Shown: piece after piece, positions 1 to 64,000 of the stretch | How the letters are laid out: the number at the start of each line of letters is the position of its first letter | Numbering within the stretch: the first letter of the stretch is position 1 | From: Candidatus Uhrbacteria bacterium CG10_big_fil_rev_8_21_14_0_10_50_16 | GTDB taxonomy: Bacteria; Patescibacteriota; Patescibacteriia; UBA9934; UBA11717 | Length of the DNA: 64,000 nt | NCBI GenBank assembly: GCA_002774875.1 | Contig: PCYM01000006.1 | Span: 17,434 to 81,433, forward strand | Direction: 5' to 3' | The notes under the pieces: generated by a model | Told to the model about the DNA's origin: nothing | Databases searched by the model: none | Seen by the model: the letters and a program-made list of their open reading frames with translations, nothing else | Program-made: the position numbers and the translations under genes

Positions 1-1
1 A

Positions 2-118
2 AATAGCGGTGATCGATAAAGGCACGATCGCAGATATCGGAACCCATGCCGAGCTTATGCAAAAAGGTGGGCTCTATCAACGTCTTTGGAAGCTACAATC
101 GGGAGGTTACCTCAAATA
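2..118 (+). CDS. ABC transporter ATP-binding protein, C-terminal fragment (truncated by window edge)
   Basis: Frame 2 translates to IAVIDKGTIADIGTHAELMQKGGLYQRLWKLQSGGYLK*, which matches the conserved MsbA-like C-terminal tail (hAELm..gGlY..Lw..Q). Confidence 0.6.
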
Positions 119-161
119 AAAAAACACCCGGCGTACGTCGGATGTTTTTACTTAACAACGA

Positions 162-908
162 TTACTTTGATCCCATTGTCTCAAATGCTCGTAACACCTC
201 TAACGGAATCGCAAAGATCACCGTATTGGATTGATCCGAAGAGAGATCGTTTAACGTGCTCAATGTTCGCAAGTGGAGTGCACCCGGTGTGCTGCTCAAC
301 ATCTCTGCCGCCTTCTGCAGGTTTGCAGCTGCTTGTACTTCTCCCTCCGCCTTAATAACCACGGAACGTCGCTCTCGCTCCGCCTCGGCCTGCTTTCCAA
401 TCACACGCTTCATATCCTCCGGCAACGTAACATCCTTCAACTCCACGTTGTCTACGGCAATCCCCCATGGGTCCGTTAACTCGTCCACAATGTATTTAAT
501 CTTTTTACTTGCTGCCTCCCGGTTAGACAATAATTCGTCCAGTTCCATTTCTCCAACCACGTTACGCATGGTTGTTTGTGCTAATTGACTCACAGCAAAA
601 CGGAAATCCTGAACCTCAATTACCGCCTTCTGCGCATCTTTCACCTTGTAGTAGATAACGGCGTTAATACGGGCAGAGATATTATCCTTCGTAATCGCTT
701 CTTGGTCCGGCACGTCTACCACTTTTACGCGAATATCCACCTTTTGCATCTGTTCAAAAATCGGCAGCACGAGTCGCCAACCGGGTGATTTGATAGAGAT
801 AAACTTTCCAAGCCTAAACTTGACGCCACGCTCGTACTGGTTGACCTGTCGAACAGAAATCAACAACAAAAATGCGACAAAAATCAGTACCGGAATAAAG
901 TAACCCAT
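162..908 (-). CDS. SPFH/band-7 (stomatin/prohibitin-like) membrane protein
   Basis: 248-aa ORF with an N-terminal TM helix, an SPFH core (RGVKFRLGK...) and a coiled-coil C-terminus. Confidence 0.85.
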   Translation of the reverse strand: MGYFIPVLIFVAFLLLISVRQVNQYERGVKFRLGKFISIKSPGWRLVLPIFEQMQKVDIRVKVVDVPDQEAITKDNISARINAVIYYKVKDAQKAVIEVQDFRFAVSQLAQTTMRNVVGEMELDELLSNREAASKKIKYIVDELTDPWGIAVDNVELKDVTLPEDMKRVIGKQAEAERERRSVVIKAEGEVQAAANLQKAAEMLSSTPGALHLRTLSTLNDLSSDQSNTVIFAIPLEVLRAFETMGSK

Positions 909-1027
909 AGGGTGAGAAATTATGACAATAAGTGTTTCCTTAAACTGAGTTTAACGTAACTCACTCACATTGACAAATCAGCTGATTTGCTATACTTTAT
1001 GAGCCTCGCGATACGTCGTGAGCACAC

Positions 1028-1104
1028 GCCCCGGTAGCTTAACCGGATAGAGCAGGAGGGTTCTAACCTCAAGGTTGCAGGTTCGAGTCCTGCCCGGGGC
1101 ACCA
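1028..1104 (+). tRNA. tRNA-Arg (anticodon TCT)
   Basis: Acceptor stem GCCCCGG/CCGGGGC, T-arm GCAGG-TTCGAGT-CCTGC, anticodon loop gtTCTaa, 3' ACCA. Confidence 0.75.
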
Positions 1105-1155
1105 CGTAGGAAATTGCCAGTTTTAGAAATCCATCTTACAAAACTTGATACATCT

Positions 1156-1866
1156 ATGAATCAAAAAAATAGCCTTTTGGTAGCAATAACGGTCGTCATA
1201 CTTGCTTCAATGGCCGTGTTGTATATTTTAAAAGATGTACCCGCACCTGCGGCCGTTCCTGTTTCCATAAATCCATCGCCACAACAACCGGTCGTTGTAC
1301 CGGACACCAAACCTATTGAACCAACAACACCGTCATGGGTTGGTAATCAGCTTTTATCCGTTGGTTTTCCATTACAGCCCGACCACTTGTTGTACATGAA
1401 GTTCGATGGAAGTATCGTTCCAATGGGTAAATTGTTTTACGTTAAAGGTTCTAACGGCAGTTTAACGCAAATCAAAAACGTTTCTGAACTCTCTCGAATA
1501 ACAGGTCAGATAAGCACGAGAGAGCAAGTTTTAGCCTTTGTCAGCTTTTTTACCTCCGAACCAACAAAATTTTTACTAGAACAAAATCCAGTGCAGGGAA
1601 TTGAGCCTGCTTACTCCGTATCAGAAATGCCACAATCTCTGACTCGGCTCTTAACTACAACCACGGTTGAATTGCACAACGGACAATGGGTTATAGAAAG
1701 AGACTTATTGCGGTATCCAAGCTTATCCGCTCAAGAACAGCGCGTGCCCGCTCAACTAGTGAGATCTTATGAGACCCTATCTCAAGACGGAATCTACACA
1801 TTTAGTATTGGCCGTGTACTAGCGGAAGGCGATGAGGTAAATAGTTTTTTACCTTATTATGATTAG
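1156..1866 (+). CDS. hypothetical protein, N-terminal TM anchor
   Basis: The ORF-track start at 1075 overlaps the tRNA; the first ATG after the tRNA is MNQKNSLLVAITVVILASMAV (a TM helix). No recognisable domain. Confidence 0.5.
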   Translation: MNQKNSLLVAITVVILASMAVLYILKDVPAPAAVPVSINPSPQQPVVVPDTKPIEPTTPSWVGNQLLSVGFPLQPDHLLYMKFDGSIVPMGKLFYVKGSNGSLTQIKNVSELSRITGQISTREQVLAFVSFFTSEPTKFLLEQNPVQGIEPAYSVSEMPQSLTRLLTTTTVELHNGQWVIERDLLRYPSLSAQEQRVPAQLVRSYETLSQDGIYTFSIGRVLAEGDEVNSFLPYYD

Positions 1867-1965
1867 GTTCACAAAAGTGCGGTCAAAAAAAACACTCTCC
1901 GTTGTTGAGAGTGTTTTAATTTTAGAAGGGAAAAATCCCTTGTCCGAATAAATTGAAATCTCGTA

Positions 1966-2895
1966 TTATTTTTTCCGTTTTTTATCGTGATGTTTTTTGT
2001 GGATATCGCGCAAATGGTTGTTTGTAATGTGTGTGTAGATTTGTGTGGTTGTAATGGAGGCGTGACCCAGCATAGCTTGAACAGATCGAATATCGGCACC
2101 TCCTCGCAATAAATCCGTAGCAAACGTGTGCCTCATAGTGTGCGGCGACACATGTTTTGTAATGCCAGCTTTACGTGCATATCCATCCACTGTTCGTTGA
2201 ATAGATCTTGGCGTCAGCCCCTGATCCACATCTCTCCCTGCTTTTGCACGATCGTGTGAAACAAACAGGAAGGGAGCCGTGTCGGCACGCCTGCTGAGAT
2301 ATACCTTAATTGCATCACGCGCGCGTTCCGACAAAAAAACAATGCGTCGTTTTCCACCCTTTCCTGTAACCGTAAACTCATCGCGCTTTAAATTGACGTG
2401 ATCAATCTCGAGTCGTGCGAGCTCTGATACACGTAACCCCGTAGAAAAAAGCGTTTCCAAAATTGCCGAATCTCGTAACGACACGAGTCCCTTACCGCGT
2501 TTTGGAATGTCCAAGAGTCGGATCAGCTCGTCCTCCTCCAAAAACTCCACCTGCCGGTCCGGATGCTTTGCGAGCTCGATCTTCTCTGCCGCCAAAGACT
2601 TAATGTCCCGTTTTGCTAAATATTTTAAAAATGATCGGAGGGCGATAAGGTGATAGTTTTGCGTGGTGGCTTTTGGAGCTTCTTGGTCACGCCCGTGAAT
2701 TTCTCGATTTAACCACACACGAAACTTGCGTACCTTCTCAAGTGTAATATCCCCTGGCGCCGGCCAGTGCGCCCATGTAAAAAACCGTCGTAAATAAAAA
2801 TCATAGTTTCTCAGCGTCCGTGCGCTGCGCCCCTTCTCAATCTCTAGATGTTCAAAGAAATCAAGAAGCAATATTTCTGTTTTTGATGTTGCCAT
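1966..2895 (-). CDS. tyrosine recombinase, XerC/XerD family (phage-integrase fold)
   Basis: C-terminus HTMRHTFATDLLRGGADIRSVQAMLGHASITTTQIYTHI carries the R..H..R..Y catalytic box. Start placed at MATSKTEILL (ATG on minus at 2895), not the longer ORF. Confidence 0.85.
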   Translation of the reverse strand: MATSKTEILLLDFFEHLEIEKGRSARTLRNYDFYLRRFFTWAHWPAPGDITLEKVRKFRVWLNREIHGRDQEAPKATTQNYHLIALRSFLKYLAKRDIKSLAAEKIELAKHPDRQVEFLEEDELIRLLDIPKRGKGLVSLRDSAILETLFSTGLRVSELARLEIDHVNLKRDEFTVTGKGGKRRIVFLSERARDAIKVYLSRRADTAPFLFVSHDRAKAGRDVDQGLTPRSIQRTVDGYARKAGITKHVSPHTMRHTFATDLLRGGADIRSVQAMLGHASITTTQIYTHITNNHLRDIHKKHHDKKRKK

Positions 2896-2989
2896 ATCCG
2901 TATTATACGACACTTGGTGCAGACGAGCGAGTGTGAATTGACAAACAACCCAATTTACGTTAGGTTGGATCTGTTGGCGCTGCACACAA

Positions 2990-3470
2990 GGAGTCGACCG
3001 GCTTGTCGCAAGGAAAGCCCGACTAAGACTAGGAGCTATCGAATCAACCCCCTCCCCCTAATTCGAACGCTCAGGTCTATGGTGCCTGCTCCCGTGCATT
3101 CCCAGCAGGCCGGTCCGAGGTAACTCTCGGACCGGCCACTAACCTTCTCTTTCGGACCGCTAAACAGGCGGTTTTGCTGTTTCTTGACCCAGAACCAATG
3201 AAGGAGCAATGTTCTCTCGCACCATTCGACCGTAGGATGGAGCTTACCCGACCGACGATCACGTCCGGCCAATATCCCCCACCAGGGACTAGGCCGGGCG
3301 TGGGCTGGGTCACGCTATCCGACCGTCCACCTCTGGACGGTTTGTTGTTTCTACCCCTCAATCCACCTTCGGGATTGACAAATAACACGCTTTCTTGTAT
3401 ATTCCTAGCGTTATTCACCAACGATCGCTTGGTACCTGATCTCTCCGACGGGTCACTCGGCCTTCGCTAA
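2990..3470. ncRNA. candidate structured ncRNA (rnpB or ssrA possible; strand undetermined)
   Basis: ~480 bp with no credible ORF and higher GC than its flanks. Many hairpins (GGCCGGTCCGAGGTAACTCTCGGACCGGCC with a GNRA-type loop; TTCGAAT...ATTCGAA). The motif GGAAAGCCCGAC resembles the RNase P P4 strand GGAAAGUCCGGGC, but the complementary P4 strand was not found. Confidence 0.3.
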
Positions 3471-3479
3471 TCGATTACT

Positions 3480-3743
3480 ATGCTTACAAAGAAGCAAAAG
3501 GAGAATATTATTAGCAAATTTGCTACCCACAAGAGTGACACGGGGTCACCACAGGTGCAGGTTGCGATTCTTACCTCCGAGATCAAAGATCTTACGGGTC
3601 ACTTGCGAACACACAAAAAGGACCACTCATCCCGACGCGGACTCATCCGCAAGGTAAATGAGCGTCGCCGTTTGCTCAAATACTTGGAGCGAGAGGACCT
3701 CAAGGCCCACAAAAAGTTAAAAGAAGCGTTGAAGTTGAAGTAA
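3480..3743 (+). CDS. rpsO: 30S ribosomal protein S15
   Basis: 87 aa; ...GSPQVQVAILTSEIKDLTGHLRTHKKDHSSRRGLIRKVNERRRLLKYL is the S15 signature. Confidence 0.95.
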   Translation: MLTKKQKENIISKFATHKSDTGSPQVQVAILTSEIKDLTGHLRTHKKDHSSRRGLIRKVNERRRLLKYLEREDLKAHKKLKEALKLK

Positions 3744-3750
3744 TTTTCCG

Positions 3751-3780
3751 TCCCCGCGGCTTTGTTGTCGCGGGGATTTG
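3751..3780 (+). terminator. rho-independent terminator after rpsO
   Basis: TCCCCGCG-loop-CGCGGGGA followed by TTTGG. Confidence 0.6.
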
Positions 3781-3975
3781 GCTAACAAGATCCTAGTCGT
3801 GTTCGGTTCTGCTGAATACGCCCGGTACCTTGTACCGTTTTATAAACATTTTGGGAGGTTTTGTTGGAAAAACGTAACACCGTTTCCTTTATTCCTAATT
3901 GTGCGGTTTTCTCAAATTTGTGCCGCACACAATCGCGTCACGCATGTTCCACGCATCTCTCAATCACTTTTTATC

Positions 3976-4707
3976 ATGATCCATCACAAACATCAGCGTG
4001 TCGGTGTCTTTATCGACGTACAGAATCTGTACTATAGCGCTCGTAATCTCTATAACCGAAAGGTAAACTTTGGCAATATTGTCAAAAAGGCGGTTGGAGC
4101 CCGCCAACTCATTCGTGCAACTGCGTACGTCGTTTCTACAAAAACCGGAGAGAACCAGCCGTTTTTTGACGCGCTCAATAATCTTGGAATCGAAACCAAG
4201 GAGAAAGAGCTCATGGAATACGACGGTGGCCAAAAGAAGGCCGACTGGGACGTTGGTATTACCGTGGACGCCATTAGCTCCGCACCAGATTTAGACGTGA
4301 TCATTCTCGTCTCCGGTGACGGTGACTACATGCCACTCATTGATTACCTCCACAGCAGAGGAAAATTTGTAGAGGTTGCAGCATTCCGAGAAACAACATC
4401 TTCTCGTCTTATCGAGAAGGTTGGGAGCTCAAACTACATCAACTTGTCGGAGAATAAGCGTAGTTTCCTCATTCCAACTGGTAGCCACGGAGCCGGAACG
4501 ATGGTATCAGACACAACCTCCGCTCAACCGCTTGCACAGGAGAAGGTTGAGGCAAAACCTGTAGTTAGATCTCTTTCAAAACCTCAAATCAAGCACATGC
4601 AAGCACCCGCTCCCAAGCAGATTCGTTACCCTGCGCGAGCTCACGTTACTGCAAAACCTGTAGATTACGACGGACTCTCACCCAATGAGCGTGCCTTAAA
4701 CAATTAG
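3976..4707 (+). CDS. NYN-domain (LabA/DUF88-like) protein
   Basis: VGVFIDVQNLYYSARNL ... VILVSGDGDYMPLI matches the NYN/PIN-like fold. Start placed at MIHHKHQRVGVF; the C-terminal third is low complexity. Confidence 0.75.
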   Translation: MIHHKHQRVGVFIDVQNLYYSARNLYNRKVNFGNIVKKAVGARQLIRATAYVVSTKTGENQPFFDALNNLGIETKEKELMEYDGGQKKADWDVGITVDAISSAPDLDVIILVSGDGDYMPLIDYLHSRGKFVEVAAFRETTSSRLIEKVGSSNYINLSENKRSFLIPTGSHGAGTMVSDTTSAQPLAQEKVEAKPVVRSLSKPQIKHMQAPAPKQIRYPARAHVTAKPVDYDGLSPNERALNN

Positions 4708-4883
4708 AAACCCGTTGTCTCATAAGCTACGGCTTGTGAGCAACGAAGCGTGCATATCAACACAGAGCGTCAGATGATATGATTGCTTCGTCGCTAAAAC
4801 GACATCTCATTCACAGCCTGGTGGCAAGATAGAGACCTCAACACATTGAGTTCTTGAGTCTGACTGCCAGGGGAACCAATTTT

Positions 4884-7133
4884 ATGGAACCAAAACAATT
4901 CTCTACGGAGTGGGCAGGTAAAACGCTTACGATCGAAGTAGGACGAATGGCTTTCCAGGCAGACGCCGCTTGTACCGTGCGCTATGGCGACACGGTCGTT
5001 ATGGCAACGGTCGTTATGTCCAAGGAAGAACGTCCTGGAATGAACTTTTTCCCGCTCATGGTGGATTACGAGGAAAAGTATTCCGCTGCTGGTAAGATCA
5101 AGGGATCGCGATTCATTAAGCAAGAGGGACGACCATCAGACCAAGCCGTTTTGGCTGGCCGTATGATCGACCGTACGCTACGACCGCTTTTTGATGAGCG
5201 TATTCGTAACGATATCCAGGTAATCGCATCCGTGTTGTCATTCGATGAGGAAAATGATCCGGATATCGTGGCAATCATTGCTTCTTGCGTTGTTCTCCAT
5301 ATGTCTCAAATCCCATGGGAGGGACCGGTTGCTGGTATTCGTATGGGACACATAGACGGCGCATGGATTGCCAATCCAACCTACACGCAACGAGAAACAA
5401 GCGTATCGGACCTCGTGGTCTGCGGAACAACTGACCGACTGCTCATGGTAGAAGCAAGTGCAAAACAGATACCAGACGCAACCATGATGGAAGGGGTAGA
5501 AGCCGGGCTCAAATCGCTCTCACCTGTTCTGGATCTCATTCAGCAAGTTCGTGATGCCGTCGGATCCGAGAAAATCGATCCCTTACAAGGCAAGGAAACA
5601 GCTGAACAAATGGCGACACGTGAGCAGGTAGAATCTCTTGCAAAGCCATTTATCAGCAAAAAAGTGGAGGAGCTCTTCTTTGGCGCACCACTTGATCGCA
5701 AAATTGATCGTGCTATGGCCCGAGGAGTTCTCACAGATCAGCTCAAGGATTTCTTACTCAGTGAAGGTGTAGAGGAAGAGAACCTTTCTTTTGGCACCAG
5801 CATGGTGTACCACGAGATCGAACACGTCATCTCTCAACAAATTCTCAAAAATGATCGTCGCGTTGACGGCCGTGCAATCGAAGAAATTCGTCCTCTTAGC
5901 TGTACCGTGGGGCTTTTACCACGCACGCATGGATCAGGACTTTTTGCACGCGGAGAAACACAGGTTCTCTCAACCGTAACCCTCGCAGGCCCAGGTGCAG
6001 CGCAGGTGATCGATACAATGGAAGTAGACGAGAAAAAGCGCTACATGCATCACTACTCATTTCCTCCATTTAGTGTCGGGGAAACGCGACCATTGCGAGG
6101 ACCAGGACGTCGTGAGGTTGGTCATGGTGCACTCGCAGAAAAAGCTCTCGAGCCTGTTCTTCCAGACGCAGAGGTATTCCCTTACGTAATCCGTGTTACA
6201 TCGGACACCATGGGATCAAACGGCTCTAGCTCTATGGGATCCGTCTGCGGATCGACAATCTCACTATTGGATGCAGGCGTTCCGCTTAAAGCGCCCGTCG
6301 CAGGTGTGGCTGTCGGTCTTGCATCGACACCCGACATGAACGAATGGAAAGTGTTTACGGATCTACAGGATTTAGAGGATGGACAGGGCGGAATGGACTT
6401 TAAAGTCGCAGGAACAACAGACGGCGTAACAGCAATTCAGCTGGACACAAAAACGCTCGGACTCAACATGGACATTGTAAAGGAAGCCTTCCGACAAGCC
6501 TCAAAGGCACGAGGGCAGATTCTTGAAGTTATCTCCAACACTATTGCAGAACCACGCGCCGAGCTTTCTCTCTACGCGCCTCGTATTGAGAGTATGCGTA
6601 TTAATCCAGACAAGATTCGTGACGTCATTGGCCCAGGAGGAAAGATGATTAACGAAATTATTGCCAAGACGGGTGTAGAAATTGATATTGAAGATGATGG
6701 AGTTGTCACGATTACCTCACGTATGGCAGAGGGAATGAAGGAAGCAATGGATTGGGTTAGGCTGCTTACTGCAGAAATTGAAGTAGGAAAGACGTATCAC
6801 GGAACGGTTACACGTCTTATGGATTTTGGTGCGTTCGTCGAAGTCCTGCCAAAGCAAGAAGGACTTGTGCATGTCTCCGAGATGGCGCCCTACCGCGTAA
6901 ACCAGGTAAAGGACATTGTAAAGGAAGGGGACAAGGTCTATGTAAAGGTCACCGAGGTAGACCAAATGGGTCGCACGAACCTCTCTATGAAGCAAGCAGA
7001 GGGAAATGTGTACCCAGAACCACCCACACAGGCAGAACGAAAGCCAGAAGGGGATCGTCCTGCACGTCGACCAGGATCGGATCGACCATCAGCGCCACGC
7101 GGTCCACGTCCACCACACCGTAATAACGGATAA
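4884..7133 (+). CDS. pnp: polyribonucleotide nucleotidyltransferase (PNPase)
   Basis: Two RNase PH domains, GGMDFKVAGT, and KH + S1 domains (GKTYHGTVTRLMDFGAFVEV). Start placed at MEPKQFSTEW. Confidence 0.95.
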   Translation: MEPKQFSTEWAGKTLTIEVGRMAFQADAACTVRYGDTVVMATVVMSKEERPGMNFFPLMVDYEEKYSAAGKIKGSRFIKQEGRPSDQAVLAGRMIDRTLRPLFDERIRNDIQVIASVLSFDEENDPDIVAIIASCVVLHMSQIPWEGPVAGIRMGHIDGAWIANPTYTQRETSVSDLVVCGTTDRLLMVEASAKQIPDATMMEGVEAGLKSLSPVLDLIQQVRDAVGSEKIDPLQGKETAEQMATREQVESLAKPFISKKVEELFFGAPLDRKIDRAMARGVLTDQLKDFLLSEGVEEENLSFGTSMVYHEIEHVISQQILKNDRRVDGRAIEEIRPLSCTVGLLPRTHGSGLFARGETQVLSTVTLAGPGAAQVIDTMEVDEKKRYMHHYSFPPFSVGETRPLRGPGRREVGHGALAEKALEPVLPDAEVFPYVIRVTSDTMGSNGSSSMGSVCGSTISLLDAGVPLKAPVAGVAVGLASTPDMNEWKVFTDLQDLEDGQGGMDFKVAGTTDGVTAIQLDTKTLGLNMDIVKEAFRQASKARGQILEVISNTIAEPRAELSLYAPRIESMRINPDKIRDVIGPGGKMINEIIAKTGVEIDIEDDGVVTITSRMAEGMKEAMDWVRLLTAEIEVGKTYHGTVTRLMDFGAFVEVLPKQEGLVHVSEMAPYRVNQVKDIVKEGDKVYVKVTEVDQMGRTNLSMKQAEGNVYPEPPTQAERKPEGDRPARRPGSDRPSAPRGPRPPHRNNG

Positions 7134-8137
7134 TGTATCGTTACCGCGACAACTATTTAGACACACAGCAGTCAGCCCGACCTTGGATCCGTTGGGCTGC
7201 TGTTGTTTTGTATCTCTTACTTGTGGGTTATTTAGCGATTACGTGGATACATCAGGGCAATGCTATTCCTAACGCTTCCTCATCCATTGGTGGTGCTGTC
7301 ACGTTACCTGAAGATGATTACGCTATTGCGATATTTTTTAATACAGACCAAAAGGAACTCCTCTTTAATGTCACAGGGCTTGTAGGTCAGGCTTTCGCGG
7401 TTAAAAATGACGGATCAATCGTGTCTATTAACCAAATGGTTCCATCGGCGCCAAGACCTCCTGCATGGTTTCTTCCAACAACAGTAGGCGTTGTCTACGT
7501 GAGAGAAGGGGATACTGTCACAACGCGCCGTCTATTTCGTATCAAAAATGGCATAGCTGTTTCTATGCCAGGTCAAAAGGCAATCCAAATCCCCATTCAT
7601 CCCAATGCAACAATCGGAATACATTGCTCCAACAACTGCTCTATTCCTGGTACAAGCCTCGTCCTCCCAGAAGGGCTCGACCTTATTTCTACCGATCATC
7701 AACTCATGATCGCAACGGACGCAAAAAATAGAGCGTCCTTTATGCAATTTATTTATGTGAGTAGCAAGCAGCAGAACCCCATAGAAAGAGATCGGCTCAC
7801 CAACGATGGGCGTACGATCTCAGAGCTCGTCCCGGCAGACACGATCGACACAATTATTACAGACGAAGCTTTGCAAACGCACTACACAGGAGGAACAACC
7901 TTTGGATGGTACTATCAGATCAATGAAGATCGTGACGTGCTCTTGGCATCAACATCAACAGACCTCCTAAATGAGTACACATCAGAGATGTCTACAGCTA
8001 CGTGGACAAATACAATTTGTGAAAAACACCCAGTCTCGTTTTACAGATATCATTCTTTGCCAATGTTAGAGGAAAACACGCAATCGACCTACACACTTGT
8101 TCGAAGTATAAATTCCTGGCGTATCTGTGCAGAGTAA
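7133..8137 (+). CDS. hypothetical protein with an N-terminal TM anchor
   Basis: 334-aa ORF; the ATG overlaps the pnp stop (TAATG); TM helix WAAVVLYLLLVGYLAITW; no recognisable domain. Confidence 0.5.
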   Translation: MYRYRDNYLDTQQSARPWIRWAAVVLYLLLVGYLAITWIHQGNAIPNASSSIGGAVTLPEDDYAIAIFFNTDQKELLFNVTGLVGQAFAVKNDGSIVSINQMVPSAPRPPAWFLPTTVGVVYVREGDTVTTRRLFRIKNGIAVSMPGQKAIQIPIHPNATIGIHCSNNCSIPGTSLVLPEGLDLISTDHQLMIATDAKNRASFMQFIYVSSKQQNPIERDRLTNDGRTISELVPADTIDTIITDEALQTHYTGGTTFGWYYQINEDRDVLLASTSTDLLNEYTSEMSTATWTNTICEKHPVSFYRYHSLPMLEENTQSTYTLVRSINSWRICAE

Positions 8138-8143
8138 CCATTC

Positions 8144-8200
8144 TGTGGATAACCTGAGGGTAACTGTGGATTAATGTGGATAAGAAATTACTTATCCACA
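8144..8200. promoter_or_regulatory. cluster of four DnaA-box 9-mers
   Basis: TGTGGATAA 8144-8152, TGTGGATTA 8165-8173, TGTGGATAA 8175-8183 and inverted TTATCCACA 8192-8200. The first box is 7 bp after the stop of the preceding gene. Confidence 0.6.
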
Positions 8201-8263
8201 TTTTTGTTTAAAAATAACGAACAAGTTTTTGTTTTTTTATCTAAAATAAGCCAAATACATCCG

Positions 8264-8292
8264 TTGACAAATAGTGTTCAACGTGCTACTAT
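8264..8292 (+). promoter_or_regulatory. sigma70-like promoter (TTGACA-17-TACTAT)
   Basis: Perfect -35 TTGACA, 17-nt spacer, -10 TACTAT. It points into an ORF-free GC-rich region. Confidence 0.4.
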
Positions 8293-8297
8293 GTGTA

Positions 8298-8700
8298 TGT
8301 ACCCTTCAAACAATCGTTCTTTCAAAACCCCTACCACAGGGGTGTCTAGCGAAGACTGGTACATCTTGGCTGCGCACCTCTCCTCGCAACTGTTCTATTC
8401 CATTGTTTAAAAATAAAAACATAAAATTGGGATAAAACAAACGCCACGAAGGGCTCCCCTCAATACATGTTGGTCTCAAATTGGACCGGCGCTCGAGGGA
8501 TGCCATAGAACGGTTATGAGGGAAATGTTCTACCACGTGCAGGCAGCTCGTAGGCCGAGATCTGAAGACAATCCTTGTCGCTGGATCCCGGTCTACTGGA
8601 GCGCTCTTCTGCAGTGGACCTAACGTCCGACTGCCCGAGTCACCAGCGCTCCACCTATCTATAAAGGGAGACGCTCGTAGTTCAGGCAGTCTTTTCGTTT
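8298..8700 (+). ncRNA. candidate structured ncRNA downstream of a promoter (possible RNase P RNA-like)
   Basis: ~400 nt with no credible ORF and high GC. Hairpins CCCCTACCACAGGGG and GGACCGG...CCGGTC. The 3' segment CCCGGUCUACUGG resembles the RNase P P4-3' CCCGGCUUAUCGG. Confidence 0.3.
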
Positions 8701-8760
8701 CCACAACCCTTGACAGTTTTTTCATAATAGATCACTGCTTAATTGGTATACTAGTAGTCC

Positions 8761-9228
8761 ATGAAACTATCTACCCCCCATCGTTCCGTGGTGATTGCAT
8801 TGATTGTTACATGTCTTCTCGTTATAAGCGATGGATTATTTAAGTTCATTGCATTATCGCGCCTTAGAGACGTATTTATTCCAGTCTTACCGGGTGTCGC
8901 CGAGTTTTATCTCCACAAAAACCTAGGTGTTGTTGCAAATACACCTATACCTCTCCTGCTCGTCATACCTCTTTCGGTTGTTATTCTCATCGGATGCAGT
9001 ATGTGGCTTTCTCGCATCTGGAGTCATCAGCCGAGTTTAGCCATTAGTCTGGTCTTACTCATTGGAGGAGCCTTTGGTAATTTGGTCGATCGTGTTGTCC
9101 ACGGGTTTACAACAGACTATCTCCTGCTATTCAGTCGGAGCATCATAAATCTGTCGGACGTACTCATTGTTCTTGGCATACTGGGTATTTTGTTCGCTAC
9201 AAACAAAACCTCCCCACATCAATCATAA
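8761..9228 (+). CDS. lspA: lipoprotein signal peptidase II
   Basis: 155 aa, 4 TM helices, GGAFGNLVDR and NLSDVLIVLG motifs. Confidence 0.9.
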   Translation: MKLSTPHRSVVIALIVTCLLVISDGLFKFIALSRLRDVFIPVLPGVAEFYLHKNLGVVANTPIPLLLVIPLSVVILIGCSMWLSRIWSHQPSLAISLVLLIGGAFGNLVDRVVHGFTTDYLLLFSRSIINLSDVLIVLGILGILFATNKTSPHQS

Positions 9229-9239
9229 AGGAGGTTTTT

Positions 9240-10748
9240 ATGTCTATTTTATCTGCAGCGATCATCGGCCTTTCCGCCGAACCGATCTATGTTGAAGTTG
9301 ATATTGCGTTTGGTCTTCGTAAATTCTTGATCGTTGGTCTGCCGGATCGTGCCGTCAATGAATCATCCGGCAGGGTAGAGGCAGCCCTGAAAAAAAGCGG
9401 TTTCCCCTTTCCCCGCTATAAAGTAACGGTCAATCTAGCTCCTGCACACTTAAAAAAAGAAGGTCCCGCGTACGACCTTCCTATTGCAATTAGCCTCCTT
9501 GCTGCACAAGGACACATACAATTACCCAAAGAACCACTGGTTATTTTGGGGGAACTTGGGCTCGATGGGTCAATCCGGCATGTTGACGGAGTGCTTCCGA
9601 TCACCGTAGAGATGAAGAGACGCGGACACAGAACCATTATTGTTCCCGCCTGTAACGCACAGGAAGCCGCTCTCGTGGACGGAATTCATGTTCTGGGTGT
9701 TAGCCACCTAAAAGATCTTGTTCTGCACCTTGAGGGGACAAAGCTTATCAAGCCAACGGTTCACGTTGTCGCACTCGACCATCAACCGATTTCCTACGCC
9801 TACGATATGGCACACGTAAAAGGGCAGGAGCGTGCAAAGCGCGCGTTAGAGATTGCCGCCGCTGGTGGTCATAATATTCTCTTATCGGGTCCACCTGGGT
9901 CTGGAAAAACATTGCTTGCACGATCGCTTCCTACGATTCTTCCTCAACTTACACTCGACGAAGCACTCGACATTACACGCATTCACTCAGTGAGCGGCGC
10001 ACTCAAAGGAATGCCCTTGGTAACACAGCGACCGTTTCAGTCCCCTCATCACACAACAAGCGGGGTGGCACTGATCGGCGGGGGCACAACACCAAAACCA
10101 GGACAGGTGAGTCTTGCACACCGTGGCGTTCTATTCTTGGATGAATTCCCAGAGTTTTCTAAGCAAGCACTCGAAAATCTTCGACAACCATTAGAGGACG
10201 GGTTTATTACTGTTTCTCGCGCGGCGGGTACGGCAGAATTCCCGGCAAAATTTATGCTCGTTGCCGCCATGAATCCGTGTCCTTGTGGGTATGCCAGTGA
10301 TCCGTTTCATCCTTGCGTGTGCACACCCACACAAATCATTCGCTATCAAAAAAAATTGTCAGGCCCCTTACTCGATCGCATTGACCTGCATTTAGAGGTT
10401 CCAAAACTTGAGATTGAAAAATTGGAGCAACTAGATGCCGGAGAAACGTCAACGGATTTTCAAAAACGCGTTCAAGCGGCACGGAATATTCAAACAAAAC
10501 GATTTGAAACAGTTGAACTTGTGACAAACGCAGACATTGGAACACGCGACATTAAAACCTATTGTCCCATGTCCAAAGAGGCAACACTTATCTTGGGAAC
10601 CGCCGCGCGATCGCTACACCTATCTGCTCGTGCCTACATTCGCATCATAAAAGTTGCACGCACGATTGCCGACATCGCCGCCGTCGATCTTATTGAGACC
10701 CCTCACATCACAGAAGCGCTTCAGTATAGAGAGCGCCTTACACCGTGA
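9240..10748 (+). CDS. comM: Mg-chelatase-like ATPase, YifB/ComM family
   Basis: 502 aa; ILLSGPPGSGKTLLARSLPTILP (Walker A); ChlI-type AAA+ fold; strong RBS AGGAGG. Confidence 0.9.
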   Translation: MSILSAAIIGLSAEPIYVEVDIAFGLRKFLIVGLPDRAVNESSGRVEAALKKSGFPFPRYKVTVNLAPAHLKKEGPAYDLPIAISLLAAQGHIQLPKEPLVILGELGLDGSIRHVDGVLPITVEMKRRGHRTIIVPACNAQEAALVDGIHVLGVSHLKDLVLHLEGTKLIKPTVHVVALDHQPISYAYDMAHVKGQERAKRALEIAAAGGHNILLSGPPGSGKTLLARSLPTILPQLTLDEALDITRIHSVSGALKGMPLVTQRPFQSPHHTTSGVALIGGGTTPKPGQVSLAHRGVLFLDEFPEFSKQALENLRQPLEDGFITVSRAAGTAEFPAKFMLVAAMNPCPCGYASDPFHPCVCTPTQIIRYQKKLSGPLLDRIDLHLEVPKLEIEKLEQLDAGETSTDFQKRVQAARNIQTKRFETVELVTNADIGTRDIKTYCPMSKEATLILGTAARSLHLSARAYIRIIKVARTIADIAAVDLIETPHITEALQYRERLTP

Positions 10749-10767
10749 TTTCTACAAAAAATATTTA

Positions 10768-11172
10768 TTACGCTTGGCCCACGTAGCGCATGTACAAAAA
10801 TACAGCAATTAGCAGACCGAGCCACGCGTAAGCAAGACCATCCATGAGTTGCTGTCGCTTTTTGAATTCTGCAAAGCTATCCCATTCACCCGACTTCCAG
10901 GATAAACGGCGGCCAAATAGGAACATCGCGCCCAGGGCAACAAAACCCGCAATCGGAATTAAGGAGACAAGAAACCAAAGATATTGCCGTGTTCCCAACG
11001 CATAGGCCTGTGTCCAAAATAACCCGCCGGGAGATGGCCGTTTAAGGTAACGCTCAATCAACTCCTCCGCGGGGACCAACTCAACCGTATACCCGCAAGA
11101 TCCACAGATTTTCTGCAGCTCCTTTAGCTTCTCCAAACACTCGGGACAGGTTGCGGTTGTTTTCATGTACAC
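10768..11172 (-). CDS. hypothetical zinc-ribbon membrane protein
   Basis: 134 aa; CPEC...CGSCGY zinc ribbon followed by 2-3 TM helices. Confidence 0.5.
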   Translation of the reverse strand: MYMKTTATCPECLEKLKELQKICGSCGYTVELVPAEELIERYLKRPSPGGLFWTQAYALGTRQYLWFLVSLIPIAGFVALGAMFLFGRRLSWKSGEWDSFAEFKKRQQLMDGLAYAWLGLLIAVFLYMRYVGQA

Positions 11173-11354
11173 ATTCTAGCAAATTAGCCGCCGTATGCGT
11201 ATTAGATCAGGTTCATTGTAGCCGTTATGAGTGAATCGACTCACGGCCATTCAGAATATAAAAACAATGCAAGCAGCACTATTATTCAAATAATGTCCAA
11301 AACACCAACAAAACCCGCAAAACATCGGGCGACGATCCACCTAAGCTTCAGCTA

Positions 11355-11383
11355 TTGACAATATCTGCTCTTTTTACTACAAT
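11355..11383 (+). promoter_or_regulatory. sigma70-like promoter upstream of rpmH (TTGACA-17-TACAAT)
   Basis: Consensus -35 and -10 hexamers with a 17-nt spacer, 22 bp upstream of the rpmH ATG. Confidence 0.5.
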
Positions 11384-11405
11384 CTCCACACATTGAATGA
11401 ACCTA

Positions 11406-11534
11406 TGCCTAAGCGAACGTTCCAACCAAAAAAACGACATAAGATGCGTGTGCACGGCTTCCGAGCCCGAATGCGTACTGCAACAGGGCGACTCGTCTTA
11501 AAACGACGAAGAGCAAAGGGACGACTCAAATTGA
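11406..11534 (+). CDS. rpmH: 50S ribosomal protein L34, apparently frameshifted near the C-terminus
   Basis: [38 protein letters not shown], then the frame ends DDSN*. The +1 frame gives the canonical GRLKLTV* ending at 11542; one G is missing in a GGG run at ~11519. Confidence 0.8.
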
Positions 11535-11587
11535 CCGTCTAAACCCGAAAGACATGCCATGTGCGTGTCTTTCTTGTATTATAGAGC

Positions 11588-11945
11588 TATGCTCCCCTAC
11601 GATTATCGTCTCAAGAAGGAAATGGACATTAAAAAGCTCTTTTCTAAAGGAAAAGGGGTGTTTGACGTAAAGGTGGGTGCCAAGGTCCGCAAGAACGGAT
11701 TGCAGCAAACTCGGTTTGTGATCGTGGTCGGAGTAAAGGTCCACAAGCGAGCCTTCCGTCGTAATCGTATTCGTCGACGTGTTCGTGCAATTCTAGAAGC
11801 ACATTTGAGCCACATCGCCACAGACTACGACATCGCAATCATCGCGCGACCAGAGGCGCTTAAAGCCTCATATGAGGAGCTTCAAACATCCGTTCTCTCC
11901 GCGCTCAAGAAAGCCGGCGTTTTGAATGACGTTCCTATACTATGA
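11588..11945 (+). CDS. rnpA: ribonuclease P protein component
   Basis: MLPYDYRLKKEMDIKKLF...RRNRIRRRVRAI carries the RnpA signature (RL.k..F; RNR.KR). Confidence 0.9.
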
Positions 11946-12202
11946 GGTTTCAAAACTTTGTTTATCCACTACGGCTTCCCGTGTTGGGGATGATTCGTCT
12001 CTATCAAAAAACGCTTTCCTTTGATCATGGGCCGCTTAAAGGATTTTATCCGCATGGCTATTGTCGCTTTCATCCAACGTGCTCTGAGTATGGATATAAG
12101 TCGATTAAAAACCAGGGCATCATAGTAGGAGGTGTTAAAACGTTGTATCGTATTCTTCGCTGTAACCCGTGGAGTCGTGGGGGAGTCGATGAACCTCAAT
12201 AA
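11942..12202 (+). CDS. yidD: membrane protein insertion efficiency factor YidD
   Basis: 86 aa; CRFHPTCSEYGYKSIKNQG...RCNPWSRGGVD is the YidD signature. Confidence 0.9.
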   Translation: MRFQNFVYPLRLPVLGMIRLYQKTLSFDHGPLKGFYPHGYCRFHPTCSEYGYKSIKNQGIIVGGVKTLYRILRCNPWSRGGVDEPQ

Positions 12203-12233
12203 ATAAGTTACCCTCAAGTTATCCCCATGTTGT

Positions 12234-12258
12234 CCGTGCCTTGTGCACGGATTTTTTG
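12234..12258 (+). terminator. rho-independent terminator after yidD
   Basis: CCGTGCC-TTGT-GCACGG followed by ATTTTTTG. Confidence 0.5.
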
Positions 12259-12307
12259 TTTCTTATTGTGCAACTATTATTTACTACAACCCCAATCTTG
12301 GCCAAAA

Positions 12308-12391
12308 CTATCCACAGTATTCACGACTTATGCACGAATGCTGTGGACAACTTAGAGCTTATAAACAGGCTTTCTATTCAACTGTGGATAT
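12308..12391. promoter_or_regulatory. DnaA-box cluster upstream of dnaA
   Basis: CTATCCACA 12308-12316, TGTGGACAA 12342-12350, TGTGGATAT 12383-12391. Confidence 0.55.
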
Positions 12392-12471
12392 GTGGTATGA
12401 TTCTGTCACTCGGAAATACAGCCAGGCGCACGGCCGTTAGTCCGCTTCACGCGTATCACTCAAACAAAATT

Positions 12472-13842
12472 ATGGATACACAAGAGTTGTGGGAAACCAC
12501 ATTAGGGGAGCTTGAATTAGAGCTCTCAAAGGCAAATTTTACAACCTGGTTCAAGGACACGTTCATCACCGAGATCACACACGACCATATCGTCATTGCG
12601 GTCCCCAACAATTTCACAAAAACATGGTTAGAGAATAAATATCATAAAAGTATTCTCAAATCTCTACAGAGGGCAACAAGTGACGCCGTACGAGAAGTAA
12701 CATACAACGTAGAGGTAAAAGGATCCTCAAACGGCCCACAACCAATCCCGATTCATAATACCCAGGTTGATACATCGATTGCCTTTAGTCGTAGTGACCT
12801 GCAGGACGATCCAATCGGAAACACCCTCAATCCACGCTACACTTTTGATGCTTACATCGTCGGAAAACAAAACGAGTTTGCTCATGCTGCCGCCATGGCT
12901 GTTCCTAAAAATCTCGGAACCACCTACAACCCCCTATTTATCTACGGAGGCGTAGGACTTGGCAAAACGCATCTTTTACAAGCAATCGGGCATGAGGTTG
13001 TTCAGCTCAACCCCGGAAAGCGTGTACTCTACGTTACGAGTGAGAAGTTCACCAATGATTTTATCCAGGCCGTTAGAACCGGACGTGCGCGTGAGTTTAA
13101 AGATGTTTATAGAACCGTGGACGTGTTAATTGTGGATGATATTCAGTTTTTTAGTGGAAAAGTAGAAACACAGGAAGAGTTTTTTCACACATTCAACGCA
13201 CTTCACCAGCAGAACAAGCAGATCATCTTGTCCGCCGATCGACCACCAAAACTCATCACCGCGTTAGAAAATCGTCTTTTATCCCGTTTTGAATGGGGAA
13301 TGACGGCCGATATCAGTAGCCCCGACTATGAGACACGTGTTGCGATATTGGAGGCAAAGTGTCGAGAGCGTCAATGGAGCATGCCACAAGAGGTCATGCG
13401 CCACGTTGCGGACAATATCCAATCAAATGTTCGCGAACTTGAAGGCGCCCTTAATAAAATTATTGCGTACCATCAGTTAAAAAATCAGGTACCAACCTTG
13501 GAATCCGTTGCCCCAATTGTGCAGAGTTTTAGGCCCGTAGACATCATAAAAACGGCCACTCCGCGAGAACTTATGCATGTGGTGGCTGAGTACTATGACA
13601 TAACTATGGACGAGCTCGTTGGAAAAAGTCGAGAGAAGCGACTCGCATTTCCACGTCAAATCATTATGTATCTCTTGCGCGAGGATATGAGTTATTCCTA
13701 CCCATCAATTGGACAGGAGCTCGGCGGAAGAGACCACACGACAGCAATGCACGCCTATTCAAAAATAAAGCGCTGCCTCGAATCGGATGAGAAGCTGTGT
13801 CACGATATGGAGATCATTAAGCAGCGATTGTACGCAGCATAA
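12472..13842 (+). CDS. dnaA: chromosomal replication initiator protein DnaA
   Basis: Start placed at MDTQELWETTLGELE (the longer ORF begins inside the DnaA-box region). AAA+ GGVGLGKTHLLQAIG and a C-terminal HTH. Confidence 0.95.
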   Translation: MDTQELWETTLGELELELSKANFTTWFKDTFITEITHDHIVIAVPNNFTKTWLENKYHKSILKSLQRATSDAVREVTYNVEVKGSSNGPQPIPIHNTQVDTSIAFSRSDLQDDPIGNTLNPRYTFDAYIVGKQNEFAHAAAMAVPKNLGTTYNPLFIYGGVGLGKTHLLQAIGHEVVQLNPGKRVLYVTSEKFTNDFIQAVRTGRAREFKDVYRTVDVLIVDDIQFFSGKVETQEEFFHTFNALHQQNKQIILSADRPPKLITALENRLLSRFEWGMTADISSPDYETRVAILEAKCRERQWSMPQEVMRHVADNIQSNVRELEGALNKIIAYHQLKNQVPTLESVAPIVQSFRPVDIIKTATPRELMHVVAEYYDITMDELVGKSREKRLAFPRQIIMYLLREDMSYSYPSIGQELGGRDHTTAMHAYSKIKRCLESDEKLCHDMEIIKQRLYAA

Positions 13843-14094
13843 GTCCACAGGTTTAGGGGATAACCCTGCTTATAACCCTGTAGAAAAGTATGTGTATGGG
13901 CACGTGGATAATAAGTGGATAATAGACCCGCGGGGGTGGGGACATAGTTGTTCACAGGCTGCGTCCCATCCATACACACAGTGGCTGTGCACTGAATAGA
14001 CTATTAAACATTCATTCAATAGGACTTTTCCACCCTATCCACAGCACTATTACTATTACTAGTTATATATCTATATTCATAAGAACACGTAAAC
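13843..14094. other. candidate oriC (dnaA-dnaN intergenic)
   Basis: DnaA-box-like 9-mers CGTGGATAA 13903-13911, AGTGGATAA 13914-13922 and CTATCCACA 14035-14043, followed by the AT-rich tract ACTATTACTATTACTAGTTATATATCTATATTCAT. Confidence 0.5.
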
Positions 14095-15222
14095 ATGATC
14101 TTCTCGTGTACAAAAGACAATCTGCAAAAAGGACTGAATGTGGTAAGCCACATATCCAATAAACAGGTAAATCTACCTGTCTTGCAGAATGTCCATCTAA
14201 AAGCGGAGGGAGGAAGTATTGTTCTTTCGACAACGAATCTAGAAATCGCCATGCGTATTAGTATTCGAGGAAAAATTGATAAGCCGGGTGAGTTTACAGT
14301 TCCTGCAAAACTTTTTTACGACTTTGTGAGTTTGTTGCCTAATGATCGTGTGGATGTAGAGCGCGTTGATCAGCTTTTGGAGGTTCGATGTGGAGATACA
14401 GCAACAACAATGAACGGAATTGATGCTGCAGAGTTTCCACTCATTCCACAGGTGGAGACGACGGCCGTTATTAAAATGCCTGCACAACTCGTTCGCGAGG
14501 CTCTTTCTCAGGTTGCATTTGCAGTGTCACATAGCGAGGCGCGACCAGAACTTTCTGGTGTTCTCCTTAAGTTTAATGAGAAGACGCTTACCATGGCGGC
14601 AACGGATAGCTATCGTCTCTCTGAACGAAAGGTAATTCTCACCGAACCTGCACAGGATCGACAACTGATCATACCGGCAGAGACCGTGAATGAAGTAAAC
14701 CGCATGCTATCCGTGTTTAAGGATGACCCGGAAGCAGACGACGTGCTGGAATTGAGACTCTCGGATTCTCAGGCGGTTTTTGTCTATGGACCAGCAGAAT
14801 TGATTACAAGAACGATTGATGGAAATTATCCCGACTACACACAGATTATCCCCACGGTGTTTACGACGGAGGTGATTGTGGGGAGAAATGAGTTGATAAA
14901 GGCGATTAAGACTGCAAGTCTCTTTTCGCGGCAGGGCGTGTTTGATGTGATCTTGCAGATCTCTCCAGATACCAAGAAACTAACGGTTACCGCAAATGAG
15001 GTAACGCGTGGAACAAACACGGTGAGTTGTGATGCAGATATCACTGGGAAGGAAAATAAAATGACGGTTAATTTTCGCTACTTACTTGATGGTCTCAACA
15101 CAATGAGCTCGGAAGGTGTTACGTTAAAGTTAATCGATGCAATGAACCCATGTCTTGTCATGCCAAATGGTCTCCTTGAACCTGGATCGCAAACCTACAT
15201 TGTGATGCCAATTCGCCAATAA
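14095..15222 (+). CDS. dnaN: DNA polymerase III beta sliding clamp
   Basis: 375 aa with three beta-clamp domains; the N-terminus MIFSCTKDNLQKGLNVVSHIS is typical. Confidence 0.95.
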   Translation: MIFSCTKDNLQKGLNVVSHISNKQVNLPVLQNVHLKAEGGSIVLSTTNLEIAMRISIRGKIDKPGEFTVPAKLFYDFVSLLPNDRVDVERVDQLLEVRCGDTATTMNGIDAAEFPLIPQVETTAVIKMPAQLVREALSQVAFAVSHSEARPELSGVLLKFNEKTLTMAATDSYRLSERKVILTEPAQDRQLIIPAETVNEVNRMLSVFKDDPEADDVLELRLSDSQAVFVYGPAELITRTIDGNYPDYTQIIPTVFTTEVIVGRNELIKAIKTASLFSRQGVFDVILQISPDTKKLTVTANEVTRGTNTVSCDADITGKENKMTVNFRYLLDGLNTMSSEGVTLKLIDAMNPCLVMPNGLLEPGSQTYIVMPIRQ

Positions 15223-15228
15223 AGAGAT

Positions 15229-15253
15229 CGCCCGAGTAAGGGCGGTTTTTTTT
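15229..15253 (+). terminator. rho-independent terminator after dnaN
   Basis: CGCCC-GAGTAA-GGGCG followed by GTTTTTTTTATT. Confidence 0.6.
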
Positions 15254-15317
15254 ATTGGATTTGTAGAGTGGTATACTCTTGTTTGAAACGTACGCTTTGA
15301 TTTAATCTCGTCGTTCT

Positions 15318-15848
15318 ATGTCCTACAAACGAACCGTCTCTGTCTTCCTGGGCATGGTTGTTCTGACAGGGGTTATTGTATTTGTGGGGGCTCTCTATTG
15401 GAAAAGCGCCTATATTCCATCTAAACCGCTGGAGATTGATTACAGCGCCTACGTGAGCGAGACGTCGGAGGGCGTCTATAGAAGCGAGGCTTATCGGTTT
15501 GGGTTTCAGGTTCCAACAGGATGGACCGTACAGGAATCGGGAAAACGCGTGTCGGTAATCCCATCAAGTATCGTCAGTGGGCGCGCCTTTTACATCGAGG
15601 TGACCCAATTGTCGTCTGAGGAGTATAAGGCGGCACGAGAGGCTACCAGTGAGTCTGTACGCGTGTTTGACGAGCAGACGGATGTCGCAGGATTTGATCA
15701 CACAGAGAAGTTTAAGATTAGTACAGAAATAGGAACGGACGACACGATTTTATTCATGACGTTGCCGGATCATAATCTCGTATTCAATTATCACGAGTTT
15801 AATGAGGCACATCAGGCAATCCTGCAAAGCTTTCAACTTTTTCAATGA
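15318..15848 (+). CDS. hypothetical membrane-anchored protein
   Basis: 176 aa, one N-terminal TM helix, no recognisable domain. Confidence 0.5.
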   Translation: MSYKRTVSVFLGMVVLTGVIVFVGALYWKSAYIPSKPLEIDYSAYVSETSEGVYRSEAYRFGFQVPTGWTVQESGKRVSVIPSSIVSGRAFYIEVTQLSSEEYKAAREATSESVRVFDEQTDVAGFDHTEKFKISTEIGTDDTILFMTLPDHNLVFNYHEFNEAHQAILQSFQLFQ

Positions 15849-15854
15849 ATAAAA

Positions 15855-15878
15855 CACCCCTCGATGAGGGGTGTTTTT
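15855..15878 (+). terminator. rho-independent terminator
   Basis: CACCCCTC-GATG-AGGGGTG followed by TTTTTGG. Confidence 0.6.
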
Positions 15879-15885
15879 GGATACA

Positions 15886-16358
15886 TTACTTTGTACGCAC
15901 GGGATAAATCTCGATGGTCGTGTAATGCACACCAAAGTGGATTGCATCGGAATAGTTTTCCATCCAGATGTCCGCTTTGTAGTTGTAACGCGGGTTCATA
16001 CGGTCTTTGACAATAAACTCCTTATCTCCGTAGAGCTCGGGGAATTTAACACGTGTTCCCAAAGGCAAGAAGTTTGCCGCAATAAGACCGTCACGCACGT
16101 AGGTTCCGTCGGCTGTGTTAAATGGCGTTGCGTCCGTTTGGTTTGGCAACGAGTTATATGCAGATACGGGGATCTTCATAGTACGTGGGGCTTCACGATC
16201 CGCAGAGACAGGCAAAACCTGTTTCTGGGGCTGTGCAGTGATTCCGGTGACAAACTCATCCAAGACGATTTGCGCCTGAACGGTCGGTACGTTCATAGGA
16301 ATCACAGCGGAAAAGGCGTAAGAAGCCACAAGTCCCAATGTGGTGATCTTGTGCATCG
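15886..16358 (-). CDS. 3D-domain protein (cell-wall-associated, MltA/YocH-like)
   Basis: C-terminus DGTYVRDGLIAANFLPLGTRVKFPELYGDKEFIVKDRMNPRY...ADIWM matches the 3D domain; signal peptide MHKITTLGLVASYAFSAV. The start is ambiguous (16358 or 16398). Confidence 0.7.
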
Positions 16359-16689
16359 ATACCTTCAGCTTGATCGCAAGGTTGTTGAATAGGTTTGTCA
16401 TAAAAACCAGTGGTAATAAGAAATCTCCCTTAGCAGGAGACGTGGAACTTATATCATATTTAGGCCATTTTGTCAAGGGATTGAGGCTTATTTTCAAGAG
16501 GAGGATCTTAGAATGTCAAGATCAAATACTGTGCTAAGGTTAGTCATAAAATAAGGCGAAATTATTGGAATTATGAGAGAAACTGATCTATTCCATTTTA
16601 TCCGAAATTAACATAAGTTTCTGTTTGATTGATCGCAGACGACTGGTATCTGGTGTACAATCAGTTCATACAACCATCAACCAAATTAC

Positions 16690-19617
16690 ATGGCTGACCC
16701 ACAGTACAATCGGACGCATCGATGGAAAAAACATCGCTCAAAGCGTCAACGACGCGCGACGCAACAACACACGCGCACTTCATCTTCTCGATTTAAGCAA
16801 ACGTTTAAAACTGTGTTCTCAAAGACGTTTCTAACGAATGTTTTCCTGCTTGCGGCCGTTGCTGTTGTGGGCCTGTTTGTTTTGCTTGGAGGATTGTTCC
16901 TCTTTATGGGGGGAAGCCTGCCTGATCCAAATGCGCTACAAGATCGATCCGTTGCGCAGAGCACAAAAATTTACGATCGTACCGGCGAGCATATCTTGTT
17001 TGAGATTTATGTGGACGAAAAACGCACACTTGTTCCGTTGGACACCTTACCTAAGGATTTGGTCAACGGTGTGATCGCAACAGAGGATACCAAGTTCTAT
17101 ACGCACATGGGGATTCGGCCGTTGAGTATGGCACGCGCGGTTTTGTACGGTCTCTTGCCTAATCGTCGTGTTGAGGGAACGTCCACACTCACGCAGCAGT
17201 TGGTAAAAAATGCAATTTTGACCAACGAGCGTAGTTTTACGCGTAAGATCAAGGAAATTATTTTGTCTCTTCGACTAGAGCAGAAGTATACAAAGGATGA
17301 GATTCTCCAAATTTACTTTAATGAGATTCCTTACGGCTCCACCAACTACGGAGTGGAATCAGCGGCACAAAGTTATTTTGGAAAGCCTGCTTCGCAGATG
17401 ACGCTTGCAGAGTCAGCGACGCTTGCCGGACTACCAAAAGCACCCACTACGTATTTGAATAACCCAGATCGTTTACAGGAGCGTCGGGATTTTGTTCTGC
17501 GTCGTATGTTTGAGGAAGGGTATATTACGGAGGACGCAAAGAACGCGGCACAGGCTGAGCCGCTTGCGTTGAATCGTACGGTGGGGGACATTACCGCTCC
17601 GCACTTTGTGTTCTATGTGCGGGAATTATTGCAGTCCCAGTTTGATTATAGTGATCGCGAGATAGAAGAAGGCGGGTTGAAGGTGATTACATCCATTGAT
17701 TACGACTTACAAAAGATTGCCGAAGAGGAGGTGGCGAAGGCCGTGGCTGAGCGTGGAGAATCCTTTAATTTTAGTAACGCAGCACTCGTTGCGATTGATC
17801 CAAAGACAGGCGAGATTTTGTCGATGGTTGGAAGTCACGACTATTTTGATGAGGAGAGCGACGGTGCGGTGAATGTGGCAATCCGTGCACGACAACCTGG
17901 GTCCTCTATTAAGCCGATGGTCTATACCGCATTGTTTGAAGCAGGATACACACCAAACACCGTTCTCTACGACGTAGAAACAGATTTTCCATCTGATGTT
18001 GGGATCTATCACCCTCGCAACTATGACCTTAAAGAGCATGGGCCGGTAACCGTGCGAACTGCACTGCAGGGATCCTTGAATATTCCGGCCGTAAAAGCGC
18101 TCTATCTTGTGGGCGTGGACACGTTCTTGAATTTTGCAGAACGGATGGGTTACTCGACGTTTGCGGATCGCAGCCGATTTGGACTTGCGGTTGTTCTTGG
18201 AGGGGGAGAGGTGACGCTTCTAGATCACACAAGTGCTTTTGCAACGTTGGCGGCAGACGGCATGCAACATGAGCCGGTCTCTATTTTGCGTGTTGAGAAT
18301 TCACGTGGAGACATTCAATTTGAATGGAAACCAGTAGACGGTAAAAAGATTGTCGATGCGAATATTGCACGCATGACGACGAATGTGTTGTCCGACGACG
18401 GTGCTCGGCAATACGCGTTTGGTGCGGGCTCAGCGCTCACATTGCCAGGACGTCCAGTTGCGGCAAAGTCTGGAACGACGAATGATTACCGTGATGGTTG
18501 GCTTATGGGATACACGCCATCAATCGCAATGGGTGTCTGGGGAGGGAATAATGACAATAGCAAGATGGCACGTGGCGCAGGAGGATCCTCTGTTGCAGGG
18601 CCTATCTGGAACGCGGTTATGCGACGCTACTTGGCAGATAAACCTGTCGAATCATTTGCAGGCCCATCGATCCCAACACTTGGAAAGCCGGCGTTAGATG
18701 GTGAGATTGGTAATACACAAACATTGACGATTGATCGTGTGTCGGGCTTGCTCGCAACCGACGAGACACCGGTACGATTGCGCGAACAAAAGACGTACGT
18801 TACACATCATTCAATTCTGTATTACGTGGATCGAAAGAATATTACAGGAGCCGCACCTGGGGCGGACTCGACAGATCCGCAATATCCAAATTGGGAATCC
18901 GCGGTACAGGATTGGGTTGCACGAAAAATGGCTGAACTTGGAGAGGCCTTTGTAAATGAGCAGCCGCCGACAGAATTTGACGACGTGCATGTGGCGCGAA
19001 ACATTCCAGATGTACGGATTGAGCAACCGGCAAATGGAAACCTGGAGTCTCGGACCTTTACGGTTGAGGCGCGCGTGTCTGCTCGTCGAGAAATCTCGCG
19101 CGTAGAGGTGTATGTGGATGGCTTCTATCTTGGAGCAACGAGTAACTCGCCCTACAGAATCAATGTCACAATTCCACCGTTTATTTTGGCGGGAGAACGT
19201 GCGTTGCGCGTGGTGGCATTTGATGATGTGGAGAACGAGAGTTCTGCAACCACGGAGATTCAAATTCCAAGTGGAGATTTAGGAAGCATTCAGATTGTTG
19301 ATCCTCGACCCGGTCAGATTATCGTTGCAAAGGAACCTACCTATCCCATTCGAATTGAACTCGATAACCCAAACCTCTACCAGAAAATTGAGTATTTTGC
19401 GGGGCCGCGGACAGGATCCGGTGGATCACTTATCGGCGTGACGATCAATCCGACCAAGTTTATAGAAACGCAAACATGGACGCTCCCTGTGCCTGGCGAG
19501 TACATTGTTTCGGCACTGGTGACGCTTGTGGAAACGGGGGAGACCATCTCTGCCGGAAACGTGCTTTTGGAGGTCGAGGCTCCACCGCTCGCTCCTGCTT
19601 CTGAAGAAGGCGGATAA
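16690..19617 (+). CDS. class A penicillin-binding protein (glycosyltransferase + transpeptidase) with a long C-terminal extension
   Basis: GT51 motifs EDTKFYTHMG, GTSTLTQQLVKN and RKIKE. Transpeptidase motifs SSIKP, SLN and KSGTT. The ~300-aa C-terminal extension is beta-rich. Confidence 0.9.
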   Translation: MADPQYNRTHRWKKHRSKRQRRATQQHTRTSSSRFKQTFKTVFSKTFLTNVFLLAAVAVVGLFVLLGGLFLFMGGSLPDPNALQDRSVAQSTKIYDRTGEHILFEIYVDEKRTLVPLDTLPKDLVNGVIATEDTKFYTHMGIRPLSMARAVLYGLLPNRRVEGTSTLTQQLVKNAILTNERSFTRKIKEIILSLRLEQKYTKDEILQIYFNEIPYGSTNYGVESAAQSYFGKPASQMTLAESATLAGLPKAPTTYLNNPDRLQERRDFVLRRMFEEGYITEDAKNAAQAEPLALNRTVGDITAPHFVFYVRELLQSQFDYSDREIEEGGLKVITSIDYDLQKIAEEEVAKAVAERGESFNFSNAALVAIDPKTGEILSMVGSHDYFDEESDGAVNVAIRARQPGSSIKPMVYTALFEAGYTPNTVLYDVETDFPSDVGIYHPRNYDLKEHGPVTVRTALQGSLNIPAVKALYLVGVDTFLNFAERMGYSTFADRSRFGLAVVLGGGEVTLLDHTSAFATLAADGMQHEPVSILRVENSRGDIQFEWKPVDGKKIVDANIARMTTNVLSDDGARQYAFGAGSALTLPGRPVAAKSGTTNDYRDGWLMGYTPSIAMGVWGGNNDNSKMARGAGGSSVAGPIWNAVMRRYLADKPVESFAGPSIPTLGKPALDGEIGNTQTLTIDRVSGLLATDETPVRLREQKTYVTHHSILYYVDRKNITGAAPGADSTDPQYPNWESAVQDWVARKMAELGEAFVNEQPPTEFDDVHVARNIPDVRIEQPANGNLESRTFTVEARVSARREISRVEVYVDGFYLGATSNSPYRINVTIPPFILAGERALRVVAFDDVENESSATTEIQIPSGDLGSIQIVDPRPGQIIVAKEPTYPIRIELDNPNLYQKIEYFAGPRTGSGGSLIGVTINPTKFIETQTWTLPVPGEYIVSALVTLVETGETISAGNVLLEVEAPPLAPASEEGG

Positions 19618-19680
19618 GTAAGAAGATAAAGCACTCAATACCGATGAGTGCTTTCTGGTTATGTTCTCTCCTGCACCTCA

Positions 19681-19704
19681 AAAAAAACACCGACGTTTGT
19701 CGGT
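19681..19704 (-). terminator. rho-independent terminator downstream of tRNA-Cys (minus strand)
   Basis: ACCGAC-loop-GTCGGT; on the minus strand it is followed by TTTTTTT. Confidence 0.5.
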
Positions 19705-19712
19705 CTTTTTGT

Positions 19713-19786
19713 TGGAGGCGCGAGCGGGAATCGAACCCACGATAAGGGATTTGCAGTCCCCTGCCTTACCACTTGGCTATCGCGCC
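19713..19786 (-). tRNA. tRNA-Cys (anticodon GCA)
   Basis: The reverse complement GGCGCGATAGCCAAGTGGTAAGGCAGGGGACTGCAAATCCCT...TCGCGCCTCCA gives the anticodon loop ctGCAaa and a clean cloverleaf. Confidence 0.85.
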
Positions 19787-19903
19787 GAATCGGATGGTTA
19801 CAACGCTTCATGCGCTTGCGAGAAGGATATTATGCTAATTTATTGTCAGTGTCAATCTGTCGGCTCATCTCTTTTTATCTGACCTGCTATACTGTTCACA
19901 TCT

Positions 19904-20653
19904 ATGTTGTTAGACGGTAACCATTTATCTCTTGGAATCGCCTACGTGGCAGGACTCACGTCATTTTTTGCTCCCTGTGTTGTGCCACTCCTCCCAGCAT
20001 ATGTTGCTTATTTTACTGGGTTGGGCGCAGCAGATACAGATGATCGGGCAAACAAGATTAAGCTCTTTTCTCACACGCTCATATTCGTCTTAGGGTTCCT
20101 GGTGATTTTTTTGTTGCTAGGAATGTCGTCTACATGGATCGGATCCTTGCTTGCGCATTACAAGATGATCTTATCTCGCGTCGGGGGGGTCGTTCTCATT
20201 GTTCTTGGTTTGTATCTTTTGGGCGTATTTAAAAATCCAGCATTGTATAGAGAACGTAAATTGAATCTACACGCACAATTCACTCGTTATCAAAGTTTGA
20301 ATGTGTTTGTGCTAGGTCTGACATTTGGATTTGCGTGGACGCCCTGTATTGGCCCGGTCCTTGCAGTCATTCTTCTGTGGACGAGTCAGGCCGCCACGTT
20401 GGGACAAGGGTTTTTGTTGATGTTGGCATTTGGTCTCGGTATCGGATCACCATTTTTATTGGTTAGTGTATTTTTGGATAAACTCATGCCATGGATTCGT
20501 AAGACGCAGCGGCTACAACAGATTGTTCATATGGCATCAGGATATCTCATCTTGATTATTGGGTTTTTGTTGCTTACAAACTTACTTACAGTGGTTACGG
20601 CGCCACTCACAAATCTTGGATCGCTCGAATTATTTTTAATAGATCGGCTGTAG
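19904..20653 (+). CDS. ccdA: cytochrome c-type biogenesis / thiol-disulfide transporter CcdA (DsbD family)
   Basis: 6 TM helices, with the conserved Cys in TM1 (FFAPCVVPLLP) and a second Cys (WTPCIGP). Confidence 0.8.
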   Translation: MLLDGNHLSLGIAYVAGLTSFFAPCVVPLLPAYVAYFTGLGAADTDDRANKIKLFSHTLIFVLGFLVIFLLLGMSSTWIGSLLAHYKMILSRVGGVVLIVLGLYLLGVFKNPALYRERKLNLHAQFTRYQSLNVFVLGLTFGFAWTPCIGPVLAVILLWTSQAATLGQGFLLMLAFGLGIGSPFLLVSVFLDKLMPWIRKTQRLQQIVHMASGYLILIIGFLLLTNLLTVVTAPLTNLGSLELFLIDRL

Positions 20654-20703
20654 GAGCTCACGGTGCAACAAACAGTTGGCCTTGAACGTGATAGAATAAC
20701 GTT

Positions 20704-21405
20704 ATGGCAAGGAGGAAGTGGTTTAAATTACGACGTGTCGTGGAAGAGGTCGTCTTTGGTGTAGAAGACAGCCTTGTTTCGACGTTGGGTGCAATTACCG
20801 GTATTGCCGCGGGAACGCAAAGTACCTACATTGTGATTTTATCCGGGATTGTTCTGCTGTTTGCAGAGGCTACGTCCATGACGGCGGGGAGCTACTTGTC
20901 CTCAAAATCAGAAGGAGAAGTGTGGTTGCAGGAGCATGAGTCAGATTGGGATGAGCTGATGAAGAAGCAAGGGGTTGGGAGAGGACCGGTTCACGCAGTG
21001 TTAAAGCAGGAGCGAGTAAAGCAAGAAACAAGTTACGCAATTTTGCAAGCGATCGAGGTGCAGCGTAGGCGATGGCTGGGACAAATTATTCGGCACGAGC
21101 GAGCAAGTTCTCCTTCTGGAAATCAAGCGCCTGTGTTTGCCGCGAGCGTAATGGGGGTCAGCTACTTGTTGGCAGGAATCATCCCTCTTGGTGCCTACTT
21201 CATTTTCCCTGTGCGGATGGCTATTCCTATTTCTGTGGTTGTGACGTTAATTGCGTTGTTTGCGTTTGGTGTATGGAAAGCTTCACTGACACGACAATCC
21301 AAATGGAAAAGTGGTTTGGAGATGCTGGCCATTGCAGGGGCCGCGGCTGGAATTGCGTATGTGTTGGGGTATGTGGTGCGGCAGATGTTTGGTGTTGTGA
21401 TTTAG
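20704..21405 (+). CDS. VIT1/CCC1-family membrane protein
   Basis: 233 aa; EDSLVSTLGAITGIAAGT and a C-terminal multi-TM region match the VIT family. Confidence 0.8.
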   Translation: MARRKWFKLRRVVEEVVFGVEDSLVSTLGAITGIAAGTQSTYIVILSGIVLLFAEATSMTAGSYLSSKSEGEVWLQEHESDWDELMKKQGVGRGPVHAVLKQERVKQETSYAILQAIEVQRRRWLGQIIRHERASSPSGNQAPVFAASVMGVSYLLAGIIPLGAYFIFPVRMAIPISVVVTLIALFAFGVWKASLTRQSKWKSGLEMLAIAGAAAGIAYVLGYVVRQMFGVVI

Positions 21406-21425
21406 TCTTTGCAAAGTAATTTGAT

Positions 21426-22400
21426 ATGAACTTACGCGCATTTGGAAAAAATCTTGGACTACAAGCACCAGAGTTTCCAAAAGGAATCATTTGGTTGAAT
21501 ACGGAACCACTCACGTTAAAACAGCTGCGAGGAAAAATCGTTTTGATTGATTTTTGGACATATTCCTGCGTTAACTGCCTCAACGTCATGCCACATCTAC
21601 GCCGATGGCACAAGCTGTATGCAAAGAAAGGTCTCGTTGTGATCGGTGTACATACGCCCGAGTTCGCGTTTGAGAAAGACGTATTAAATGTCGAAACAGC
21701 TGTAAAAGAATTTGATCTCACGTATCCGGTAGCGATTGATTCAGAATCAAAGATTTGGGAGGCGTATAACAACCATTGGTGGCCGCGACTTGTATTGATC
21801 AATAAGGCGGGTCAAATTGCTTTTGATCACGTAGGAGAGGGGGGATATGTAGAGATTGAGAAAGAAATTCAAAAGGCGTTGCGAGGCGTGGGGGCGAAGG
21901 CGTTGCCAAAGATTGAGAGAGAGTCGAAGTCGTCTGGTGGGGTTTGTTTTCCTACAACTCCCGAGATATATCTTGGATTCTCACGCGGACATTTTAAAAA
22001 TTCAGACGTTGAGGCGAATCATTGCCATAATTATAAACGCGTAAGCGATCAACGTGACACGCCAAGTTTGGAGGGGGAATGGACTGTCCGCGAAGGATAC
22101 GTAGAATCACACGGCGGAAAAATTCACTTGCCGTTTATGGCGGGGTCCATCAACTTGGTTGCACAGACGAGCGATGGAGAGAAGCAGCGGATTGCGGTTG
22201 TGCGTGATGGAAACGCTCTTGCGACGAACGAGGCGGGCGACGATATTGTTTTTGACGGTGATGATTCTGTTATTTTTGCACGCGAGCCGCGCATGTATCG
22301 GTTGCTTGCAGCTAGTGCACACCTAACAGGCGTATTGACACTCAACGTTCCAAGTGGCGTGCGCCTGTATTCGCTCACCTTTGGTTCCGCATGCGAGTAG
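21426..22400 (+). CDS. thioredoxin-fold thiol-disulfide oxidoreductase (TlpA/ResA-like) with a C-terminal extension
   Basis: IDFWTYSCVNCLNVMPHL carries the CxxC active site within a redoxin domain, plus ~150 aa of extra C-terminal sequence. Confidence 0.8.
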   Translation: MNLRAFGKNLGLQAPEFPKGIIWLNTEPLTLKQLRGKIVLIDFWTYSCVNCLNVMPHLRRWHKLYAKKGLVVIGVHTPEFAFEKDVLNVETAVKEFDLTYPVAIDSESKIWEAYNNHWWPRLVLINKAGQIAFDHVGEGGYVEIEKEIQKALRGVGAKALPKIERESKSSGGVCFPTTPEIYLGFSRGHFKNSDVEANHCHNYKRVSDQRDTPSLEGEWTVREGYVESHGGKIHLPFMAGSINLVAQTSDGEKQRIAVVRDGNALATNEAGDDIVFDGDDSVIFAREPRMYRLLAASAHLTGVLTLNVPSGVRLYSLTFGSACE

Positions 22401-22551
22401 GAGAGGTTGAGCTAGGTGAGAGATAGTGGTTTATTTTCATAAAGGTTTTTTGTTTCTCTACTTTGCCGTTTTTTGCTAAGATCAAAGAGGGTATATCCGT
22501 TAAGGCAGGTAACAAGGAAAGCTGTATCAAACAGCTAGGAAGGACGTGTAA

Positions 22552-22782
22552 GTGACTCATGCCACGGCACTTGTGATCGGTTCCACGGACAACGACATCC
22601 GCTGTGAACTGTACGGTCAGGACGCTGGAACGGGGAGATTTGCTGGCGCGGTGAATCTGTACCGCAGCGGTGTTTTTCACATCACGCTTCTTTCTTCCAG
22701 GCCGGGCTTTGCCTCTCCAGAAGAGGCTGTGGCGTACATGGAAGAGGTTGTACAGCAAGTTCGTGCGGCGGTAGCGGCCTAG
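22552..22782 (+). CDS. hypothetical small protein (GTG start)
   Basis: 76-aa ORF with a strong RBS AGGAAGGA 8 nt upstream of the GTG. GC ~56% is above the backbone. No recognisable family. Confidence 0.4.
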   Translation: MTHATALVIGSTDNDIRCELYGQDAGTGRFAGAVNLYRSGVFHITLLSSRPGFASPEEAVAYMEEVVQQVRAAVAA

Positions 22783-22919
22783 GACCCACTTCTCATCTTC
22801 GGGGGGACACACTGTCTCCCCGCCCACAATGTAGAACGTGTACCATTGAATTTGATTACTAAGCTTATACCTCGTTATGGGGTATTTGTTTTTGCATTGA
22901 ATTTGCTAAACTGAGCGCC

Positions 22920-23810
22920 ATGAAACCTGATACAAAACTTTTGCGGTGGTATACCGCGCACGGACGGAAACTCCCATGGCGACGTACGCATAATGCGTAT
23001 CGCATTTTGGTGAGTGAGATCATGTTACAGCAAACGCAGGTGGATCGTGTAAAGGGATTTTATGCATCGTGGCTCAAACGGTTTCCCACGTGGAAGGCAC
23101 TTGCAGAGGCTTCAAACGCCGATGTGCTGCACGCGTGGGCGGGTTTAGGGTACAACCGTCGTGCGCTAGTATTGAGAGACATTGCACGGCAGATTGTGGA
23201 GCGTGGAGAACCCAGGGATCGCGAGGGGTGGCTCGCGCTTAAGGGAATTGGACCCTATACAGCGTCGGCGGTGATGGCGTTTGCGTACAAACAACCGTAT
23301 TTACCGATTGACACCAATATTCGCAGGTTTTGTGGGCGGTTTTTATTGGGAAAAACGTATCCGCAGCCGGCGGATGACGAGCAAATTCAACAAAAGGCTC
23401 AAATAACTCTCATGGGATCGGCTCAGGCGTTTGATATCCCGCAGGCGATTTTTGATGTGGCGACGATGTATTGCACCAAGGTTCCCAATTGCGCCGCGTG
23501 CCCAATGCAAAAGGAATGTCTGGCGGCAAAGCAATTTTTGTCGGGCGAAGTGACGGCACCAAAGCAGATGGTCGCAAAGGCACAGGAGACCATTCATCGC
23601 AATAAAAAACACCCGGATCGCATTTACCGGGGGCGGATATTGAAACTCGTTCGAGAATCGGTTCAGTTAGTTACTGTTGATTCGATTGGATGCAAGATCG
23701 ACAACGAGTATGACGATGAGCTTGATCGAACTTGGTTGGAGGCGATGATTAATCGGCTTGCGGCGGATGGAATGCTTGTGCAAAAAGGGAAGAGCGTTAT
23801 TTTTAGATAA
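22920..23810 (+). CDS. mutY: A/G-specific adenine glycosylase MutY / endonuclease III family (HhH-GPD with 4Fe-4S loop)
   Basis: LPWRRTHNAYRILVSEIMLQQTQV, HhH-GPD, and the Fe-S cluster loop CTKVPNCAACPMQKEC. Confidence 0.8.
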   Translation: MKPDTKLLRWYTAHGRKLPWRRTHNAYRILVSEIMLQQTQVDRVKGFYASWLKRFPTWKALAEASNADVLHAWAGLGYNRRALVLRDIARQIVERGEPRDREGWLALKGIGPYTASAVMAFAYKQPYLPIDTNIRRFCGRFLLGKTYPQPADDEQIQQKAQITLMGSAQAFDIPQAIFDVATMYCTKVPNCAACPMQKECLAAKQFLSGEVTAPKQMVAKAQETIHRNKKHPDRIYRGRILKLVRESVQLVTVDSIGCKIDNEYDDELDRTWLEAMINRLAADGMLVQKGKSVIFR

Positions 23811-23846
23811 TGTTTCACCCCCGGCGCAGTATGCGGTCGATGGCGA

Positions 23847-24179
23847 TTAGGAGGTGCGGCTGGCCTGCAAGAGGCTCAGACACATCTCGGTGAAGCAGGT
23901 GATCATGGGCCAGTGGAGCTCATGCAGAGTTTGATCATTGATCCCTTCTACGTGGCTGGAAAGGTCCATCGTCACGACTGCGACATGGGTGAAGCAAAGG
24001 GAGAACCTGTACCCGTGGGTTGTCTGCTCTAGCAACAGTGAGCAGGGTGTCTTGGTAAAACTCCATGTAGCATCTGATTCTCCCGAGGTGTAGTTGACGT
24101 TTCGGATGTTGTGCAGATCAACGAGTCGATCAACTTCCCCACATGCCCAGTCGTAAATCGACAGCCTACTGCGTGCCAT
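23847..24179 (-). CDS. hypothetical protein
   Basis: 110-aa ORF with RBS GGAGG 5 nt upstream; no recognisable family. Confidence 0.45.
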   Translation of the reverse strand: MARSRLSIYDWACGEVDRLVDLHNIRNVNYTSGESDATWSFTKTPCSLLLEQTTHGYRFSLCFTHVAVVTMDLSSHVEGINDQTLHELHWPMITCFTEMCLSLLQASRTS

Positions 24180-24233
24180 GGTGCCTCCGGGTTTGCAACA
24201 CGTTGTTTATAGCAATGAGGGTAGACTGTGTCA

Positions 24234-24263
24234 AACAAAAAACCTCGAGCATACGCCCGAGGT
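24234..24263 (-). terminator. rho-independent terminator after hppA (bidirectional hairpin)
   Basis: CCTCG-AGCATACGC-CGAGG flanked by A-run and T-run. Confidence 0.5.
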
Positions 24264-24289
24264 TTTTGGATTGAACAAGGATGAATTAC

Positions 24290-26281
24290 CTAGATGATCA
24301 ACGCGACAATCAATAACGCAACGATGTTGATGATCTTAATCATTGGGTTAATGGCAGGTCCCGCGGTGTCCTTGTATGGATCTCCAACGGTGTCACCTGT
24401 TACGGCCGCTTGATGTGCGATGGATCCCTTTCCACCATAGTTACCAAGCTCTACGTACTTCTTTGCATTGTCCCATGCACCACCTCCTGTGGTCATAGAG
24501 ATCGCCACAAAGATTCCGGTAATGATGGATCCAATCAAGACACCGCCCAATGCGATTGGTCCCAAGACAAACCCGACCAAAATTGGCACGAGGATCGGCA
24601 AGAGTGCTGGGATGATCATGGCACTCAACGCTCCCTTGGTGACAATATCAACGGCCTTGCCATACTCAGGCTTGGCGGTTCCTTCCATGATTCCAGGGAT
24701 TTCTCGGAACTGTCGACGCACCTCCTCAACCACGCGACCAGCGACTTTTCCAACAGCCTCCATGGCAAATGCCCCAAAGAGGTAAGGAAGAAGCCCTCCA
24801 ATAAAGAGGCCAGCAATCACAAGTGGATTGTCGATCAAGAACTCTGTTGGCCCTCCAAGCTCTGCGAGTTTGTGTGTGTAGTCTCCAAATAAGACAAGTG
24901 TTGCAAGGGCGGCAGAACCAATGGCATAGCCTTTTGTGACGGCCTTTGTCGTGTTTCCAACCGCGTCGAGTTTGTCGGTCACCTCGCGAACTTTTTCTGG
25001 CATGTTTGCCATCTCAGCGATTCCACCCGCGTTGTCCGTAATCGGACCGTAGGCATCAAGTGTCACAATAATTCCAGTCAAGGACAACATCGCCATAGCA
25101 GCGATCGCGATTCCAAACAATCCAGCAAGCGCGTAGGCACCAAGGATGGCAGCTACAAGCACGAGAATAGGCATTGCGGTCGACTTCATGGAAAGAGCCA
25201 AGCCAGCGATCACGTTTGTTCCATGGCCTGTCTCAGATGCCTTAGCAAGATTCTTTACCGGGCTGTACGTGGTTGCGGTGTAGTATTCCGTGATCCAAAC
25301 CATGGCAGCCGTGACGGCGAGTCCAATCAATGCACTATAAAACACGTTCAACCAGTTAAGCCCAGGAACATCAGCAAGTAAAAACTTGGTAATTGGATAG
25401 AACGCAATTGCCGACAAAGCACCGGCCGCGATCAACCCTTTGTACAATGCCCCCATGATGTTTTCTTTCTGTCCGAGTCGGATAAAGAACAGCGCAATAA
25501 TGGAGGTGATGATAGACGCAGCACCAAGAGCCAATGGGTAGAGAATAACCGCCTCCACATCTACAAAGGTGATGGCAGCGATCAACATGGTTGCTACGGC
25601 CGTAACGGCGTAAGTTTCAAATAAGTCGGCAGCCATACCGGCACAGTCTCCCACGTTATCTCCCACGTTGTCGGCAATCACGGCTGGGTTCCGTGGATCA
25701 TCTTCTGGAATCCCTGCCTCAACTTTTCCAACAAGGTCAGCACCCACGTCTGCGGCTTTGGTAAAAATACCTCCACCCAAACGTGCGAACACGGAGATGA
25801 GGGATCCTCCAAACGCCAATCCGATCAAAGCGCTTACATCCCGTGTAAAGTAGTAGAAAAGAGTGACTCCCAAGAGGGCGAGACCAACCACGAACAATCC
25901 TGTAACGGCTCCGCCCTTAACGCTAATGTCGAGTGCTTCGTGGATGCCCTTGCGAGCCGCCTCTGCCACACGGACATTCGCACGCACGGAAACATTCATT
26001 CCAATATAGCCGGCAACACCAGATAAAATGGCACCAACAGCAAATCCGATAGCGGTCGTTGATCCAAGAAACAGCCACAAAAGCACAAATGCAACAGCCC
26101 CAATATAGCCGATCACACGGTACTGACGGTTTAAAAAGGCCTTTGCCCCTTCTTGAATTGCATGTGCAATCCCGGTCATTTTTCCTTCTCCTGCCGGTAA
26201 GCGAAGGATCCAACGAATAAGATAGAGCGCATAGAGAAGCGCAATAACACTTGAAACAATCGCGAAAATCACGACATTCAT
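24290..26281 (-). CDS. hppA: membrane-bound proton-translocating pyrophosphatase
   Basis: 663 aa, ~15 TM helices; [13 protein letters not shown] and [22 protein letters not shown] motifs. Confidence 0.95.
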
Positions 26282-26379
26282 AGGTTACAAGACTAAGAGA
26301 ATGAGTTTTTGTCTAAATCGCTTGTCCCTAAGGGGCGAATGCCGATATAATACGAATGTTAGCCTTAAACGTCAATAGA

Positions 26380-26979
26380 ATGAGTATTATCCTCCCATCG
26401 GGCAAATTAGAGATACAATTACGTGCGCAAGGTGTGCAATTGATTGCGGGCGTGGACGAGGCGGGGGCTGGGGCGTTGGCGGGTCCGGTTGTTGCGGCGG
26501 CGGTGATCTTACCCGAGGGTCATGGTTTGGCGGTAAGGGATTCAAAGACGCTTTCACAACGTCAACGTGAGACATTATTTGATCAAATTCACGCGGTTGC
26601 TATAGCTGTCGGCGTTGGCATCGTTCATGTGGAGGATATTAATAAACTTGGAATCCGACCAGCGAATTTATTGGCCATGCAAAAAGCGGCTGAGGCACTG
26701 ACGCATGTTGATCACATCCTCGTAGACGCACGGGAAATTCCACATATCAAAATTTCGCAGACCGCTATTATCCGAGGAGACCAGCAAGAATTCTGTATTG
26801 CGGCTGCGTCGATTATTGCCAAGGTGACGCGTGACCGATTTATGACGGAGGTGCATCAATTATTTCCGCAGTACAACTTTGCGCAACATAAAGGATACGG
26901 AACATTGGCGCACAGAATGGCGGTGCAAACACATGGGCGCTGTTCTTTGCATCGAGAATCGTTTACGATAGAGGTATGA
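26380..26979 (+). CDS. rnhB: ribonuclease HII
   Basis: IAGVDEAGAGALAGPVVAAAVIL (DEAGRG-type motif); start placed at MSIILPSG. Confidence 0.9.
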   Translation: MSIILPSGKLEIQLRAQGVQLIAGVDEAGAGALAGPVVAAAVILPEGHGLAVRDSKTLSQRQRETLFDQIHAVAIAVGVGIVHVEDINKLGIRPANLLAMQKAAEALTHVDHILVDAREIPHIKISQTAIIRGDQQEFCIAAASIIAKVTRDRFMTEVHQLFPQYNFAQHKGYGTLAHRMAVQTHGRCSLHRESFTIEV

Positions 26980-27674
26980 GTTTAGCAGGAGCACAACGTT
27001 TTGATACATCGGTGTCTGCAGGTGTGGTCCACCATGGCGTGGATTTGTTGCAGTACGGTGTTGCACGGGATCACTCCGCGCGCCCTGTGTCGGCAAAATT
27101 TCCGCATATTTTTGTGCAACAACAAGGTGTGATGGTGAGTGGGGAATATATCCACCCTTTGGATCAACAACATAAGGTGACAAATGTTTTCTGGGAAGAC
27201 CGATCACGACAAGACGCAACGACTGCCTTGGAACGCACGTATCGTTACGCGGAGCTTGTGGATGGTCGCATTGCGTTGCAAGAGATTCAACAACGAGATG
27301 AGGTGGATCGAGTCGATCAACAACTTCTTCGTGCGTTTAATGCATCAGGGTTGATTGAAGGCGAAACATTCCTGGTCAACGAATCCGTACGTGCACAGCG
27401 TTGGTGTCAGTATACAAATGGCCAGTGTCTTATTTTAGAAGAACGCTATAGCGAAGACGGTCAGCTGACGGATCGTAATACATTTGCAAAATCGTCTTCA
27501 CAAATGTCATGGAGCGTGAGCGGCAGTACGATACAGAATGGCTACGAATCGTTATATATAAAACAACCTGTTTTGACTCTGCCGTCCCTATCCGGATTTT
27601 CCACGAGACATTCATTCGCTCCCGTGTTTATGCTGCCAATCGACAATGAACGTCTCTTTTCTTTTGAACGGTAA
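26976..27674 (+). CDS. hypothetical protein
   Basis: 232-aa ORF, start overlaps the rnhB stop, no recognisable domain. Confidence 0.5.
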   Translation: MSLAGAQRFDTSVSAGVVHHGVDLLQYGVARDHSARPVSAKFPHIFVQQQGVMVSGEYIHPLDQQHKVTNVFWEDRSRQDATTALERTYRYAELVDGRIALQEIQQRDEVDRVDQQLLRAFNASGLIEGETFLVNESVRAQRWCQYTNGQCLILEERYSEDGQLTDRNTFAKSSSQMSWSVSGSTIQNGYESLYIKQPVLTLPSLSGFSTRHSFAPVFMLPIDNERLFSFER

Positions 27675-27724
27675 GTAAAAAAATAAGTTGACGACGTACA
27701 GGCACTCTGATAGCGTGGCATTAC

Positions 27725-29068
27725 ATGCTATTACAACTCAAACGTCTTGCGTTACGGGGGTTTATCCTCTTTGTAAAACTTGGTGCCAACGTTGCCTATT
27801 ATTCCAAACAGGTACTCAGACCATTGCTCTCGCCTGTTCGAACAATTGCGCATTTTTTTGTTTCTATTTTTGGTGTTCCTCTTTATCGCGGGCTCTTCCT
27901 CTTGCGCCGATTTTTTGGACGCATCTATGTTCCGGGAAAAAATAAGTTCATGTATTTTTTGACCAACCGTTACGCCATTCATACCGTCGTTATATTGTTG
28001 GCGTTTACCACGACGGCAATGAACGTGCAAGCGAGTGGTGTGCGTGCGGATGACTTTGGTCAAGAAAGTTTATTGTACGAAATGGTAACCGGACAAACAA
28101 ATAGAGTTGTTGCCGTACGCGCGGATACCGTAACGTCAAAACCTTCGCGTTATCTTGGATCTGCAGCATTGAGCGTGCAATCTGACATTGACTTTCATAC
28201 ACCGGCCGACGATTATGTTGCAACGACATCTGGAGGATCCGCTATTATTGCGCTGACTATCTCTGAGTCGGGTGCAAGTGTTGCTCCTCGTACGGAAAAA
28301 CTTGCCTACACAGTTAAGGACGGTGATACGATTGGTACTATCGCGCAGGCTCATGGAATCTCGTTGAACACGTTGTTGTGGGCCAATAATATTACAGCAA
28401 AGTCGACCATTCGACCTGGTGATACATTGCAAATTCTTCCTGTAGACGGGCTGACGCACAAGGTCAAGTCGGGAGACACGATCTTAGCAATCGCGCGTAA
28501 GTACGACGCGGCCGCAACAGAGATTACGGAATTTAATAACCTTACGTCCAGTAGCGCATTGAGTATTGGAGAAGAATTGATTATTCCAAATGGCGTGCAG
28601 CCGGCTGCGGTTCCAGCTCCTCGTTCTGTGGCAAGGGTCTTTACAAGTGCACCATCTACATCTACGCCTACCGGCAATCCAAATGCAACGGCACCAAGCA
28701 CGGCGGCGTCCGGGCGTATGGTGTGGCCAACGGATCTGCACATTATTACGCAATACTTTGGATGGAAGCATACAGGCGTGGATATTGACTGTCATTTTGA
28801 CAACAATAACTATGCAGCCGATGATGGTGTTGTGCAGTACAGCGGTTGGAAGGGTGGATATGGACTCACGGTGGAGATTAATCACGGAAATGGTCTTGTG
28901 ACGCGTTATGGTCACCATGCAAAACTCTATGTATCAAATGGACAAACCGTCGCAAAGGGCCAGGCGCTTGGATTGTGTGGAACAACAGGAAACTCTACGG
29001 GAACACACTTGCACTTTGAAGTGATCTCTGGCGGGCGATTTACCAACCCGCTGGAATACGTGCGTTAA
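27725..29068 (+). CDS. LysM-domain M23 family metallopeptidase
   Basis: N-terminal TM; two LysM repeats (YTVKDGDTIGTIAQAHGISLNTLLWAN and HKVKSGDTILAIARKYD); C-terminal M23 (HTGVDID...GHHAKLYVSNGQTV...GTHLHFEV). Confidence 0.85.
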   Translation: MLLQLKRLALRGFILFVKLGANVAYYSKQVLRPLLSPVRTIAHFFVSIFGVPLYRGLFLLRRFFGRIYVPGKNKFMYFLTNRYAIHTVVILLAFTTTAMNVQASGVRADDFGQESLLYEMVTGQTNRVVAVRADTVTSKPSRYLGSAALSVQSDIDFHTPADDYVATTSGGSAIIALTISESGASVAPRTEKLAYTVKDGDTIGTIAQAHGISLNTLLWANNITAKSTIRPGDTLQILPVDGLTHKVKSGDTILAIARKYDAAATEITEFNNLTSSSALSIGEELIIPNGVQPAAVPAPRSVARVFTSAPSTSTPTGNPNATAPSTAASGRMVWPTDLHIITQYFGWKHTGVDIDCHFDNNNYAADDGVVQYSGWKGGYGLTVEINHGNGLVTRYGHHAKLYVSNGQTVAKGQALGLCGTTGNSTGTHLHFEVISGGRFTNPLEYVR

Positions 29069-29090
29069 CAGCTAATCGTGAACACAAAAA

Positions 29091-29113
29091 CACCCACAAT
29101 CGTGGGTGTTTTG
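29091..29113. terminator. bidirectional rho-independent terminator
   Basis: CACCCACAATCGTGGGTG flanked by A-run and T-run, between convergent genes. Confidence 0.6.
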
Positions 29114-29124
29114 AATTGCGGTCA

Positions 29125-29934
29125 CTAGGCAACGTTATCAAGTTGATCGTTGAGATCGTCGAGCTCTTGTTGAGAGATAGCAACCTCACCGTGGCCTTTG
29201 CGCAGCTCTTGACCATAACGTGCAGAAGACCCAAGCGCTTTTCCGCGCGCGATATTCATTTTTTTCTTTCCAAACAATCGTCCAAAAAATCCTATGTCAT
29301 CTCGCTTCCTTGCGTCGGCATGCATGTTATCTCGGGCCTGGATATGTGTTGGTCGATGTTCTTCTGGTTGACGCACGGTTCTCCCCGGGATTGTTTCGCG
29401 AACCGCCTGAACGGTTGCAGCTTGTCGTTCTCGATGCCGCATGTCGGGTGTGGATTGAGTAAGTCCGTTAAGACGTTCTGTCACGATCGCGAGCTGCTTG
29501 TTGAGTTCGCCTTTTTGTAAAATGTTCCATGGTCGGAGCGCATCCATTTGATTTTGAAGTGCGACCTCACGGCGTCGTAACTCGATCGCCTGCGTCTTTC
29601 TCATGGAAGCCATATTATTCTCGTACTTGCCCGCAGCGGCAAGCGCTTCCTCTTTTTGCAAACGTATTAGTTCTCGTCCTGTTTGTTCTTGCTCGTGCGC
29701 CTTCCTTGCTCGATTTTCTAAGTCGGCTTCTTTTTGTAATTCTTCGCGAGATTGCCAGGGCGCGCCTGTTTCAATATAAGCATAAGAAAGATCCTTGATC
29801 TGAACCGCGTCAAGACGGGGTTCAGAATTTGCAGCCTCAACGGGTGCGTGACTTGGCAGAGTACCAATCAGATCGTGGTCTGGCTCCGAGAAGGCCACTG
29901 CTGCTCCTGAATCGAGATGTCGTTTTGGGTTCAT
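29125..29934 (-). CDS. hypothetical coiled-coil protein
   Basis: Start placed at MNPKRHLDSG; long heptad-like region (ELQKEADLENRARKAHEQEQTGRELIRLQKEE...); no catalytic motif. Confidence 0.55.
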   Translation of the reverse strand: MNPKRHLDSGAAVAFSEPDHDLIGTLPSHAPVEAANSEPRLDAVQIKDLSYAYIETGAPWQSREELQKEADLENRARKAHEQEQTGRELIRLQKEEALAAAGKYENNMASMRKTQAIELRRREVALQNQMDALRPWNILQKGELNKQLAIVTERLNGLTQSTPDMRHRERQAATVQAVRETIPGRTVRQPEEHRPTHIQARDNMHADARKRDDIGFFGRLFGKKKMNIARGKALGSSARYGQELRKGHGEVAISQQELDDLNDQLDNVA

Positions 29935-30174
29935 AGAAAGTCGCATTAAAGATATATCGAGTATACAGCAAAGTATGGGGTTGTGTTTAAAATCTTCTTG
30001 CCGCATAAAATCCCTCCATGTTGGCTGTGAAGGATTTTTGACGTCTCTATTTAAATGATGGGCGAGAGAGTTGACAATTTGTAGATATTCTGTTATAAAA
30101 AACATGTTTTTAGATGTGTGGCGACCAAAAGGTCAAAGCACAATGGCAGTTCATCATTCAGTAGGGAGATCGTC

Positions 30175-30480
30175 ATGTCGGGTGATCTAAAATGCAGCTT
30201 CTGCGGCAGGAAGCCAAAGGAAGTTCGGGCCATGGTCAAGAGTCCAGACGCGAACATCTGCAACGAGTGCACGCTGTTGTGTCTCGATGTGATGCAAGAC
30301 AGCGGGATGGACGACCCTGTTCGCCGTGCCGATATCAAGGGGGAGCTCCGCTGGTTGATCTTCGGGGAAGCAGAGGATGGGAGCGAGTGCGATCCCAACA
30401 GCGAGAGACTCATCCTGGTGAGGGAGGTGATCGCCGAGCATCAAGCGAAGGTGGTCAGTGAGGACAAGCCGACCGACTGA
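30175..30480 (+). CDS. stand-alone ClpX-type C4 zinc-finger (ZBD) protein
   Basis: LKCSFCGRKPKEVRAMVKSPDANICNECTLLCLDVM matches the ClpX N-terminal zinc-binding domain (CSFCGK...ICDEC..LC). No AAA+ module; acidic tail; RBS AGGGAG; GC ~58%. Confidence 0.6.
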   Translation: MSGDLKCSFCGRKPKEVRAMVKSPDANICNECTLLCLDVMQDSGMDDPVRRADIKGELRWLIFGEAEDGSECDPNSERLILVREVIAEHQAKVVSEDKPTD

Positions 30481-30833
30481 GGTCGCTCAACCGTCCAACC
30501 GAGACAGCTACACGAGCTGCCTACTCCGGTGGGCGGTTTCGTGTTTTATATTGATCTCACTTTATATTTAACCTGCGTAACCAAAACGCATGTGTTTGAA
30601 GATAAGCCTCCTCGACGAAGTATTTCAGCAATTAGGAGCGAGGAGTTGTGCAAAAATAAGGGACAAGCCGGCGCCATGCTTACAAGACCTTATCTCTGAC
30701 AAGCTGTCTTCTGCGTGCGAACGCACGCAGAGTGGCGTGGCCTGCCGAGTCACTTATTTTTGCACCACTCCGGGCGCTCCTTGACGTAGACCCACATTTT
30801 GGCTATTGTTCCGGCACAAAATCAATTACACGT

Positions 30834-32129
30834 ATGGATATAAAGCGCGAAACCGTTTCTGATTCCGAGGTAAAACTTACCATTACCATCTCTCCGGAGG
30901 AGGTGCAGCCATTTTTGGTGACGGCCGCACGTCATATCTCCGAGCACATGAATATTGATGGATTCCGTCGTGGAAAAGCTCCTTACGAGGCAATCGTGAA
31001 TAATGTTGGAGAGATGCGTGTGTTAGAAGAGGCGATTGAGCCAATGGTGCGTTTGCACGTGGCAAAGGCGTTAATGGACGAGAAGATTGAATCAATTGGC
31101 CAACCACGCGTAGATATTGAGAAGATGGTGCCAGGAAATGAACTTGTGTTTACGGCAACTGTTACGCTTATGCCAGAGGTAAGCAAGATTGCCTCATATG
31201 ACAAATTGACTGTTGAGGGGAAATCAACGAAGGCGGAAGAAAAAGATATTGAGAAAGCCATTAAAGAGCTTACAGGCATGCAGACCAAGGAGGTTCGTGC
31301 CCCAAAGGACACAGAGGTGACCATGGATCAAATGGTGGTCATTGATCTTGAAATGAAAAGGGATCTTGTACCCGTGGAAGGTGGATCAACACAGGGATTC
31401 CGTGTGTACATGCAAGAGGATCACTACGTTCCTGGCATGAAAGATGAGATGCTTGGGATGAAGGAAGGAGATCAGAAGGTCTTTACGCTCGCGTTTCCAA
31501 AAGAGCACTTTCAGAAGCATCTAGCAGGAGCCCCTGTGGATTTTGATGTAACGGTAAAAGAAATTTACGCGTTGGAGTCACCAACAGTGGATGATGCGTT
31601 TGCTGTGTCACTCGGACTGAAGGGTGTTGCAGATCTCCATGAAAAGATTGCCGAGAACCTAGAAAAGGAAAATGAAGAACAAGAGAAGCGACGTATAGAA
31701 CGGGAGGCGCTTGAGTTGTTGGCAGAGAAGTCCGCGTTTGGCACAATCCCAGAATTCCTTGTGGAAGATGAAGTGGAGAAGATGGTTCATGAGTTGGAGC
31801 ACGCCGTGACGTCTCGCGGTGGGGTGTTTGATGACTACATGAAGTCGCTTGGGAAAACGGCGGGAGAGCTACGGGAGGGGATGCGCGACCAAGGGCTATT
31901 GCGCGTAAAGGTTGCATTGTTGCTCCGCGCGATTGGAACCAAAGAAGGATTGGATGTAAGTAACGACGACGTACAAGAGGAGATTGAGAAGCAGCTTGCT
32001 CTTTATAAGGAGGATGATGAAGCACGCGATAAGCTTTCCTCGGATGCGTATAGGGACTATATGCGCTACCGAATGCGTAATGAGAAGGTTGTAGATTTTC
32101 TCTTGGAGAAAATGGTGAAAAAGGCGTAG
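30834..32129 (+). CDS. tig: trigger factor
   Basis: Start placed at MDIKRETVSDSEVKLTITIS; the GFRRGKAPYEAIVNNVG ribosome-binding signature; PPIase and C-terminal arm domains. Confidence 0.9.
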   Translation: MDIKRETVSDSEVKLTITISPEEVQPFLVTAARHISEHMNIDGFRRGKAPYEAIVNNVGEMRVLEEAIEPMVRLHVAKALMDEKIESIGQPRVDIEKMVPGNELVFTATVTLMPEVSKIASYDKLTVEGKSTKAEEKDIEKAIKELTGMQTKEVRAPKDTEVTMDQMVVIDLEMKRDLVPVEGGSTQGFRVYMQEDHYVPGMKDEMLGMKEGDQKVFTLAFPKEHFQKHLAGAPVDFDVTVKEIYALESPTVDDAFAVSLGLKGVADLHEKIAENLEKENEEQEKRRIEREALELLAEKSAFGTIPEFLVEDEVEKMVHELEHAVTSRGGVFDDYMKSLGKTAGELREGMRDQGLLRVKVALLLRAIGTKEGLDVSNDDVQEEIEKQLALYKEDDEARDKLSSDAYRDYMRYRMRNEKVVDFLLEKMVKKA

Positions 32130-32142
32130 GAGATGTTAAAAT

Positions 32143-32167
32143 GAGGCTGTTACGGCCTCGTTTTTTT
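32143..32167 (+). terminator. rho-independent terminator after tig
   Basis: GAGGC-TGTTACG-GCCTC followed by GTTTTTTTC. Confidence 0.6.
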
Positions 32168-32265
32168 CATGATCATTTAACCATACCTATCCTCGAGCTG
32201 TGACAGGCTAGATTCCTTCGCCGACTTGTCCCTAACGTAGCACAACGTGCGAAGTGAGAGCTCAT

Positions 32266-32490
32266 ACTTTAAAACACATGCGTTTTGAGAATTGCGCTCG
32301 GTGCATTGCTTTAAATAATCTGCAAGGAGTCGTCGATGTACCAGTGTATTGCCTGCGTCTGCTAAAGATTGGGTCGACGCCCAACACGGATTATTTAGAA
32401 GCAACACGCCTCGCTCCTACATTGCTAAACTTCTTCGCTGAGTTCATTCATCTTCAAACACACGTGTTCTCGGGGGCGAAGTCTAGATGA
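32266..32490. repeat. intergenic repeat, family B copy 1 (related to 37897-38030)
   Basis: Shared segments CGCTCC(C)TACATTGC..GAACT..CTTCG..GAG..TCTTCAAACACA and TGTTCTCGGGG(G/A)CGAAG, plus AAACACAnGCGTTTTGAGAAnnnTGCGCT. Confidence 0.5.
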
Positions 32491-32574
32491 GATTAGAAAT
32501 TTAAGCCGAAATCTGTACGACTGTGAGAAAATCACCTTAAGTTGATAGGAGCAGAAGTTGGTAATTTGATATCT

Positions 32575-32841
32575 ATGAAACTCAATGTAAAAGCGATCCC
32601 GGGAGCACAGCGAACGGAGGTCATGGGATGGTTGGACGAGACCACGGTAAAGATTCGTCTCAACGCGCAGCCAGAAAAAGGAAAAGCAAATGCAGAACTG
32701 ATTGCATTTCTGGCAAAGCAACTCGGGATTGCAAAATCATCTTGTACGGTTTTGCGCGGCACGACGTCGCGTGACAAAGTCGTTGGGCTGCCCGAAAGAG
32801 AATGGGAGGAGCTGCGTGCAATTTTACAAAAACCCATGTAA
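32575..32841 (+). CDS. DUF167/YggU-family protein
   Basis: MKLNVKAIPGAQRTEV...EKGKANAELIAFLAKQLGIAKSSCTVLRGTTSRDK matches the YggU/UPF0235 pattern. Confidence 0.7.
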   Translation: MKLNVKAIPGAQRTEVMGWLDETTVKIRLNAQPEKGKANAELIAFLAKQLGIAKSSCTVLRGTTSRDKVVGLPEREWEELRAILQKPM

Positions 32842-32891
32842 CAGAGAACCCCGGCACGCCAGGATTCTCGTGTCGGGGTTGAGGTTGAGGA

Positions 32892-33113
32892 TCAGACATG
32901 CACCACTCCCTCAAAAGGAGTCTGTGCGATGATCCGGAAGCGTGGCTGGTTGGTGTCTGGGTCGCGCGAGACAATCTCTATGGAGACGACCTCCGGGTTG
33001 GGGAAGCCGGCCGTGCGCAGCTGCTCGCGGATCTCGAATTCGTTGCTTGCGGTCGACGCAACTTGTAACAAGAAGAGGAACAGTTCGTGAGCCTTGGAGA
33101 TGTCGGGTTTCAT
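32892..33113 (-). CDS. hypothetical small protein (GC-rich)
   Basis: 73 aa from MKPDISKAHELF, RBS AAGGGGG; GC ~57% versus the ~49% backbone; no recognisable family. Confidence 0.4.
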   Translation of the reverse strand: MKPDISKAHELFLFLLQVASTASNEFEIREQLRTAGFPNPEVVSIEIVSRDPDTNQPRFRIIAQTPFEGVVHV

Positions 33114-33201
33114 GGGACCCCCTTTCAACGAGACCGTACGCCTTGTTGCTGCCCGTGTCAATGATTGACGCAAGCGCTCATTTTGCTATAGTCCAACAAC
33201 T

Positions 33202-34419
33202 ATGGACCAGAACAAACACGTCTACTTGGATCACGCCGCCACCACACCACTCGCGCCAGAAGTATTGGAGGCTATGATGCCCTATTTACAGGAGACTTAC
33301 GGGAATCCTGGGAGTTTTCATTCCATTGGCAAACAGGCAAACGACGCGGTGATTGCGGCTCGCGAGGGAATTGCGGAGTTGCTTGCTTGTAGGTCTGATG
33401 AGATCTTGTTTACAAGCGGTGGTACGGAAAGTGATAATTTGGCAATTTTGGGATACGCGCGCGCCATGGCAAGTAAAGGTAAACATCTTGTAACGACGTC
33501 TATTGAACACCACGCGGTGTTGGAGGCAATGCAGCATTTGGAACGCAAGGAAGGATTTGAATTAACGATTGTCCCTGTAGAGAAAAACGGGATTGTAAAT
33601 GCGCAGGCGGTGTTGGATGTGATCAGAGAGGACACAACCATCGTATCGGTTATGTTGGTCAACAATGAGATTGGAACGATTCAACCCGTTGCCGATATTG
33701 GACGGGCGATTGAGAAGAAAAAACAAGAGGGGCACGCGCAACACGTGGCATTTCATACGGATGCGTGTCAGGCAGCGGCGTACTTGGACTTGGACGTGCG
33801 CAAACTACACGTGGATCTTCTCTCGTTGAATGGATCAAAAGTCTATGGACCAAAAGGATCCGGTCTTCTCTATGTAAAGCGCGGTGTTAAACTCACGCCA
33901 TTGCAATTTGGTGGTGCGCAGGAGCGTGGATTGCGGCCAGGTACGGAGAACGTTGCGGGGAGTGTTGGCCTTTGCAAGGCGTTACAACTCGCGGTGGATC
34001 GACGTGAGGAAGATACGGATCATTCGCAGCCATTACAAGCGCGACTCATTGATGGTGTTCTTTCAACGATTTCCAAGACGCGACTTAATGGCGACCGTGC
34101 GCAACGGATCCCAAACAACGTCAACATCTCCTTTATGGATTTAGAGGGCGAAGCGCTATTGCTTTATTTAGATGCGGTAGGTGTCTATGCCTCTACGGGG
34201 AGTGCATGTACGAGCGCGTCGTTGGATCCATCACACGTGATTTTGGCACTCGGCATGCCGTTTGAGGTGGCACACGGCAGTATGCGATTTTCGCTCGGTC
34301 GATCTACAACGATGGCGGATATTGAGTACCTTTTAGAGGTGTTACCACCCCTTGTGGAGCGTTTACGTGCCATGAGCCCTGTTTGTGTAGATGAGAAGTA
34401 TTTTGAATTAGAAGCGTAA
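33202..34419 (+). CDS. iscS: cysteine desulfurase (NifS/IscS, class V aminotransferase)
   Basis: VYLDHAATTPLAPEVLEAM, PLP-lysine region, and a C-terminal active-site Cys loop (GSACTSASLDPSHVIL). Confidence 0.9.
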   Translation: MDQNKHVYLDHAATTPLAPEVLEAMMPYLQETYGNPGSFHSIGKQANDAVIAAREGIAELLACRSDEILFTSGGTESDNLAILGYARAMASKGKHLVTTSIEHHAVLEAMQHLERKEGFELTIVPVEKNGIVNAQAVLDVIREDTTIVSVMLVNNEIGTIQPVADIGRAIEKKKQEGHAQHVAFHTDACQAAAYLDLDVRKLHVDLLSLNGSKVYGPKGSGLLYVKRGVKLTPLQFGGAQERGLRPGTENVAGSVGLCKALQLAVDRREEDTDHSQPLQARLIDGVLSTISKTRLNGDRAQRIPNNVNISFMDLEGEALLLYLDAVGVYASTGSACTSASLDPSHVILALGMPFEVAHGSMRFSLGRSTTMADIEYLLEVLPPLVERLRAMSPVCVDEKYFELEA

Positions 34420-34423
34420 GACT

Positions 34424-35110
34424 ATGGCAGACTACAAATCAGAAGCCGTCCAAGGGAGACAGGGAGATGTGTCTTCACAAAGTGGCGCGGAGTCTTGGTT
34501 TTATTCCGACGCGGTAAAGGAACATTTCTTTAGCCCAAAAAACTTCGTGATGGGCGAGGAAGACATGTCAGCATACAATGCTATCGGAAAAGTAGGGTCA
34601 CCCGCCTGTGGAGATGAGCTACGCGTGTGGATGAAGGTCGACGCAAACACAGAACGCATTGCCGATTTTCGGTGGAAAACATTTGGATGCGGGTCGGCCA
34701 TCGCGTCTACGTCCATGGCAAGCGTGATGGTTACAGAGAACGGTGGGATGACGCTGGACGAGGCGCGTAAACTCAAACCGCAAGATATTATGGAGCGATT
34801 GGGTGGACTGCCAACGCGAAAGTTTCACTGTTCGGTACTGTGCGACAAGGCCCTGCGTGATGCAATTAATGACTACTATCGTCGAACCGATCAGTTTGAT
34901 AAAATCATTGTAGCCGCAAAACGATTAGTCGATCCTGTCTCGCAAGTTACGGATCACGACATTGAGGAGGCCGTGCTAGACGGCGCTATTACCTTGGAGG
35001 CCGTGCAACAACGCACAAAAGTAGGCATTGGAAACCCAACGTGTTTACCAGCAGTAGAAGAATTAATCCGGTTTTATAGAGAAAAATATTTTGGAGCTGA
35101 TACCCTATGA
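34424..35110 (+). CDS. NifU/IscU-like Fe-S scaffold with a C-terminal extension
   Basis: IscU core with 3 Cys (PACGDELRV, FGCGSAIA, HCSVLC) plus a ~90-aa C-terminal domain. Confidence 0.85.
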   Translation: MADYKSEAVQGRQGDVSSQSGAESWFYSDAVKEHFFSPKNFVMGEEDMSAYNAIGKVGSPACGDELRVWMKVDANTERIADFRWKTFGCGSAIASTSMASVMVTENGGMTLDEARKLKPQDIMERLGGLPTRKFHCSVLCDKALRDAINDYYRRTDQFDKIIVAAKRLVDPVSQVTDHDIEEAVLDGAITLEAVQQRTKVGIGNPTCLPAVEELIRFYREKYFGADTL

Positions 35111-35376
35111 CCAATTACCGAATCCGTGTTGACGAAGACTTGTGCATTGGAGCGGCATCATGCGTGACCATTGCTCCGGAGATTTTTCAACTTAACGCCG
35201 AGAATAAAGCGATTGTGCTTGATCCGACACAGACGGACCTCTCAGAAACGTACGAGCGCTGGGTGATGTTGGACGAGGAAGGGTACGAGAATCTGTTACT
35301 TGGTGCGCAGTCGTGCCCAACACTTGCCATCTTTATTTACAACGAGGCGGGAGAGCAACTGTTTCCAGAAATGTAG
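35107..35376 (+). CDS. small single-cluster ferredoxin
   Basis: 89 aa; CIGAASC...SCP has ferredoxin-type spacing. Confidence 0.7.
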   Translation: MTNYRIRVDEDLCIGAASCVTIAPEIFQLNAENKAIVLDPTQTDLSETYERWVMLDEEGYENLLLGAQSCPTLAIFIYNEAGEQLFPEM

Positions 35377-35382
35377 TAAAAA

Positions 35383-35407
35383 CCCCCGGGACATGCCGGG
35401 GGTTTTG
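35383..35407. terminator. bidirectional rho-independent terminator
   Basis: CCCCCGG-GACATG-CCGGGGG flanked by A-run and T-run, between convergent genes. Confidence 0.65.
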
Positions 35408-35409
35408 GT

Positions 35410-36480
35410 TTACGCGAGTTGTTCTTTAAAGTAGTCGACCCAAGGGATTGGAGATGGATCTACCCCATTGAGCGTCCCGAGATAAAAGCTCACATAGCTG
35501 CTTAATTGAAGAGCTGCGAGCGCTTGCTCTAACTTTGTCTCTCCCAGGACATCAATGACGTGCACGGCAATCTCACTCTTCTTTAATACCTTCGCCGTAA
35601 TTTCGTGCCGCTTTTGATTGCGCGTGTGATAAAGGTTTGAGGCAAAGAGCACGAACGCAAGCTTCTTGGCCTCTTCCGGGTGCTGAAGCCCCTCTAGGAG
35701 ATGATGATTCATCTCGGGAATTTCATGCCAATCACTGTAGCATTTTGAGCTTTCATGCGTCTGATTTCGTGCTGTTAACGCATTTCCTACCAAATGCTCA
35801 CTCGCGACAAATACGGGAACGAGACCTTGTAAACTCACGGCTAATTTTTTTGCAATGTTTTTTGACTGAGGAACGGCAGCAGACCATGCTTCGCTGAGTC
35901 CGAGTGTATGACTCACGGCTTGTTTGACGGCATTGTCGCTTAATCGTAGATAGCTAAGTTGTTTAAGGATTCCAAGTTCTGCAAAGAGGGTAAGGCCAAT
36001 GCCCATACGTGGCATGTTGGCAGGATTGGTCAGAAAATCACTAAAAATATAGGCCGGTACCTTTGCACGCTTAGCCGCTTTTTCCAACCTACCACCACTT
36101 GCGATCACAACCGTCGCGCAATGCCGTGAGACGGATTGCTTACACATCGAAAGCGCCTCCTCTGTAGATCCGCTATAGGAGACGACAATAACGAGTGTTT
36201 GTCGATTAACCCATTTTGGCAAGTCATAATCATTGAGGACGATGAGGGGGATATTCATCTCATGACCAAAGATCGCATTTACCAAATGCCCGCCTAGTCC
36301 GGATCCGCCCATGCCAGCTACGACGACTTCTGTACAGCTGAGATAATGTTTTGGGAAAACCATACTCTTCGTCTCGCTCCAGGCTTGCGCACACTGCTCT
36401 GGAAACATAGAGATGGACATAAGCGCATTAGATCCGTCGAGTTGTTCGTAGGTTGATTTTGTATTAAGGGGGAGAGGCAT
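35410..36480 (-). CDS. bifunctional phosphoglucose/phosphomannose isomerase (SIS domain, archaeal type)
   Basis: 356 aa; VVAGMGGSGLGGHLV and VSYSGSTEEAL SIS motifs. Its length and layout match the PGI/PMI family. Confidence 0.8.
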   Translation of the reverse strand: MPLPLNTKSTYEQLDGSNALMSISMFPEQCAQAWSETKSMVFPKHYLSCTEVVVAGMGGSGLGGHLVNAIFGHEMNIPLIVLNDYDLPKWVNRQTLVIVVSYSGSTEEALSMCKQSVSRHCATVVIASGGRLEKAAKRAKVPAYIFSDFLTNPANMPRMGIGLTLFAELGILKQLSYLRLSDNAVKQAVSHTLGLSEAWSAAVPQSKNIAKKLAVSLQGLVPVFVASEHLVGNALTARNQTHESSKCYSDWHEIPEMNHHLLEGLQHPEEAKKLAFVLFASNLYHTRNQKRHEITAKVLKKSEIAVHVIDVLGETKLEQALAALQLSSYVSFYLGTLNGVDPSPIPWVDYFKEQLA

Positions 36481-36518
36481 AGGGTACGTGTTATGTGTGA
36501 AGTGAATGGGTAGGATGG

Positions 36519-37721
36519 TTAAAACTCTCGTAGATCGATTGTTGTGTCAGAAAGGGGTCGCGATAGTTCACAGAGCCGTTGTTTTGATTTGATCAGAGCA
36601 ATGATTGGAGCGCGATCGGTGTTGTGTTTAAGGAGCGATGCACCGACGACGCGATCTCCTCGCACAAAGAGCAGCGTGCGACCGTCGCCATAATCACGGG
36701 CTAATACCTGTTCGGCGTGTACAATGTTTGCATCTCCAATTGCCACAATATCAATCCCTAGCACATGCGTGGCATAGGAGGAAACGAGCTCAAACGGTGC
36801 GCGCTCACCTGTCATAACCTTTGCAACATGTCGACCCTGCATCTGTGCATTCATCCAATTACCAATGTGCACTTGGCGATTAACAATTGTGTCCATATAC
36901 TCGGTACAATCACCTGCCGCGTAAATATCGGTGACGTTTGTTTCTAAAAACTCGTTGGTTTTTACACCGGTTCCAACGGTAACTCCTGCATCGGACGCCC
37001 AGGAAAATTGACTGCTGATTCCAACGCCTGCGGCCAATACATCAAAGGGAAACGTCCCGTTGTCCTCCGTCTTTGCAATAGCTCCATTGTAAGAGGCAAG
37101 GGACATGTTTTTGTGAACGGTGATGTTGTGCGCTGTGAGGTGTTCCTCGAGTAGGTCGGAAGAGGCTTGGTCAAACGTGTGAGAAAAAAAGGTCGTTCCC
37201 CGCAAAAAAAGGTGCGTACTCCAGGATTTGTTGGCAAAAAGTTCGGCAAACTCCATAGCAATGAATCCACCGCCAATGAGTCCGGCTTTGAGACCTGCAG
37301 ATGTGTGATCATCCAGGAATTCCTTAATGCGGTCGGCGTCCTCGATCGTTTGAAAGTGTAAAACATGTTCCTCGCCAGGCCAGGGGAGATGACGAGTAAT
37401 TCCGCCGCCTGCGATCAGGAGTTTTGTGTAGGTATAGGTGGCGCCGGAGGTCGTTGTGACTGTTTTTGTTTGTGGATGGATGTGTTGCACCTCTTGGATA
37501 GCGAGGTGGATGTTTTGTGTTTGGTACCAATCGGGTGTTTTTAAAAAGACCCGTTCGCGAGGGGTTTTGCCAGTGATGTAGTGGGGGAGGAGCACACGCG
37601 AATAAAGTGGATGGTCCTCGTTGCTAAGGATGGTGATCTCCGATGTTGGGTCCAGCTTGCGAAGTTGTTCAGCGGCCGAAGTCCCTGCGATTCCTCCGCC
37701 AATAATCAGGTAATGGGTCAT
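36519..37721 (-). CDS. FAD-dependent pyridine nucleotide-disulfide oxidoreductase (NADH oxidase / CoA-disulfide reductase-like)
   Basis: MTHYLIIGGGIAGTSAAE Rossmann motif and a second NAD(P)-binding GGGFIAMEFA. Confidence 0.85.
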   Translation of the reverse strand: MTHYLIIGGGIAGTSAAEQLRKLDPTSEITILSNEDHPLYSRVLLPHYITGKTPRERVFLKTPDWYQTQNIHLAIQEVQHIHPQTKTVTTTSGATYTYTKLLIAGGGITRHLPWPGEEHVLHFQTIEDADRIKEFLDDHTSAGLKAGLIGGGFIAMEFAELFANKSWSTHLFLRGTTFFSHTFDQASSDLLEEHLTAHNITVHKNMSLASYNGAIAKTEDNGTFPFDVLAAGVGISSQFSWASDAGVTVGTGVKTNEFLETNVTDIYAAGDCTEYMDTIVNRQVHIGNWMNAQMQGRHVAKVMTGERAPFELVSSYATHVLGIDIVAIGDANIVHAEQVLARDYGDGRTLLFVRGDRVVGASLLKHNTDRAPIIALIKSKQRLCELSRPLSDTTIDLREF

Positions 37722-37896
37722 AGTGATTGGATTGTATCAAGGATCCCGGTCTGTATCGAGAGGTCGCTCGGATTGTGTTTAAAAAAGTGACTCGGAAGTA
37801 GAGACACGTCTTCGTGCCTTCGCACTCAGAAGACAGCTAGCCAGGAGTAAGCCTTGTACGTCTCTATCCGATTGTCCCTTTTTGTAAACACAACCC

Positions 37897-38030
37897 TTCG
37901 CTCCCTACATTGCCTGAACTCCTTCGTCGAGTACTCTTATCTTCAAACACAGTCGTTTTGAGAAGACTTGCGCTGTGGCTCCATCTTTCAAAACACCTGT
38001 GTTCTCGGGGACGAAGGCTGGATCTGATAA
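37897..38030. repeat. intergenic repeat, family B copy 2
   Basis: CGCTCCCTACATTGCCTGAACTCCTTCGTCGAGTACTCTTATCTTCAAACACAGTCGTTTTGAGAAGACTTGCGCT...TGTTCTCGGGGACGAAGGCTGGATCTGAT is collinear with 32266-32490. Confidence 0.5.
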
Positions 38031-38075
38031 GGTCCAGATCTGACCCATGCATCTCACACTTATACGAATCCTCAA

Positions 38076-38112
38076 TATTCAAATATGTGACGATCGCCCG
38101 TATTTTGAAACA
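38076..38112. repeat. palindromic element, family A (degenerate copy)
   Basis: TATTCAAATATGTGACGATCGCCCGTATTTTGAAACA: TTCAAA/TTTGAA arms around a GACGATCG core. Confidence 0.5.
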
Positions 38113-38170
38113 GGTGGTTTTAAGAGATTTCAACAAACCGCAATAAACAATGATTTAAGAGGCGATGAAG

Positions 38171-38210
38171 AAATATCAAACATGTGACGATCGGCACATG
38201 TTTGATATTT
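38171..38210. repeat. palindromic element, family A (perfect 16-bp arms)
   Basis: AAATATCAAACATGTG-ACGATCGG-CACATGTTTGATATTT. Confidence 0.6.
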
Positions 38211-38274
38211 GGACACGATAGTAATTTTTAGGATTATCTGGATGCCTGACTTCAAACTCTCAATGAAAACGAAA

Positions 38275-38299
38275 CGCGCTCCAGGATTCCTGGAGCGCG
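38275..38299 (-). terminator. rho-independent terminator at the left edge of the GC-rich island
   Basis: CGCGCTCCAGG-ATTC-CTGGAGCGCG (11-bp stem); on the minus strand it is followed by TTTCGTTTTC. Confidence 0.6.
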
Positions 38300-38384
38300 T
38301 CGTTCGTGTTCTGATCTGACTCAACCCAGGACGGGGAGTCTGTTCTCTCGCGCACGATCAGCATTGCGCGAGGTGGGGGGCGGC

Positions 38385-39200
38385 TCAGGTCTCCTCGTCG
38401 TCGGTGGCCGTCGTGGGGCGGGGGGCGAACTGGAGGAACTTCCCGCCCCTCCGAATCGGCCACCAGCCCATCACGGCATAAAAGGCGAACAAGCCTCCCA
38501 CACCGCAGAGGGCGAGCCCCATGAGGATGTAGGCCAGGGCCCACATCCCCCGAGGCTCGCCGGCGGGGTTTGTGCCGGCGCCGGCCACCATCACCGCCAG
38601 GCCCCAGAGGGCCAGGACCATGGCGGGGATGAGGGCGTAGAGCCGCAACATCCCAGCTGAGGTGGTGGTGAAGGGCTCCTTGGCGATCTTCACCACCTTC
38701 TCCTTCTTCCTCTCCACCACCTTGTAGAACACCGTCGGCTTGGTGCCGATGGTCCCGAGGTTGAGGGCCTTCTTGGCCGGTGGGGTAGACCCTCCGACAG
38801 GGGTGAAGGTGAATCTGGCCAGCTTCACCTTCTTGGCCGGAGCCGTCGGAGGGGCGGGGGCGGCCGCAGGGGCAGCTTTGGGAGCTGCCTTCGGTGCAGC
38901 CTTTGGAACTGCGGGTGCCGCGGGAGGCGGGACCGGTGCAGCCTTGGCCGCCGGCACGAGGGCGGCGCACTGCCGTGCTACCCACTCTCGCCGCGAGGTC
39001 TCCGTCTCTCCGCCGCCAAAGGGCCGGCGGAGGTTGACGGCTGCCTCCAAATCCCCCTGGAGCCCTCTGGCAGCTTCCACCCAGGCCAGGAGGTCGGGGT
39101 TGGGGGTGGTCTCGAGGATCACCATGTAGTGACCCTTTGAGACCTCGTCGGGGCCCAACGCAACGCCGGTACTCCGGAGGAGCCTGAATCTGTGGGCCAT
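38385..39200 (-). CDS. hypothetical membrane protein (island gene 1): N-domain, (KAAP)n linker, C-terminal TM hairpin
   Basis: 271 aa from MAHRFRLL with RBS AAAGGAGG; ~65% GC with GC3 bias. Pro/Ala/Lys-rich linker AAPKAAPKAAPAAAP. Two C-terminal TM helices. No recognisable family. Confidence 0.7.
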   Translation of the reverse strand: MAHRFRLLRSTGVALGPDEVSKGHYMVILETTPNPDLLAWVEAARGLQGDLEAAVNLRRPFGGGETETSRREWVARQCAALVPAAKAAPVPPPAAPAVPKAAPKAAPKAAPAAAPAPPTAPAKKVKLARFTFTPVGGSTPPAKKALNLGTIGTKPTVFYKVVERKKEKVVKIAKEPFTTTSAGMLRLYALIPAMVLALWGLAVMVAGAGTNPAGEPRGMWALAYILMGLALCGVGGLFAFYAVMGWWPIRRGGKFLQFAPRPTTATDDEET

Positions 39201-39265
39201 GCGGCCTCCTTTCCGGGCGTTTAGCCCTTGTTTTTGGGGTTTCTCACATCTTGTGTGAGCCAAGC

Positions 39266-39294
39266 AACATACCAGAAAAATGCAATTTTGTCAA
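39266..39294 (-). promoter_or_regulatory. sigma70-like promoter for island gene 1 (TTGACA-17-TATGTT on the minus strand)
   Basis: On the minus strand: TTGACAAAATTGCATTTTTCTGGTATGTT. Confidence 0.5.
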
Positions 39295-39316
39295 TGGGGG
39301 AGGTGTTTGGGTGAGG

Positions 39317-39345
39317 GTTGACAAAACCGTGTTTTTCTGGTATAT
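39317..39345 (+). promoter_or_regulatory. sigma70-like promoter for island gene 2 (TTGACA-17-TATATT)
   Basis: TTGACAAAACCGTGTTTTTCTGGTATATT, a near-identical mirror image of the minus-strand promoter 22 bp away. Confidence 0.55.
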
Positions 39346-39451
39346 TTCTACGTTATTCCTTAGGAATAGCCGCGGCTTCTGCCGTGTTGAACCGTTCTCT
39401 AAAATTGAAACGCGAAAGCGTACGAGACACCCAACACGGAAGGAGCCAAAT

Positions 39452-41452
39452 ATGGCACCCAAGAAGACCCCGTCCCCTACCGTTCCATTTTGGAAGACGG
39501 TGGAGGACATGATCGGCCAGCAGGTCGGTCACGCGGCAGGTAAGGGCCTGTCGCACTCCCACATCGTCACCCTCCTGGTGTCGATGATGAACGATCAGGT
39601 TCTCGGAGCGCTCAGGTTGGCGGGGCCGTCTTTGACGGCCGGCGTCGGCAAGACGGCGTTCCAGGTTTTGAAGGGCCGGATCCCGGTCCTCAAGAACCTC
39701 GCGGATCCCGTTCTGGAGGAGGCCATGGAGGGCCTCCTCAACGGGTTCTTCTCCCACCTCGCCAAGTTCCCCGGTGCGACGGACGCCCAGGCGCGCATGG
39801 CTCTGTTGGCTGCGGCCAACGAGTCCATGATCGCGCACGCCCCGGTCTCCGGGGGGGCGGTCAAGCCCGGCAGCTTCGTGCTGTCGGATGCCGTGCTCAA
39901 GGCCTTGGAGGAGAAGTACGACGAGGACTCCGTCAGGGAGATCCTCGCGTGGTACTGCCACGGGGTGAGCTGCCTCGCAAGGGCAGCCCTGGACATGAAC
40001 GTCCAGGACAGCCTCGCCGTGGAGGCCGGGATGGCCTTCAACCACGGCGATTTCTCGAGCGTGGTCTCCGTGATCACGTTCGTGGAGACGGCCAAGAAGC
40101 ACCAGGGATCCTTCGAGAACCTGGTATACGCGTGCGCGGCCGTGGTCCAGGCCAACACCGCCGCCGACCACAGCGGCATGCGGACCACGTTCATGGCGCG
40201 CCGCTTGTTGGCGCGCGGCCTCAACTGGCTCGGGGTCAACGGGACCCGCCAGAACTTCATGAACGTTCTCGGGAACTGGATCGCCCCCGGACTGCTCAAG
40301 GACGGGCAGTTCGTGGCGTTCCTCGTGGCCCTCTGGGTCGCGTGCTACGTGACCACGGCGGTTCCGTGGTTCTACGCCGCGCGTGCGGGGAGCTTCGTCG
40401 GGATGTTCATCCTTGCGGCGCTCAATCTGATCGTGACCCAGTTCACCCTCAAGGTGCTGGGTCTGGTCGTCGGGGTTCATTCGTCCCTGTACCGGGGAGT
40501 GCTGCACTTCCTCGGCCAGAAGGAGGAGGGTGGCGGGGACAAGCTTCCTGCCCTCCAGTCCCTGAGGGCGCAGGCCTCCAGCCCCCTGCTGGTGGCTACT
40601 GTGCTCAACGCGATCTTGATTTTGCTCCTGGGGGAGACCCCGCGAGCATTCAACTTCGCGATCATGATCTTGATGGCGACCGTCTCGGTCGGTATCCTGA
40701 TCAGCATCTGGGACATGGCCAAGACGAGCCACGCCAAGTTCTTCCTCGATGCGGGGATCAAGTACCTCCTCCCCGTTTTGCTGGCCTCCATGGCCTGGGA
40801 CGTGTACGACGCCTTCACCCAGAGCCAACTCCCCGGCAAGGGGATGCGGCTCATGGGCAATGTCCACGAGTTCTGGGGCTGGGCGACCAGCTTCAGCATG
40901 GGACAGGTGGTCACGGGAGGACTCACGATCCTCTTGGTGGCCGCAGTCGCCTTCGCCCTCAAGCAGGGCAAGGTGTGGCACGCGATCGCCCTCGTGGTGA
41001 TCGCGGTCCCCCTCTCGTGGATCGTGGACTGCTCCGTTTCGGCGCCCAAGCGCGCCGAGGCCGCACAGGAGCAGAGGGCGCAGGAACATGCCCTCCAGCT
41101 GGAGACCCTTCGTCTCCAGCGGCAGGTGGCGGAGGCGGGGAAGACCGTCATTGTCGTCGGCGACCCGGTCCTCGCAATGCGTCAACTGGGTGGCCCCACC
41201 CGCAAGGCGGACATCGCCCTGCGGGTGCCTCGCGAAAGCTCGGCTGCAACCGAGCGCGAGGAGATCCAGATTGAGGATGAGGAAGAGTGGGAGGAGGACC
41301 TCGACATGTTCGTGCCGGAGAAGCCGAACATCAGAGAGATCCTCCGCGAGCGGGAGGAAAGGGCACAGCGTACGGTTCACCACCGTCCGCGGCCCTCCTC
41401 CCGCCGCACGTCGGCCCACCACCACCGCGCGCAACGGAATGCGCGTAGGTGA
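39452..41452 (+). CDS. hypothetical large polytopic membrane protein (island gene 2)
   Basis: 666 aa from MAPKKTPSPTV with RBS AGGAG. ~330-aa soluble N-domain, ~7 predicted TM helices, a coiled-coil (EAAQEQRAQEHALQLETLRLQRQVAEAG) and a charged RE-rich tail. ~65% GC; no recognisable family. Confidence 0.75.
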   Translation: MAPKKTPSPTVPFWKTVEDMIGQQVGHAAGKGLSHSHIVTLLVSMMNDQVLGALRLAGPSLTAGVGKTAFQVLKGRIPVLKNLADPVLEEAMEGLLNGFFSHLAKFPGATDAQARMALLAAANESMIAHAPVSGGAVKPGSFVLSDAVLKALEEKYDEDSVREILAWYCHGVSCLARAALDMNVQDSLAVEAGMAFNHGDFSSVVSVITFVETAKKHQGSFENLVYACAAVVQANTAADHSGMRTTFMARRLLARGLNWLGVNGTRQNFMNVLGNWIAPGLLKDGQFVAFLVALWVACYVTTAVPWFYAARAGSFVGMFILAALNLIVTQFTLKVLGLVVGVHSSLYRGVLHFLGQKEEGGGDKLPALQSLRAQASSPLLVATVLNAILILLLGETPRAFNFAIMILMATVSVGILISIWDMAKTSHAKFFLDAGIKYLLPVLLASMAWDVYDAFTQSQLPGKGMRLMGNVHEFWGWATSFSMGQVVTGGLTILLVAAVAFALKQGKVWHAIALVVIAVPLSWIVDCSVSAPKRAEAAQEQRAQEHALQLETLRLQRQVAEAGKTVIVVGDPVLAMRQLGGPTRKADIALRVPRESSAATEREEIQIEDEEEWEEDLDMFVPEKPNIREILREREERAQRTVHHRPRPSSRRTSAHHHRAQRNARR

Positions 41453-41533
41453 TGTAAACCCCGGTGCAACGCCGGGGTTAGGACACAGGTTGCTCAGCAC
41501 CTAGGACCCAAAGCTGAGTACTCACGAAGACAT

Positions 41534-41575
41534 CACCCTCGACCGGTTCACGGTCGGGGGTGTCTTCTTTTTTAC
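41534..41575 (+). terminator. rho-independent terminator at the right edge of the GC-rich island
   Basis: CACCCTCGACCG-GTTCA-CGGTCGGGGGTG followed by TCTTCTTTTTT. Confidence 0.6.
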
Positions 41576-41773
41576 AATAGGTGTTTGGCTTTTGCTGTTT
41601 CACCGTTCGTTGCGCCTGTGTCTTTGTATTTATCTTTCATTTTTTTGATCATTCCATCTCAGATCGCTTCGTCTTCCCTCCCTCGTTCATTTCTTTTGTT
41701 TGCTCACTCACCTCCACCAAACTTATTTACATCTGCCATATCAAAAATGTCGTACCTATGACAAATCTGATAC

Positions 41774-41806
41774 AAAAAAACACCCGCCAAGAGGCGAGTG
41801 GTTTTA
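41774..41806 (-). terminator. rho-independent terminator at the end of the pilin-like operon (minus strand)
   Basis: On the minus strand: CCACTCGCC-TCTT-GGCGGGTG followed by TTTTTTT. Confidence 0.55.
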
Positions 41807-41854
41807 TCTGATTCGATCTCACTGGATCCGATCAATTTGCTACTCAACTTGTTA

Positions 41855-42259
41855 CTAGACCTGGGAGGCGAGCAGGAGCTGGCTTATCGCGAAGTTGGAA
41901 ATTGCGAATGCGGACAGAATAATGATCATGCCAATAACTCCCTGTGTAAGCATCGTGGTTGCCTTGGTCACTTTTGCAGGATCTCCTTGCGCGGTCATCC
42001 AAATAAAACCTGCGTAGAGTGTAATGAGGAAGAAGATGATTCCCAAGAGACCCAAGAGCACGTTTACAACGTTTCCGATTGTATTAAAGATCTGATCTTG
42101 GCCTCCACCTCCGATGGTTGTAATATCTGCCGCCTGATCAAGCGCAGCCGTTGGGTCACCCGCATCAAAAACTGCTTGCGCAGGAATTGAGAATGCAAAG
42201 GCGCCGAGAAGGAGGAAGCTCGCAAAGAGTGTTGTGAAGAATTGTTGTGTGCGTGTCAT
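41855..42259 (-). CDS. small secreted two-helix hairpin protein, paralog 1 (VirB2/TrbC pilin-like)
   Basis: Sec signal peptide with AQA cleavage. Shares with the other four paralogs the core IGNVVNVLLGLLGIIFFLITLYAGFIWMTAQGDPAKVTKA...GVIGMIIILSAFAISNFA. Confidence 0.7.
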   Translation of the reverse strand: MTRTQQFFTTLFASFLLLGAFAFSIPAQAVFDAGDPTAALDQAADITTIGGGGQDQIFNTIGNVVNVLLGLLGIIFFLITLYAGFIWMTAQGDPAKVTKATTMLTQGVIGMIIILSAFAISNFAISQLLLASQV

Positions 42260-42297
42260 AGGTAAAAAGTTGAATCAATGTGTTTTAGAGAGAACCG

Positions 42298-42693
42298 TTA
42301 AACGTTTGTTGCAATATCGAGCTGCGTTACCACAAAGTTGGTAATGGAGAACGCCGAGAGCAGTATGAGGAGGCCGATAGTGGCTGTGACGAGAATGTCT
42401 TGCGCTTTCTTTACTTTGGCCGGGTCCCCTTGCGCCGTCATCCAGATCGTCCCTGCATAGACAAACAGGATAAAGACGAGTAGTCCTGAGAGCCCTACGA
42501 CCACATCGATAATTCTACCAATGAGGAAGGGGAGTGATACAGGGTCAGACGCAAACGCTGCAGCAGAAGCGGTTTCGCTCAGCCCTGTCGTCTCCGCGTT
42601 AATGACGGCTAAAACAGGGGTTGCAACGGCAAGACCAAAGAAGAGAAAGAGCGACATGCCCGCCAACAACAGTCGTTGTTTGGTTGCGGTCAT
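42298..42693 (-). CDS. small secreted two-helix hairpin protein, paralog 2
   Basis: Signal peptide ...PVLA; core IGRIIDVVVGLSGLLVFILFVYAGTIWMTAQGDPAKVKKAQD...IGLLILLSAFSITNFVV. Confidence 0.7.
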   Translation of the reverse strand: MTATKQRLLLAGMSLFLFFGLAVATPVLAVINAETTGLSETASAAAFASDPVSLPFLIGRIIDVVVGLSGLLVFILFVYAGTIWMTAQGDPAKVKKAQDILVTATIGLLILLSAFSITNFVVTQLDIATNV

Positions 42694-42778
42694 AACGTGA
42701 GAGGACGAGGATTCATCTGCTCACGCCAGGACCCACAAGGGGCGCCCCTCCCGATTTGGGAGGGGTAGGGAACCTAGC

Positions 42779-43222
42779 TTACTCAGTGATCGAGTTTGCT
42801 GTTGCGCTAATAAACTCAGTAATAACGAAGTTGGTGATTGCGTAAGCGGAGAGAATGATCGCAAGCCCAATCGCACCTGCCACAATAATCTGCTGTGCTT
42901 TTTGTACTTTTGCTTCCGTTCCACCAGCGGTCATCCAAATGGCACCACCGTAGAGAATGATAATGACAGCTACGATTCCCAAAAATCCAAGTAGCACGTT
43001 AATGATGTTTCCGATTGTGGACTTGAGGTTTGCCTGTCCAAGCCCTGTTGCACCCGTAAAATCATCACTCAACAAATCATCGGCCGTGAGTGTTGACGCC
43101 GCGTGTGCACTATCAACGAGCACAGGTGTAAGCATAGACACGGCCATGGTACCGCCAAACAAGAGGGCAGCGATTGCGAACGATGTAAGAAGGTTGCGAA
43201 GAGCGAAACGTACGTTGGTCAT
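42779..43222 (-). CDS. small secreted two-helix hairpin protein, paralog 3
   Basis: Core IGNIINVLLGFLGIVAVIIILYGGAIWMTAGGTEAKVQKAQQ...IGLAIILSAYAITNFVI. Confidence 0.7.
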   Translation of the reverse strand: MTNVRFALRNLLTSFAIAALLFGGTMAVSMLTPVLVDSAHAASTLTADDLLSDDFTGATGLGQANLKSTIGNIINVLLGFLGIVAVIIILYGGAIWMTAGGTEAKVQKAQQIIVAGAIGLAIILSAYAITNFVITEFISATANSITE

Positions 43223-43245
43223 ACAGTGTTTGTTTTTATGACAGC

Positions 43246-43581
43246 TTAGGCTGCTGTCGCGCCACCAAGTGTGTTGATGACGAAGGTTGCTAAAATGTTT
43301 GCCGCGAAAATAACCGCGAGGCCTATGACCGCCCAGATGAGCGTGTCTCTTCCTTTTGTAATTCTGTCAGGTTTACCTCCGGCCGTCAACCAAAGAAATC
43401 CACCCCAAATAACCATGGCCAATGCGAGCGATCCGGTGATTCCAAGAACCGCCTGAATCACGAATCCTATGAGCTGCGGAATACTGCGTGACCCCAATGG
43501 ATTGTACAACTGACTTGCAAACGCTGCTTGCGGTAATAGGCTCAAACCGAGTGAGAGAAACAAATAGTAGAGACGCTTCAT
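43246..43581 (-). CDS. small secreted two-helix hairpin protein, paralog 4
   Basis: Signal peptide ...AAFA; core IGFVIQAVLGITGSLALAMVIWGGFLWLTAGGKPDRITKGRD...IGLAVIFAANILATFVI. Confidence 0.7.
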   Translation of the reverse strand: MKRLYYLFLSLGLSLLPQAAFASQLYNPLGSRSIPQLIGFVIQAVLGITGSLALAMVIWGGFLWLTAGGKPDRITKGRDTLIWAVIGLAVIFAANILATFVINTLGGATAA

Positions 43582-43584
43582 AAT

Positions 43585-44136
43585 CTATGGTTGTTGAATA
43601 TAACATTCGCCTTCTGCATCGGTCGTGTCACAACAAACACCCGCTTTACAGATAAATCCTGGAGCACAGGCTTTTCCATTGTTGAGTTGCTCGGAAACTG
43701 GCGCGGGTGGTGGTGCACCACAGGTAAGGAATTCACTGCTACTCACGCTGCTTGCATCACCGCTGCGCAAGACGTTGACGCCGTACTGCACGCCAGAGAA
43801 CGCCCCGAAGACAATCAGAAGTCCAATAAAGGAAGAGATAAACATCTTGGTTGCCTTGGTTACCTTTGCAGAATCTCCACGCGCGGTGAGATAGAGAACA
43901 CCTCCCCAAACAATTACGACGAGCAGAATAATCCCCACCATTCCCATAAGGATATCGGCAATGTTGATAAAGAGCTGTAGCGCGCAGTCGAGGGCAAGAT
44001 TTGCATCTGGTCCCCCAGGCTTTGTCGCACATGTGGGAATAATACCGGACGCATCGATTGCGGTTCCTGTTGAGAGTCCCGGTGTATTGGGAATCGTCGC
44101 ATTCGCCGCGAGCGCTGTATGGATAAATGGGATCAT
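43585..44136 (-). CDS. small secreted two-helix hairpin protein, paralog 5, with a Cys-rich C-terminal extension
   Basis: Core ...ILMGMVGIILLVVIVWGGVLYLTARGDSAKVTKATK...IGLLIVFGAFSGVQY, followed by CGAPPPAPVSEQLNNGKACAPGFICKAGVCCDTTDAEGECY. Confidence 0.7.
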   Translation of the reverse strand: MIPFIHTALAANATIPNTPGLSTGTAIDASGIIPTCATKPGGPDANLALDCALQLFINIADILMGMVGIILLVVIVWGGVLYLTARGDSAKVTKATKMFISSFIGLLIVFGAFSGVQYGVNVLRSGDASSVSSSEFLTCGAPPPAPVSEQLNNGKACAPGFICKAGVCCDTTDAEGECYIQQP

Positions 44137-45548
44137 AGCGTTTGATTGACTTCGTTTTGTGCAATACCCAAGGCTTCTTCGATGGTATGCGTTCCCGATA
44201 CAATACTGTCGATCATTTTCTCCATAGCTTTCTCTGCGCTTGTTGCATCGTTTCCATTGTACCAGGCCTGCGCCGACAAGACCTGATCTGCAAAGACGGA
44301 AAGGTCAAAGTCTTCATTTTGTTTGAGCACGAGGCTGCGAAGCGCTGTTGGTTTTCTCGCAGCACTGAGGAAACTGTCGACGTTTTCTTCTGCTGCCGTA
44401 AACTGGATAAAATCCCAAGCCCAGTCTGGGTTATCACTTTTCTTAGAGACACTCTCGATCCAGAAGTTAGCGTAGTTAATGCGTGCGCGAAGGTCTTCTG
44501 AGATCTGCGGCATAGGCGCTAGCCCGATGTTGAGCTTCTGTGCACGGGCCTTAATCAGCGGATCGTGGTAGCTGTAGCCAAAGAAAAATGCTGTTTGACC
44601 CGCAACGAATGCATCGAAACTCCCCGTAAAGCTCTTGTCCCAGGTGTAGGCTTCCTTGGTTGGATTGGCAAAGTCGGTATAAAAGCGAAGCGCGTCGGCG
44701 GAAGGAAGGCTTCGACCGCTAGGGCCGCTCACTGTCTCTGCAAAACGTGCTTGTCCTCTTGCGTCGCTCATCTGTGCGCCACTTTGCATCATGAGAAGCG
44801 AGAGAATATCCGTTGATCGTTCTACATTACTACCGGTTCCAATCGCTGCACCTGATTGAGCAATCCCTCCATTGGCGTTGTACTTGGTGAGTTTAACAAC
44901 GTCTGCTTGAAATTCTTCCCACGTTGCTGGCGGTTGAGGAATACCAGCCGCATCCAAAATGTCTTTGTTGTAGTACAGCGCCAGTGTATCTACGGAGAGT
45001 GGAAGCCCATAGATACGATTCTTTGTACCAGCGGCGTCCGTTGCGGGGTAGACCACGTATTCTGGAACCACTTGCACAAATGAATCCGTCAGCTCTCGTA
45101 ACGAAAGCGTTTGTTCAGTTCTAAGGGCGACGACGAGTTCCTTTTTGAGGGTTCCCTTCATCTCCTGGTAGGTGAGTTTAACTGTGTCAGGCATGGGGGA
45201 AATGAGATCCGTGTAGCCTTTCATCCAGGTGTTGTGCACGGAAAAAATGTCTGGTCCACGGTCTTCCGCAAGCGCGCGAATCAGCTCGCCCTCGTACTCT
45301 TCAAACCGCAATTTGCGATAGTTGATTTTAACGTTTGGGTGAATGCGACGATATGCTTCGATCATGGGATCGAATGTATCCTGTCCATCAAACACACGCC
45401 AAACCGTGAGTTCAATTGGTTGCAATGCTTGTTGTGCGGCATTGCTTCCACCACGACAACCAAGACCAGGAAAGATGGCGAGTCCAACGCTTAAGAGAGT
45501 AAGGATCCAAAGACGTGTTCGTAACATACGTACCGATTGTTCATTCAT
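44133..45548 (-). CDS. extracellular solute-binding lipoprotein (ABC-transporter SBP, sugar-binding family-1 type)
   Basis: Lipoprotein signal MLRTRLWILTLLSVGLAIFPGLGC. SBP_bac_1-like layout (YGLPLSVDTLALYYNKDIL, FFFGYSYH). The stop overlaps the next gene by 4 nt. No permease or ATPase in the window. Confidence 0.85.
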   Translation of the reverse strand: MNEQSVRMLRTRLWILTLLSVGLAIFPGLGCRGGSNAAQQALQPIELTVWRVFDGQDTFDPMIEAYRRIHPNVKINYRKLRFEEYEGELIRALAEDRGPDIFSVHNTWMKGYTDLISPMPDTVKLTYQEMKGTLKKELVVALRTEQTLSLRELTDSFVQVVPEYVVYPATDAAGTKNRIYGLPLSVDTLALYYNKDILDAAGIPQPPATWEEFQADVVKLTKYNANGGIAQSGAAIGTGSNVERSTDILSLLMMQSGAQMSDARGQARFAETVSGPSGRSLPSADALRFYTDFANPTKEAYTWDKSFTGSFDAFVAGQTAFFFGYSYHDPLIKARAQKLNIGLAPMPQISEDLRARINYANFWIESVSKKSDNPDWAWDFIQFTAAEENVDSFLSAARKPTALRSLVLKQNEDFDLSVFADQVLSAQAWYNGNDATSAEKAMEKMIDSIVSGTHTIEEALGIAQNEVNQTL

Positions 45549-45610
45549 TTCAAAAGATGATTCTATTATAGCGGATTTATGCAAAAGATGTGTGTGCATG
45601 AAATAAAAAA

Positions 45611-45636
45611 CACCCGATCGCTCGGATGTTTTTGTG
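45611..45636 (-). terminator. rho-independent terminator after galU (minus strand)
   Basis: On the minus strand: CATCCG-AGCGAT-CGGGTG followed by TTTTTTAT. Confidence 0.5.
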
Positions 45637-45637
45637 T

Positions 45638-46525
45638 TTAGGCTTGGTCAATAAGCGAACGCATGTAAGCAAGGATGTCGTCCTTCATGTCTGCATGTTT
45701 GAGTGCGTAGGCTATGGAGGTTTTTGCATAGGCGAGGTTGGTGCCGCAATCCCACCAGGTTCCATCCAAGATACGCGCGTGTAGGGTACCACCGGTTTTG
45801 ATGTAGGAATCAAAAGCGTTTGCGAGTCGGATCTCACCCGAGGCGTCTTTTGGTTCATTCTTCAATACGTTGATATATTCTGTCGTGAGAATCTCACGCC
45901 CAATGTGCGCGTAGGTAGAGGGTGCATCCTTCTTTGCGGGTTTCTCCACAAACTTACTCACTTTCCATGCAACGTCGTTTACGGGTTCGCCATCAATCAC
46001 ACCAAAACGCTCTACGCGATCAATTCCCACATCTTCCACGAGCGTCACACACCCCCCGAACTCATTGTAAACATCCATGAGCTGACCAATCGCCGGACCC
46101 GACGTGCCTTCAATCAAATCGTCTCCATAACACACGGCCACGGCCTCACCTTCGTCAATAAACGGGATGGCTGCGAGTAGCGCGTGTCCGTCACCCAGGG
46201 GCTTGTCTTGTCGCACGTACGCAAAGTTCGCGAGCTTGCCTACGTTTTTTACTTTGGCGAGGAGCTCTGTTTTTCCGGATTGCTCCAAGCGATACTCTAA
46301 CTCAAAGTTGCGATCAAAGTGATTTTCAATGGCTGCCTTACCGTTGGACGTTACAAAGATAATGTCTTTAATGCCAGCCTCTACAAACTCCTCGACGATA
46401 TATTGCAAAATAGGCTTGTCGACAATAGGAAACATCTCTTTTGGCATGGCTTTTGAGGCAGGGAGTGCGCGTGTTCCCATACCGGCGACAAGGAACACGG
46501 CTTTGGTGATTGGTCGATTGTTCAT
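45638..46525 (-). CDS. galU: UTP--glucose-1-phosphate uridylyltransferase
   Basis: Start placed at MNNRPITKAVFLVAGMGTRALPASKAMPKEM; nucleotidyltransferase fold. Confidence 0.9.
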   Translation of the reverse strand: MNNRPITKAVFLVAGMGTRALPASKAMPKEMFPIVDKPILQYIVEEFVEAGIKDIIFVTSNGKAAIENHFDRNFELEYRLEQSGKTELLAKVKNVGKLANFAYVRQDKPLGDGHALLAAIPFIDEGEAVAVCYGDDLIEGTSGPAIGQLMDVYNEFGGCVTLVEDVGIDRVERFGVIDGEPVNDVAWKVSKFVEKPAKKDAPSTYAHIGREILTTEYINVLKNEPKDASGEIRLANAFDSYIKTGGTLHARILDGTWWDCGTNLAYAKTSIAYALKHADMKDDILAYMRSLIDQA

Positions 46526-46661
46526 AGGTGTTTGAATCAGTAGATGTGGGGATGATTGCATATTTTGGGGGCGACGTCTAGCACAAATCACGATTGACCA
46601 ATGACTGTGGGCGTGGTAGGTTTGTGCTCGTTGTGGGGAGGTTTAGGGTGTCGATGAGTGA

Positions 46662-46699
46662 GGTTTCAAATATGCGACGATCGTCGGTGTTTTGAAACC
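46662..46699. repeat. palindromic element, family A (38-bp copy)
   Basis: GGTTTCAAATATGCGACGATCGTCGGTGTTTTGAAACC: 9-bp outer arms plus an inner self-complementary CGACGATCGTCG. Confidence 0.6.
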
Positions 46700-46778
46700 G
46701 AGCAAAATGATCTATAGAGTGTATATGTTGCCTATGATATTTGATCTGATCGCATCAGACCTGTACATATCACTATAC

Positions 46779-46870
46779 GGAGAGGTGCCAGAGTGGTCGA
46801 ATGGGCTTGACTCGAAATCAAGTGAGCTACGCAAGTGGTTCCGAGGGTTCGAATCCCTCCTTCTCCGCCA
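46779..46870 (+). tRNA. tRNA-Ser (anticodon CGA)
   Basis: GGAGAGG...long variable arm...GAGGGTTCGAATCCCTC-CTTCTCC-G-CCA; anticodon loop ctCGAaa. Confidence 0.85.
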
Positions 46871-46960
46871 AAGAAAAAGGCTCGTTGCAAGACGAGCTTT
46901 TTTCTTTGGCGAGGTAGAGCACATGCCATGCTATAATCACATCAGCAAACACCAACACCT

Positions 46961-47437
46961 ATGACACTCAAATCCTCCCTTCAGCTCGTTGCCTCTATAC
47001 TTATCTGTGAATTTGTTGGAATTGCTGGATCGTTGTTTACGTTCTCGTCCGTTAATAATTGGTACACCACGCTCGCCACACCAGCGCTCAATCCTCCAGG
47101 CTGGGTCTTTGGTCCGGTGTGGACACTGCTCTACGCGCTCATGGGCATCGCCGTGTTCTTGATCTGGCAGAAACGCACAAAACGCACATCGCACAATCGC
47201 GCATTGGCCGTGTTTGCCGCGCAGCTCGTCCTTAATGGTATCTGGACACCCATCTTTTTTGGCGCACACAACCTTGGACTCGCATTTATTGACATCGTCT
47301 TATTACTCCTTGCGATTGTTTGGACCATTGTGGAGTTTTACAAAATCTCTCGCCCAGCCGCATATCTCCTCCTACCCTATGCGGCTTGGGTGAGTTTTGC
47401 AACGTATCTTAACTTGGCTCTTTGGCTGTTAAATTAA
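46961..47437 (+). CDS. tspO: TspO/MBR-family tryptophan-rich sensory protein
   Basis: 158 aa, 5 TM helices, Trp-rich; LNPPGWVFGPVWTLLYALMG is typical of the family. Confidence 0.85.
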   Translation: MTLKSSLQLVASILICEFVGIAGSLFTFSSVNNWYTTLATPALNPPGWVFGPVWTLLYALMGIAVFLIWQKRTKRTSHNRALAVFAAQLVLNGIWTPIFFGAHNLGLAFIDIVLLLLAIVWTIVEFYKISRPAAYLLLPYAAWVSFATYLNLALWLLN

Positions 47438-47441
47438 CGCT

Positions 47442-47840
47442 ATGTTTTTTTTGGAGAAGGCTGGATCCATCATTGTAAGTCATAGGCATCCAATGTGCGT
47501 GGTGATTCTATATCAAACCAAACAGCGGGATTGGACATTCCCAAAAGGACACGTGGAACCTGGTGAATCGTTCGCGCAAACAGCGAGACGAGAAACAAAA
47601 GAGGAGACAGGACTAGATGTTGAGGTAGGTGAGGAGTTGGGAGTCACCCAATATATACATCCAAATGGGCAGGAAATATCCGTGCACTGGTTTAGGACAC
47701 AATCACATGACGACGCAGAACTTAAGCCGGAATTTGCGGGAGGTGAAGCCGTGTGGGTGCCGTTGGATGCGGTTGAGGCTCGCCTTACGTACGCTAGCGA
47801 CAAAGCATTTTTTGCATCAATCAAGGATCAACTCGGTTAA
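47442..47840 (+). CDS. NUDIX hydrolase
   Basis: NUDIX box GHVEPGESFAQTARRETKEETGL. Confidence 0.8.
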   Translation: MFFLEKAGSIIVSHRHPMCVVILYQTKQRDWTFPKGHVEPGESFAQTARRETKEETGLDVEVGEELGVTQYIHPNGQEISVHWFRTQSHDDAELKPEFAGGEAVWVPLDAVEARLTYASDKAFFASIKDQLG

Positions 47841-47868
47841 GCGGGTGGCACGTAGGGCGCATTATAGA

Positions 47869-47905
47869 AGGTTTCAAATAGACAACGATCGTCGGTGTTT
47901 TGAAA
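47869..47905. repeat. palindromic element, family A (38-bp copy)
   Basis: GGTTTCAAATAGACAACGATCGTCGGTGTTTTGAAAC, immediately after the NUDIX gene. Confidence 0.6.
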
Positions 47906-48018
47906 CATTAAAGGAGGATGGTACGCAATTGCGTGCTGTTTTTTATGGGCGCGTGATCCTCACGAGATTGAGGCTTATGGGTTGACAAAAAGCAACAGTT
48001 GCTGTATGATCGCGCGTT

Positions 48019-48720
48019 ATGAAAAACAGCATCACTATTGGAAAACACAAAAACAAGTCCATCCATGTGGGAGGCCGTTCTTATGATCGATTGCCTATCA
48101 AGACGCCCCTTATTACAAAGGAGCATAATCTCGTGGACGTGTGTGTAAGCGGCACGAAATCCTTGATGCAACAGGATGATATTTTGTTTGTGAGCGAGAA
48201 GATCGTAGCTATTAGTCAGGGCCGCGCGTATCCGTTGATGCATATTCACCCGCGTCCTCTTGCGGTGTGGCTGAGCCAGTACGTTTCAAAATCTCCAAAC
48301 GGTATTGGACTCGCGAGCCCCTATACCATGGAACTTGCATTTAAACAGGCTGGTGTAGCACGTATGTTATTGGCGACTGTTGCCTCTGCGCTTACGCGAC
48401 CATTTGGAATTCATGGAGTCTTTTATTTGGTGGCGGGTAACAGTGTAAACGCGATCGATGGTCCTTGTGACTTTGCGATCCCGCCTTATAATCACTATGC
48501 AAAAATGGCTCCACAGAAACCAAGCCGCGTGGCCAAGGAACTCAAGCGCGAGCTCGGGTTTGACGTGGTAGTGATCGATGCAAATGATCTTGGCGTCAAT
48601 ATTCTTGGTAAGTCGAGCCGTAAAATTTCTACACGTTTTTGTAAGGAGTTGTTTAAGGACAATCCTATGGGACAGAGCACCGAGCAAACGCCGATTTGTA
48701 TTGTGCGTCTTGCGGCTTAG
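48019..48720 (+). CDS. F420-0:gamma-glutamyl ligase (CofE)-like family protein
   Basis: DILFVSEKIVAISQGR and ...RVAKELKRELGFDVVVIDANDLG resemble the CofE/F420-ligase fold. The assignment is tentative. Confidence 0.55.
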   Translation: MKNSITIGKHKNKSIHVGGRSYDRLPIKTPLITKEHNLVDVCVSGTKSLMQQDDILFVSEKIVAISQGRAYPLMHIHPRPLAVWLSQYVSKSPNGIGLASPYTMELAFKQAGVARMLLATVASALTRPFGIHGVFYLVAGNSVNAIDGPCDFAIPPYNHYAKMAPQKPSRVAKELKRELGFDVVVIDANDLGVNILGKSSRKISTRFCKELFKDNPMGQSTEQTPICIVRLAA

Positions 48721-48757
48721 GAGGAATCAATTCTGCGTTGAGTGGTGTATTTTGAGA

Positions 48758-48795
48758 GGTTTCAAATATACGACGATCGTCGGTGTTTTGAAACC
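48758..48795. repeat. palindromic element, family A (38-bp copy, followed by a T-run)
   Basis: GGTTTCAAATATACGACGATCGTCGGTGTTTTGAAACC followed by TTTTTGG; it could act as a terminator for the preceding gene. Confidence 0.6.
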
Positions 48796-48846
48796 TTTTT
48801 GGTTTGCGGATTGAGAGGGAATCGGGATTCCTGATAGAATGCACGC

Positions 48847-50316
48847 ATGCATGCAGAACTTCAAAAATTCTTGATCACGTTTGCGCAGACGGTATCCCTC
48901 AATAAAGGACGAGCCTATTTTGTGGGTGGGTACGTGCGCGATCAGCTGCGCGGGATTGCGAGCAAGGATATTGATATTGAGGTGCACGGGGTGGAGCCGA
49001 AGACACTACGGCTTATTGTCGAGAACCATTTTAAGGACGTACAAGAACAAGGAGAGTCATTTGGTGTGTTGCGTGTCTTTTGGCAGTCGTCGGATAAGTC
49101 GGAACAGGTAGAAATTGATATCTCGCTTCCGCGAACAGACTCAAAAGTAGCTCCGGGCCATACGGGATTTGATGTACGAGTGGATCCGTTTATGGGCGTG
49201 GAGGCAGCGGCACAACGTCGTGATTTTACCATCAACGCGATGATGCAAGATGTACTCACGGGTAAGGTTGTGGATCCGTTCGGCGGAAAACTGGATCTTG
49301 AGGCGGGAATTTTGCGTGCCGTTGATGTAGATTTGTTTAGCGACGATCCTCTGCGTGTGTTGCGAGCGGTGCAGTTTGCCGCGCGGTTTGAACTCATGGT
49401 CGAAGAAGAGACGTGCTCGCTTATGCGTGGCATGGTGGATCAACTTGCGGAACTCTCCATAGATCGCAAACGTGTAGAATGGCAAAAATTATTTTTACAG
49501 GCACGGAAGCCTTCCATTGGATTGCAACTAGCACGCGATCTGGATTTGTTTGTGGGTCCGTTGGCGATTTTAGAGAAGATGGCGCAGACCGAGCAGGACC
49601 CCACTTGGCATCCGGAGGGATCTGTCTGGAATCATACGGTGTGGGGATGTGACGAAGCGGCATTGCTTGCAGAACGCGAAGAACTCTCGGAAGAGGATCG
49701 TCTTACGCTTGTTTTAGGAAACCTGTGCCACGATATTGGAAAGATCGACACGACCACACGTAGTGGAGGCCATGTGCACTCGGCGGGACACCAGGAAGTT
49801 GGTCAACCCTATATTGCACCTGTATTAACGGCAATGGGATTTGAAAAATTTGTGGATTCGTCACAAAAAATTATGCGATTTCACCACCACCCCATGTGGC
49901 TGTTTGAACATCAGGAGGAATCCACAGAGGGTCGCCTTCATGCACTCGCGCGACAGCTTAAACCCCTCACGATGCGCATGCTCTCCTACGCCACGGAGGT
50001 AGATTTACGCAGTCGTGGTCCGTACCCAGCAGATGCAACAGGCATGCGACGCCCAGAAATTGCGGATTGGTTCCGCGAGCAGGCGTGTAAACAGGATGTA
50101 TTGGATCACCCGCCAGGGGATGTGGTACGCGGATCAGACCTTATGCATCTTGGACTCAAACCGGGACCCGTCTTTGGACTCATTGTGCGCGTGGCGAATC
50201 AACTCCACGACGATCTCGGCTTGTCTCGCGAGACAATTTTGGAACGGATGGCAATAAAAAAAGACGAGCTGCTTGAGCTCGATCTCTTGTCGTTGTATGA
50301 GACGCTAGCCGAGTAG
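48847..50316 (+). CDS. cca: CCA tRNA nucleotidyltransferase / poly(A)-polymerase family with HD domain
   Basis: Nucleotidyltransferase head GGYVRDQLRG..DIDIEV; HD motif LCHDIGK. Confidence 0.85.
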   Translation: MHAELQKFLITFAQTVSLNKGRAYFVGGYVRDQLRGIASKDIDIEVHGVEPKTLRLIVENHFKDVQEQGESFGVLRVFWQSSDKSEQVEIDISLPRTDSKVAPGHTGFDVRVDPFMGVEAAAQRRDFTINAMMQDVLTGKVVDPFGGKLDLEAGILRAVDVDLFSDDPLRVLRAVQFAARFELMVEEETCSLMRGMVDQLAELSIDRKRVEWQKLFLQARKPSIGLQLARDLDLFVGPLAILEKMAQTEQDPTWHPEGSVWNHTVWGCDEAALLAEREELSEEDRLTLVLGNLCHDIGKIDTTTRSGGHVHSAGHQEVGQPYIAPVLTAMGFEKFVDSSQKIMRFHHHPMWLFEHQEESTEGRLHALARQLKPLTMRMLSYATEVDLRSRGPYPADATGMRRPEIADWFREQACKQDVLDHPPGDVVRGSDLMHLGLKPGPVFGLIVRVANQLHDDLGLSRETILERMAIKKDELLELDLLSLYETLAE

Positions 50317-51594
50317 CTTTTTAGGTGAAAATGCACGTTCTTTTTCTGCTGCGATGAGGAGCAGGATGATAAACACCGCGCCCAACAAGGCGAGGTCGTT
50401 TTTAAGAAAGGGAACGTCTACCATTCCGTGGATCATCATTTCTGTGAGCCCGGCGCCAAACGCAACCACATAATAGCGGTTTGCTTTTTTGGTCGTGACG
50501 CGCCAAATACCAAATCCGATCAAACAAAATCCGGCAAGTCCAAGTACGCCAAATTCAACCCAGGTGTTTAAAAAGACGTTGTGTGGATATTGAAAAATTT
50601 CCAAATGCGTATGTGTGTGGAATGGGGCGATGGCAACAGGGAAGTTGTTGGGTCCGGCGCCGAGTAAAAAATTCTGAGGAGAGGCAAGGAGAAAATGGGC
50701 CGTTTCATTCCATTGAGCGGTGCGTGTCTGACCAGACCAATCTTGCAGTGTGATTTTTTGAAAGACGGTCGCGCGAAGGGATGGAATAACGAGGATCGTG
50801 AGACTGAGAAAAATAACGATTGGGAGGGTGATGGACGCTCCTTTTTTGTAGAGAAAACTGACCAAGACGAGACTTGCAACGATAGCAAAGAGCGCCGCCT
50901 CTGTCTGTGCGAGGTAAACGGCCATAAGCCCCAAGAAGAACGCGGACCCCAACACGCGTCGCTGTGCCGTGGTGAGTCGACTTTTATCATCCATAAAAAA
51001 CACCGCCAGCATGGTAATAATGGGCGCAATAAAATGACCAAGCGCGTTTGGATAAGGGTAGAGACCTGTTACTCGGCGTTCGAGCGCCCAAGCCTCTGGG
51101 ATGGTAATACCGGTAAGCGCTTGGAAGATGGCGACCACGCTTAGAATGATTACGGGGATGGAGAGGGCGATCAAAAAATGACGCATGCGGAAGTTTTCAG
51201 AGGATCGACTTATGCTCCACATAATTGCGCCAAGAAGCATTGGCTCAATGAGATAACTTTTCATCACGTTGATGGCACTTAATGGGTCGGATGTTTGCAA
51301 AAGACCCAAGATTCCACCTATTAGTACGAGTAGAATCCCAATACTGATGAGTCGGTGCCCAGATGACAGATTCTTTAACGAATCACGTCGACGTTCTTGC
51401 ATAAATCCGAGCGCCCATACTACAACAAGCACTAAAAACATGAGCTCTAAGAAGTTGGTTGGAAATGGACCGATTGTAAATTTGATCAAATAGAGGGGGA
51501 GAGAAGCGACAAACACAAGAACGCCTTTGCGAACGGTACGTGTGCAGAGGTAGGCGTAGATGGAGAGAAGCACGATGGATAACAGCGCGGTCAT
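50305..51594 (-). CDS. O-antigen ligase / Wzy-like polytopic membrane protein
   Basis: 429 aa, >10 TM helices, with a large periplasmic loop near the C-terminal third. Confidence 0.6.
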   Translation of the reverse strand: MTALLSIVLLSIYAYLCTRTVRKGVLVFVASLPLYLIKFTIGPFPTNFLELMFLVLVVVWALGFMQERRRDSLKNLSSGHRLISIGILLVLIGGILGLLQTSDPLSAINVMKSYLIEPMLLGAIMWSISRSSENFRMRHFLIALSIPVIILSVVAIFQALTGITIPEAWALERRVTGLYPYPNALGHFIAPIITMLAVFFMDDKSRLTTAQRRVLGSAFFLGLMAVYLAQTEAALFAIVASLVLVSFLYKKGASITLPIVIFLSLTILVIPSLRATVFQKITLQDWSGQTRTAQWNETAHFLLASPQNFLLGAGPNNFPVAIAPFHTHTHLEIFQYPHNVFLNTWVEFGVLGLAGFCLIGFGIWRVTTKKANRYYVVAFGAGLTEMMIHGMVDVPFLKNDLALLGAVFIILLLIAAEKERAFSPKKLLG

Positions 51595-53027
51595 GATTTT
51601 TTGAGAAAGAGTTTGACTGTTTCCATCTTAACACCACCAAGGCCCAACACAATAGCGACATAAATTGCTCCTCCTCCGAGTATAAGGGCGAGGAGAAGGA
51701 GATGATTGACGACCAAGATGGAGGTAATGCTTGCTAGGGCTACTGTCATAACAGCCGTTGCGAGGAGATAGACGCTGACATTGCGTACGCGTGGTCTAAA
51801 CGATGTCTGGCGGATGACGACCGTTGTTGTGAGTATGGCAATAAGTAGCTCGGAGATAACGGTAGTCCAGGCGGCACCAAACGCGCCGTAGAGAGGAATT
51901 GTAATAAGGTATAGGGTGGTTGCGACGACGGCCGTTGCAATGTAGGCGGGGAGAATCGCGCGTTGTTTATTAACGCCTACGATTGCGTGCGCAAACAGGA
52001 TTCCAAAGAAGACGATCGTGTTGGCAATCATAAGGATCACCAAGTAGGGAGCAGCACCGGAAAATTCCGCACCTGCAATGAGTCGCATAATCGGCTCCGC
52101 AAGAATAATGGCACCTCCGAGCATAGGAAAACTGGCGAGCGCAAAAAAATCAAACGCCTGTTGGATAAGCGCGTTCATTTTGTCTTTGGATTTTGTGCTC
52201 CAGGCACGCACCATCATTGGGAGTAGAAGCCCCATAAACATGGTGGGAATAACGGTCACAACGTCTAATACTTTGTAGGCGGCGCCGTAGAGACCAATCT
52301 CGGCGTCGGATCTGTAAAAGGAGAGAAAGAGAATGTCGCCTTTAAGGTAGAGGAGGTTAAAGAAAATAGAAATGGCAATCGGCCAGCTGCGAGAAAGAAA
52401 CTGTTTAAGGAGCGCAAAATTGATGGAGAAGCGAATGGACACAAAACGACGTGCAAACGCAATGTTCATAATAAGGAGCAACACATTGCCAATGGCAAAG
52501 GCTCCCATCATGTACGGTGCACTTGGGTAAGCGGTGGCAAACCAGGCAACCACGAGCAAAATGAGTCCGCGACTTACGGCTTCGGCGAGCGCTGGGCGCC
52601 ACATTGCGAGGCCTTTTTGATAGACGCCAATGAGCATCTGACTGCTCGTCATAAAGAAGTAGGAGAAGGCACCCACGGAAATAGTGAGTTTGACCACGGG
52701 TGCGTAGGGCATATACCAGGCGATCAATACGGCAAGCGCAAAGAAAAAGAGCCCGGAGAGCAGGCGAGAGGTAAACGCGGTGGAGACGATGGTGTTGATG
52801 TTGGCTTTCTCCTCACTGATCATCTGTGTAGTTGTGAGGGTAAATCCAAAATCGGCCAGGGCGCCGGCCACGGCCAAGAACGTCATAGCAAGCGTAAATT
52901 GACCGTACCCGTCAACGCCCAGCGAGCGGGTGAGAATAGCAATAGTAAACACGCCAAACGCGGTACCAACCACGCGGCCGATAAGTTGAACAAGGGTGTT
53001 TTTTGCAATCGCGTGAACCTGTGACAT
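51591..53027 (-). CDS. polysaccharide/oligosaccharide flippase (MOP/Wzx superfamily)
   Basis: 478 aa, ~14 TM helices; the N-terminus KNTLVQLIGRVVGTAFGVFTIAILTRSLG is typical of Wzx/MurJ-like flippases. Confidence 0.75.
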   Translation of the reverse strand: MSQVHAIAKNTLVQLIGRVVGTAFGVFTIAILTRSLGVDGYGQFTLAMTFLAVAGALADFGFTLTTTQMISEEKANINTIVSTAFTSRLLSGLFFFALAVLIAWYMPYAPVVKLTISVGAFSYFFMTSSQMLIGVYQKGLAMWRPALAEAVSRGLILLVVAWFATAYPSAPYMMGAFAIGNVLLLIMNIAFARRFVSIRFSINFALLKQFLSRSWPIAISIFFNLLYLKGDILFLSFYRSDAEIGLYGAAYKVLDVVTVIPTMFMGLLLPMMVRAWSTKSKDKMNALIQQAFDFFALASFPMLGGAIILAEPIMRLIAGAEFSGAAPYLVILMIANTIVFFGILFAHAIVGVNKQRAILPAYIATAVVATTLYLITIPLYGAFGAAWTTVISELLIAILTTTVVIRQTSFRPRVRNVSVYLLATAVMTVALASITSILVVNHLLLLALILGGGAIYVAIVLGLGGVKMETVKLFLKKS

Positions 53028-53483
53028 GGAGGCAGTATAGCAAAAGGGAAGGGTGGGAGATAGGAGGTGGAGGAGTTAACACATTCAAAATAAACAGGCT
53101 AAATGTGGGTGCCAATCATACGCAGCTTCGAGGCCGGCAGCGCCGAAGTCTCAGCGTAACGCTCAACAACTATATTCTGCGACGTTGGCGGCGGCGGATA
53201 ATGCCCTATATGGGGTGTTGAACGAGCGTGCGTGAAGCGCGATGGAGGTTGTGATGCGCATGAGAGAACAATTGAGTACGTTGCGGACGTGGATGTGCCA
53301 TCCGGGCATGCCGCTGAAGGACGCGTCCTCGGCAACGCCTGAGACCTGATCCAACATTGCCTCATTGGAGGCACTCATGACCCTCGTGTGGCATATGGCC
53401 GCGCGGGGGATCGATTTTTATCTCACATGTTTGAGTCGGGTTCCAAATCGTGCTAGTATAGCCCTACACTAACAGAAAAACAC

Positions 53484-55337
53484 ATGTCGGATTCTTTTCT
53501 CCTCCAATCATCTATTTCCTTTATAAAACGTGCGATTTTGGCACTTTCCGTGCTTGGATTCTTATTCCTGTTGGCGCCATCCGTGGACGCACGCGCCGGG
53601 TATGACGGTCTCGTGATGAGTGTTTCTCCACAGACTGTTTCTGTGGCTTCTGGTGCGTCGCAAGTTGTGCACGTGCAGGTGCAAAATACGGGGACAGAAA
53701 CCTGGTATCAAAACGGTGATGTCTTTGTTTCTGCCTACTCCGTGAATCCCAATTACCATACGAGTCCTTACCGTGGACCGAGCTGGTACAGCGATCATCA
53801 ACTTGGCCAACTACTCGAGACGTCTGTTGCCCCTGGGCAAACAGGTACGCTCGAATTTTTTGTCTATGGGCCACCTGCATTTACTGGGACACTCGTTGAG
53901 TCGTTTAGATTGGCAGCCGAAGATACATCGTGGATTGGATCGTCGTTTGATCTCACCATGCGGGTAGGTGACACACAAACGTCCGTGGAAGCAACACCTG
54001 TAGCAAACACTCCCGCCGTTTCTTCTTCATCTAATTATGGGGGTGTGTTGGTTGCATCATCCGTCAACGAGGTGCGCGCAAAGGCTGGGCAAATGATCCC
54101 GCTCAAACTCGCATTTTCCAACACAGGCAGCACTACTTGGAAGCAAGTTTCTCTCCAAACACCTGGTGCACATGTAGCCACAGGGACGGCCTCAGATTTT
54201 CGTCACCTCTCGTGGGTGAGTGATCAGATTGCGTATCGTGATATGCAGGCAAATGTGGCGCCAGGTCAAACGTTTGTAGCGGATGTCTTTTTTCAAGCGC
54301 CTGCCTCTAATGGTCAACACACGGCAATGTTTCAATTAGTTGCAGACACCGTGGAGTTGGGAGACGCGGTGGTCAACATCCCCGTGTTTGTAACGGATGG
54401 ATCGCCTGCATTGCTCAATCAACCTGTGGTCAATCAAGTGTATCGCGTGGGTGAGATGATGGAGGAACCTCGCGTGCGTGTGGGAATCGACCAAGTAACC
54501 GGGCAAGAAGTGATTTTTTCCGCAAATACAGCTGTCCGCGTATTGGAGTCCGATGCCAAGACAGAACGGTATCTGATCCCGGCGCAACAGGCGATGCGAG
54601 TCAATTACAATGTAAAAACAGGTCAATACGTGTTTGAATCCGGAGGCGTAGTCTACACAGCGGGTGATTATCTGCGTTTTGAAGGCGTAGATCACAACAC
54701 GATTTTTACGGTGGCCAGTTTTAGCGATGTTCGTTCTTGGAACACCTCACTGAATGACAATACATTTAGAGATACGTTGGAGCTGCGGTTTAATACGGTC
54801 AAAGATCGCACATGGTTGATCAATGAATTACAGATCGAGGATTATTTGTATGCTGTTGATGAGACCAGTAACACAGCGCCGGACGAGTATCACAAGGCGC
54901 TTGCGACCACGGCACGCACATATGCGTTGTATGCCTGGGAGCATAAGTCCAAGTACGCGGGAGAGTTTATTGACCTGCGATCCGACACGTACGACCAGGT
55001 GTATCACGGATATGGTGCGGAGATTCGTCGACCAAATTGGGTGGAGCAGGTAAAAGCGACGGCGGGGCAGAGCATTCAATACGACGGGCAGACCATTATT
55101 GCGGCGTACTTTTCTCGGTCTGACGGGCACACACGATCTTGGGTGGATGTGTGGGGACGCAATGTGCCGTATGCGATTGGCGTGAGTGTTCCCTGCGAAG
55201 TCGGACAAACCATGTGGGGGCACGGTGTTGGCATGAGTGCCATGGGTGCGGTGTGCTTAGCGGAGGAGGAAGGTTACAGTTATAGTCAAATTCTGCATCA
55301 CTTTTATACAGATGTGGATCTTATAAAACGTTGGTAA
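53484..55337 (+). CDS. SpoIID/LytB-domain protein with N-terminal repeated beta-domains
   Basis: C-terminal SpoIID/LytB domain (...RTYALYAWEH...YDQVYHGYGAE...TIIAAYFSRSDGHTRSW...). Two N-terminal repeats (...VQNTGTETWYQNGDVFVSAYS... / ...SNTGSTTWKQVSLQ...). Confidence 0.8.
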   Translation: MSDSFLLQSSISFIKRAILALSVLGFLFLLAPSVDARAGYDGLVMSVSPQTVSVASGASQVVHVQVQNTGTETWYQNGDVFVSAYSVNPNYHTSPYRGPSWYSDHQLGQLLETSVAPGQTGTLEFFVYGPPAFTGTLVESFRLAAEDTSWIGSSFDLTMRVGDTQTSVEATPVANTPAVSSSSNYGGVLVASSVNEVRAKAGQMIPLKLAFSNTGSTTWKQVSLQTPGAHVATGTASDFRHLSWVSDQIAYRDMQANVAPGQTFVADVFFQAPASNGQHTAMFQLVADTVELGDAVVNIPVFVTDGSPALLNQPVVNQVYRVGEMMEEPRVRVGIDQVTGQEVIFSANTAVRVLESDAKTERYLIPAQQAMRVNYNVKTGQYVFESGGVVYTAGDYLRFEGVDHNTIFTVASFSDVRSWNTSLNDNTFRDTLELRFNTVKDRTWLINELQIEDYLYAVDETSNTAPDEYHKALATTARTYALYAWEHKSKYAGEFIDLRSDTYDQVYHGYGAEIRRPNWVEQVKATAGQSIQYDGQTIIAAYFSRSDGHTRSWVDVWGRNVPYAIGVSVPCEVGQTMWGHGVGMSAMGAVCLAEEEGYSYSQILHHFYTDVDLIKRW

Positions 55338-55347
55338 TTAGAGATGT

Positions 55348-55812
55348 ATGGGAGAAAACGTAGGTAATCCGAATTTTGAGCGTGCTCAGGCTCAGGCGGA
55401 AAAAATTAAAGGAGTTTATGAACTTCGTGGAATGATTGCAGATGTTACGGACGCAGCGGTGGATCAGCTGCGTTTTGATCGCGTAATGGAAGCGATGGAG
55501 AACGATCGTTATGTAAGGGATACGGATTTATCGGAGCTCAATACAATAAGAGAGGGATTTGCGGATTATGCCGTTTTGTTGAATGAGGACCGCACACAAC
55601 AACAGTCAGAGAAGGTTTTAAGAAAGTATTTTGCAGGCATGGATTTGAACGGTAGGGAGTGGAAGGATGAGGGTGCACTCAAGATGGCACTTGATAAGAT
55701 CTACGAGGTTCTTAAGAATTCCCTTTATACGTTAGAAGAGGATCTAGGCCTCGAACACAGACCCCATCCAAAAGATGAATATCCTGAGCCACCAACGCAA
55801 GACGTATCATAG
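55348..55812 (+). CDS. hypothetical protein
   Basis: 154-aa hydrophilic ORF, no recognisable domain. Confidence 0.5.
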   Translation: MGENVGNPNFERAQAQAEKIKGVYELRGMIADVTDAAVDQLRFDRVMEAMENDRYVRDTDLSELNTIREGFADYAVLLNEDRTQQQSEKVLRKYFAGMDLNGREWKDEGALKMALDKIYEVLKNSLYTLEEDLGLEHRPHPKDEYPEPPTQDVS

Positions 55813-55849
55813 TTGTACAGGACATCAAATTTAAAAAAGAACCAAGAAA

Positions 55850-55874
55850 ACGAGCTCGAATGAGCTCGTTTTGT
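55850..55874 (+). terminator. rho-independent terminator
   Basis: ACGAGCTC-GAAT-GAGCTCGT followed by TTTTG. Confidence 0.5.
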
Positions 55875-56927
55875 GTTATAGTTGGAGAAATGAAATATCC
55901 CTTATATATTTTTACCGTGCTGACGCTCTTGCTCCCGCAGAGTGTCTTTGCGATGTCCGATACCTTGCGAGATGTGTATGATCAACGGCCAGACTTGCAG
56001 GCGGTGTTTACCCAAGAAGGCGAGACGGTTGCACCCGGAGCGGCGGGATTTTTAATGCATTTGGAGGATTGGGCGCAGCAGTATGGATGGCAATCTGTTC
56101 CGGAGCTTGCTTCCTACGCGCCAGAGGTCGCGCCACCGCAGAGGTTAAACCTCCATGCGGATCCTGTGGTGGATGCGGCGGCGTGGATCGTGGTGGACAG
56201 GTCGAGTGGAAAGATCTTAGCGGCAAACGGGGCAGAGAAGCTGTGGCCGATCGCGAGTATCACCAAACTCGTTACAACGGATGTCGTCACTAAGCAGACA
56301 ACAGCTCTCGATCAGTCTTGGGACGTTCGCAATACAGATAATGTGGGAGGTGCGCGTTTGTATGTAGAAGATGGAACGTGGTTTCCCGTACGGGAGTTAC
56401 TCTCTGCCGCGCTCATTGGATCGGCCAATAACGCGGCATATGCCATCTCCCGCGTTCTCGGCGTGCCCCAATCAACGTTTGTAGGATTAATGAATGACCG
56501 CGTGCGCACCATGGGACTCAGACGAACGACCTTGGTGGACCCTACGGGGATAGAAGTGGAGAATCAATCGACGGCAAGAGAGATCGCCTACCTGGCGCGA
56601 GAGGTATTTGCCAATAATGAAACCGTGCGCAAAACCACGCAGACCGTGCGGGCGCCGTTGCAGGGTTCGGATGGGATTGTGCGAACCATTACCACCACAA
56701 ACTGGATGCTCTACAAGCCGCAGTATGATGACGTTTGGGTGACGGGTGGAAAGACGGGATTCCTCTATGAGTCGGAGTGGAATGTGGTGGAGCAGTTGCG
56801 ACCGTCGCAGTATGAAGGGGAACGTGAGTTGATTGTGGTAGTGTTTGGGTCCGCCTCGCGCGGTGAGAGTTTTGATAATGTGCAACGATTAAGTAAGTGG
56901 GTGTGGAGCGAATTTGATTGGAACTAA
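55860..56927 (+). CDS. D-alanyl-D-alanine carboxypeptidase (serine peptidase S11, PBP5-like)
   Basis: SxxK (ASITK), SxN (GSANN) and KTG (GGKTGF) motifs; an alternative start at 55890 (MKYPLYIF) is possible. Confidence 0.85.
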   Translation: MSSFCVIVGEMKYPLYIFTVLTLLLPQSVFAMSDTLRDVYDQRPDLQAVFTQEGETVAPGAAGFLMHLEDWAQQYGWQSVPELASYAPEVAPPQRLNLHADPVVDAAAWIVVDRSSGKILAANGAEKLWPIASITKLVTTDVVTKQTTALDQSWDVRNTDNVGGARLYVEDGTWFPVRELLSAALIGSANNAAYAISRVLGVPQSTFVGLMNDRVRTMGLRRTTLVDPTGIEVENQSTAREIAYLAREVFANNETVRKTTQTVRAPLQGSDGIVRTITTTNWMLYKPQYDDVWVTGGKTGFLYESEWNVVEQLRPSQYEGERELIVVVFGSASRGESFDNVQRLSKWVWSEFDWN

Positions 56928-56928
56928 A

Positions 56929-56949
56929 ACGAGCCTCGCGGCTCGTTTT
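56929..56949. terminator. bidirectional hairpin terminator
   Basis: ACGAGCC-TCGC-GGCTCGT followed by TTT, between convergent genes. Confidence 0.5.
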
Positions 56950-56952
56950 AAC

Positions 56953-57507
56953 TTAAAGGGTGTGTCCAACTGATTCTTCGCGGAATCGATCTTCCTCGGC
57001 GAGCCGTAAAATGGTGTTACGAATTTGCTCGGGGTGCGGGACGTTCTTAAAGAGGAAGCGTTTGTCTTCTCCTGCGGTTTGAATGTACACCTGCCCGTAA
57101 TCAAGAAACGTCGCCGTCGCACCTTGTACTTCTGCCGTGACATCTTGCACGAGTGCAATGTGCATCTCAGACGCCACGCGATTAAACAATCCGTGCTGTT
57201 CGATATTAATGATACGTTCTGTGGTCACAATCCACACGTCCAAATAGTAATCAATAAACTCTTGGAATAAAAACGTGATGACGGAAAGGTAATAGATGGA
57301 GAGGAACACGGAACCAATGGCGCCTCCCTCGGAACTATGGAGGAGACTCGGCATAGTCTGACCAAGGAGCCAGGTGATCAATAGCGGGGCAACGGATGCG
57401 AGTGCGACAAAGAAGAAGAGTCGCGCAACGGCAAGCCAATGACGTCGTAAAAACAACACAGGCTTCTCGCCGGGCTTACTGTTGGGGAGGTGGTGAAGAT
57501 GCAACAT
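56953..57507 (-). CDS. membrane protein with bacterial PH (bPH_2/YdbT-like) domain
   Basis: Two TM helices followed by a PH-like domain (..DYYLDVWIVTTERIINIEQ..); matches the DUF304/bPH_2 layout. Confidence 0.6.
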   Translation of the reverse strand: MLHLHHLPNSKPGEKPVLFLRRHWLAVARLFFFVALASVAPLLITWLLGQTMPSLLHSSEGGAIGSVFLSIYYLSVITFLFQEFIDYYLDVWIVTTERIINIEQHGLFNRVASEMHIALVQDVTAEVQGATATFLDYGQVYIQTAGEDKRFLFKNVPHPEQIRNTILRLAEEDRFREESVGHTL

Positions 57508-57510
57508 AGT

Positions 57511-57756
57511 CTAAAAAATCTGATTGGTGGTCTCGGGAATAATGGAGATGCGTGTACTCCAGTCGGCGAGCGAGATGAAGTACATGGAGAGGCCAATCAT
57601 TCCAAGGACAATCACCACGTATAGAGTTGTAATAACGATGGTAAATTTGCACGCACGCCCGTAGCGCACCATGTGGTACACGTTAAAAAAGGTAAAAAGC
57701 AGCACTAGGAGCATAAAGAACAAGAAGACAAATAGGAAGAGGTTGATGGGGATCAT
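57511..57756 (-). CDS. hypothetical small membrane protein
   Basis: 81 aa, two TM helices. Confidence 0.45.
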   Translation of the reverse strand: MIPINLFLFVFLFFMLLVLLFTFFNVYHMVRYGRACKFTIVITTLYVVIVLGMIGLSMYFISLADWSTRISIIPETTNQIF

Positions 57757-57765
57757 AGGCGACGC

Positions 57766-64000: not shown

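What the first reader, a model, noticed from the sequence alone, without database searches (positions are those of the whole stretch)
2990..3470. 480-bp ORF-free structured region between the Xer-like recombinase and rpsO
No credible ORF; GC is above background. It contains an extended palindromic stem-loop GGCCGGTCCGAGGTAACTCTCGGACCGGCC, a GGAAAGCCCGAC motif similar to the RNase P P4-5' strand, and a TTCGAAT...ATTCGAA hairpin. Together with 8298-8700 and 61384-62004, this is one of three candidate homes for the expected rnpB, ssrA or ffs genes. It sits next to a tyrosine recombinase, and integrases often sit beside tmRNA.
Basis: partly seen in the sequence, partly recalled or inferred. Interest (0 to 1): 0.5.

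Follow-up and report, generated by a model that had tools for sequence, protein, structure and literature searches.

The report
Clade-specific small RNAs upstream of rpsO
The gene-free stretch is real structured non-coding RNA, but it is not RNase P RNA, tmRNA or SRP RNA: it holds two small RNA units found only in a few close Uhrbacteria relatives, followed by the promoter and a probable self-regulating leader of the ribosomal protein S15 gene.

Summary
The 584 bp between the tyrosine recombinase (ATG 2895, minus strand) and rpsO (3480) is non-coding, GC-rich (0.56-0.59 against about 0.47) and folds better than shuffles.

The interpretation does not hold. Rfam gives nothing for rnpB, ssrA, ffs or any other family, even at E<=10, and ARAGORN finds no tmRNA. 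The 'GGAAAG' P4-like motif is not kept in the nearest homologue.

Comparison with relatives from Candidatus Uhrbacteria resolves three plus-strand modules:
1. Promoter P1, then a roughly 210-nt multi-stem RNA with the 12-bp hairpin and terminator T1.
2. Promoter P2, then an 86-nt hairpin domain with an invariant 15-mer, CUUACCCGACCGACG, and terminator T2. In 5 sequences, 15 of its 27 pairs show compensatory changes.
3. The near-consensus rpsO promoter and a roughly 72-nt leader found upstream of rpsO in 17 Uhrbacteria loci. The leader has a GU/GC step and a CUCC loop complementary to an invariant GGAG at codons 7-8. It is probably an S15 autoregulatory leader.

Modules 1 and 2 occur in only four lineages. 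The recombinase-rpsO gap is variable in other relatives, and the function of these two modules is unknown. This is an ordinary-to-moderately interesting new small-RNA family.

The parts
2902..2907 (-). TATAAT -10 box of the recombinase gene, 6 nt upstream of its ATG (2895). This suggests a leaderless or near-leaderless mRNA.
   Evidence: Read from the sequence. The block ATTATACGACAC is conserved next to the recombinase start in window, L005, L067, L068, L070 and L090. Promoter function is inferred.
2938..2966 (+). Promoter P1: TTGACA, 17-nt spacer, TAGGTT. Predicted transcription start near 2973.
   Evidence: Sequence. The -35 box and spacing are conserved in L005 (TTGACA-N17-TAGTTT) and in L067/L070. 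It is below the stringency of the promoter scanner. It resembles the rpsO promoter: D3 at 80% over 20 nt, and the L090 rpsO promoter.
2976..3103 (+). Unit 1 multi-stem domain: a closing helix 2976-2985/3095-3103, an internal GNRA-tipped hairpin that holds the 'GGAAAG' motif, and the arm with the TCGAAT/ATTCGA hairpin.
   Evidence: RNAalifold of window plus L005. Together with the 3108-3137 hairpin, 43 pairs are 100% paired in both sequences, with 8 double changes against 0-1 in slid controls. The sample is only two sequences and the structure was derived from them.
3108..3137 (+). 12-bp perfect hairpin GGCCGGUCCGAG-GUAACU-CUCGGACCGGCC.
   Evidence: I1. There are three compensatory pair changes in L005. 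Analogous GC-rich hairpins occupy the same place in L067 and L070.
3154..3184 (+). Intrinsic terminator T1: stem 3154-3174 and tail UUUUGCUGUUUCUU.
   Evidence: Terminator scan. L005 keeps a hairpin of different sequence with the same U-rich tail.
3184..3212 (+). Promoter P2: TTGACC, 17-nt spacer, CAATGT. It abuts T1. Predicted transcription start near 3220.
   Evidence: Sequence. Equivalent TTGAC(G/A)-N17-TAAGGT/TAAAGT boxes sit 49-57 nt upstream of the 15-mer in L005, L067, L070 and L072. The window's -10 box is the weakest of the set.
3222..3240 (+). P0 hairpin (CCAUUC / GGAUGG). It uses the 5' strand of helix P1, so P0 and P1 exclude each other.
   Evidence: Minimum-free-energy folds of window and L005. 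P0 covaries: CCAUUC/GGAUGG in window, CCACC/GGUGG in L005, CCUCC/GGAGG in L067. It is absent in L070.
3235..3320 (+). Unit 2 conserved 86-nt domain: helices P1, P2, P3 and P3b. The invariant 15-mer CUUACCCGACCGACG is at 3243-3257, a 6-nt bulge reads GACGNN, the 3' strand reads GG(G/C)CUGG, and the apical loop ends in ACCA.
   Evidence: Covariance model R1 finds exactly five distinct instances (window, L005, L067, L070, L072) in about 300 kb of Uhrbacteria loci plus the window. 93.9% of cells are paired and 15/27 pairs have changes on both sides. 0/500 shuffles reach the observed value, and slid controls give 2-4.
3321..3352 (+). Intrinsic terminator T2: stem 3321-3342 and tail UGUUGUUUCU.
   Evidence: Terminator scan. 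The stem is conserved in L005 with a weaker U-tract.
3375..3403 (+). rpsO promoter: TTGACA, 17-nt spacer, TATATT (11/12 matches to consensus).
   Evidence: Promoter scan. Conserved across Uhrbacteria loci.
3408..3479 (+). rpsO 5' leader, with three helices:
- Helix I: 3422-3425 / 3463-3466.
- Helix II: 3428-3433 / 3455-3460, including the GU/GC step G3431.U3457 and G3432-C3456.
- Helix III: 3434-3438 / 3449-3453, with loop AUCUCUCCGA.
There is no Shine-Dalgarno sequence before the ATG.
   Evidence: Alignment and fold. Covariance model R2 hits 17 loci, always immediately upstream of rpsO and only in Uhrbacteria. 85.5% of cells are paired; covariation is 0.34 against 0.13 in shuffles, 0/500. The GU/GC step is an S15 recognition determinant (PMC4684408).
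3500..3504 (+). GGAGA inside rpsO (codons 7-8, AAG GAG), complementary to the leader loop UCUCC at 3442-3446. Proposed 3' strand of a pseudoknot that spans the start codon.
   Evidence: AAGGAGA is invariant in all 13 loci that carry the CUCC-loop leader, although synonymous AAA/GAA codons are available and the nearby Lys codons vary. The pairing itself is inferred.

Best explanation
The gap holds three same-strand transcription modules, stacked head to tail on the plus strand and pointing towards rpsO. None is rnpB, ssrA or ffs.

Module 1 (about 2973-3184). Promoter P1 drives a roughly 210-nt RNA made of a 130-nt multi-stem domain, a 12-bp hairpin and intrinsic terminator T1.

Module 2 (about 3220-3352). 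Promoter P2 drives a roughly 130-nt RNA. Its core is an 86-nt irregular hairpin with an invariant 15-nt 5' strand and bulge (CUUACCCGACCGACG), followed directly by terminator T2.

Module 3 (3375-3479). This is the strong rpsO promoter and a roughly 72-nt leader that most likely binds S15 to autoregulate rpsO. It carries a GU/GC mimic and a CUCC loop that can pair with GGAG at codons 7-8, which would trap the start codon in a pseudoknot.

Most likely mechanism for modules 1 and 2. They are lineage-specific small structured RNAs inserted between the recombinase promoter and the rpsO promoter.
- Shown: the structures are under selection, and the signals all point to the plus strand.
- Inferred: transcription, the transcript ends and the function.

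Function of module 2. I favour a cis-acting 5' leader or attenuator domain over a free trans-acting sRNA, at roughly 45:40.
- The same domain heads three different downstream 'cargos' in relatives: a terminator only, an orphan ORF whose Shine-Dalgarno sequence lies in the outer helix, and a 330-nt structured RNA.
- Its outer helix P1 competes with an upstream hairpin, P0.
For: Non-coding, and under selection:
- Window and L005 are only 56-67% identical at four-fold degenerate sites. The gap nonetheless aligns end to end, with invariant blocks of 12-18 nt and non-triplet indels.

Structure:
- Plus-strand fold z = -5.2.
- Unit 1: 43 pairs, 8 compensatory.
- Unit 2: 27 pairs, 15 with changes on both sides, 0/500 shuffles reaching the observed value.

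Strand:
- There are many conserved G.U pairs.
- All promoter-like boxes and both terminators are on the plus strand.
- The reverse-strand covariance-model score is only 17.6 bits.

Modularity:
- A P2-like promoter sits 49-57 nt upstream of the 15-mer in every instance.
- The downstream context differs between lineages.
- The P0/P1 alternative appears in folds and by covariation.

rpsO leader:
- Model R2 hits only directly upstream of rpsO, in 17 Uhrbacteria loci.
- Covariation supports the fold.
- The GU/GC step is invariant, and GU/GC is an S15 recognition determinant (PMC4684408).
- GGAG is invariant at codons 7-8.

Not a known family.
Against: - There are no transcription data. Promoters, transcript ends and read-through are all inferred from consensus matches. 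P1 (TAGGTT) and the window's P2 (CAATGT) have weak -10 boxes.
- Only two sequences support unit 1, and five (four lineages) support unit 2. The unit 2 alignment was fitted to the model, which inflates pair counts.
- A cis-regulatory role lacks a consistent regulated gene. rpsO already has its own strong promoter and leader. The L067 ORF is a singleton among 5.8 billion proteins.
- No trans target was found: complementarity to the 15-mer within the window is at chance level.
- The leader pseudoknot rests on invariant sequences, so nothing covaries to prove it. S15 binding is untested.
Confidence: 0.62

Rival explanations
1. The region encodes a housekeeping RNA (RNase P RNA, tmRNA or SRP RNA) that is too divergent in candidate-phyla-radiation (CPR) bacteria for standard models.
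For: - The size is in the right range: about 380 nt from P1 to T2.
- GC content and folding energy are high.
- A GGAAAGCCCGAC string resembles the P4 5' strand.
- None of the three RNAs is detected anywhere in the 64-kb window.
Against: - No Rfam hit even at E<=10, and none in the homologous loci. No ARAGORN hit.
- The P4-like string is not conserved in L005 and has no 3' partner. There is no tag frame and no T-loop.
- An internal promoter and two terminators split the region.
- The element is absent from the same slot in L010, L066, L068, L073, L090 and L093. The covariance model finds no other copy in about 300 kb of related loci.
- Its sequence blocks are confined to four closely related lineages.
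Confidence: 0.03
2. Modules 1 and 2 are free-standing trans-acting small RNAs, either base-pairing or protein-sequestering. Each has its own promoter and terminator and has nothing to do with rpsO.
For: - In window and L005 each unit has the classic sRNA gene anatomy: promoter, structured body of 130-210 nt, and intrinsic terminator.
- Relatives carry unrelated sRNA-like units in the same slot: L068 about 150 nt, L090 about 190 nt.
- An invariant 15-mer could be a seed or a protein-binding site.
Against: - The 15-mer is largely base-paired in P2 rather than exposed.
- No complementary target above chance was found in the window, though only 64 kb of the genome was searchable.
- In L067 and L070 the same domain is the 5' end of much longer transcripts with unrelated downstream parts. 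That suits a cis-acting module better.
Confidence: 0.3
3. The region is a decayed protein-coding gene, for example a remnant of the small gene that fills this slot in L006 and L009.
For: - L006 and L009 carry a plus-strand gene of 127-149 aa in exactly this slot.
- Mechanical ORFs of 98 and 114 aa span the window region.
- In one frame, window and L005 share a peptide-like string, LTRPT.TSG.YP...PGVGWVT. This is my own reading of the alignments.
Against: - tblastn of the L006 and L009 proteins against the window and L005 region gives only chance hits, E>=0.2 in a 1.2-kb database.
- No Pfam match.
- Indels are not multiples of three. Substitutions sit in compensating stem positions rather than third codon positions.
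- In L067 and L070 the peptide similarity stops at the 15-mer, while the RNA helices persist with entirely different sequences.
Confidence: 0.03
4. The hairpins act as DNA. They could be recombination sites or cassette ends used by the adjacent tyrosine recombinase (integron-like or dif-like), or a small mobile element. This would explain why the slot's content varies.
For: - The slot next to the recombinase differs in nearly every relative: about 100 bp, 353 bp, 373 bp, 584 bp, 738 bp, 907 bp, or a protein gene.
- The geometry resembles intI plus a cassette array: a divergent recombinase with the inserts beside it.
- P1 and the rpsO promoter resemble each other like a flanking direct repeat (D3).
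Against: - The recombinase is a phylum-wide conserved Xer-type gene that keeps this position with or without inserts.
- The stems contain many conserved G.U pairs, which would be mismatches on the other DNA strand.
- The hairpins lack attC features: no extrahelical bases, and the 12-bp stem is a perfect palindrome.
- There is no second copy of any part in the window or in the IMG/VR viral contigs.
- The units carry promoters and terminators, which integron cassettes normally lack.
Confidence: 0.05

Closest known systems
Autoregulatory S15 (rpsO) mRNA leaders: the E. coli pseudoknot (Rfam RF00114), the Geobacillus and Thermus three-way-junction types, and the Rhizobiales and Actinobacteria types (PMC4137082, PMC4684408)
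   Same: - The position: a 5' UTR immediately upstream of rpsO.
- It is conserved across a phylum-level group.
- It has a helix with a GU/GC step like 16S helix 22.
- A hairpin loop can pair with sequence around the start of translation, which is the pseudoknot or 'entrapment' logic of the E. coli leader.
   Different: - No Rfam S15 family matches.
- The secondary structure is a nested three-helix stack with a 10-nt CUCC loop.
- There is no Shine-Dalgarno sequence.
- The proposed pseudoknot partner lies inside the coding region, at +21 to +25.
- Binding and regulation are untested.
Transcription-attenuating riboswitches and protein-binding leaders
   Same: This comparison concerns unit 2.
- It is a promoter-proximal conserved aptamer-like domain with covarying helices and an invariant internal loop or bulge.
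- The outer helix P1 abuts an intrinsic terminator in window and L005, or contains the Shine-Dalgarno sequence in L067.
- A competing P0 helix is present.
- The 'expression platforms' vary between relatives.
   Different: - No match to any Rfam riboswitch or leader.
- There is no consistent downstream gene class.
- Only four lineages carry it.
- The competing helix lies upstream of the domain, not downstream.
- The ligand or partner is unknown.
Bacterial intergenic sRNA genes with sigma-70 promoters and Rho-independent terminators
   Same: Units 1 and 2 each have their own promoter-like boxes, a structured body of 130-210 nt, a terminator, and a narrow phylogenetic range.
   Different: - Two such units are stacked in tandem directly upstream of a third promoter.
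- The conserved segment is mostly paired.
- The same 5' domain heads longer RNAs in relatives.
RNase P RNA, tmRNA and SRP RNA
   Same: Only the overall size, the GC-richness, the high degree of structure, and a chance GGAAAG.CC string.
   Different: They fail every defining sequence or structure test applied; see the membership table. The distribution is also clade-restricted rather than universal.

Membership tests
Bacterial RNase P RNA (rnpB; Rfam RF00010, RF00011) | A covariance-model match to a type A or type B RNase P RNA | tested here: not met
   No hit at gathering thresholds in the window. None at E<=10 in 2850-3550 on either strand. None at E<=5 in the homologous loci.
Bacterial RNase P RNA (rnpB; Rfam RF00010, RF00011) | A universally conserved P4 helix: 5' GGAAAGUCC and 3' ACAGNA..GGCUUA strands that pair at long range | tested here: not met
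   GGAAAGCCC (3012-3020) reads GAAGGCAGCCC in L005 and lies at the tip of a local hairpin. No plus-strand 3' partner motif exists.
Bacterial RNase P RNA (rnpB; Rfam RF00010, RF00011) | One uninterrupted RNA of about 330-400 nt, present in all relatives | tested here: not met
   The region has an internal terminator T1, promoter P2 and terminator T2. The element is absent from the slot in most relatives, and the covariance model does not find it elsewhere in their available loci. Complete genomes were not available.
tmRNA (ssrA) | A tRNA-like domain (acceptor stem, T-arm, 3' CCA) detectable by ARAGORN or Rfam, including permuted forms | tested here: not met
   ARAGORN found five tRNAs and no tmRNA. 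Rfam found none. No GTTCRANYC-type T-loop exists on the plus strand.
tmRNA (ssrA) | A tag reading frame ending in ..Ala-Ala-stop | tested here: not met
   No GCN-GCN-stop occurs on either strand of 2896-3479.
SRP RNA (ffs) | A helix 8 with conserved GGAA/GNRA tetraloop and symmetric and asymmetric loops, or a covariance-model match to RF00169 or RF01854 | tested here: not met
   No Rfam hit. No helix-8 motif was found by pattern search. The loop of the 12-bp hairpin is not conserved: GUAACU against AUCGC.
S15 autoregulatory leader (functional class; several unrelated structures) | Located in the 5' UTR of rpsO and conserved with it | tested here: met
   Model R2 gives 17 hits, each ending at the rpsO start codon, in Uhrbacteria loci. 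It gives none in the non-Uhrbacteria rpsO loci searched.
S15 autoregulatory leader (functional class; several unrelated structures) | A mimic of the 16S rRNA S15 site (a GU/GC step and/or a three-way junction) | tested here: met
   G.U is followed by G-C in helix II in 15 of 16 distinct sequences (columns 25/69 and 26/68; window G3431.U3457 and G3432-C3456). The determinant is as described in PMC4684408. No junction mimic is evident.
S15 autoregulatory leader (functional class; several unrelated structures) | S15 binds the leader and represses translation | not testable with these tools
   This needs EMSA or filter binding and a reporter assay.
E. coli-type S15 leader (Rfam RF00114) | Sequence and structure match to the family model | tested here: not met
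   No hit at E<=10.
Riboswitch (any described class) | A match to a described aptamer family | tested here: not met
   There are no Rfam matches. The preQ1-II hit at E=4.1 (17.8 bits against a 47-bit threshold) is chance.
Riboswitch (any described class) | A conserved aptamer with varying expression platforms upstream of functionally related genes | tested here: inconclusive
   A conserved domain and varying downstream parts are seen. The downstream 'genes' are unrelated or absent: a terminator, a singleton ORF, and a structured RNA.
Integron attC or Xer dif site | An imperfect palindrome with conserved core sites and extrahelical bases (attC), or a 28-bp dif-like site, recurring at cassette ends | tested here: not met
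   The 12-bp stem is perfect. No repeated core was found within the region or the window. The stems use G.U pairs specific to one strand.

The most novel reading that the evidence does not exclude
Unit 2 (3220-3352) is a previously undescribed RNA switch. It would be an 86-nt ligand- or protein-sensing domain with an invariant CUUACCCGACCGACG pocket. Two mutually exclusive helices, P0 and P1, both supported by covariation, would gate a terminator (window, L005) or a Shine-Dalgarno sequence (L067). It would then be a conditional extra input into rpsO-pnp expression in a CPR lineage. A still bolder reading that is not excluded: the recombinase-rpsO junction is a capture site where promoter-bearing small-RNA modules are exchanged.
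Probability: 0.15. Interest if true: 0.6.

Novelty: new member of a known kind. Interest (0 to 1): 0.33.

Why it matters
- **Annotation.** The result removes a false lead. This gap should not be annotated as rnpB, ssrA or ffs, and none of the three is detectable in this 64-kb window.
- **New RNA motifs in CPR bacteria.** It adds two unannotated structured RNA motifs, with covariation support, from bacteria in which almost no non-coding RNAs have been described.
- **A possible new S15 leader.** It points to a phylum-specific rpsO leader that would be one more independent solution to S15 autoregulation. That is a textbook case of convergent RNA evolution (PMC4137082, PMC5100602). This version works without a Shine-Dalgarno sequence.
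- **Limits.** The practical value is modest. The two small RNAs are confined to a handful of uncultured lineages, and their function is unknown.

Tried and rejected
1. **Known RNA families.**
   - Rfam gathering scan of the window.
   - Rfam scan of the region at E<=10.
   - Rfam scans of 18 and then 5 related loci. The only near-hits were rliD antisense matches inside pnp.
   - ARAGORN.
   - Motif searches for a tag frame, T-loop, P4 and SRP helix 8.

2. **Decayed gene.**
   - tblastn of the slot proteins of L006 and L009, and of the L067 and L073 ORFs, against the region and all loci gave nothing.
   - Pfam on all candidate ORFs gave nothing.
   - The L067 ORF is a singleton.
   - The shared LTRPT... 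peptide reading was considered. It was rejected because it does not extend to L067 and L070, while the helices do.

3. **More homologues.**
   - The metagenome scan with CTTACCCGACCGACGN{30,60}GGNYTGG returned 16 loci. All were chance matches in unrelated coding DNA.
   - That scan did not return a JGI contig known to carry the motif (L003). The collection is therefore incomplete and the negative result is weak.
   - Viral-contig scans of the 15-mer and of TATGGTGCCTGCTC gave chance hits only.
   - Contig look-ups for recombinase relatives P0002-P0012 and for cluster members yielded L067, L070 and L072 and no further variants.

4. **Paralogy of units 1 and 2.** Local and global alignments are not better than shuffles, apart from the terminator tails.

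5. **Other copies in the window.** None were found.

6. **A trans target for the 15-mer in the window.** Complementarity is at chance level.

7. **Other partner-dependent RNAs.** I considered a retron msr/msd, an IS110 bridge RNA, a TnpB/IscB omega RNA and an RNA partner of the recombinase.
   - No reverse transcriptase, DEDD recombinase or nuclease gene is adjacent.
   - The recombinase keeps its place in relatives that lack the RNA.

8. **Literature.** Searches for CPR or Patescibacteria non-coding RNAs found nothing relevant.
Full report
**1. What is in the sequence**

The region lies between a tyrosine recombinase on the minus strand and rpsO on the plus strand. Public assemblies call the recombinase as 309 aa starting at ATG 2895. 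The longer GTG-started ORF that reaches 2985 is a mechanical extension. The real gap is therefore 2896-3479, or 584 bp.

- The 12-bp perfect hairpin is at 3108-3137.
- GGAAAGCCCGAC is at 3012-3023, and the TCGAAT/ATTCGA arms are at 3033-3044 and 3061-3072.
- GC reaches 0.56-0.59 inside the region, against about 0.43-0.50 around it.
- The plus strand of 2970-3355 folds 5.2 sd better than dinucleotide shuffles, and the minus strand 3.3 sd better.
- Perfect hairpins of at least 10 bp are about 50-fold more frequent in the window than in shuffles. Those of at least 12 bp number only five, and this is one of them.

**2. It is not a known RNA**

- At Rfam gathering thresholds the whole window yields five tRNAs and nothing else.
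- A permissive scan of 2850-3550 lists four hits with E = 2.7-5.8, far below their thresholds. None is RNase P, tmRNA, SRP, 6S or a known S15 leader.
- ARAGORN finds no tmRNA.
- Direct motif searches find no Ala-Ala-stop tag frame, no T-loop, no 3' strand for a P4 helix and no SRP helix-8 motif.

**3. Source organism and homologues**

Identical copies of the gap occur in ENA, Logan and JGI contigs.

The rpsO protein identifies the organism as Candidatus Uhrbacteria (CPR/Patescibacteria). The recombinase is PIR47420.1 of Candidatus Uhrbacteria bacterium CG10_big_fil_rev_8_21_14_0_10.

The MAG UBA11717 (locus L005; S15 98% and recombinase 93% identical) has a homologous gap that aligns end to end. 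Four-fold degenerate sites in the flanking genes are only 56-67% identical between the two genomes. The invariant blocks of 12-18 nt inside the gap therefore indicate purifying selection.

Indels are 1, 2, 4, 6 and 7 nt long, and substitutions fall in compensating stem positions. This excludes a coding region. Pfam finds nothing in the mechanical ORFs.

**4. Anatomy on the plus strand**

*Module 1*
- P1 is TTGACA-N17-TAGGTT at 2938-2966.
- A multi-stem domain follows at 2976-3103, then the 12-bp hairpin at 3108-3137.
- Terminator T1 is at 3154-3184.
- On the window/L005 alignment, all 43 proposed pairs form in both sequences. Eight have changes on both sides, against 0-1 when the partners are slid by 1-3 columns.
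- The caveat is that only two sequences are available and the structure was derived from them.
- The 'RNase P-like' GGAAAG is the variable tip of a small hairpin. In the window it reads GGCUUgUC-GCAA-GGaAAGCC. In L005 it reads GGCUGC-GAAG-GCAGCC.

*Module 2*
- P2 is TTGACC-N17-CAATGT at 3184-3212. Relatives have TAAGGT or TAAAGT as the -10 box.
- It abuts T1.
- Next come a P0 hairpin at 3222-3240, an 86-nt domain at 3235-3320, and terminator T2 at 3321-3352.

*Module 3*
- The near-consensus rpsO promoter is at 3375-3403 (11/12 matches).
- The leader is at 3408-3479.

On the other side of the gap, a conserved TATAAT (2907-2902, minus strand) sits 6 nt from the recombinase ATG.

**5. The 86-nt domain of unit 2**

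Contig look-ups for the closest recombinase relatives gave three more carriers: L067, L070 and L072.

All five sequences share an invariant CTTACCCGACCGACG. In every case a TTGAC-N17 promoter lies 49-57 nt upstream of it.

A covariance model built from window plus L005 recovers exactly these five in about 300 kb of Uhrbacteria loci plus the window, and nothing else.

On the resulting alignment:
- 93.9% of cells are paired.
- 15 of 27 pairs show changes on both sides.
- No shuffle out of 500 reaches the observed values.
- Slid controls give 2-4 such pairs.

P1, P3 and P3b have entirely different sequences in the four lineages. P2 and the GACGNN bulge are invariant. The apical loop ends in ACCA in four of the five sequences. 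The alignment was fitted to the model, and the sample is small.

**6. What follows the domain**

The downstream context differs between lineages:
- In window and L005 it is a terminator.
- In L067 it is a 116-aa ORF with a GGGAG Shine-Dalgarno sequence lying in the outer helix. That ORF is a singleton among 5.8 billion proteins, and its region is unstructured (z = -0.35).
- In L070 and L072 it is a further 330 nt of strongly structured RNA (z = -6.7). This RNA has 1-nt indels and compensatory changes between the two strains, and no Rfam match.

In three lineages an upstream hairpin, P0, uses the 5' strand of P1. It also covaries: CCAUUC/GGAUGG, CCACC/GGUGG and CCUCC/GGAGG.

A conserved 5' domain, two competing helices and variable downstream parts look like a cis-acting leader or switch. 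There is, however, no consistent regulated gene. In the window the unit could equally be a free 130-nt sRNA. No target complementarity above chance exists in the window.

**7. The slot is variable**

Across Uhrbacteria the recombinase and rpsO stay adjacent, but the gap between them varies:
- About 100-126 bp in L010, L066, L017 and L093.
- An unrelated sRNA-like unit with its own promoter and terminator in L068 (about 150 nt) and L090 (about 190 nt).
- A small orphan protein gene in L006 and L009.
- A 265-aa gene in L073.

The L006 and L009 proteins have no similarity to the window region.

P1 resembles the rpsO promoter of the window (D3) and of L090. The insert may therefore have arisen beside a duplicated rpsO promoter. 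Units 1 and 2 are not detectably paralogous.

The stems contain conserved G.U pairs, and every transcription signal is on the plus strand. A DNA-level (att or attC-like) reading is therefore unlikely, although the variability next to a recombinase is worth noting.

**8. The rpsO leader**

A model built from 12 leaders hits 17 loci. Every hit ends at the rpsO start codon, and all are in Uhrbacteria. None of the non-Uhrbacteria rpsO loci searched is hit.

The three nested helices are 85.5% paired. Their covariation score is 0.34, against 0.13 in shuffles (0/500).

Helix II carries an almost invariant G.U followed by G-C. This GU/GC step is one of the two S15 recognition determinants in 16S rRNA, and several S15 mRNA leaders mimic it (PMC4684408).

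The 10-nt loop of helix III always contains CUCC. Codons 7-8 of rpsO are always AAG GAG in the 13 loci with this leader, although the neighbouring Lys codons vary. There is no Shine-Dalgarno sequence upstream of the ATG.

I infer an S15-stabilised pseudoknot across the start codon, analogous in logic to the E. coli rpsO operator (PMC3985624, PMC4137082). No Rfam S15 family matches. This would be another independent S15 leader type. Binding is untested, and the pseudoknot has no covariation because both strands are invariant.

**9. Limits of the homology search**

The metagenome pattern scan returned only chance matches. It also failed to return a JGI contig that carries the motif (L003), so that collection is incomplete.

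Viral-contig scans gave only chance matches.

'Restricted to four lineages' therefore means restricted within the data I could reach.

**10. Verdict**

The specific interpretation as rnpB, ssrA or ffs is not supported.

The region is a stack of lineage-specific small structured RNA modules and a phylum-wide rpsO leader. The structures and their strand are shown. Transcription, transcript ends and function are inferred.

This is a new RNA family of an ordinary kind, with a modest chance that unit 2 is a genuine new switch. The S15 leader is the most readily testable part.

Noticed in passing
window 2893-2913 (minus strand); also L005, L067, L068, L070, L090: The recombinase gene has a conserved TATAAT only 6 nt upstream of its ATG. 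The block ATTATACGACAC is invariant in all relatives examined. This suggests a leaderless mRNA.
   Followed up: partly
window 3480-3510: rpsO has no Shine-Dalgarno sequence upstream of its ATG. It carries an invariant AAGGAGA at +17 to +25, inside the coding region, which is complementary to the CUCC loop of its leader.
   Followed up: partly
L070:1880-2200 (minus strand) and L072 equivalent: About 330 nt of strongly structured RNA (z = -6.7) lies downstream of the conserved unit 2 domain and ends in a strong terminator. The two strains differ by compensatory changes and 1-nt indels. There is no Rfam match and its identity is unknown.
   Followed up: partly
L068:2275-2440 and L090:2255-2470 (minus strand): Other Uhrbacteria carry unrelated sRNA-like units of about 150-190 nt, each with its own promoter and terminator, in the same recombinase-rpsO slot. 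L006 and L009 instead carry a small orphan protein of 127-149 aa (36% identical to each other, no Pfam match for the L009 protein tested).
   Followed up: partly
window 8173-8202, 15851-15877, 38171-38210, 38274-38300: These are the only other perfect hairpins of at least 12 bp in the window. The pair around 38171-38300 is the longest, at 15-16 bp. I did not examine them.
   Followed up: no
whole window: No rnpB, ssrA or ffs reaches Rfam gathering thresholds anywhere in the 64 kb. I did not scan them at permissive thresholds.
   Followed up: no
L005:3834-4022, L068:700-884, L070:343-518, L090:838-1142: Sub-threshold Rfam matches to the Listeria antisense RNA rliD lie inside the pnp coding sequence. 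They probably reflect pnp sequence conservation rather than an RNA gene.
   Followed up: no
Metagenome-contig collection: The pattern scan did not return JGI contig Ga0210019_1030672 (locus L003), which carries an exact match. Negative results from that collection are therefore incomplete.
   Followed up: no

What the first reader, a model, noticed from the sequence alone, without database searches (positions are those of the whole stretch)
8144..8292. Dense DnaA-box cluster plus a consensus promoter, 4 kb away from dnaA
Four 9-mers matching TTATCCACA with zero or one mismatch lie within 57 bp (three direct, one inverted), starting 7 bp after a stop codon. They are followed by an AT-rich tract and a TTGACA-17-TACTAT promoter. 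This is separate from the box clusters flanking dnaA itself. It could be a DnaA-titration (datA-like) or DnaA-reactivating locus, DnaA-dependent control of the downstream transcript, or the true oriC displaced from dnaA.
Basis: partly seen in the sequence, partly recalled or inferred. Interest (0 to 1): 0.6.

Follow-up and report, generated by a model that had tools for sequence, protein, structure and literature searches.

The report
DnaA-box array upstream of unknown RNA
The cluster of DnaA-binding sites is real and strongly conserved, but it is not the replication origin: it sits at a fixed distance upstream of the promoter of a previously undescribed, roughly 400-base structured RNA gene in Uhrbacteria, so the replication initiator DnaA probably controls that RNA.

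Summary
The only three perfect TTATCCACA 9-mers in the 64-kb window lie at 8144-8200, with one 1-mismatch site between them. An AT-rich spacer and a TTGACA-17-TGcTACTAT promoter follow.

It is not oriC. Per-gene GC3 skew switches sign between dnaA and dnaN. That spacer carries a conserved box pair, DnaA-trios and an AT-rich element (14026-14083).

In 11 species-level Uhrbacteria relatives the module is nearly invariant. It reads TGTGGATAA-N22-TGTGGATAA-N8-TTATCCACA, then 61-64 nt, then the promoter. The flanking protein has diverged to about 41% identity over the same set.

The promoter drives a roughly 399-nt RNA (8299-8697). This RNA has strong covariation support, its own terminator and no Rfam match.

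In four more distant lineages DnaA boxes still precede the same kind of promoter and RNA (three of the four have 2-3 boxes, one has a single box). Three of those loci have neither dnaA nor a skew switch nearby.

Best reading: a DnaA-binding regulatory array coupled to this RNA's promoter, in the manner of Bacillus subtilis DnaA-box clusters. It may also act as a DnaA sink. DnaA binding and the direction of regulation are inferred, not shown.

The parts
8144..8152 (-). DnaA box 1 (TTATCCACA, perfect)
   Evidence: Perfect in 11 of 11 species, always 31 nt before box 3.
8155..8163 (-). Weak DnaA-box-like site 1' (TGAGGGTAA on the + strand, 2 mismatches)
   Evidence: The pattern TG....TAA is kept in 10 of 11 species, with 2-4 mismatches. 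It lies 11 nt after the start of box 1.
8165..8173 (-). DnaA box 2 (TAATCCACA, 1 mismatch), not conserved
   Evidence: Relatives show 1-8 mismatches at this position.
8175..8183 (-). DnaA box 3 (perfect)
   Evidence: Perfect in 10 of 11 species, with 1 mismatch in L097.
8192..8200 (+). DnaA box 4 (perfect), inverted relative to boxes 1-3. It is the box whose distance to the -35 hexamer is best conserved.
   Evidence: Perfect in 11 of 11 species. It lies 61-64 nt from the -35 hexamer. A box in the same orientation sits 63 nt (L095) and 67 nt (L102) from the -35 in distant lineages.
8173..8202 (.). Palindrome made by boxes 3 and 4 (TGTGGATAA-N8-TTATCCACA). In this genome it would form a hairpin followed by a T-run, like a terminator.
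   Evidence: -15.2 kcal/mol. The T-run is absent in L090, L097, L099 and L100, and the flank pairing is broken in L099 and L100.
8201..8263 (.). Spacer of conserved length (61-64 nt) and poorly conserved sequence, AT-rich here (22% G+C)
8264..8292 (+). Sigma-70-type promoter: TTGACA, 17 nt, TG-n-TACTAT
   Evidence: The -35 hexamer, the 17-nt spacing and the -10 hexamer are kept in 11 of 11 species.
8299..8697 (+). Structured non-coding RNA gene of about 399 nt, not in Rfam
   Evidence: Nucleotide conservation far exceeds that of the flanking protein. There is a 1-nt indel inside a conserved block. The folding z-score is -6.5. 91% of cells pair, and 32 of 70 pairs show compensatory change, against 15 +/- 2.5 in shuffles. 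No Rfam match was found.
8382..8521 (+). Long-range helix of the RNA (8382-8397 with 8506-8521). It encloses an A-rich linker and a hairpin domain.
   Evidence: repeat I2; helix 3, 97.5% of cells paired.
8629..8699 (+). Terminal hairpin plus U-run, the terminator of the RNA gene
   Evidence: repeat I3; compensatory U-A to C-G change. Equivalent terminators are present in the relatives.
14026..14083 (+). Context, not part of the cluster: the actual oriC unwinding module. It reads TTTTCCACC-CTATCCACA, then GCAC, then TAT TAC TAT TAC TAG, then an AT-rich stretch.
   Evidence: conserved in L004, L006, L090, L091 and L094. The GC3-skew switch lies between dnaA and dnaN. The pattern is as defined in PMC8287927.

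Best explanation
The cluster is a DnaA-binding regulatory array that belongs to the promoter of a conserved non-coding RNA gene of about 400 nt.

Proposed mechanism. Three consensus, presumably high-affinity, boxes anchor DnaA. Boxes 1 and 3 point the same way and lie three helical turns apart. They flank two weak sites phased at 10-11 nt. ATP-DnaA could fill those weak sites cooperatively, giving an oligomer of four protomers. Box 4 is inverted and sits at a fixed 61-64 nt from the -35 hexamer. The resulting nucleoprotein complex, about 100-150 bp upstream of the transcription start, would tune RNA polymerase activity at a near-consensus promoter. RNA output would then be tied to DnaA level, DnaA nucleotide state and the replication cycle.

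What is shown: the sites, their conservation and spacing, the promoter, the structured RNA, and the location of oriC elsewhere.

What is inferred: that DnaA binds here, that binding changes transcription, and in which direction. The same array probably also withdraws some DnaA from oriC, as B. subtilis DnaA-box clusters do.
For: 1. Box conservation. Boxes 1, 3 and 4 are perfect in 32 of 33 cases across 11 species. The 31-nt and 17-nt spacings are invariant. Meanwhile the adjacent protein falls to 41-50% identity and the inter-box sequence varies.

2. Distance to the promoter. Box 4 lies 61-64 nt from the -35 hexamer in all 11 species, although the spacer sequence diverges.

3. An unbiased test. 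RNA homologues were found with a pattern from the RNA alone. All 4 true hits carry the box module.

4. Distant lineages. In L092, L093, L095 and L102 the neighbourhood differs. dnaA is not within the fetched DNA of any of the four, and GC3 skew, computed for L092, L093 and L095, shows no switch. Yet boxes still precede a TTGACA-17-TGnTAnAAT promoter. That promoter drives an RNA with an A-rich linker and its own terminator.

5. Concentration of perfect boxes. 32 of the 37 perfect boxes in about 197 kb of main-clade loci lie in this cluster.

6. DnaA itself. The base-contacting residues of DnaA domain IV are conserved: PRQ, the P in YPSIG, and GGRDHTT..H. The same 9-mer family populates the oriC flanks.

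7. Precedent. DnaA regulates genes next to secondary box clusters in B. subtilis (PMC3245932, PMC8203912). In E. coli it binds closely phased box pairs at promoters (PMC11317965).
Against: - The boxes lie about 100-150 bp upstream of the start site. That is far for simple occlusion or for class I activation.
- The promoter is near-consensus, so it may need no activator.
- The upstream gene, the boxes and the RNA gene stay adjacent in nearly every locus. The boxes therefore cannot be assigned to the promoter rather than to the 3' end of the upstream gene by synteny alone. L102 is the one exception.
- Box number and orientation differ in distant lineages: three direct boxes in L092 and L093, two in L095, and a single 1-mismatch box in L102.
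- Homology of the distant RNAs rests on shared architecture and on weak covariance-model hits (E 0.2-0.3).
- There are no binding or expression data.
Confidence: 0.55

Rival explanations
1. A DnaA sink or DnaA-activity control locus, like datA or the B. subtilis DnaA-box clusters. It would act on replication timing independently of the RNA gene. The strongest DnaA sites in the region would be loaded before the weaker oriC boxes and would be duplicated early.
For: All perfect boxes of the window are here, while the oriC boxes all carry a mismatch. In the main clade the cluster lies 5.7 kb from oriC. oriC-proximal clusters restrain initiation in B. subtilis (PMC3245932). This reading is not exclusive of the best explanation.
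Against: A pure sink needs no fixed distance to a promoter, yet 61-64 nt is kept. In L092, L093 and L095 the boxes sit with the RNA gene away from dnaA and from any skew switch. Only 3 strong sites are present.
Confidence: 0.2
2. The inverted pair of boxes 3 and 4 is simply the intrinsic terminator of the upstream rpsO-NYN-pnp-hypothetical operon, or a roadblock that shields the RNA promoter. On this reading the match to the DnaA box is incidental.
For: In the window the pair forms a hairpin of -15.2 kcal/mol followed by TTTTTGTTT, 36 nt after the stop codon. T-runs follow it in the window, L004, L006, L088, L089, L091 and L094.
Against: The stem sequence is invariant instead of covarying. The T-run is missing in L090, L097, L099 and L100, and the flank pairing is broken in L099 and L100. 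Box 1 is equally conserved but lies outside the hairpin. L092 and L093 have only direct boxes.
Confidence: 0.07
3. The cluster is the replication origin, or a required distal part of a split origin.
For: There are consensus boxes next to an AT-rich tract 4-6 kb from dnaA. Split origins flanking dnaA exist in B. subtilis and H. pylori (PMC8203912).
Against: All genes between the cluster and dnaN keep left-replichore GC3 skew, and the sign changes between dnaA and dnaN in the window and in L006. A complete box, trio and AT-rich module is conserved upstream of dnaN. The spacer at the cluster is up to 43% G+C in relatives and has no conserved trios. There is no skew switch at the cluster in L092, L093 or L095.
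Confidence: 0.03
4. The 9-mers are the operator of another dimeric transcription factor that recognises TGTGGATAA-N8-TTATCCACA, not DnaA.
For: A 26-bp perfect palindrome is typical of dimeric regulators. The promoter spacer GTGTTCAACGTGC is also conserved, which hints at further factors.
Against: The half-site is exactly the universal DnaA box. A third copy lies in direct orientation at 31 nt, with phased weak copies between. Variants of the same 9-mer crowd both flanks of dnaA. The DnaA DNA-contact residues are conserved.
Confidence: 0.05

Closest known systems
Bacillus subtilis secondary DnaA-box clusters at the sda, ywlC, yydA, vpr/ywcI and trmE promoters
   Same: These are intergenic clusters of consensus boxes outside oriC, mostly origin-proximal. 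DnaA regulates the adjacent gene, and together the clusters restrain initiation (PMC3245932, PMC8203912).
   Different: Here the regulated gene is a structured non-coding RNA. The array is small (3 strong and 2 weak sites), has a rigid geometry and is conserved across species. The organism is a CPR bacterium. Neither binding nor regulation has been shown.
E. coli promoters with double DnaA boxes (nrdA, mioC, polA, purH, rne)
   Same: Strong and weak boxes in direct orientation separated by 1-3 bp, located upstream of a promoter (PMC11317965).
   Different: Four phased sites plus an inverted fifth, placed about 70-120 bp upstream of the -35 hexamer. The target is an RNA gene.
E. coli DARS1/DARS2 (DnaA-reactivating sequences)
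   Same: A core of three boxes in which one is opposite to two direct ones, with one box a perfect consensus (PMC6868365).
   Different: The DARS1 core is TTATCCACt-N5-TGTGGATAA-N3-TGTGTATTA. That is a convergent pair with a 5-bp gap. Here the opposed pair is divergent with an 8-bp gap, and the direct strong boxes are 31 nt apart.
E. coli datA
   Same: A high-affinity box cluster outside oriC that lowers the availability of initiator.
   Different: datA needs an IHF site between the boxes and acts through ATP hydrolysis. No such element was looked for or seen here. datA is not tied to a promoter.
oriC basal unwinding system (box pair, DnaA-trios and an AT-rich region)
   Same: It uses the same DnaA boxes, and an AT-rich stretch follows in this genome.
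   Different: There are no conserved trios and no conserved AT-richness at the cluster, and no skew switch. The real module is at 14026-14083.

Membership tests
Chromosomal replication origin (oriC) | The strand-composition (GC skew) switch coincides with the locus | tested here: not met
   GC3 skew is negative for every gene from 162 to 13842 and positive from dnaN (14095) onward. The pattern is the same in L006, and there is no switch at the cluster in L092, L093 or L095.
Chromosomal replication origin (oriC) | A DnaA box (or pair), a short spacer, three or more DnaA-trios and an AT-rich unwinding region, conserved among relatives | tested here: not met
   At 8192-8263 there are no conserved trios, and spacer G+C ranges from 22% to 43%. 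The full module is present and conserved at 14026-14083 instead (definition).
Secondary DnaA-box cluster / DnaA-regulated promoter (B. subtilis type) | A cluster of consensus DnaA boxes in an intergenic region outside oriC, more than chance | tested here: met
Secondary DnaA-box cluster / DnaA-regulated promoter (B. subtilis type) | The boxes are conserved in relatives and linked to an adjacent promoter | tested here: met
   Eleven species show invariant box spacing and 61-64 nt to the -35 hexamer. Distant lineages keep boxes upstream of the equivalent promoter.
Secondary DnaA-box cluster / DnaA-regulated promoter (B. subtilis type) | DnaA occupies the site in vivo or in vitro, and expression of the adjacent gene depends on DnaA | not testable with these tools
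   This needs ChIP, DAP-seq or EMSA, and reporter assays. Only the conservation of the DnaA domain IV contact residues could be checked.
DARS (DnaA-reactivating sequence) | Core boxes I and II opposed head-to-head with a gap of about 5 bp, and box III direct to box II with a gap of about 3 bp | tested here: not met
   E. coli DARS1 was read directly. It is convergent with N5. Here the pair is divergent with N8.
datA | A box cluster with an IHF site that promotes hydrolysis of DnaA-bound ATP | not tested
   No IHF-site model for this lineage was available, and the activity is not computable.
Intrinsic (Rho-independent) terminator | A stable hairpin directly followed by a U-run, with stem pairing (not stem sequence) maintained in relatives | tested here: not met
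   The hairpin is present in all species. The U-run is missing in 4 of 11, and the stem sequence is invariant rather than covarying.
Any Rfam 15 RNA family (for the downstream transcript) | A covariance-model match at or near the gathering score | tested here: not met
   The only gathering-score matches in the window and in seven relatives are tRNAs located elsewhere. E-value mode up to 10 found nothing over 8299-8697, and only terminator-like noise in L093. ARAGORN found no tmRNA.

The most novel reading that the evidence does not exclude
The array makes DnaA the direct regulator of a new class of large structured RNA in CPR bacteria. That RNA would in turn be part of the replication or cell-cycle circuit, for example by feeding back on initiation or by coupling growth functions to replication. 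These organisms appear to lack most known regulators of DnaA.
Probability: 0.12. Interest if true: 0.85.

Novelty: new variant of a known kind. Interest (0 to 1): 0.6.

Why it matters
Secondary DnaA-box clusters are known from a few model bacteria. Nothing was found in the paper library for such clusters in the Candidate Phyla Radiation, or for DnaA-box clusters next to non-coding RNA promoters.

This array is small and geometrically rigid, and it holds every perfect DnaA box in the sampled region. It is welded to the promoter of a conserved RNA of about 400 nt that is absent from Rfam.

If DnaA does control this RNA, it would give a first handle on how ultra-small, uncultivated bacteria couple replication to other processes. 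It would also add a large structured RNA class of unknown function.

On a practical level, the result locates oriC of these genomes in the dnaA-dnaN spacer. It also flags a public 'hypothetical protein' call (8306-8725, - strand) as a likely artefact lying over an RNA gene.

Tried and rejected
Those loci were used only as background.
- The first metagenome scan, with a 21-mer from the RNA, found nothing. The viral-contig scan also found nothing.
- Rfam found no family, in both gathering and E-value modes. By eye I saw no RNase P P4 strands, no tmRNA acceptor or T-arm and no SRP domain IV motif.
- nhmmer with the main-clade RNA profile did not detect the L092, L093 or L095 RNAs. A covariance model of the 5' domain placed its two best hits exactly at the predicted L095 and L092 starts, but only at E 0.2-0.3, and it missed L093. 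Homology of the distant RNAs is therefore argued from architecture, not proven.
- A hairpin or terminator reading of boxes 3 and 4 first looked supported by G..C to C..G flank covariation in L090 and L091. It was then weakened by G..G flanks in L099 and L100 and by missing T-runs.
- DARS-like geometry was rejected after reading E. coli DARS1 directly.
- Phased weak boxes running from box 4 towards the promoter were looked for by eye. A 2-mismatch TTATCTAAA is present at 8236-8244 in the window only and is not conserved.
- Literature searches for DnaA boxes in CPR, or for DnaA-box clusters next to non-coding RNAs, found nothing specific.

Full report
**The observation**

The sequence at 8144-8200 reads TGTGGATAA cc TGAGGGTAA c TGTGGATTA a TGTGGATAA gaaattac TTATCCACA.
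- A scan for TTATCCACA finds perfect matches at 8144 (-), 8175 (-) and 8192 (+), and a 1-mismatch match at 8165 (-).
- These three are the only perfect boxes in the 64-kb window. Shuffled sequence gives a mean of 0.43 per window.
- Eighty unrelated loci totalling 1.27 Mb hold 18 perfect boxes and no place with three within 100 bp.
- The cluster starts 6 nt after the stop codon of ORF 7133-8137.
- A 63-nt spacer of 22% G+C follows.
- After the spacer comes TTGACA-17-TGcTACTAT at 8264-8292, the second best promoter match in 7-15 kb.

**Organism and gene context**

The flanking proteins are named in public records as belonging to Candidatus Uhrbacteria bacterium CG10_big_fil_rev_8_21_14_0_10_50_16, a member of the Candidate Phyla Radiation. 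The gene order, is as follows.
- rpsO.
- An NYN-domain protein (3778-4707).
- pnp, encoding PNPase (4854-7133).
- A 334-aa hypothetical protein (7133-8137).
- The box cluster.
- About 560 nt without a credible ORF.
- lspA (8761-9228).
- comM/yifB (9240-10748).
- A zinc-ribbon ORF on the - strand.
- rpmH.
- rnpA (11559-11945).
- yidD (11942-12202).
- dnaA (ATG at 12472, ending at 13842).
- dnaN (14095-15222).

**It is not the origin**

I computed third-codon-position GC skew gene by gene and expressed it on the + strand.
- Every gene from 162 to 13842 is negative. This includes the five genes between the cluster and dnaN: lspA -0.26, comM -0.14, the zinc-ribbon ORF -0.23, rnpA -0.10 and dnaA -0.11.
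- dnaN and nearly all later genes are positive.
- The relative L006 shows the same switch between dnaA and dnaN.

The dnaA-dnaN spacer holds a tandem box pair TTTTCCACC-CTATCCACA. A GC-rich 4-mer (GCAC) follows, then five TAN trinucleotides (TAT TAC TAT TAC TAG), then TTATATATCTATATTCATAA, at 14026-14083.
- This module is conserved in L004, L006, L090, L091 and L094.
- It matches the box, spacer and trio pattern of the basal unwinding system defined by Pelliciari et al. 2021 (PMC8287927).
- The relative orientation of box and trios was taken from that paper's search pattern and not checked independently.

By contrast, the spacer next to the 8144 cluster is up to 43% G+C in relatives and has no conserved trios.

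**Comparative evidence for the boxes**

Relatives were gathered in three ways.
- Homologues of the 334-aa protein, which number only three clusters in 5.8 billion proteins.
- Homologues of ComM, whose contigs were then fetched.
- A metagenome scan with a pattern taken only from the 5' end of the downstream RNA.

Eleven species-level sequences carry the same module: the window, L004, L006, L088, L089, L090, L091, L094, L097, L099 and L100. The module starts shortly after the upstream stop codon (6-8 nt in most species, less in a few). It reads TGTGGATAA-N22-TGTGGATAA-N8-TTATCCACA, then 61-64 nt, then TTGAC(A/T)-N17-TAnnnT, then about 6 nt, then GTACCCTTCA.
- Box 1 is perfect in 11 of 11, box 3 in 10 of 11 and box 4 in 11 of 11.
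- The 31-nt and 17-nt start-to-start distances never change.
- A weak site, TG....TAA with 2-4 mismatches, persists 11 nt after box 1. The array is therefore strong, weak, variable, strong at a 10-11-nt period, plus one inverted strong box.
- The neighbouring protein is only 41-50% identical over the same set.
- 32 of the 37 perfect boxes in about 197 kb of these loci lie in this cluster, while the oriC boxes all carry a mismatch.

The C-terminal domain of the window's DnaA keeps the residues that contact the box in the E. coli co-crystal (1J1V). These are PRQ, the proline of the YPSIG loop, and GGRDHTT..H. The standard consensus should therefore apply. That is an inference.

**The downstream transcript is a structured RNA gene**

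- From the promoter to about 8700 the DNA is far more conserved than the flanking genes (alignment A1, mean column identity 85% from 8100 to 8770). A 1-nt indel lies inside an otherwise invariant block.
- Gene callers disagree over this stretch. They call a 139-aa ORF on the - strand in one genome, nothing in another and an over-extended lspA in a third.
- The 398-nt stretch 8299-8696 folds at -145 kcal/mol, z = -6.5 against shuffles.
- On an 8-species alignment, 91% of cells form standard pairs. 32 of 70 pairs show changes on both sides, against 15 +/- 2.5 in column shuffles (0 of 500 reach the observed value) and at most 11 in slid controls. The structure was derived from the same alignment, which favours it somewhat.
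- Conserved G-U pairs fit the + strand.
- A long terminal hairpin with a U-run (8629-8699) closes the gene and covaries. Equivalent terminators occur in the relatives.
- Rfam 15 gives no match in the window or in seven relatives, in gathering or in E-value mode. ARAGORN finds no tmRNA.

I saw none of the hallmark strands of RNase P RNA, tmRNA or SRP RNA. That rests on my own knowledge of those motifs. The RNA's function is unknown.

**The boxes travel with the RNA promoter, not with dnaA**

In four more distant lineages the neighbourhood has changed. dnaA is not within the fetched DNA of any of the four (about 20 kb each). GC3 skew was computed for L092, L093 and L095, and it does not change sign. 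In each of the four loci a TTGACA/T-N17 promoter with a good -10 hexamer drives a non-coding stretch of about 320-400 nt. That stretch has an A-rich linker (ACAAAAACAAAAA-like), a long-range helix around the linker and a strong terminator. DnaA boxes lie upstream in every case.
- L092 has three direct boxes, the last one 47 nt from the -35 hexamer.
- L093 has three direct boxes, the last one 48 nt from the -35 hexamer.
- L095 has an opposed pair, whose + box lies exactly 63 nt from the -35 hexamer.
- L102 has a single 1-mismatch + box, 67 nt from the -35 hexamer. Here the upstream gene is unrelated and divergent.

Sequence homology of these RNAs to the main-clade RNA is weak. nhmmer finds nothing. 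A covariance model of the 5' domain puts its two best hits at the predicted L095 and L092 starts, but only at E 0.2-0.3. I treat them as probable, not proven, homologues.

**Terminator alternative**

Boxes 3 and 4 form a 9-12-bp hairpin in RNA (-11 to -15 kcal/mol). In the window a T-run follows it. Three points argue against termination as the conserved function.
- Four of the eleven species lack the T-run, and two lose the flanking pair.
- The stem is invariant rather than covarying.
- Box 1 lies outside the hairpin.

Termination may be a local by-product.

**Comparison with known DnaA loci**

- The E. coli DARS1 core, read directly from MG1655, is TTATCCACt-N5-TGTGGATAA-N3-TGTGTATTA, a convergent pair (PMC6868365). 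Here the opposed pair is divergent with an 8-bp gap, so the DARS geometry is not met.
- The closest analogues are the B. subtilis DnaA-box clusters outside oriC. These regulate the adjacent genes (sda up; dnaA, ywlC and yydA down) and jointly restrain initiation, best when close to oriC (PMC3245932; PMC8203912).
- E. coli promoters with closely phased double boxes are also close (PMC11317965).

**Verdict**

The cluster is a conserved DnaA-binding array. It is most likely the upstream regulatory region of a new structured RNA gene, and it may also serve as a DnaA sink. It is not oriC. The following are inferred and remain untested: that DnaA binds here, the sign of any regulation, and the role of the RNA.

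Noticed in passing
window 14026-14083: A canonical oriC unwinding module lies directly upstream of dnaN: a tandem box pair, GCAC, five TAN trios and an AT-rich stretch. It is conserved in five relatives and places oriC of this lineage in the dnaA-dnaN spacer.
   Followed up: yes
window 8306-8725 (- strand): A 139-aa ORF that gene callers report as a protein lies entirely antisense over the conserved RNA. It has no Pfam hit and an arginine/serine/proline-rich composition, and it is not called in close relatives. It is probably a spurious annotation in public records.
   Followed up: partly
window 8274-8286: The promoter spacer GTGTTCAACGTGC, between the -35 and -10 hexamers, is conserved across species far beyond what a promoter needs. 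It could be an operator for another factor.
   Followed up: no
window 8302-8322, 8382-8397 and 8506-8521: Two conserved 5' segments (CCCUUCA..UCGUUCUUU and CCUCGCAACUGUUCUAU) can each pair with the same 3' strand (AUAGAACGGUUAUGAGGG). The single-sequence fold uses the first and the alignment fold uses the second. The RNA may switch between two conformations.
   Followed up: no
window 8746-8763; L004 7748-7763: A -10-like hexamer (TATACT here, TACAAT in L004, L006 and L088) ends 9 nt before the lspA ATG here and 7-9 nt before it in those relatives, suggesting a leaderless or very short-leader lspA mRNA. A conserved TTGACA right after the RNA terminator lies about 30 nt further upstream, too far for a standard spacing.
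   Followed up: no
window 3480-13842: Almost all genes from rpsO to dnaA are on the + strand yet lie left of oriC. They, and the strongly promoted RNA gene, are therefore transcribed head-on against the leftward replication fork for about 10 kb.
   Followed up: partly
window 12219-12391: Four 1-mismatch DnaA boxes, conserved in L004 and L006, lie between yidD and the dnaA start codon (12472). They follow a terminator-like hairpin at 12232-12252. This is likely the dnaA autoregulatory or upstream origin region.
   Followed up: partly
window 38000-42000: A 4-kb stretch of 60-62% G+C in a 48% G+C genome. It holds a 733-aa multi-pass membrane ORF and an Ala/Pro-rich 292-aa ORF, neither with a Pfam hit, next to T4SS-pilin-like genes. 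It may be an acquired island.
   Followed up: no
window 7133-8137; L092 3924-5546; L095 7169-8551: The gene upstream of the boxes may be a very diverged DUF3352-family protein in all lineages. L092 hits DUF3352 at E 1e-12. L092 against L095 gives E 5e-8. The window against L095 gives E 0.5 over the same motif region. The upstream gene and the RNA may therefore form a conserved pair.
   Followed up: partly
L091 20042-20074: A second divergent pair of perfect DnaA boxes (20042 on the - strand, 20066 on the +) lies near a tRNA gene and an asparagine synthase gene, plus two isolated perfect boxes at 17130 and 19163.
   Followed up: no
L089 9145-9522; L090 9185-9538; L091 9150-9500; L095 9158-9529; L102 7635-8024; L092 6164-8960: In most relatives the first gene after the RNA is a DksA/TraR-type zinc-finger protein. 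In L092 and L093 it is IMPDH followed by adenylosuccinate synthase. All are linked to (p)ppGpp or purine metabolism, so the RNA might be a very long cis-acting leader rather than a trans-acting RNA.
   Followed up: no

What the first reader, a model, noticed from the sequence alone, without database searches (positions are those of the whole stretch)
8298..8700. ORF-free GC-rich transcript candidate between the DnaA-box promoter and lspA (possible RNase P RNA-like)
About 400 nt with no plausible ORF; the 139-aa minus-strand ORF is R/S/P-rich nonsense. GC is high and there are several strong hairpins. The long-range pairing GGACCGG (about 8492) with CCGGTC (about 8595), followed by CUACUGG, resembles the RNase P RNA P4 helix and the bacterial P4-3' consensus CCCGGCUUAUCGG. 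An rnpA gene is present at 11588, so an rnpB should exist. The CCCCTACCACAGGGG hairpin at about 8330 recurs at the proS terminator (63240).
Basis: partly seen in the sequence, partly recalled or inferred. Interest (0 to 1): 0.5.

Follow-up and report, generated by a model that had tools for sequence, protein, structure and literature searches.

The report
Unclassified structured RNA gene in Uhrbacteria
The 400-base gap upstream of lspA is very probably a separately transcribed, highly folded RNA gene shared by a small group of groundwater Uhrbacteria; it is not RNase P RNA, matches no described RNA family, and its function is unknown.

Summary
The ORF-free stretch is real, and it is a gene. 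A near-consensus sigma-70 promoter (8264-8292) is followed by about 400 nt of structured RNA (8299-8700), ending in a long hairpin plus U-tract. I found the same element in 13 further distinct loci from groundwater Uhrbacteria-like Patescibacteria, always upstream of (dksA-like)-lspA-comM. Between the window and its nearest relative the RNA is 93% identical, while the flanking genes are 62-76% identical at the DNA level. Three helix sets show strong covariation: 90-94% of cells paired against 36-54% in slid controls, and 10-15 pairs changed on both sides.

The RNase P reading fails.
- Rfam 15 lists no RNase P match, even at E<=10.
- CR-I and CR-V are absent.
- The CCGGTC arm proposed as P4-3' pairs locally with GGCCGAG in a covarying hairpin.
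- ARAGORN finds no tmRNA.

The 139-aa minus-strand ORF is broken in relatives. The region is not GC-rich, and the "recurring" hairpin occurs only once.

Best reading: a previously undescribed, clade-restricted, trans-acting structured RNA, possibly controlled by DnaA. Its biochemical role is not established. No expression data were available.

The parts
8144..8200 (.). Cluster of four DnaA boxes (three perfect TTATCCACA, one with 1 mismatch), followed by an AT-rich spacer (8201-8263).
   Evidence: 28 matches in the window against 13.5 expected, and the only perfect boxes are here; boxes lie at fixed distances upstream of the RNA in 11 of 14 loci, with one box in L087 and none in L097 or L014.
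8264..8292 (+). Sigma-70 promoter of the RNA: TTGACA, 17 nt, TACTAT, with TG upstream of the -10. The inferred start is near 8299.
   Evidence: 10 of 12 matches, TG present. The equivalent promoter is seen in relatives. 96.6% identical to L081. The start site is inferred, not measured.
8299..8700 (+). The RNA gene itself, about 400 nt, from the inferred start to the end of the U-tract.
   Evidence: Fold z = -5.65. 93.3% identity to L081 against 62-76% for flanking genes. Homologues in 13 other distinct loci. Covariation. G-U pairs are frequent, which fits the + strand.
8299..8327 (+). Conserved, apparently unpaired 5' segment containing CGUUCUUUC (8315-8323).
   Evidence: GYUCUUUC is kept in nearly all members. 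No conserved partner was found. Its role is unknown.
8338..8381 (+). Hairpin H2. The base is GGGG/CCUC. The upper stem CGAAG/CUU.G is almost invariant. It overlaps the alternative small hairpin CCCCUACCACAGGGG (8328-8342).
   Evidence: helix 1: 98.5% of cells paired. One search aligns the window to model R1 here. H2 accounts for 52% of the local ensemble.
8382..8398 (+). 5' strand of the long-range helix LR (CCUC-GC-AACUGUUCUAU).
   Evidence: Pairs with 8505-8521. It is the best partner of that strand in 10 of 13 members. Two base pairs change on both sides between subfamilies (C:G to U:A at two positions). Family helix 2 is 92.9% paired.
8399..8504 (+). Central domain enclosed by LR: an AU-rich variable part and the hairpin 8452-8504, which includes UGUUGGUCU/GGACCGGCG at 8468-8491.
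Evidence: This is the most variable part between the window and L081/L084.
8505..8521 (+). 3' strand of the long-range helix LR (AUAGAACGGUU-AU-GAGG). It is homologous to the family motif GGUAGAGCAGG.
8533..8617 (+). Long irregular 3' hairpin. Its core H6 (8550-8564 with 8582-8596) is GUAGGCCGAGAUCUG / UGGAUCCCGGUCUAC, with a conserved G-A-G opposite C-C-C.
   Evidence: -42.2 kcal/mol, z = -4.87; 14 sequences, 94.3% paired against 36-44% when slid, 10 of 14 pairs changed on both sides. Model R2 scores 45.2 bits here.
8629..8700 (+). Terminator: a 21-bp hairpin (8629-8691) followed by UUUUCGUUU (8692-8700).
   Evidence: -27.2 kcal/mol, z = -3.49. Every homologue ends in a long hairpin plus a U-run. 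The simple terminator scan misses it because the loop exceeds 8 nt.
8710..8752 (+). Separate promoter region for the downstream gene: conserved TTGACA (8710-8715) and an extended -10, TGgTATACT (8744-8752). lspA starts at 8761.
   Evidence: In relatives, TTGACA-17-(G/A)ATAGT follows the RNA's U-run directly and precedes the dksA-like gene. In the window the spacing is altered, so the exact promoter is inferred.

Best explanation
Window 8299-8700 (+) is the gene for a structured non-coding RNA of about 400 nt. The RNA belongs to a family I could not find described, and the family is restricted to a clade of Uhrbacteria-like Patescibacteria (CPR).

It is transcribed from its own strong sigma-70 promoter (8264-8292) and ends at its own intrinsic terminator (8629-8700). 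The next gene has a separate promoter.

The fold has these modules:
- a conserved single-stranded 5' segment (CGUUCUUUC);
- hairpin H2;
- a long-range helix closing a central domain;
- a long 3' hairpin (H6) with an invariant G-A-G/C-C-C internal motif;
- the terminator hairpin.

I infer that it works in trans through this fold, most likely as a stable protein-bound particle, and not as a leader of lspA or as RNase P RNA. In most members a DnaA-box cluster lies at a fixed distance upstream, so its synthesis may be tied to DnaA or to replication initiation.

Shown: gene-like signals, conservation, covarying structure, strand, and absence of coding potential.
Inferred: transcription itself, action in trans, protein binding, and DnaA control. 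The biochemical activity is unknown.
For: Signals:
- Promoter with 10 of 12 matches plus TG. The same two-promoter layout is found by the scan in relatives.
- Hairpin plus U-run terminator in all members.

Conservation:
- The synteny pnp-hyp-[RNA]-(dksA-like)-lspA-comM recurs in every relative fetched.
- RNA 93.3% identical between the window and L081, against lspA 61.9%, comM 76.3%, pnp 76.1% and hyp 61.5%.

Structure:
- z = -5.65.
- 5' half: 93.0% of cells paired against 40-54% when slid, 10 pairs changed on both sides, 0 of 500 shuffles as high.
- 3' half: 90.5% against 39-51%, 15 such pairs.
- H6 across all 14 members, including the window: 94.3% against 36-44%, covariation 0.596 against at most 0.154.
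- The window aligns to model R1 built without it (13.3 bits, E about 5e-4 in 601 nt, filters off). It scores 45.2 bits with R2, which was built with it.

Independence from the downstream gene: the window subfamily has lost the dksA-like gene but keeps the RNA.

Non-coding: the ORF is not preserved and has no Pfam hit.

Not a known family: Rfam; ARAGORN.

Not mobile or viral: single copy, always syntenic, with no hits in viral contigs.
Against: - No expression data were available, so the start, the end and even transcription itself are inferred from sequence.
- All 14 members come from closely related uncultured groundwater lineages. The covariation therefore rests on a shallow tree. The tool itself warns that shuffle control (a) can be exceeded by related sequences without any structure. 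The slid controls are the stronger argument.
- Nothing indicates what the RNA binds or does.
- It always lies on the same strand directly upstream of dksA-like/lspA, so a cis role is not excluded.
- Rfam sensitivity for diverged CPR RNAs is known to be limited (PMC8172020).
Confidence: 0.72

Rival explanations
1. Cis-acting leader (riboswitch- or attenuator-like). The RNA would be a very long 5' untranslated region whose terminator controls read-through into dksA-like/lspA/comM.
For: It is always directly upstream and co-oriented with (dksA-like)-lspA-comM. It ends in an intrinsic terminator. In the window subfamily the 5' element can alternatively pair with the 3' strand of LR.
Against: - A conserved TTGACA-17-(G/A)ATAGT promoter sits between the terminator and the next gene.
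- The RNA is retained at 93% identity where the adjacent dksA-like gene has been lost.
- At 360-636 nt it is larger than the riboswitch aptamers I know of (my own knowledge).
- The alternative pairing is not among the best partners in the broad family.
- No antiterminator was identified.
Confidence: 0.1
2. A 6S/Ms1-like regulator of RNA polymerase. This is a specific version of the trans-acting reading, suggested by the neighbouring DksA/TraR-type zinc-finger gene, whose relatives bind RNA polymerase.
For: In 11 of 14 loci the next gene is a DksA/TraR zinc-finger protein. The RNA looks stable and strongly expressed, with a near-consensus promoter.
Against: No 6S or Ms1 match was listed in Rfam at E<=10. 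The fold is multi-domain, not the long rod with a central bubble that defines 6S. The adjacency is lost in the window subfamily. Gene neighbourhood is weak evidence.
Confidence: 0.08
3. Origin-linked transcript. The DnaA-box cluster plus AT-rich stretch would be (part of) oriC, and what matters would be transcription through the region (origin activation or priming), not the RNA product.
For: The only perfect DnaA boxes of the window, followed by an AT-rich 60 nt, lie just upstream. Box positions are fixed relative to the RNA in 11 of 14 loci. The GC-skew minimum lies at about 10-14 kb, and dnaA/dnaN are 4 kb away.
Against: Covarying helices and 93% sequence conservation point to selection on the RNA fold, not merely on transcription. 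L097 and L014 have the RNA but no DnaA box within 350 nt. Other DnaA-box groups flank dnaA itself, nearer the skew minimum.
Confidence: 0.05
4. Highly diverged RNase P RNA.
For: The size (about 360-400 nt) and strong conservation fit a housekeeping RNA. rnpA is 2.9 kb downstream. CPR RNase P RNAs are known to be diverged, and 10 of 35 were missed at Rfam cut-offs (PMC8172020).
Against: - No RNase P model is listed even at E<=10 on 701 nt or on small relatives' loci, where other long models were listed at 4.5-14 bits.
- CR-I (GAGGAAAGUCCGG) and CR-V (ACAGAANCCGGCUUA) are absent at up to 3 mismatches in 8293-8700.
- The supposed P4-3' strand pairs locally in covarying H6.
- The 5' and 3' ends do not pair (no P1).
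- The diverged CPR forms in PMC8172020, including five ABY1-class genomes, were still found by RF00010 at a reduced threshold. That Uhrbacteria belong to class ABY1 is my own recollection.
Confidence: 0.03
5. Not an RNA gene: a conserved DNA element (protein-binding region of the origin) or a decayed gene remnant.
For: No transcription data. DnaA boxes are nearby. Both strands fold well.
Against: Compensatory base-pair changes, many G-U pairs specific to the + strand, a promoter and a U-run terminator in the right orientation in all members, and no reading frame preserved.
Confidence: 0.02

Closest known systems
Bacterial RNase P RNA (Rfam RF00010/RF00011), including the diverged CPR forms of Lui et al. 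2021 (PMC8172020)
   Same: Similar length (about 350-400 nt), multi-domain fold with a long-range helix, conservation much stronger than in neighbouring genes, a chromosomal single-copy gene, and an rnpA gene in the vicinity.
   Different: No model match. No CR-I or CR-V. No P4 pseudoknot-like helix, because the candidate strand pairs locally. No P1 joining the two ends. The RNA ends in an intrinsic terminator hairpin.
Large orphan bacterial ncRNAs found by comparative genomics (OLE, GOLLD, ROOL, HEARO, raiA motif RNAs)
   Same: Several hundred nucleotides long, elaborate covarying secondary structure, narrow phylogenetic range, found from sequence alone, and biochemical function initially unknown.
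   Different: No sequence or structure match to any of them in Rfam 15. From my own knowledge, GOLLD and ROOL are often prophage- or tRNA-associated and OLE lies inside an operon with its partner proteins. This RNA is a stand-alone gene next to DnaA boxes in a fixed chromosomal context of CPR bacteria.
6S RNA / Ms1 RNA (RNA polymerase-binding RNAs)
   Same: A stand-alone, probably abundant RNA gene with a strong promoter. It lies next to a gene for a DksA-type protein, whose relatives bind RNA polymerase.
   Different: Twice the size of 6S, not a single rod with a central bubble, and no model match.
Terminator-type riboswitch or leader RNAs
   Same: Lies upstream of and co-oriented with protein genes, and ends in an intrinsic terminator.
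   Different: Much larger. A separate conserved promoter follows the terminator. The RNA is retained when the adjacent gene is lost.

Membership tests
Bacterial RNase P RNA | Scores against covariance models RF00010/RF00011 (or archaeal/minimal RNase P models), even at reduced thresholds. | tested here: not met
   No RNase P family is listed at the gathering score or at E<=10 on 8100-8800, on four relatives' loci (E<=1), on four small loci, or on the whole window at E<=5. Caveat: E-values are multiplied by 4227 families, so very weak scores could go unlisted.
Bacterial RNase P RNA | Conserved region CR-I (GAGGAAAGUCCGG, J3/4 and the P4 5' strand). | tested here: not met
   No match at up to 3 mismatches inside 8293-8700. 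The nearest family motif, GGGGAAGUUUCCCGAAG, is the 5' arm of local hairpin H2.
Bacterial RNase P RNA | Conserved region CR-V (ACAGAANCCGGCUUA, the P4 3' strand). | tested here: not met
   No match at up to 3 mismatches inside 8293-8700. By my own count, GGAUCCCGGUCUAC differs at about 6 positions.
Bacterial RNase P RNA | Long-range P4 helix joining CR-I and CR-V around the catalytic core. | tested here: not met
   The CCCGGUC strand pairs with GGCCGAG 25-45 nt upstream in a hairpin with 10 of 14 pairs changed on both sides. The GGACCGG arm lies in another local hairpin and is not conserved in L084.
Bacterial RNase P RNA | P1/P2 pairing of the 5' and 3' ends. | tested here: not met
   The 5' segment has no conserved partner. 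The 3' end is a self-contained terminator hairpin.
Bacterial RNase P RNA | Cleaves pre-tRNA 5' leaders (with RnpA). | not testable with these tools
   Needs a biochemical assay.
tmRNA | tRNA-like domain (acceptor and T-arm) plus a tag reading frame, as detected by ARAGORN or the Rfam tmRNA models. | tested here: not met
   ARAGORN finds only five tRNAs in the window and nothing in 13 related loci. No Rfam tmRNA match.
6S RNA / Ms1 | Model match, or a rod-like fold with a central open-promoter-like bubble. | tested here: not met
   No Rfam match. The consensus fold has several domains and a branched centre.
SRP RNA | Domain IV (helix 8) motif detected by RF00169/RF01854. | tested here: not met
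   No Rfam match at the gathering score or at E<=10.
Any Rfam 15 family (4227 models, including OLE, GOLLD, ROOL, HEARO, raiA and riboswitches) | A score at or near the family's gathering threshold, or a consistent weak hit across homologues. | tested here: not met
   In the RNA region only scattered sub-threshold hits to unrelated eukaryotic or enterobacterial models appear, and none recurs between homologues.
Structured non-coding RNA gene (generic) | Own promoter and terminator on one strand. | tested here: met
   promoters; hairpin plus U-run. These are sequence predictions only.
Structured non-coding RNA gene (generic) | Secondary structure maintained by compensatory changes among homologues. 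| tested here: met
   90-94% of cells paired against 36-54% in slid controls, and 10, 15 and 10 pairs with changes on both sides.
Structured non-coding RNA gene (generic) | No conserved reading frame. | tested here: met
   The 139-aa ORF is broken in L081 and L084. No Pfam hit. Indels that are not multiples of three occur throughout the alignments.
Structured non-coding RNA gene (generic) | Detected as a discrete transcript. | not testable with these tools
   No RNA-seq or metatranscriptome data were available.

The most novel reading that the evidence does not exclude
The RNA is a new class of large functional RNA (a ribozyme or the core of a ribonucleoprotein) that is essential in this CPR lineage. 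Its synthesis is controlled by DnaA from the adjacent box cluster, so it couples replication initiation to another core process, for example RNA polymerase control together with the neighbouring DksA-like protein.
Probability: 0.15. Interest if true: 0.85.

Novelty: categorically new. Interest (0 to 1): 0.6.

Why it matters
CPR/Patescibacteria have genomes of about 1 Mb or less and very few known regulators. A 400-nt RNA kept at 93% identity while its protein-coding neighbours have drifted to 62-76% suggests strong selection on the RNA. Large, elaborately folded bacterial RNAs without a known function are rare, and several earlier ones turned out to be ribozymes, ribonucleoprotein cores or self-assembling particles. 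This one adds a candidate from a lineage that cannot yet be cultured. Its position is intriguing too: next to perfect DnaA boxes and, in most members, next to a DksA-type gene. Practically, the finding also shows that a conserved 400-nt RNA near rnpA should not be annotated as RNase P RNA on size and neighbourhood alone.

Tried and rejected
1. RNase P RNA. Rejected on Rfam scans at the gathering score and at E<=10, CR-I/CR-V pattern searches, and covariation showing that the "P4-3'" strand pairs locally.
2. tmRNA. ARAGORN is negative in the window and in 13 loci.
3. Protein-coding on either strand. No Pfam hit, and the ORF is not preserved.
4. My first guess that the conserved 5' CGUUCUUUC pairs with GGUAGAGC. 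Replaced by the LR helix CUGCUGUAC/GUAGAGCAG after RNAalifold and a partner scan. The 5' element is a top partner only in the window subfamily.
5. nhmmer with the window sequence or the 3-sequence alignment against 80 comM loci of other bacteria. No hits, except the DnaA-box region of L088.
6. Models R1 and R2 against up to 82 other loci (722 kb). The only new member was L014, so the family was not found in the comM neighbourhoods of other Patescibacteria.
7. Metagenome pattern scan. Only 6 loci (3 distinct new sequences), all in the same gene context.
8. Two viral-contig scans. Nothing.
9. Seven literature searches. No description of such an RNA. The only relevant paper is on diverged CPR RNase P RNA.
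10. CsrA-sponge idea (GGA loops). Considered from the sequences and dropped, because the motifs are not conserved across members.
I therefore could not scan whole genomes for the true rnpB.

Full report
**What is at the coordinates**

The window comes from a Candidatus Uhrbacteria bacterium (CPR/Patescibacteria) from the Crystal Geyser CG10 data set. Its LspA is 100% identical to PIR47424.1.

Positions 8138-8760 are intergenic. They lie between a 334-aa hypothetical gene with no Pfam domain and lspA (PF01252), which is followed by a comM/Mg-chelatase-like gene. Further downstream come rnpA (11559-11945), dnaA (12241-13842) and dnaN.

The gap begins with four DnaA boxes (8144-8200), three of them perfect. 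These are the only perfect boxes in the 64 kb. An AT-rich 60 nt follows, and then a near-consensus sigma-70 promoter, TTGACA-17-TACTAT with an upstream TG, at 8264-8292. From about 8299 to 8700 there is no credible reading frame:
- The minus-strand 139-aa ORF has no Pfam hit.
- It is split into 35- and 44-aa pieces in the closest relative, even though that relative is 93% identical at the DNA level, and it is absent in the next relative.

The stretch folds much better than shuffled sequence, z = -5.65. It ends in a 21-bp hairpin (8629-8691) followed by UUUUCGUUU.

GC content is 0.46-0.54, which is ordinary for this genome at about 0.49. "GC-rich" holds only relative to the AT-rich DnaA-box region.

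**Known RNA families**

Rfam 15 finds only five tRNAs in the window at gathering scores. No RNase P, tmRNA, 6S, SRP or other plausible family appears in any of these searches:
- 8100-8800 at E<=10 with lax filters;
- four related loci;
- four small related loci;
- the whole window at E<=5.

ARAGORN finds no tmRNA in the window or in 13 related loci.

**Homologues**

comM relatives in the GTDB species genomes reach only 55% identity, and sequence search found no copy of the element there. I therefore searched with LspA against the large protein collection and fetched the encoding contigs.

Every relative has the same order: pnp, hypothetical gene, a gap of about 570-830 nt, then lspA and comM. 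In the more distant relatives a DksA/TraR-type zinc-finger gene sits in front of lspA (PF01258).

The gap always holds a homologue of the window element. Further members came from two searches:
- A pattern taken from the conserved core found six more metagenome contigs (three distinct sequences), all in the same context.
- A covariance model found one more member, L014, among 34 other loci.

In total there are 14 distinct sequences of 359-636 nt. They fall into the "window subfamily" (window, L081, L084; no dksA-like gene) and a broader group.

A second model built on the 3' hairpin found nothing else in 722 kb from 82 sources, mostly comM loci of other bacteria. Two scans of viral contigs were empty. 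The element is therefore single-copy, chromosomal and confined to this clade as far as I could see.

**Conservation**

Between the window and L081 the RNA is 93.3% identical and its promoter 96.6%. By comparison, lspA is 61.9%, comM 76.3%, pnp 76.1%, the hypothetical gene 61.5% and the spacer to lspA 59.4%. With L084 the identity falls to 58%. The pattern is one of conserved blocks separated by replaced hairpins, which is typical of a structured RNA.

**Structure**

The members share one architecture:
1. A conserved 5' segment, GUAAnCGUUCUUUC, with no conserved partner.
2. A variable hairpin H1. It is reduced in the window to CCCCUACCACAGGGG, which competes with H2 and loses in local folding.
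3. Hairpin H2, closed by GGGG/CCUC, with an almost invariant CGAAG/CUUCG top.
4. A long-range helix LR that encloses a central domain. In the family it is CUGCUGUAC/GUAGAGCAG. In the window it is AACUGUUCUAU (8388-8398) with AUAGAACGGUU (8505-8515), extended by CCUC/GAGG.
5. A long irregular 3' hairpin. Its core H6 is CGUUGAG.../...CCCAACG in the family and GUAGGCCGAGAUCUG / UGGAUCCCGGUCUAC in the window (8550-8564 with 8582-8596).
6. The terminator hairpin.

Pair counts support these helices:

| Helix set | Sequences | Cells paired | Paired when 3' partner is slid | Pairs changed on both sides |
|---|---|---|---|---|
| 5' half | 9 | 93.0% | 40-54% | 10 |
| 3' half | 10 | 90.5% | 39-51% | 15 |
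| H6, window subfamily included | 14 | 94.3% | 36-44% | 10 of 14 |

For the 5' half, no shuffle out of 500 reached the observed values. For H6, the covariation score is 0.596 against at most 0.154 in the slid controls.

Other structural points:
- LR differs between the subfamilies by two double changes (C:G to U:A), and a G-G mismatch becomes C:G. LR is the best available partner of its 3' strand in 10 of 13 members.
- G-U pairs are frequent in these helices. They would be A-C mismatches on the other strand, so the + strand is the RNA strand. This agrees with the promoter and the U-run.
- A fold of the window RNA constrained to H2 and LR costs only 4.4 kcal/mol more than the unconstrained optimum.
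- Model R1, built without the window subfamily, aligns 8337-8524 end to end at 13.3 bits with filters off.

The tree is shallow (14 related sequences), so these numbers are strong but not final.

**An independent gene, not a leader**

In relatives the RNA's U-run is followed at once by a conserved TTGACA-17-(G/A)ATAGT promoter in front of the dksA-like gene. The promoter scan finds it in L100 and L092.

The window subfamily has lost that gene yet keeps the RNA under strong constraint. This favours an RNA that works in trans.

**The RNase P idea**

The idea deserved care, for three reasons. The size fits, rnpA is nearby, and Lui et al. 2021 showed that CPR RNase P RNAs are often so diverged that 10 of 35 were missed at Rfam cut-offs (PMC8172020). 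Those diverged forms nevertheless kept many conserved RNase P features. They were recovered with RF00010 at a reduced threshold, in all genomes, including five of class ABY1. That Uhrbacteria belong to ABY1 is my own recollection.

Here the evidence runs the other way:
- No RNase P model is listed even where other long models appear at 4.5-14 bits.
- CR-I and CR-V are not present at up to 3 mismatches.
- The two ends do not pair.
- The other proposed arm, GGACCGG, lies in its own local hairpin, UGUUGGUCU/GGACCGGCG. The one difference in L081 (G to A) keeps that local pairing (U-G to U-A), and L084 has a different hairpin there.

I put RNase P at about 3%.

**DnaA boxes and the origin**

In 11 of 14 loci, three or four DnaA boxes lie at fixed distances upstream of the RNA. 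The distances from the 5' end of each extracted RNA segment (a few nt upstream of the inferred start) are -141, -113 and -78 in the broad group, and -149, -118 and -101 in the window subfamily. L087 has one box, and L097 and L014 have none.

The cumulative GC skew reaches its minimum at about 10-14 kb, and weaker box groups flank dnaA. The 8144-8200 cluster may therefore be part of a split origin or a DnaA-controlled promoter element. I cannot decide which. Because the RNA also exists without boxes, the link is probably regulatory rather than mechanistic.

**Verdict**

The stretch is ORF-free, structured and promoter-driven. It is not GC-rich, the hairpin does not recur, and the proposed pairing is wrong.
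It is a transcript candidate, but it is not RNase P.
- The best explanation is a previously undescribed, clade-restricted, independently transcribed structured RNA that acts in trans.
- What it binds or catalyses is unknown, and transcription itself still has to be shown.

Noticed in passing
window 38500-41500: A GC-rich island (0.63-0.69 against 0.49 for the genome) with long overlapping ORFs on both strands (39251-41452 +, 39353-41500 -). None has a Pfam hit. It could be foreign DNA or a low-complexity giant gene.
   Followed up: partly
window 8270-8283 and the equivalent position in L081, L084, L088, L089, L092, L093, L095, L096, L099, L100: The spacer between the -35 and -10 of the RNA promoter keeps a motif T(A/T)GTGTTCA in nearly all family members. 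This is unusual for a promoter spacer and may be a regulator binding site.
   Followed up: no
window 8144-8200; 11962-12391; 13903-14043: Three groups of DnaA boxes. The perfect ones are 4 kb from dnaA and the weaker ones flank dnaA. The GC-skew minimum is at about 10-14 kb. The origin may be split or displaced.
   Followed up: partly
window 8744-8763: lspA may be translated from a leaderless or nearly leaderless mRNA. An extended -10, TGgTATACT (8744-8752), lies only 9 nt before the ATG at 8761.
   Followed up: no
window 4850-5034 (-): Sub-threshold Rfam hit to Listeria rliD (33.9 bits, E = 1.2e-5), antisense to the 5' end of pnp. From memory, rliD is also antisense to pnpA in Listeria, so this is probably conservation of the pnp coding sequence rather than an RNA gene.
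   Followed up: no
L095 1160-1509: This family member is 636 nt long. About 240 extra nucleotides lie between hairpin H6 and the terminator. Their nature was not examined.
   Followed up: no
L084 3640-3665: In L084 the 5' strand of the long-range helix can instead form a perfect local hairpin, CUGCUCUA-GU-UAGAGCAG. The long-range pairing there has two mismatches. This may be an alternative topology in that lineage.
   Followed up: partly
L087-L093, L095-L097, L099, L100, L014 (gene directly after the RNA): A DksA/TraR-type C4 zinc-finger gene (about 122-140 aa) follows the RNA in the broad family but is missing at this locus in the window, L081 and L084. I did not check whether the window genome has a copy elsewhere.
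   Followed up: no
window 63241-63275: Intrinsic terminator AUCCCCUACACCACACGGUGCAGGGGAU followed by UUUGUUUU. It shares only the CCCCUAC/CAGGGG stem ends with the 8328-8342 motif, so it is not a repeat of that motif.
   Followed up: yes

What the first reader, a model, noticed from the sequence alone, without database searches (positions are those of the whole stretch)
38076..48795. Family-A palindromic intergenic elements (GGTTTCAAA..CGACGATCGTCG..TTTGAAACC), five copies
Three near-identical 38-bp copies sit at 46662-46699, 47869-47905 and 48758-48795, in three consecutive intergenic regions. Two divergent copies sit at 38076-38112 and 38171-38210 on the left flank of the GC island. Each has 9-bp outer inverted arms and a self-complementary inner core containing CGATCG.

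These are REP/MITE-like hairpins. Two are followed by T-runs and may terminate transcription. One sits in the divergent galU/tRNA-Ser promoter region and could instead be a palindromic operator. Their clustering in the accessory zone suggests a role in recombination or insertion.
Basis: seen in the sequence. Interest (0 to 1): 0.55.

Follow-up and report, generated by a model that had tools for sequence, protein, structure and literature searches.

The report
Palindromic operators of a PaaX-like regulator
The five 38-bp palindromes are real and belong to a conserved DNA motif of the ultra-small Patescibacteria that, in related genomes, always brackets the gene of a small PaaX/Cas2-like DNA-binding protein, so they are most likely that protein's binding sites rather than selfish repeats.

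Summary
Observation confirmed. Five intergenic palindromes share CA-N9-CGATCG-N9-TG (TTCAAA-N6-ACGATCG-N7-TTTGAA); 0.05 are expected by chance. They recur in four independent metagenome assemblies, so they are not assembly duplications. The source is Candidatus Uhrbacteria CG10_big_fil_rev_8_21_14_0_10_50_16.

The same motif occurs in other Patescibacteria (Uhrbacteria, Daviesbacteria-like, Saccharibacteria), always intergenic. In 11 of 11 lineages examined, two copies bracket a ~165-185 aa gene within 0-9 bp of its start and stop codons. That protein is a winged helix plus a Cas2-like domain. Its best structural match is E. coli PaaX.

In one subfamily the upstream copy coincides with that gene's -35/-10 promoter. 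E. coli PaaX binds TGATTC(N27)GAATCA and represses its own promoter; the window copies read GGTTTC(N26)GAAACC. A Uhrbacteria relative (L064) carries GGTTTCA..CGACGATCGTCG..TGAAACC directly after the gene's stop codon.

Best reading: operators of a truncated PaaX-like repressor (confidence 0.62). This is inferred. The cognate gene is not in the window or 10 kb either side, and no binding was tested.

Arm symmetry is kept by compensatory changes without a G:U bias, which points to DNA-level symmetry. REP/MITE, terminator and recombination-site readings are weaker but not excluded. No Rfam match or published description was found.

The parts
46662..46699 (.). Copy c1: a 38-bp palindromic element between the divergent galU-like gene (- strand) and tRNA-Ser (+ strand). 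Its right arm TTGAAA doubles as a -35-like hexamer (46692) paired with TAGAGT (46720).
47870..47907 (.). Copy c2: lies 29 nt after the NUDIX gene stop and 76 nt upstream of the -35 of a TTGACA-17-TATGAT promoter (47982-48010) for the F420_ligase-like gene.
48758..48795 (.). Copy c3: lies 38 nt after the stop of the F420_ligase-like gene and 16 nt upstream of the TTGAGA-18-TAGAAT promoter (48811-48840) of the CCA-adding enzyme gene. It is followed by TTTTTGG.
38075..38112 (.). Copy c4 (divergent): only the arms TTCAAA/TTTGAA and the centre CGATCG pair. On the - strand it reads TTCAAA-17 nt-CATATT (promoter-like), facing the ~180-nt conserved leader and the Pyr_redox_2 gene.
   Evidence: ortholog in UBA11717 (L011 2941-2972)
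38171..38210 (.). Copy c5 (divergent): a 40-bp near-perfect palindrome, 95 bp from c4. Its UBA11717 ortholog is a perfect palindrome that differs by a symmetric change in both arms.
29085..29117 (.). Degenerate relative: CAAAAACACCCACAATCGTGGGTGTTTTGAA, with a CAATCG centre. It has an A-run, a GC-rich stem and a T-run, so it looks like a bidirectional terminator. It lies just downstream of the stop of the - strand ORF 29125-30105.

Best explanation
The five elements are double-stranded DNA operators for a small dimeric PaaX-like repressor, made of a winged helix-turn-helix plus a Cas2-like dimerisation domain, that is widespread in Patescibacteria.

Proposed mechanism:
- Each monomer reads one outer arm ((G)GTTTCA / TGAAAC(C), with invariant CA...TG). 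The conserved centre (A)CGATCG(T) is a further contact.
- The total span is about 38 bp. This matches the 6-bp inverted repeats separated by 26-27 bp that E. coli PaaX uses.
- In relatives the protein's own gene is bracketed by two such sites. In the Daviesbacteria-like subfamily the upstream site coincides with the core promoter of a leaderless mRNA. This implies autorepression by promoter occlusion, perhaps reinforced by looping to the downstream site.
- In the window the sites would place several units under the same regulator: Pyr_redox_2 with its leader, galU, the tRNA-Ser/TspO/NUDIX unit, the F420_ligase-like gene and the CCA-adding enzyme gene.

Shown here: the motif, its conservation, its strict association with the gene, and the protein's fold.
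Inferred: that this protein binds the sites, that it represses, and that the source genome encodes it.
For: 1. Enrichment. A motif scan of 596 Gb of genomes gave 21 loci. Eight are labelled Patescibacteria, and a ninth (L020, labelled Gammaproteobacteria) carries the same PaaX_M gene at 59% identity to L017's. These nine are extended palindromes in intergenic DNA. The others are low-symmetry hits, and the three I checked (L031/L044/L047) lie inside ORFs.

2. Forward association. Four of about 17 independent palindromic hits abut a PaaX_M (PF20803) gene (L009, L017, L020, L029).

3. Reverse test. Starting from protein homologues, 7 of 7 further loci have the motif at both gene ends, within 0-9 bp (L050, L053, L055, L061, L062, L063, L064). 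In L050, L061 and L062 these are the only CGATCG sites in the locus.

4. Uhrbacteria link. In L064 (GCA_018673485.1) the site after the stop codon is GGTTTCACTAACTCGACGATCGTCGAGTTAGTGAAACC. It shares the arms and the 12-bp core with window copies c1 and c3.

5. Protein.
- Pfam PaaX_M; NCBIfam PaaX_trns_reg and cas2, near threshold.
- AlphaFold2 model with pLDDT 82 shows a wHTH plus a ferredoxin-like domain.
- Best Foldseek PDB hit is PaaX 8a39 (E = 1.6e-7), then PaaX-like 3l09 and 3kfw, then MarR/PadR regulators.

6. Precedent. The E. coli PaaX box is TGATTC(N27)GAATCA, and PaaX represses its own promoter by hindering RNA polymerase (review PMC9493321). c1 and c3 read GGTTTC(N26)GAAACC.

7. 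Promoter overlap. In the Daviesbacteria-like subfamily (L017, L020, L029, L050, L061-L063) the upstream site carries a -35 (TTGACA, TAGACA or TTCAAA), a 16-18 nt spacer and a -10 (TAAAAT, TAAAGT or TATATT) that ends 5-9 nt before the ATG.

8. DNA-level symmetry. Mismatches between arms show no wobble bias: G:T 15, A:C 17, other 86.

9. Modest copy number, and conserved synteny of the gene (comEC-MBL-X-ndk-murA-M50-rpsL).
Against: - The cognate gene is absent from the window and from 10 kb on either side.
- Distances from sites to downstream promoters and genes vary from 19 to 370 nt. c2 lies 76 nt upstream of the nearest -35.
- Some sites lie between convergent genes (L015, L030, and the downstream sites in L062 and L063), which is unusual for operators.
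- Within one genome (L053), different sites are each perfect palindromes with different sequences. The two arms of a site match each other better than arms of other sites in the same lineage (p about 0.005). Pure protein recognition does not predict this; it needs quasi-palindrome correction or hairpin selection.
- c1 and c3 are 37/38 identical, including non-palindromic positions, in unrelated flanks. That looks like copying of a unit.
- The genes next to the sites have no coherent functional theme.
- The protein lacks PaaX's ligand-binding C-terminal domain and keeps the Cas2 Asp motif, so it may do more than bind DNA.
Confidence: 0.62

Rival explanations
1. A REP-like DNA hairpin family whose partner protein, the wHTH-Cas2-like protein, plays the role of a RAYT. 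The palindromes extrude as single-strand hairpins or cruciforms. The protein recognises the conserved apex and foot, and its Cas2-like domain nicks or copies them, spreading 38-bp units into intergenic DNA.
For: - The gene is flanked by the elements on both sides in 11 of 11 lineages, as RAYT genes are flanked by REPs.
- Pairing is maintained by compensatory changes: 81% of cells paired against 64% in shuffles, and 116 against 50 double changes. This also holds within lineages.
- c1 and c3 are near-identical in unrelated flanks.
- Many copies sit just after stop codons or between convergent genes.
- The Cas2 catalytic-type Asp and its surrounding motif are invariant.
- L053 has 6 copies in 20 kb.
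Against: - There is no HUH/Y1 transposase.
- The motif is conserved across classes, whereas REPs usually diverge fast.
- Copy number is low in most loci: 2 per 20 kb in L050 and L055, and 5 per 81 kb in the source.
- The flanking copies are in direct, not inverted, orientation.
- The best fold match is a transcriptional repressor, in which the Cas2-like domain serves as a dimerisation motif.
- In the Daviesbacteria-like subfamily the upstream copy is the gene's promoter.
Confidence: 0.15
2. RNA-level hairpins that terminate transcription or protect mRNA 3' ends, as the reader suggested for two copies.
For: - c2 and c3 lie 29-38 nt after stop codons and upstream of the next gene's own promoter.
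- c3 is followed by U5.
- c1, c3 and c5 fold well: z = -4.2 to -5.6.
- The degenerate relative at 29085-29117 looks like a canonical bidirectional terminator.
Against: - There is no excess of G:U over A:C in the transcribed orientation.
- The consensus flanks are 5' T-run / 3' A-run and form part of the stem, so there is no U-tail.
- c1 lies in a divergent promoter region with nothing upstream to terminate.
- c4 does not fold.
- None of the five was called by the terminator scan, while separate canonical terminators exist nearby at 38274-38300, 46866-46911 and 45606-45633.
- In the Daviesbacteria-like loci the upstream copy lies before the predicted transcription start.
- A conserved apex sequence is not needed for termination.
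Confidence: 0.1
3. Site-specific recombination or cassette-boundary sites (attC-, dif- or lox-like): two inverted binding arms around a CGATCG crossover region, delimiting exchangeable gene cassettes.
For: - Genes are bracketed tightly by directly oriented copies. The PaaX-like gene is bracketed everywhere, and c2 and c3 bracket the F420_ligase-like gene.
- Some sites are chimeras of different half-site types, for example window c1-c3 and L011 2941.
- c4 and c5 lie near a 60% GC island and a pilin paralogue array.
Against: - No recombinase is linked to the sites.
- The PaaX-like gene keeps the same neighbours across 60%-identity relatives.
- The synteny break with UBA11717 is about 200 bp away from c5, not at it.
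- attC defining features (57-141 bp length, R''/R' cores, extrahelical bases) are absent.
Confidence: 0.05

Closest known systems
E. coli PaaX repressor and its operator, TGATTC(N27)GAATCA (Kim et al. 2004, as cited in review PMC9493321)
   Same: - Two 6-bp inverted repeats about 26-27 bp apart, giving a site of about 38-39 bp.
- The arm sequence is similar: TGATTC against GGTTTC.
- The regulator represses its own promoter by occluding RNA polymerase.
- The protein has the same wHTH plus Cas2-like middle domain, and PaaX is the best PDB fold match.
   Different: - The Patescibacteria protein is half the size (165-185 aa against 316 aa) and lacks the C-terminal domain that senses phenylacetyl-CoA.
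- There is no paa pathway here.
- A strictly conserved CGATCG centre is not described for PaaX boxes.
- Sites sit at both ends of the gene and near housekeeping genes.
- The Cas2 Asp motif is retained.
REP elements with their RAYT transposases (Enterobacteria, Pseudomonas)
   Same: - Short (about 35-40 bp) imperfect palindromes confined to intergenic DNA.
- Often found after stop codons.
- A single-copy, vertically inherited gene is flanked by the elements.
- Arms keep their complementarity.
   Different: - The partner protein is not an HUH/Y1 transposase.
- Copy numbers are low.
- The flanking copies are directly oriented.
- The motif is conserved across classes.
- There is no GTAG-type foot.
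Cas2 (the CRISPR adaptation protein)
   Same: The C-terminal domain hits the cas2 model TIGR01573 near its cutoff and matches Cas2 SSO8090 (3exc). Several database entries are annotated 'Cas2'.
   Different: No CRISPR array and no cas1 were seen next to the gene in any of the loci examined. The domain is fused to a wHTH. The 38-bp palindromes are separated by whole genes, not by spacers.
HIP1 (GCGATCGC), the highly iterated palindrome of cyanobacteria
   Same: It shares the CGATCG core.
   Different: HIP1 is an 8-mer occurring about once per kb, including inside genes. Here CGATCG is embedded in a 38-bp intergenic palindrome, and total CGATCG count in the window is only mildly raised (32 against 20 expected).

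Membership tests
PaaX-type operator | Two 6-bp inverted repeats separated by about 27 bp (TGATTC-N27-GAATCA) | tested here: met
   c1 and c3 read GGTTTC-N26-GAAACC. The 36-site alignment has invariant CA...TG arms. The reference box is taken from PMC9493321.
PaaX-type operator | The site overlaps the promoter of the regulator's own gene (autoregulation) | tested here: inconclusive
   Met in 11 of 11 related lineages. The regulator gene of the source genome is not in the window or 10 kb either side.
PaaX-type operator | Bound by a PaaX-family protein and released by an acyl-CoA effector | not testable with these tools
   This needs a gel-shift or footprint experiment. The C-terminal effector domain (PF08223) is absent from the small proteins.
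PaaX protein family (the associated gene) | N-terminal wHTH plus Cas2-like middle domain plus C-terminal helical domain | tested here: not met
   The first two domains are present: PF20803, and Foldseek hit to 8a39 at E = 1.6e-7. The third is missing. TIGR02277 scores 25-33 bits against a cutoff of 264. It is a truncated relative, not an equivalog.
REP / RAYT | Associated Y1 (HUH) REP-associated transposase | tested here: not met
   The flanked gene is wHTH-Cas2-like.
REP / RAYT | Tens to hundreds of copies per genome | tested here: inconclusive
   5 copies in about 81 kb of the source; 2 in 20 kb of L050 and of L055; 6 in 20 kb of L053. No complete genome could be scanned.
MITE | Terminal inverted repeats flanked by target-site duplications, typically 100-500 bp long | tested here: not met
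   The repeated unit is the 38-bp palindrome itself. The flanks of c1, c2 and c3 share no duplication.
Intrinsic terminator | GC-rich stem immediately followed by a U-tract | tested here: not met
   Only c3 has a T-run. None of the five is in the terminator scan. The consensus 3' flank is A-rich.
Integron attC | 57-141 bp site with R''/L''-L'/R' cores and a nearby IntI integrase | tested here: not met
   The elements are 38 bp with different cores. The only tyrosine recombinase seen is a XerC-like gene about 35 kb away.
Any Rfam RNA family | Covariance-model match | tested here: not met
   Only tRNAs reach gathering score. Permissive scans of both regions gave nothing relevant.

The most novel reading that the evidence does not exclude
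The palindromes and the wHTH-Cas2-like protein form a previously undescribed hairpin-DNA system across the Patescibacteria. In this reading the retained Cas2-type active site nicks or processes the CGATCG apex, so the protein both regulates and propagates or recombines the elements. It would be a RAYT/REP analogue built from a Cas2 fold, or a relic of the stage at which Cas2 was recruited from DNA-binding regulators.
Probability: 0.12. Interest if true: 0.85.

Novelty: new variant of a known kind. Interest (0 to 1): 0.58.

Why it matters
Almost nothing is known about gene regulation in Patescibacteria (the candidate phyla radiation), which have tiny genomes and few regulators.

This work pairs a conserved 38-bp cis-element with a very widespread small protein family. 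The family has 5,809 representative clusters at 50% identity, 3,343 of them at E ≤ 1e-10. It is currently mis-annotated as either 'Cas2' or 'phenylacetate repressor'.

If the pairing is confirmed:
- It would give a testable regulon for many uncultured lineages.
- It would correct those annotations.
- It would provide a minimal model of how PaaX-type regulators read two distant half-sites.

I found no description of the motif or the pairing in the searchable literature.

Tried and rejected
- **Rfam.** Gathering thresholds on the whole window and permissive scans of both regions gave no family for the element.
- **RNA hairpin with wobble pairs.** Rejected, because G:T (15) is about equal to A:C (17) among oriented mismatches.
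- **Cognate gene in the window.** tblastn and a family HMM against all six-frame ORFs of the window and all loci found nothing in the window. Extending 10 kb beyond each end also found nothing.
- **GC island as conserved neighbour.** The island's ORFs are not homologous to the neighbour of the c4/c5 module in UBA11717. Synteny therefore ends at about 38404, not at a palindrome.
- **Picking the Uhrbacteria homologue by amino-acid composition.** The cluster look-up returned no organism names. A profile search then did find Uhrbacteria homologues.
- **Metagenome motif scan.** It returned only 22 loci and missed contigs known to carry the sites, so it is not a census.
- **Literature.** PMC1483010 is not held. 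PMC3224230 and PMC10364317 say nothing about the PaaX box.
- **Considered from memory and dropped, because the sequences do not fit:** CIRCE, CtsR, LexA, NrdR, Rex, cre, parS, dif, and DNA-uptake sequences. DNA-uptake sequences are also far denser and not confined to intergenic DNA.

Full report
**1. The observation**

- c1 (46662-46699) and c3 (48758-48795) differ at one base.
- c2 (47870-47907) differs from c1 at five bases.
- c4 (38075-38112) and c5 (38171-38210) are divergent.

All five share TTCAAA-N6-ACGATCG-N7-TTTGAA, with one arm substitution per side in c5. The stricter invariant CA-N9-CGATCG-N9-TG finds exactly these five in 64 kb, against 0.05 expected. All are intergenic.

As single strands, c1, c3 and c5 fold far better than shuffles, c2 folds moderately, and c4 does not fold. 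c1-c3 share a non-complementary 4x4 inner stretch, so they are not simple hairpins.

The three downstream copies recur unchanged in contigs from four independent metagenome assemblies. That disposes of an assembly artefact. A degenerate sixth relative with a CAATCG centre, flanked by an A-run and a T-run, sits at 29085-29117, just downstream of the stop of a minus-strand ORF.

**2. Source and setting**

Exact protein look-ups identify the source as Candidatus Uhrbacteria bacterium CG10_big_fil_rev_8_21_14_0_10_50_16, on a 413-kb contig.

The sites lie next to these genes:
- a Pyr_redox_2 oxidoreductase (c4, c5);
- a galU-like gene divergent from tRNA-Ser, TspO and NUDIX (c1);
- an F420_ligase-like gene (c2);
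- a CCA-adding enzyme gene (c3).

Between the two groups lie a 60% GC island with no Pfam matches and five tandem T4SS-pilin paralogues.

**3. Distribution elsewhere**

One exact-pattern scan of 185,579 species genomes gave 21 loci.
- Eight are labelled Patescibacteria: two Uhrbacteria UBA11717 contigs, one Saccharibacteria contig and several unnamed lineages.
- A ninth, labelled Gammaproteobacteria, carries the same Patescibacteria-type gene described in section 4.
- In these nine the match is an extended intergenic palindrome.

The remaining loci are low-symmetry hits, and the three I checked lie inside ORFs. A metagenome scan added further lineages. These include L046, whose site is the perfect-palindrome version of the window copies.

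An alignment of 36 sites has invariant CA, CGATCG and TG. At the remaining positions the arms keep their complementarity through compensatory changes:
- 81% of cells are paired, against 64% in shuffles (0 of 500 shuffles reach the observed value);
- there are 116 double changes, against 50 in shuffles;
- slid controls give 36-48% paired.

Two further results bear on this symmetry.
- Within single lineages, the two arms of a site resemble each other more than they resemble arms of other sites (p about 0.005).
- The orthologous c5 site in UBA11717 differs by a symmetric change in both arms.

Mismatches oriented by transcription show no wobble excess: G:T 15, A:C 17, other 86. The symmetry is therefore a property of the DNA, not of a sense-strand RNA. 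No Rfam family matches.

**4. The key association**

Annotating the neighbours of the Patescibacteria hits showed that four of them abut a 160-180 aa gene with Pfam PaaX_M. Inspection of the flanks showed a copy of the palindrome at both ends of that gene, 0-9 bp from the start and stop codons.

I then ran the reverse test: start from protein homologues and fetch their loci. This gave the same picture in seven further lineages: L050, L053, L055, L061, L062, L063 and the Uhrbacteria genome L064. The total is 11 of 11.

Several details strengthen the link:
- In three of these loci (L050, L061, L062) the two flanking sites are the only CGATCG in 6-20 kb.
- In one subfamily the first codons (M-N-D-R = ATGAACGATCG) are the centre of the upstream site.
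- In L064 the site after the stop codon is GGTTTCACTAACTCGACGATCGTCGAGTTAGTGAAACC. It has the same arms and the same 12-bp core as window c1 and c3. This ties the window's variant to this gene within Uhrbacteria.
- The gene has conserved neighbours (comEC-MBL-X-ndk-murA-M50-rpsL-rpsG-fusA). It is therefore a stable chromosomal gene.

**5. The protein**

- NCBIfam gives sub-threshold PaaX and near-threshold cas2 hits.
- An AlphaFold2 model (pLDDT 82) shows a winged helix followed by a ferredoxin-like domain.
- The best PDB fold match is E. coli PaaX (8a39, E = 1.6e-7). PaaX-like 3l09 and 3kfw follow, then MarR/PadR regulators, with a weaker match to Cas2 SSO8090.
- The Cas2-type Asp and its motif are invariant.
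- The family is large: 5,809 representatives at E ≤ 1e-3, nearly all 160-200 aa.
- Databases call members either 'Cas2' or 'PaaX repressor'.

**6. How it most likely works**

A review (PMC9493321) states two things about E. coli PaaX:
- It binds TGATTC(N27)GAATCA.
- It represses its own promoter by hindering RNA polymerase.

The window copies read GGTTTC(N26)GAAACC.

In the Daviesbacteria-like subfamily, the site upstream of the PaaX-like gene contains:
- a -35 hexamer (TTGACA, TAGACA or TTCAAA);
- a 16-18 nt spacer holding CGATCG;
- a -10 hexamer ending 5-9 nt before the ATG.

The site therefore coincides with the core promoter of a leaderless mRNA.

The simplest model is a truncated PaaX-like dimer that binds the 38-bp palindrome, represses its own gene, and controls a modest set of other promoters.

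In the window:
- c1's right arm is the -35 of a promoter-like site facing tRNA-Ser.
- c3 lies 16 nt upstream of the promoter of the CCA-adding enzyme gene.
- c4 reads as TTCAAA-17-CATATT facing the Pyr_redox_2 leader.
- c2 lies 76 nt upstream of the nearest -35.

Binding, repression and the existence of the gene in the source genome are all inferences.

**7. What does not fit, and the rivals**

Operators do not normally sit between convergent genes (L015, L030, and the downstream sites in L062 and L063).

Protein recognition also does not explain two sequence patterns:
- site-specific perfect palindromes within one genome (L053);
- the near-identity of c1 and c3 in unrelated flanks.

Quasi-palindrome correction and local copying could explain these. 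So could a REP/RAYT-like system in which the Cas2-like domain acts on hairpin DNA (confidence 0.15).

A terminator or RNA-stability role (0.10) fits the position of c2 and c3 and the tail of c3. It does not fit c1, c4, the consensus flanks or the lack of wobble pairs. Separate canonical terminators exist nearby.

A recombination-site role (0.05) has only circumstantial support. The synteny break with UBA11717 is about 200 bp beyond c5.

**8. Novelty**

Full-text searches found nothing that links PaaX to Patescibacteria or to Cas2, or that describes a CGATCG-centred palindrome in this phylum.

I rate this a new variant of a known kind: a PaaX-type repressor and operator pair in minimal form with phylum-wide distribution. 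There is a small chance of something more unusual.

Noticed in passing
window 30582-30759 (+) and 37781-37960 (-); also L021 213-407 and L011 ~2440-2600: A conserved non-coding element of about 180 nt occurs twice in the window, at 76% identity. One copy lies upstream of the trigger factor gene and the other upstream of Pyr_redox_2. It also occurs in Uhrbacteria UBA11717. RNAalifold predicts a long stem with an inner hairpin (47 pairs, 13 with compensatory changes), followed by a T-run. It has no Rfam match. It is a candidate small RNA or a leader containing a terminator.
   Followed up: partly
window 38260-41500: A 60% GC island sits in a genome of about 49% GC. Its long ORFs on both strands have no Pfam hits. 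Three independent metagenome contigs (L002-L004) end inside it, at about 41178. Its ORFs are not homologous to the gene at the equivalent position in UBA11717. It may be a strain-variable or foreign segment.
   Followed up: partly
window 41855-44136 (-): Five tandem paralogues of a T4SS_pilin (PF18895) gene, followed by a solute-binding protein gene.
   Followed up: no
window 47922-47945: Directly after c2 there is a separate hairpin, ACGCAATTGCGT, followed by T6. It is a more conventional terminator candidate for the TspO-NUDIX unit than c2 itself. AAGGAGG plus ATG opens a 12-codon ORF across it (47918-47956), which is probably fortuitous.
   Followed up: no
window 47982-48019 and 48811-48847: The predicted -10 hexamers end 6-8 nt before the ATG of the F420_ligase-like and CCA-adding enzyme genes. 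The same holds for the PaaX-like genes of relatives. This suggests frequent leaderless mRNAs in these organisms.
   Followed up: partly
L046 2450-2567; L016 2723-2955; L064 20303-20384; window 38075-38210: The palindromes often come in tandem pairs 44-200 bp apart. Examples lie upstream of rplJ and dnaJ, after fusA, and upstream of the Pyr_redox_2 leader. This hints at cooperative binding.
   Followed up: no
L020 (CAZJNI010000002.1, labelled uncultured Gammaproteobacteria): This contig has 34% GC. It carries a PaaX-like gene 59% identical to the one in Patescibacteria locus L017, together with the same flanking palindromes. It is probably a mis-binned Patescibacteria contig.
   Followed up: no
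window ~1966-2985 (-) (= L057 8014-8943): A XerC/XerD-like tyrosine recombinase gene (Phage_integrase plus SAM-like N-terminal domain). It is the only recombinase seen near the window, about 35 kb from the nearest palindrome.
   Followed up: no
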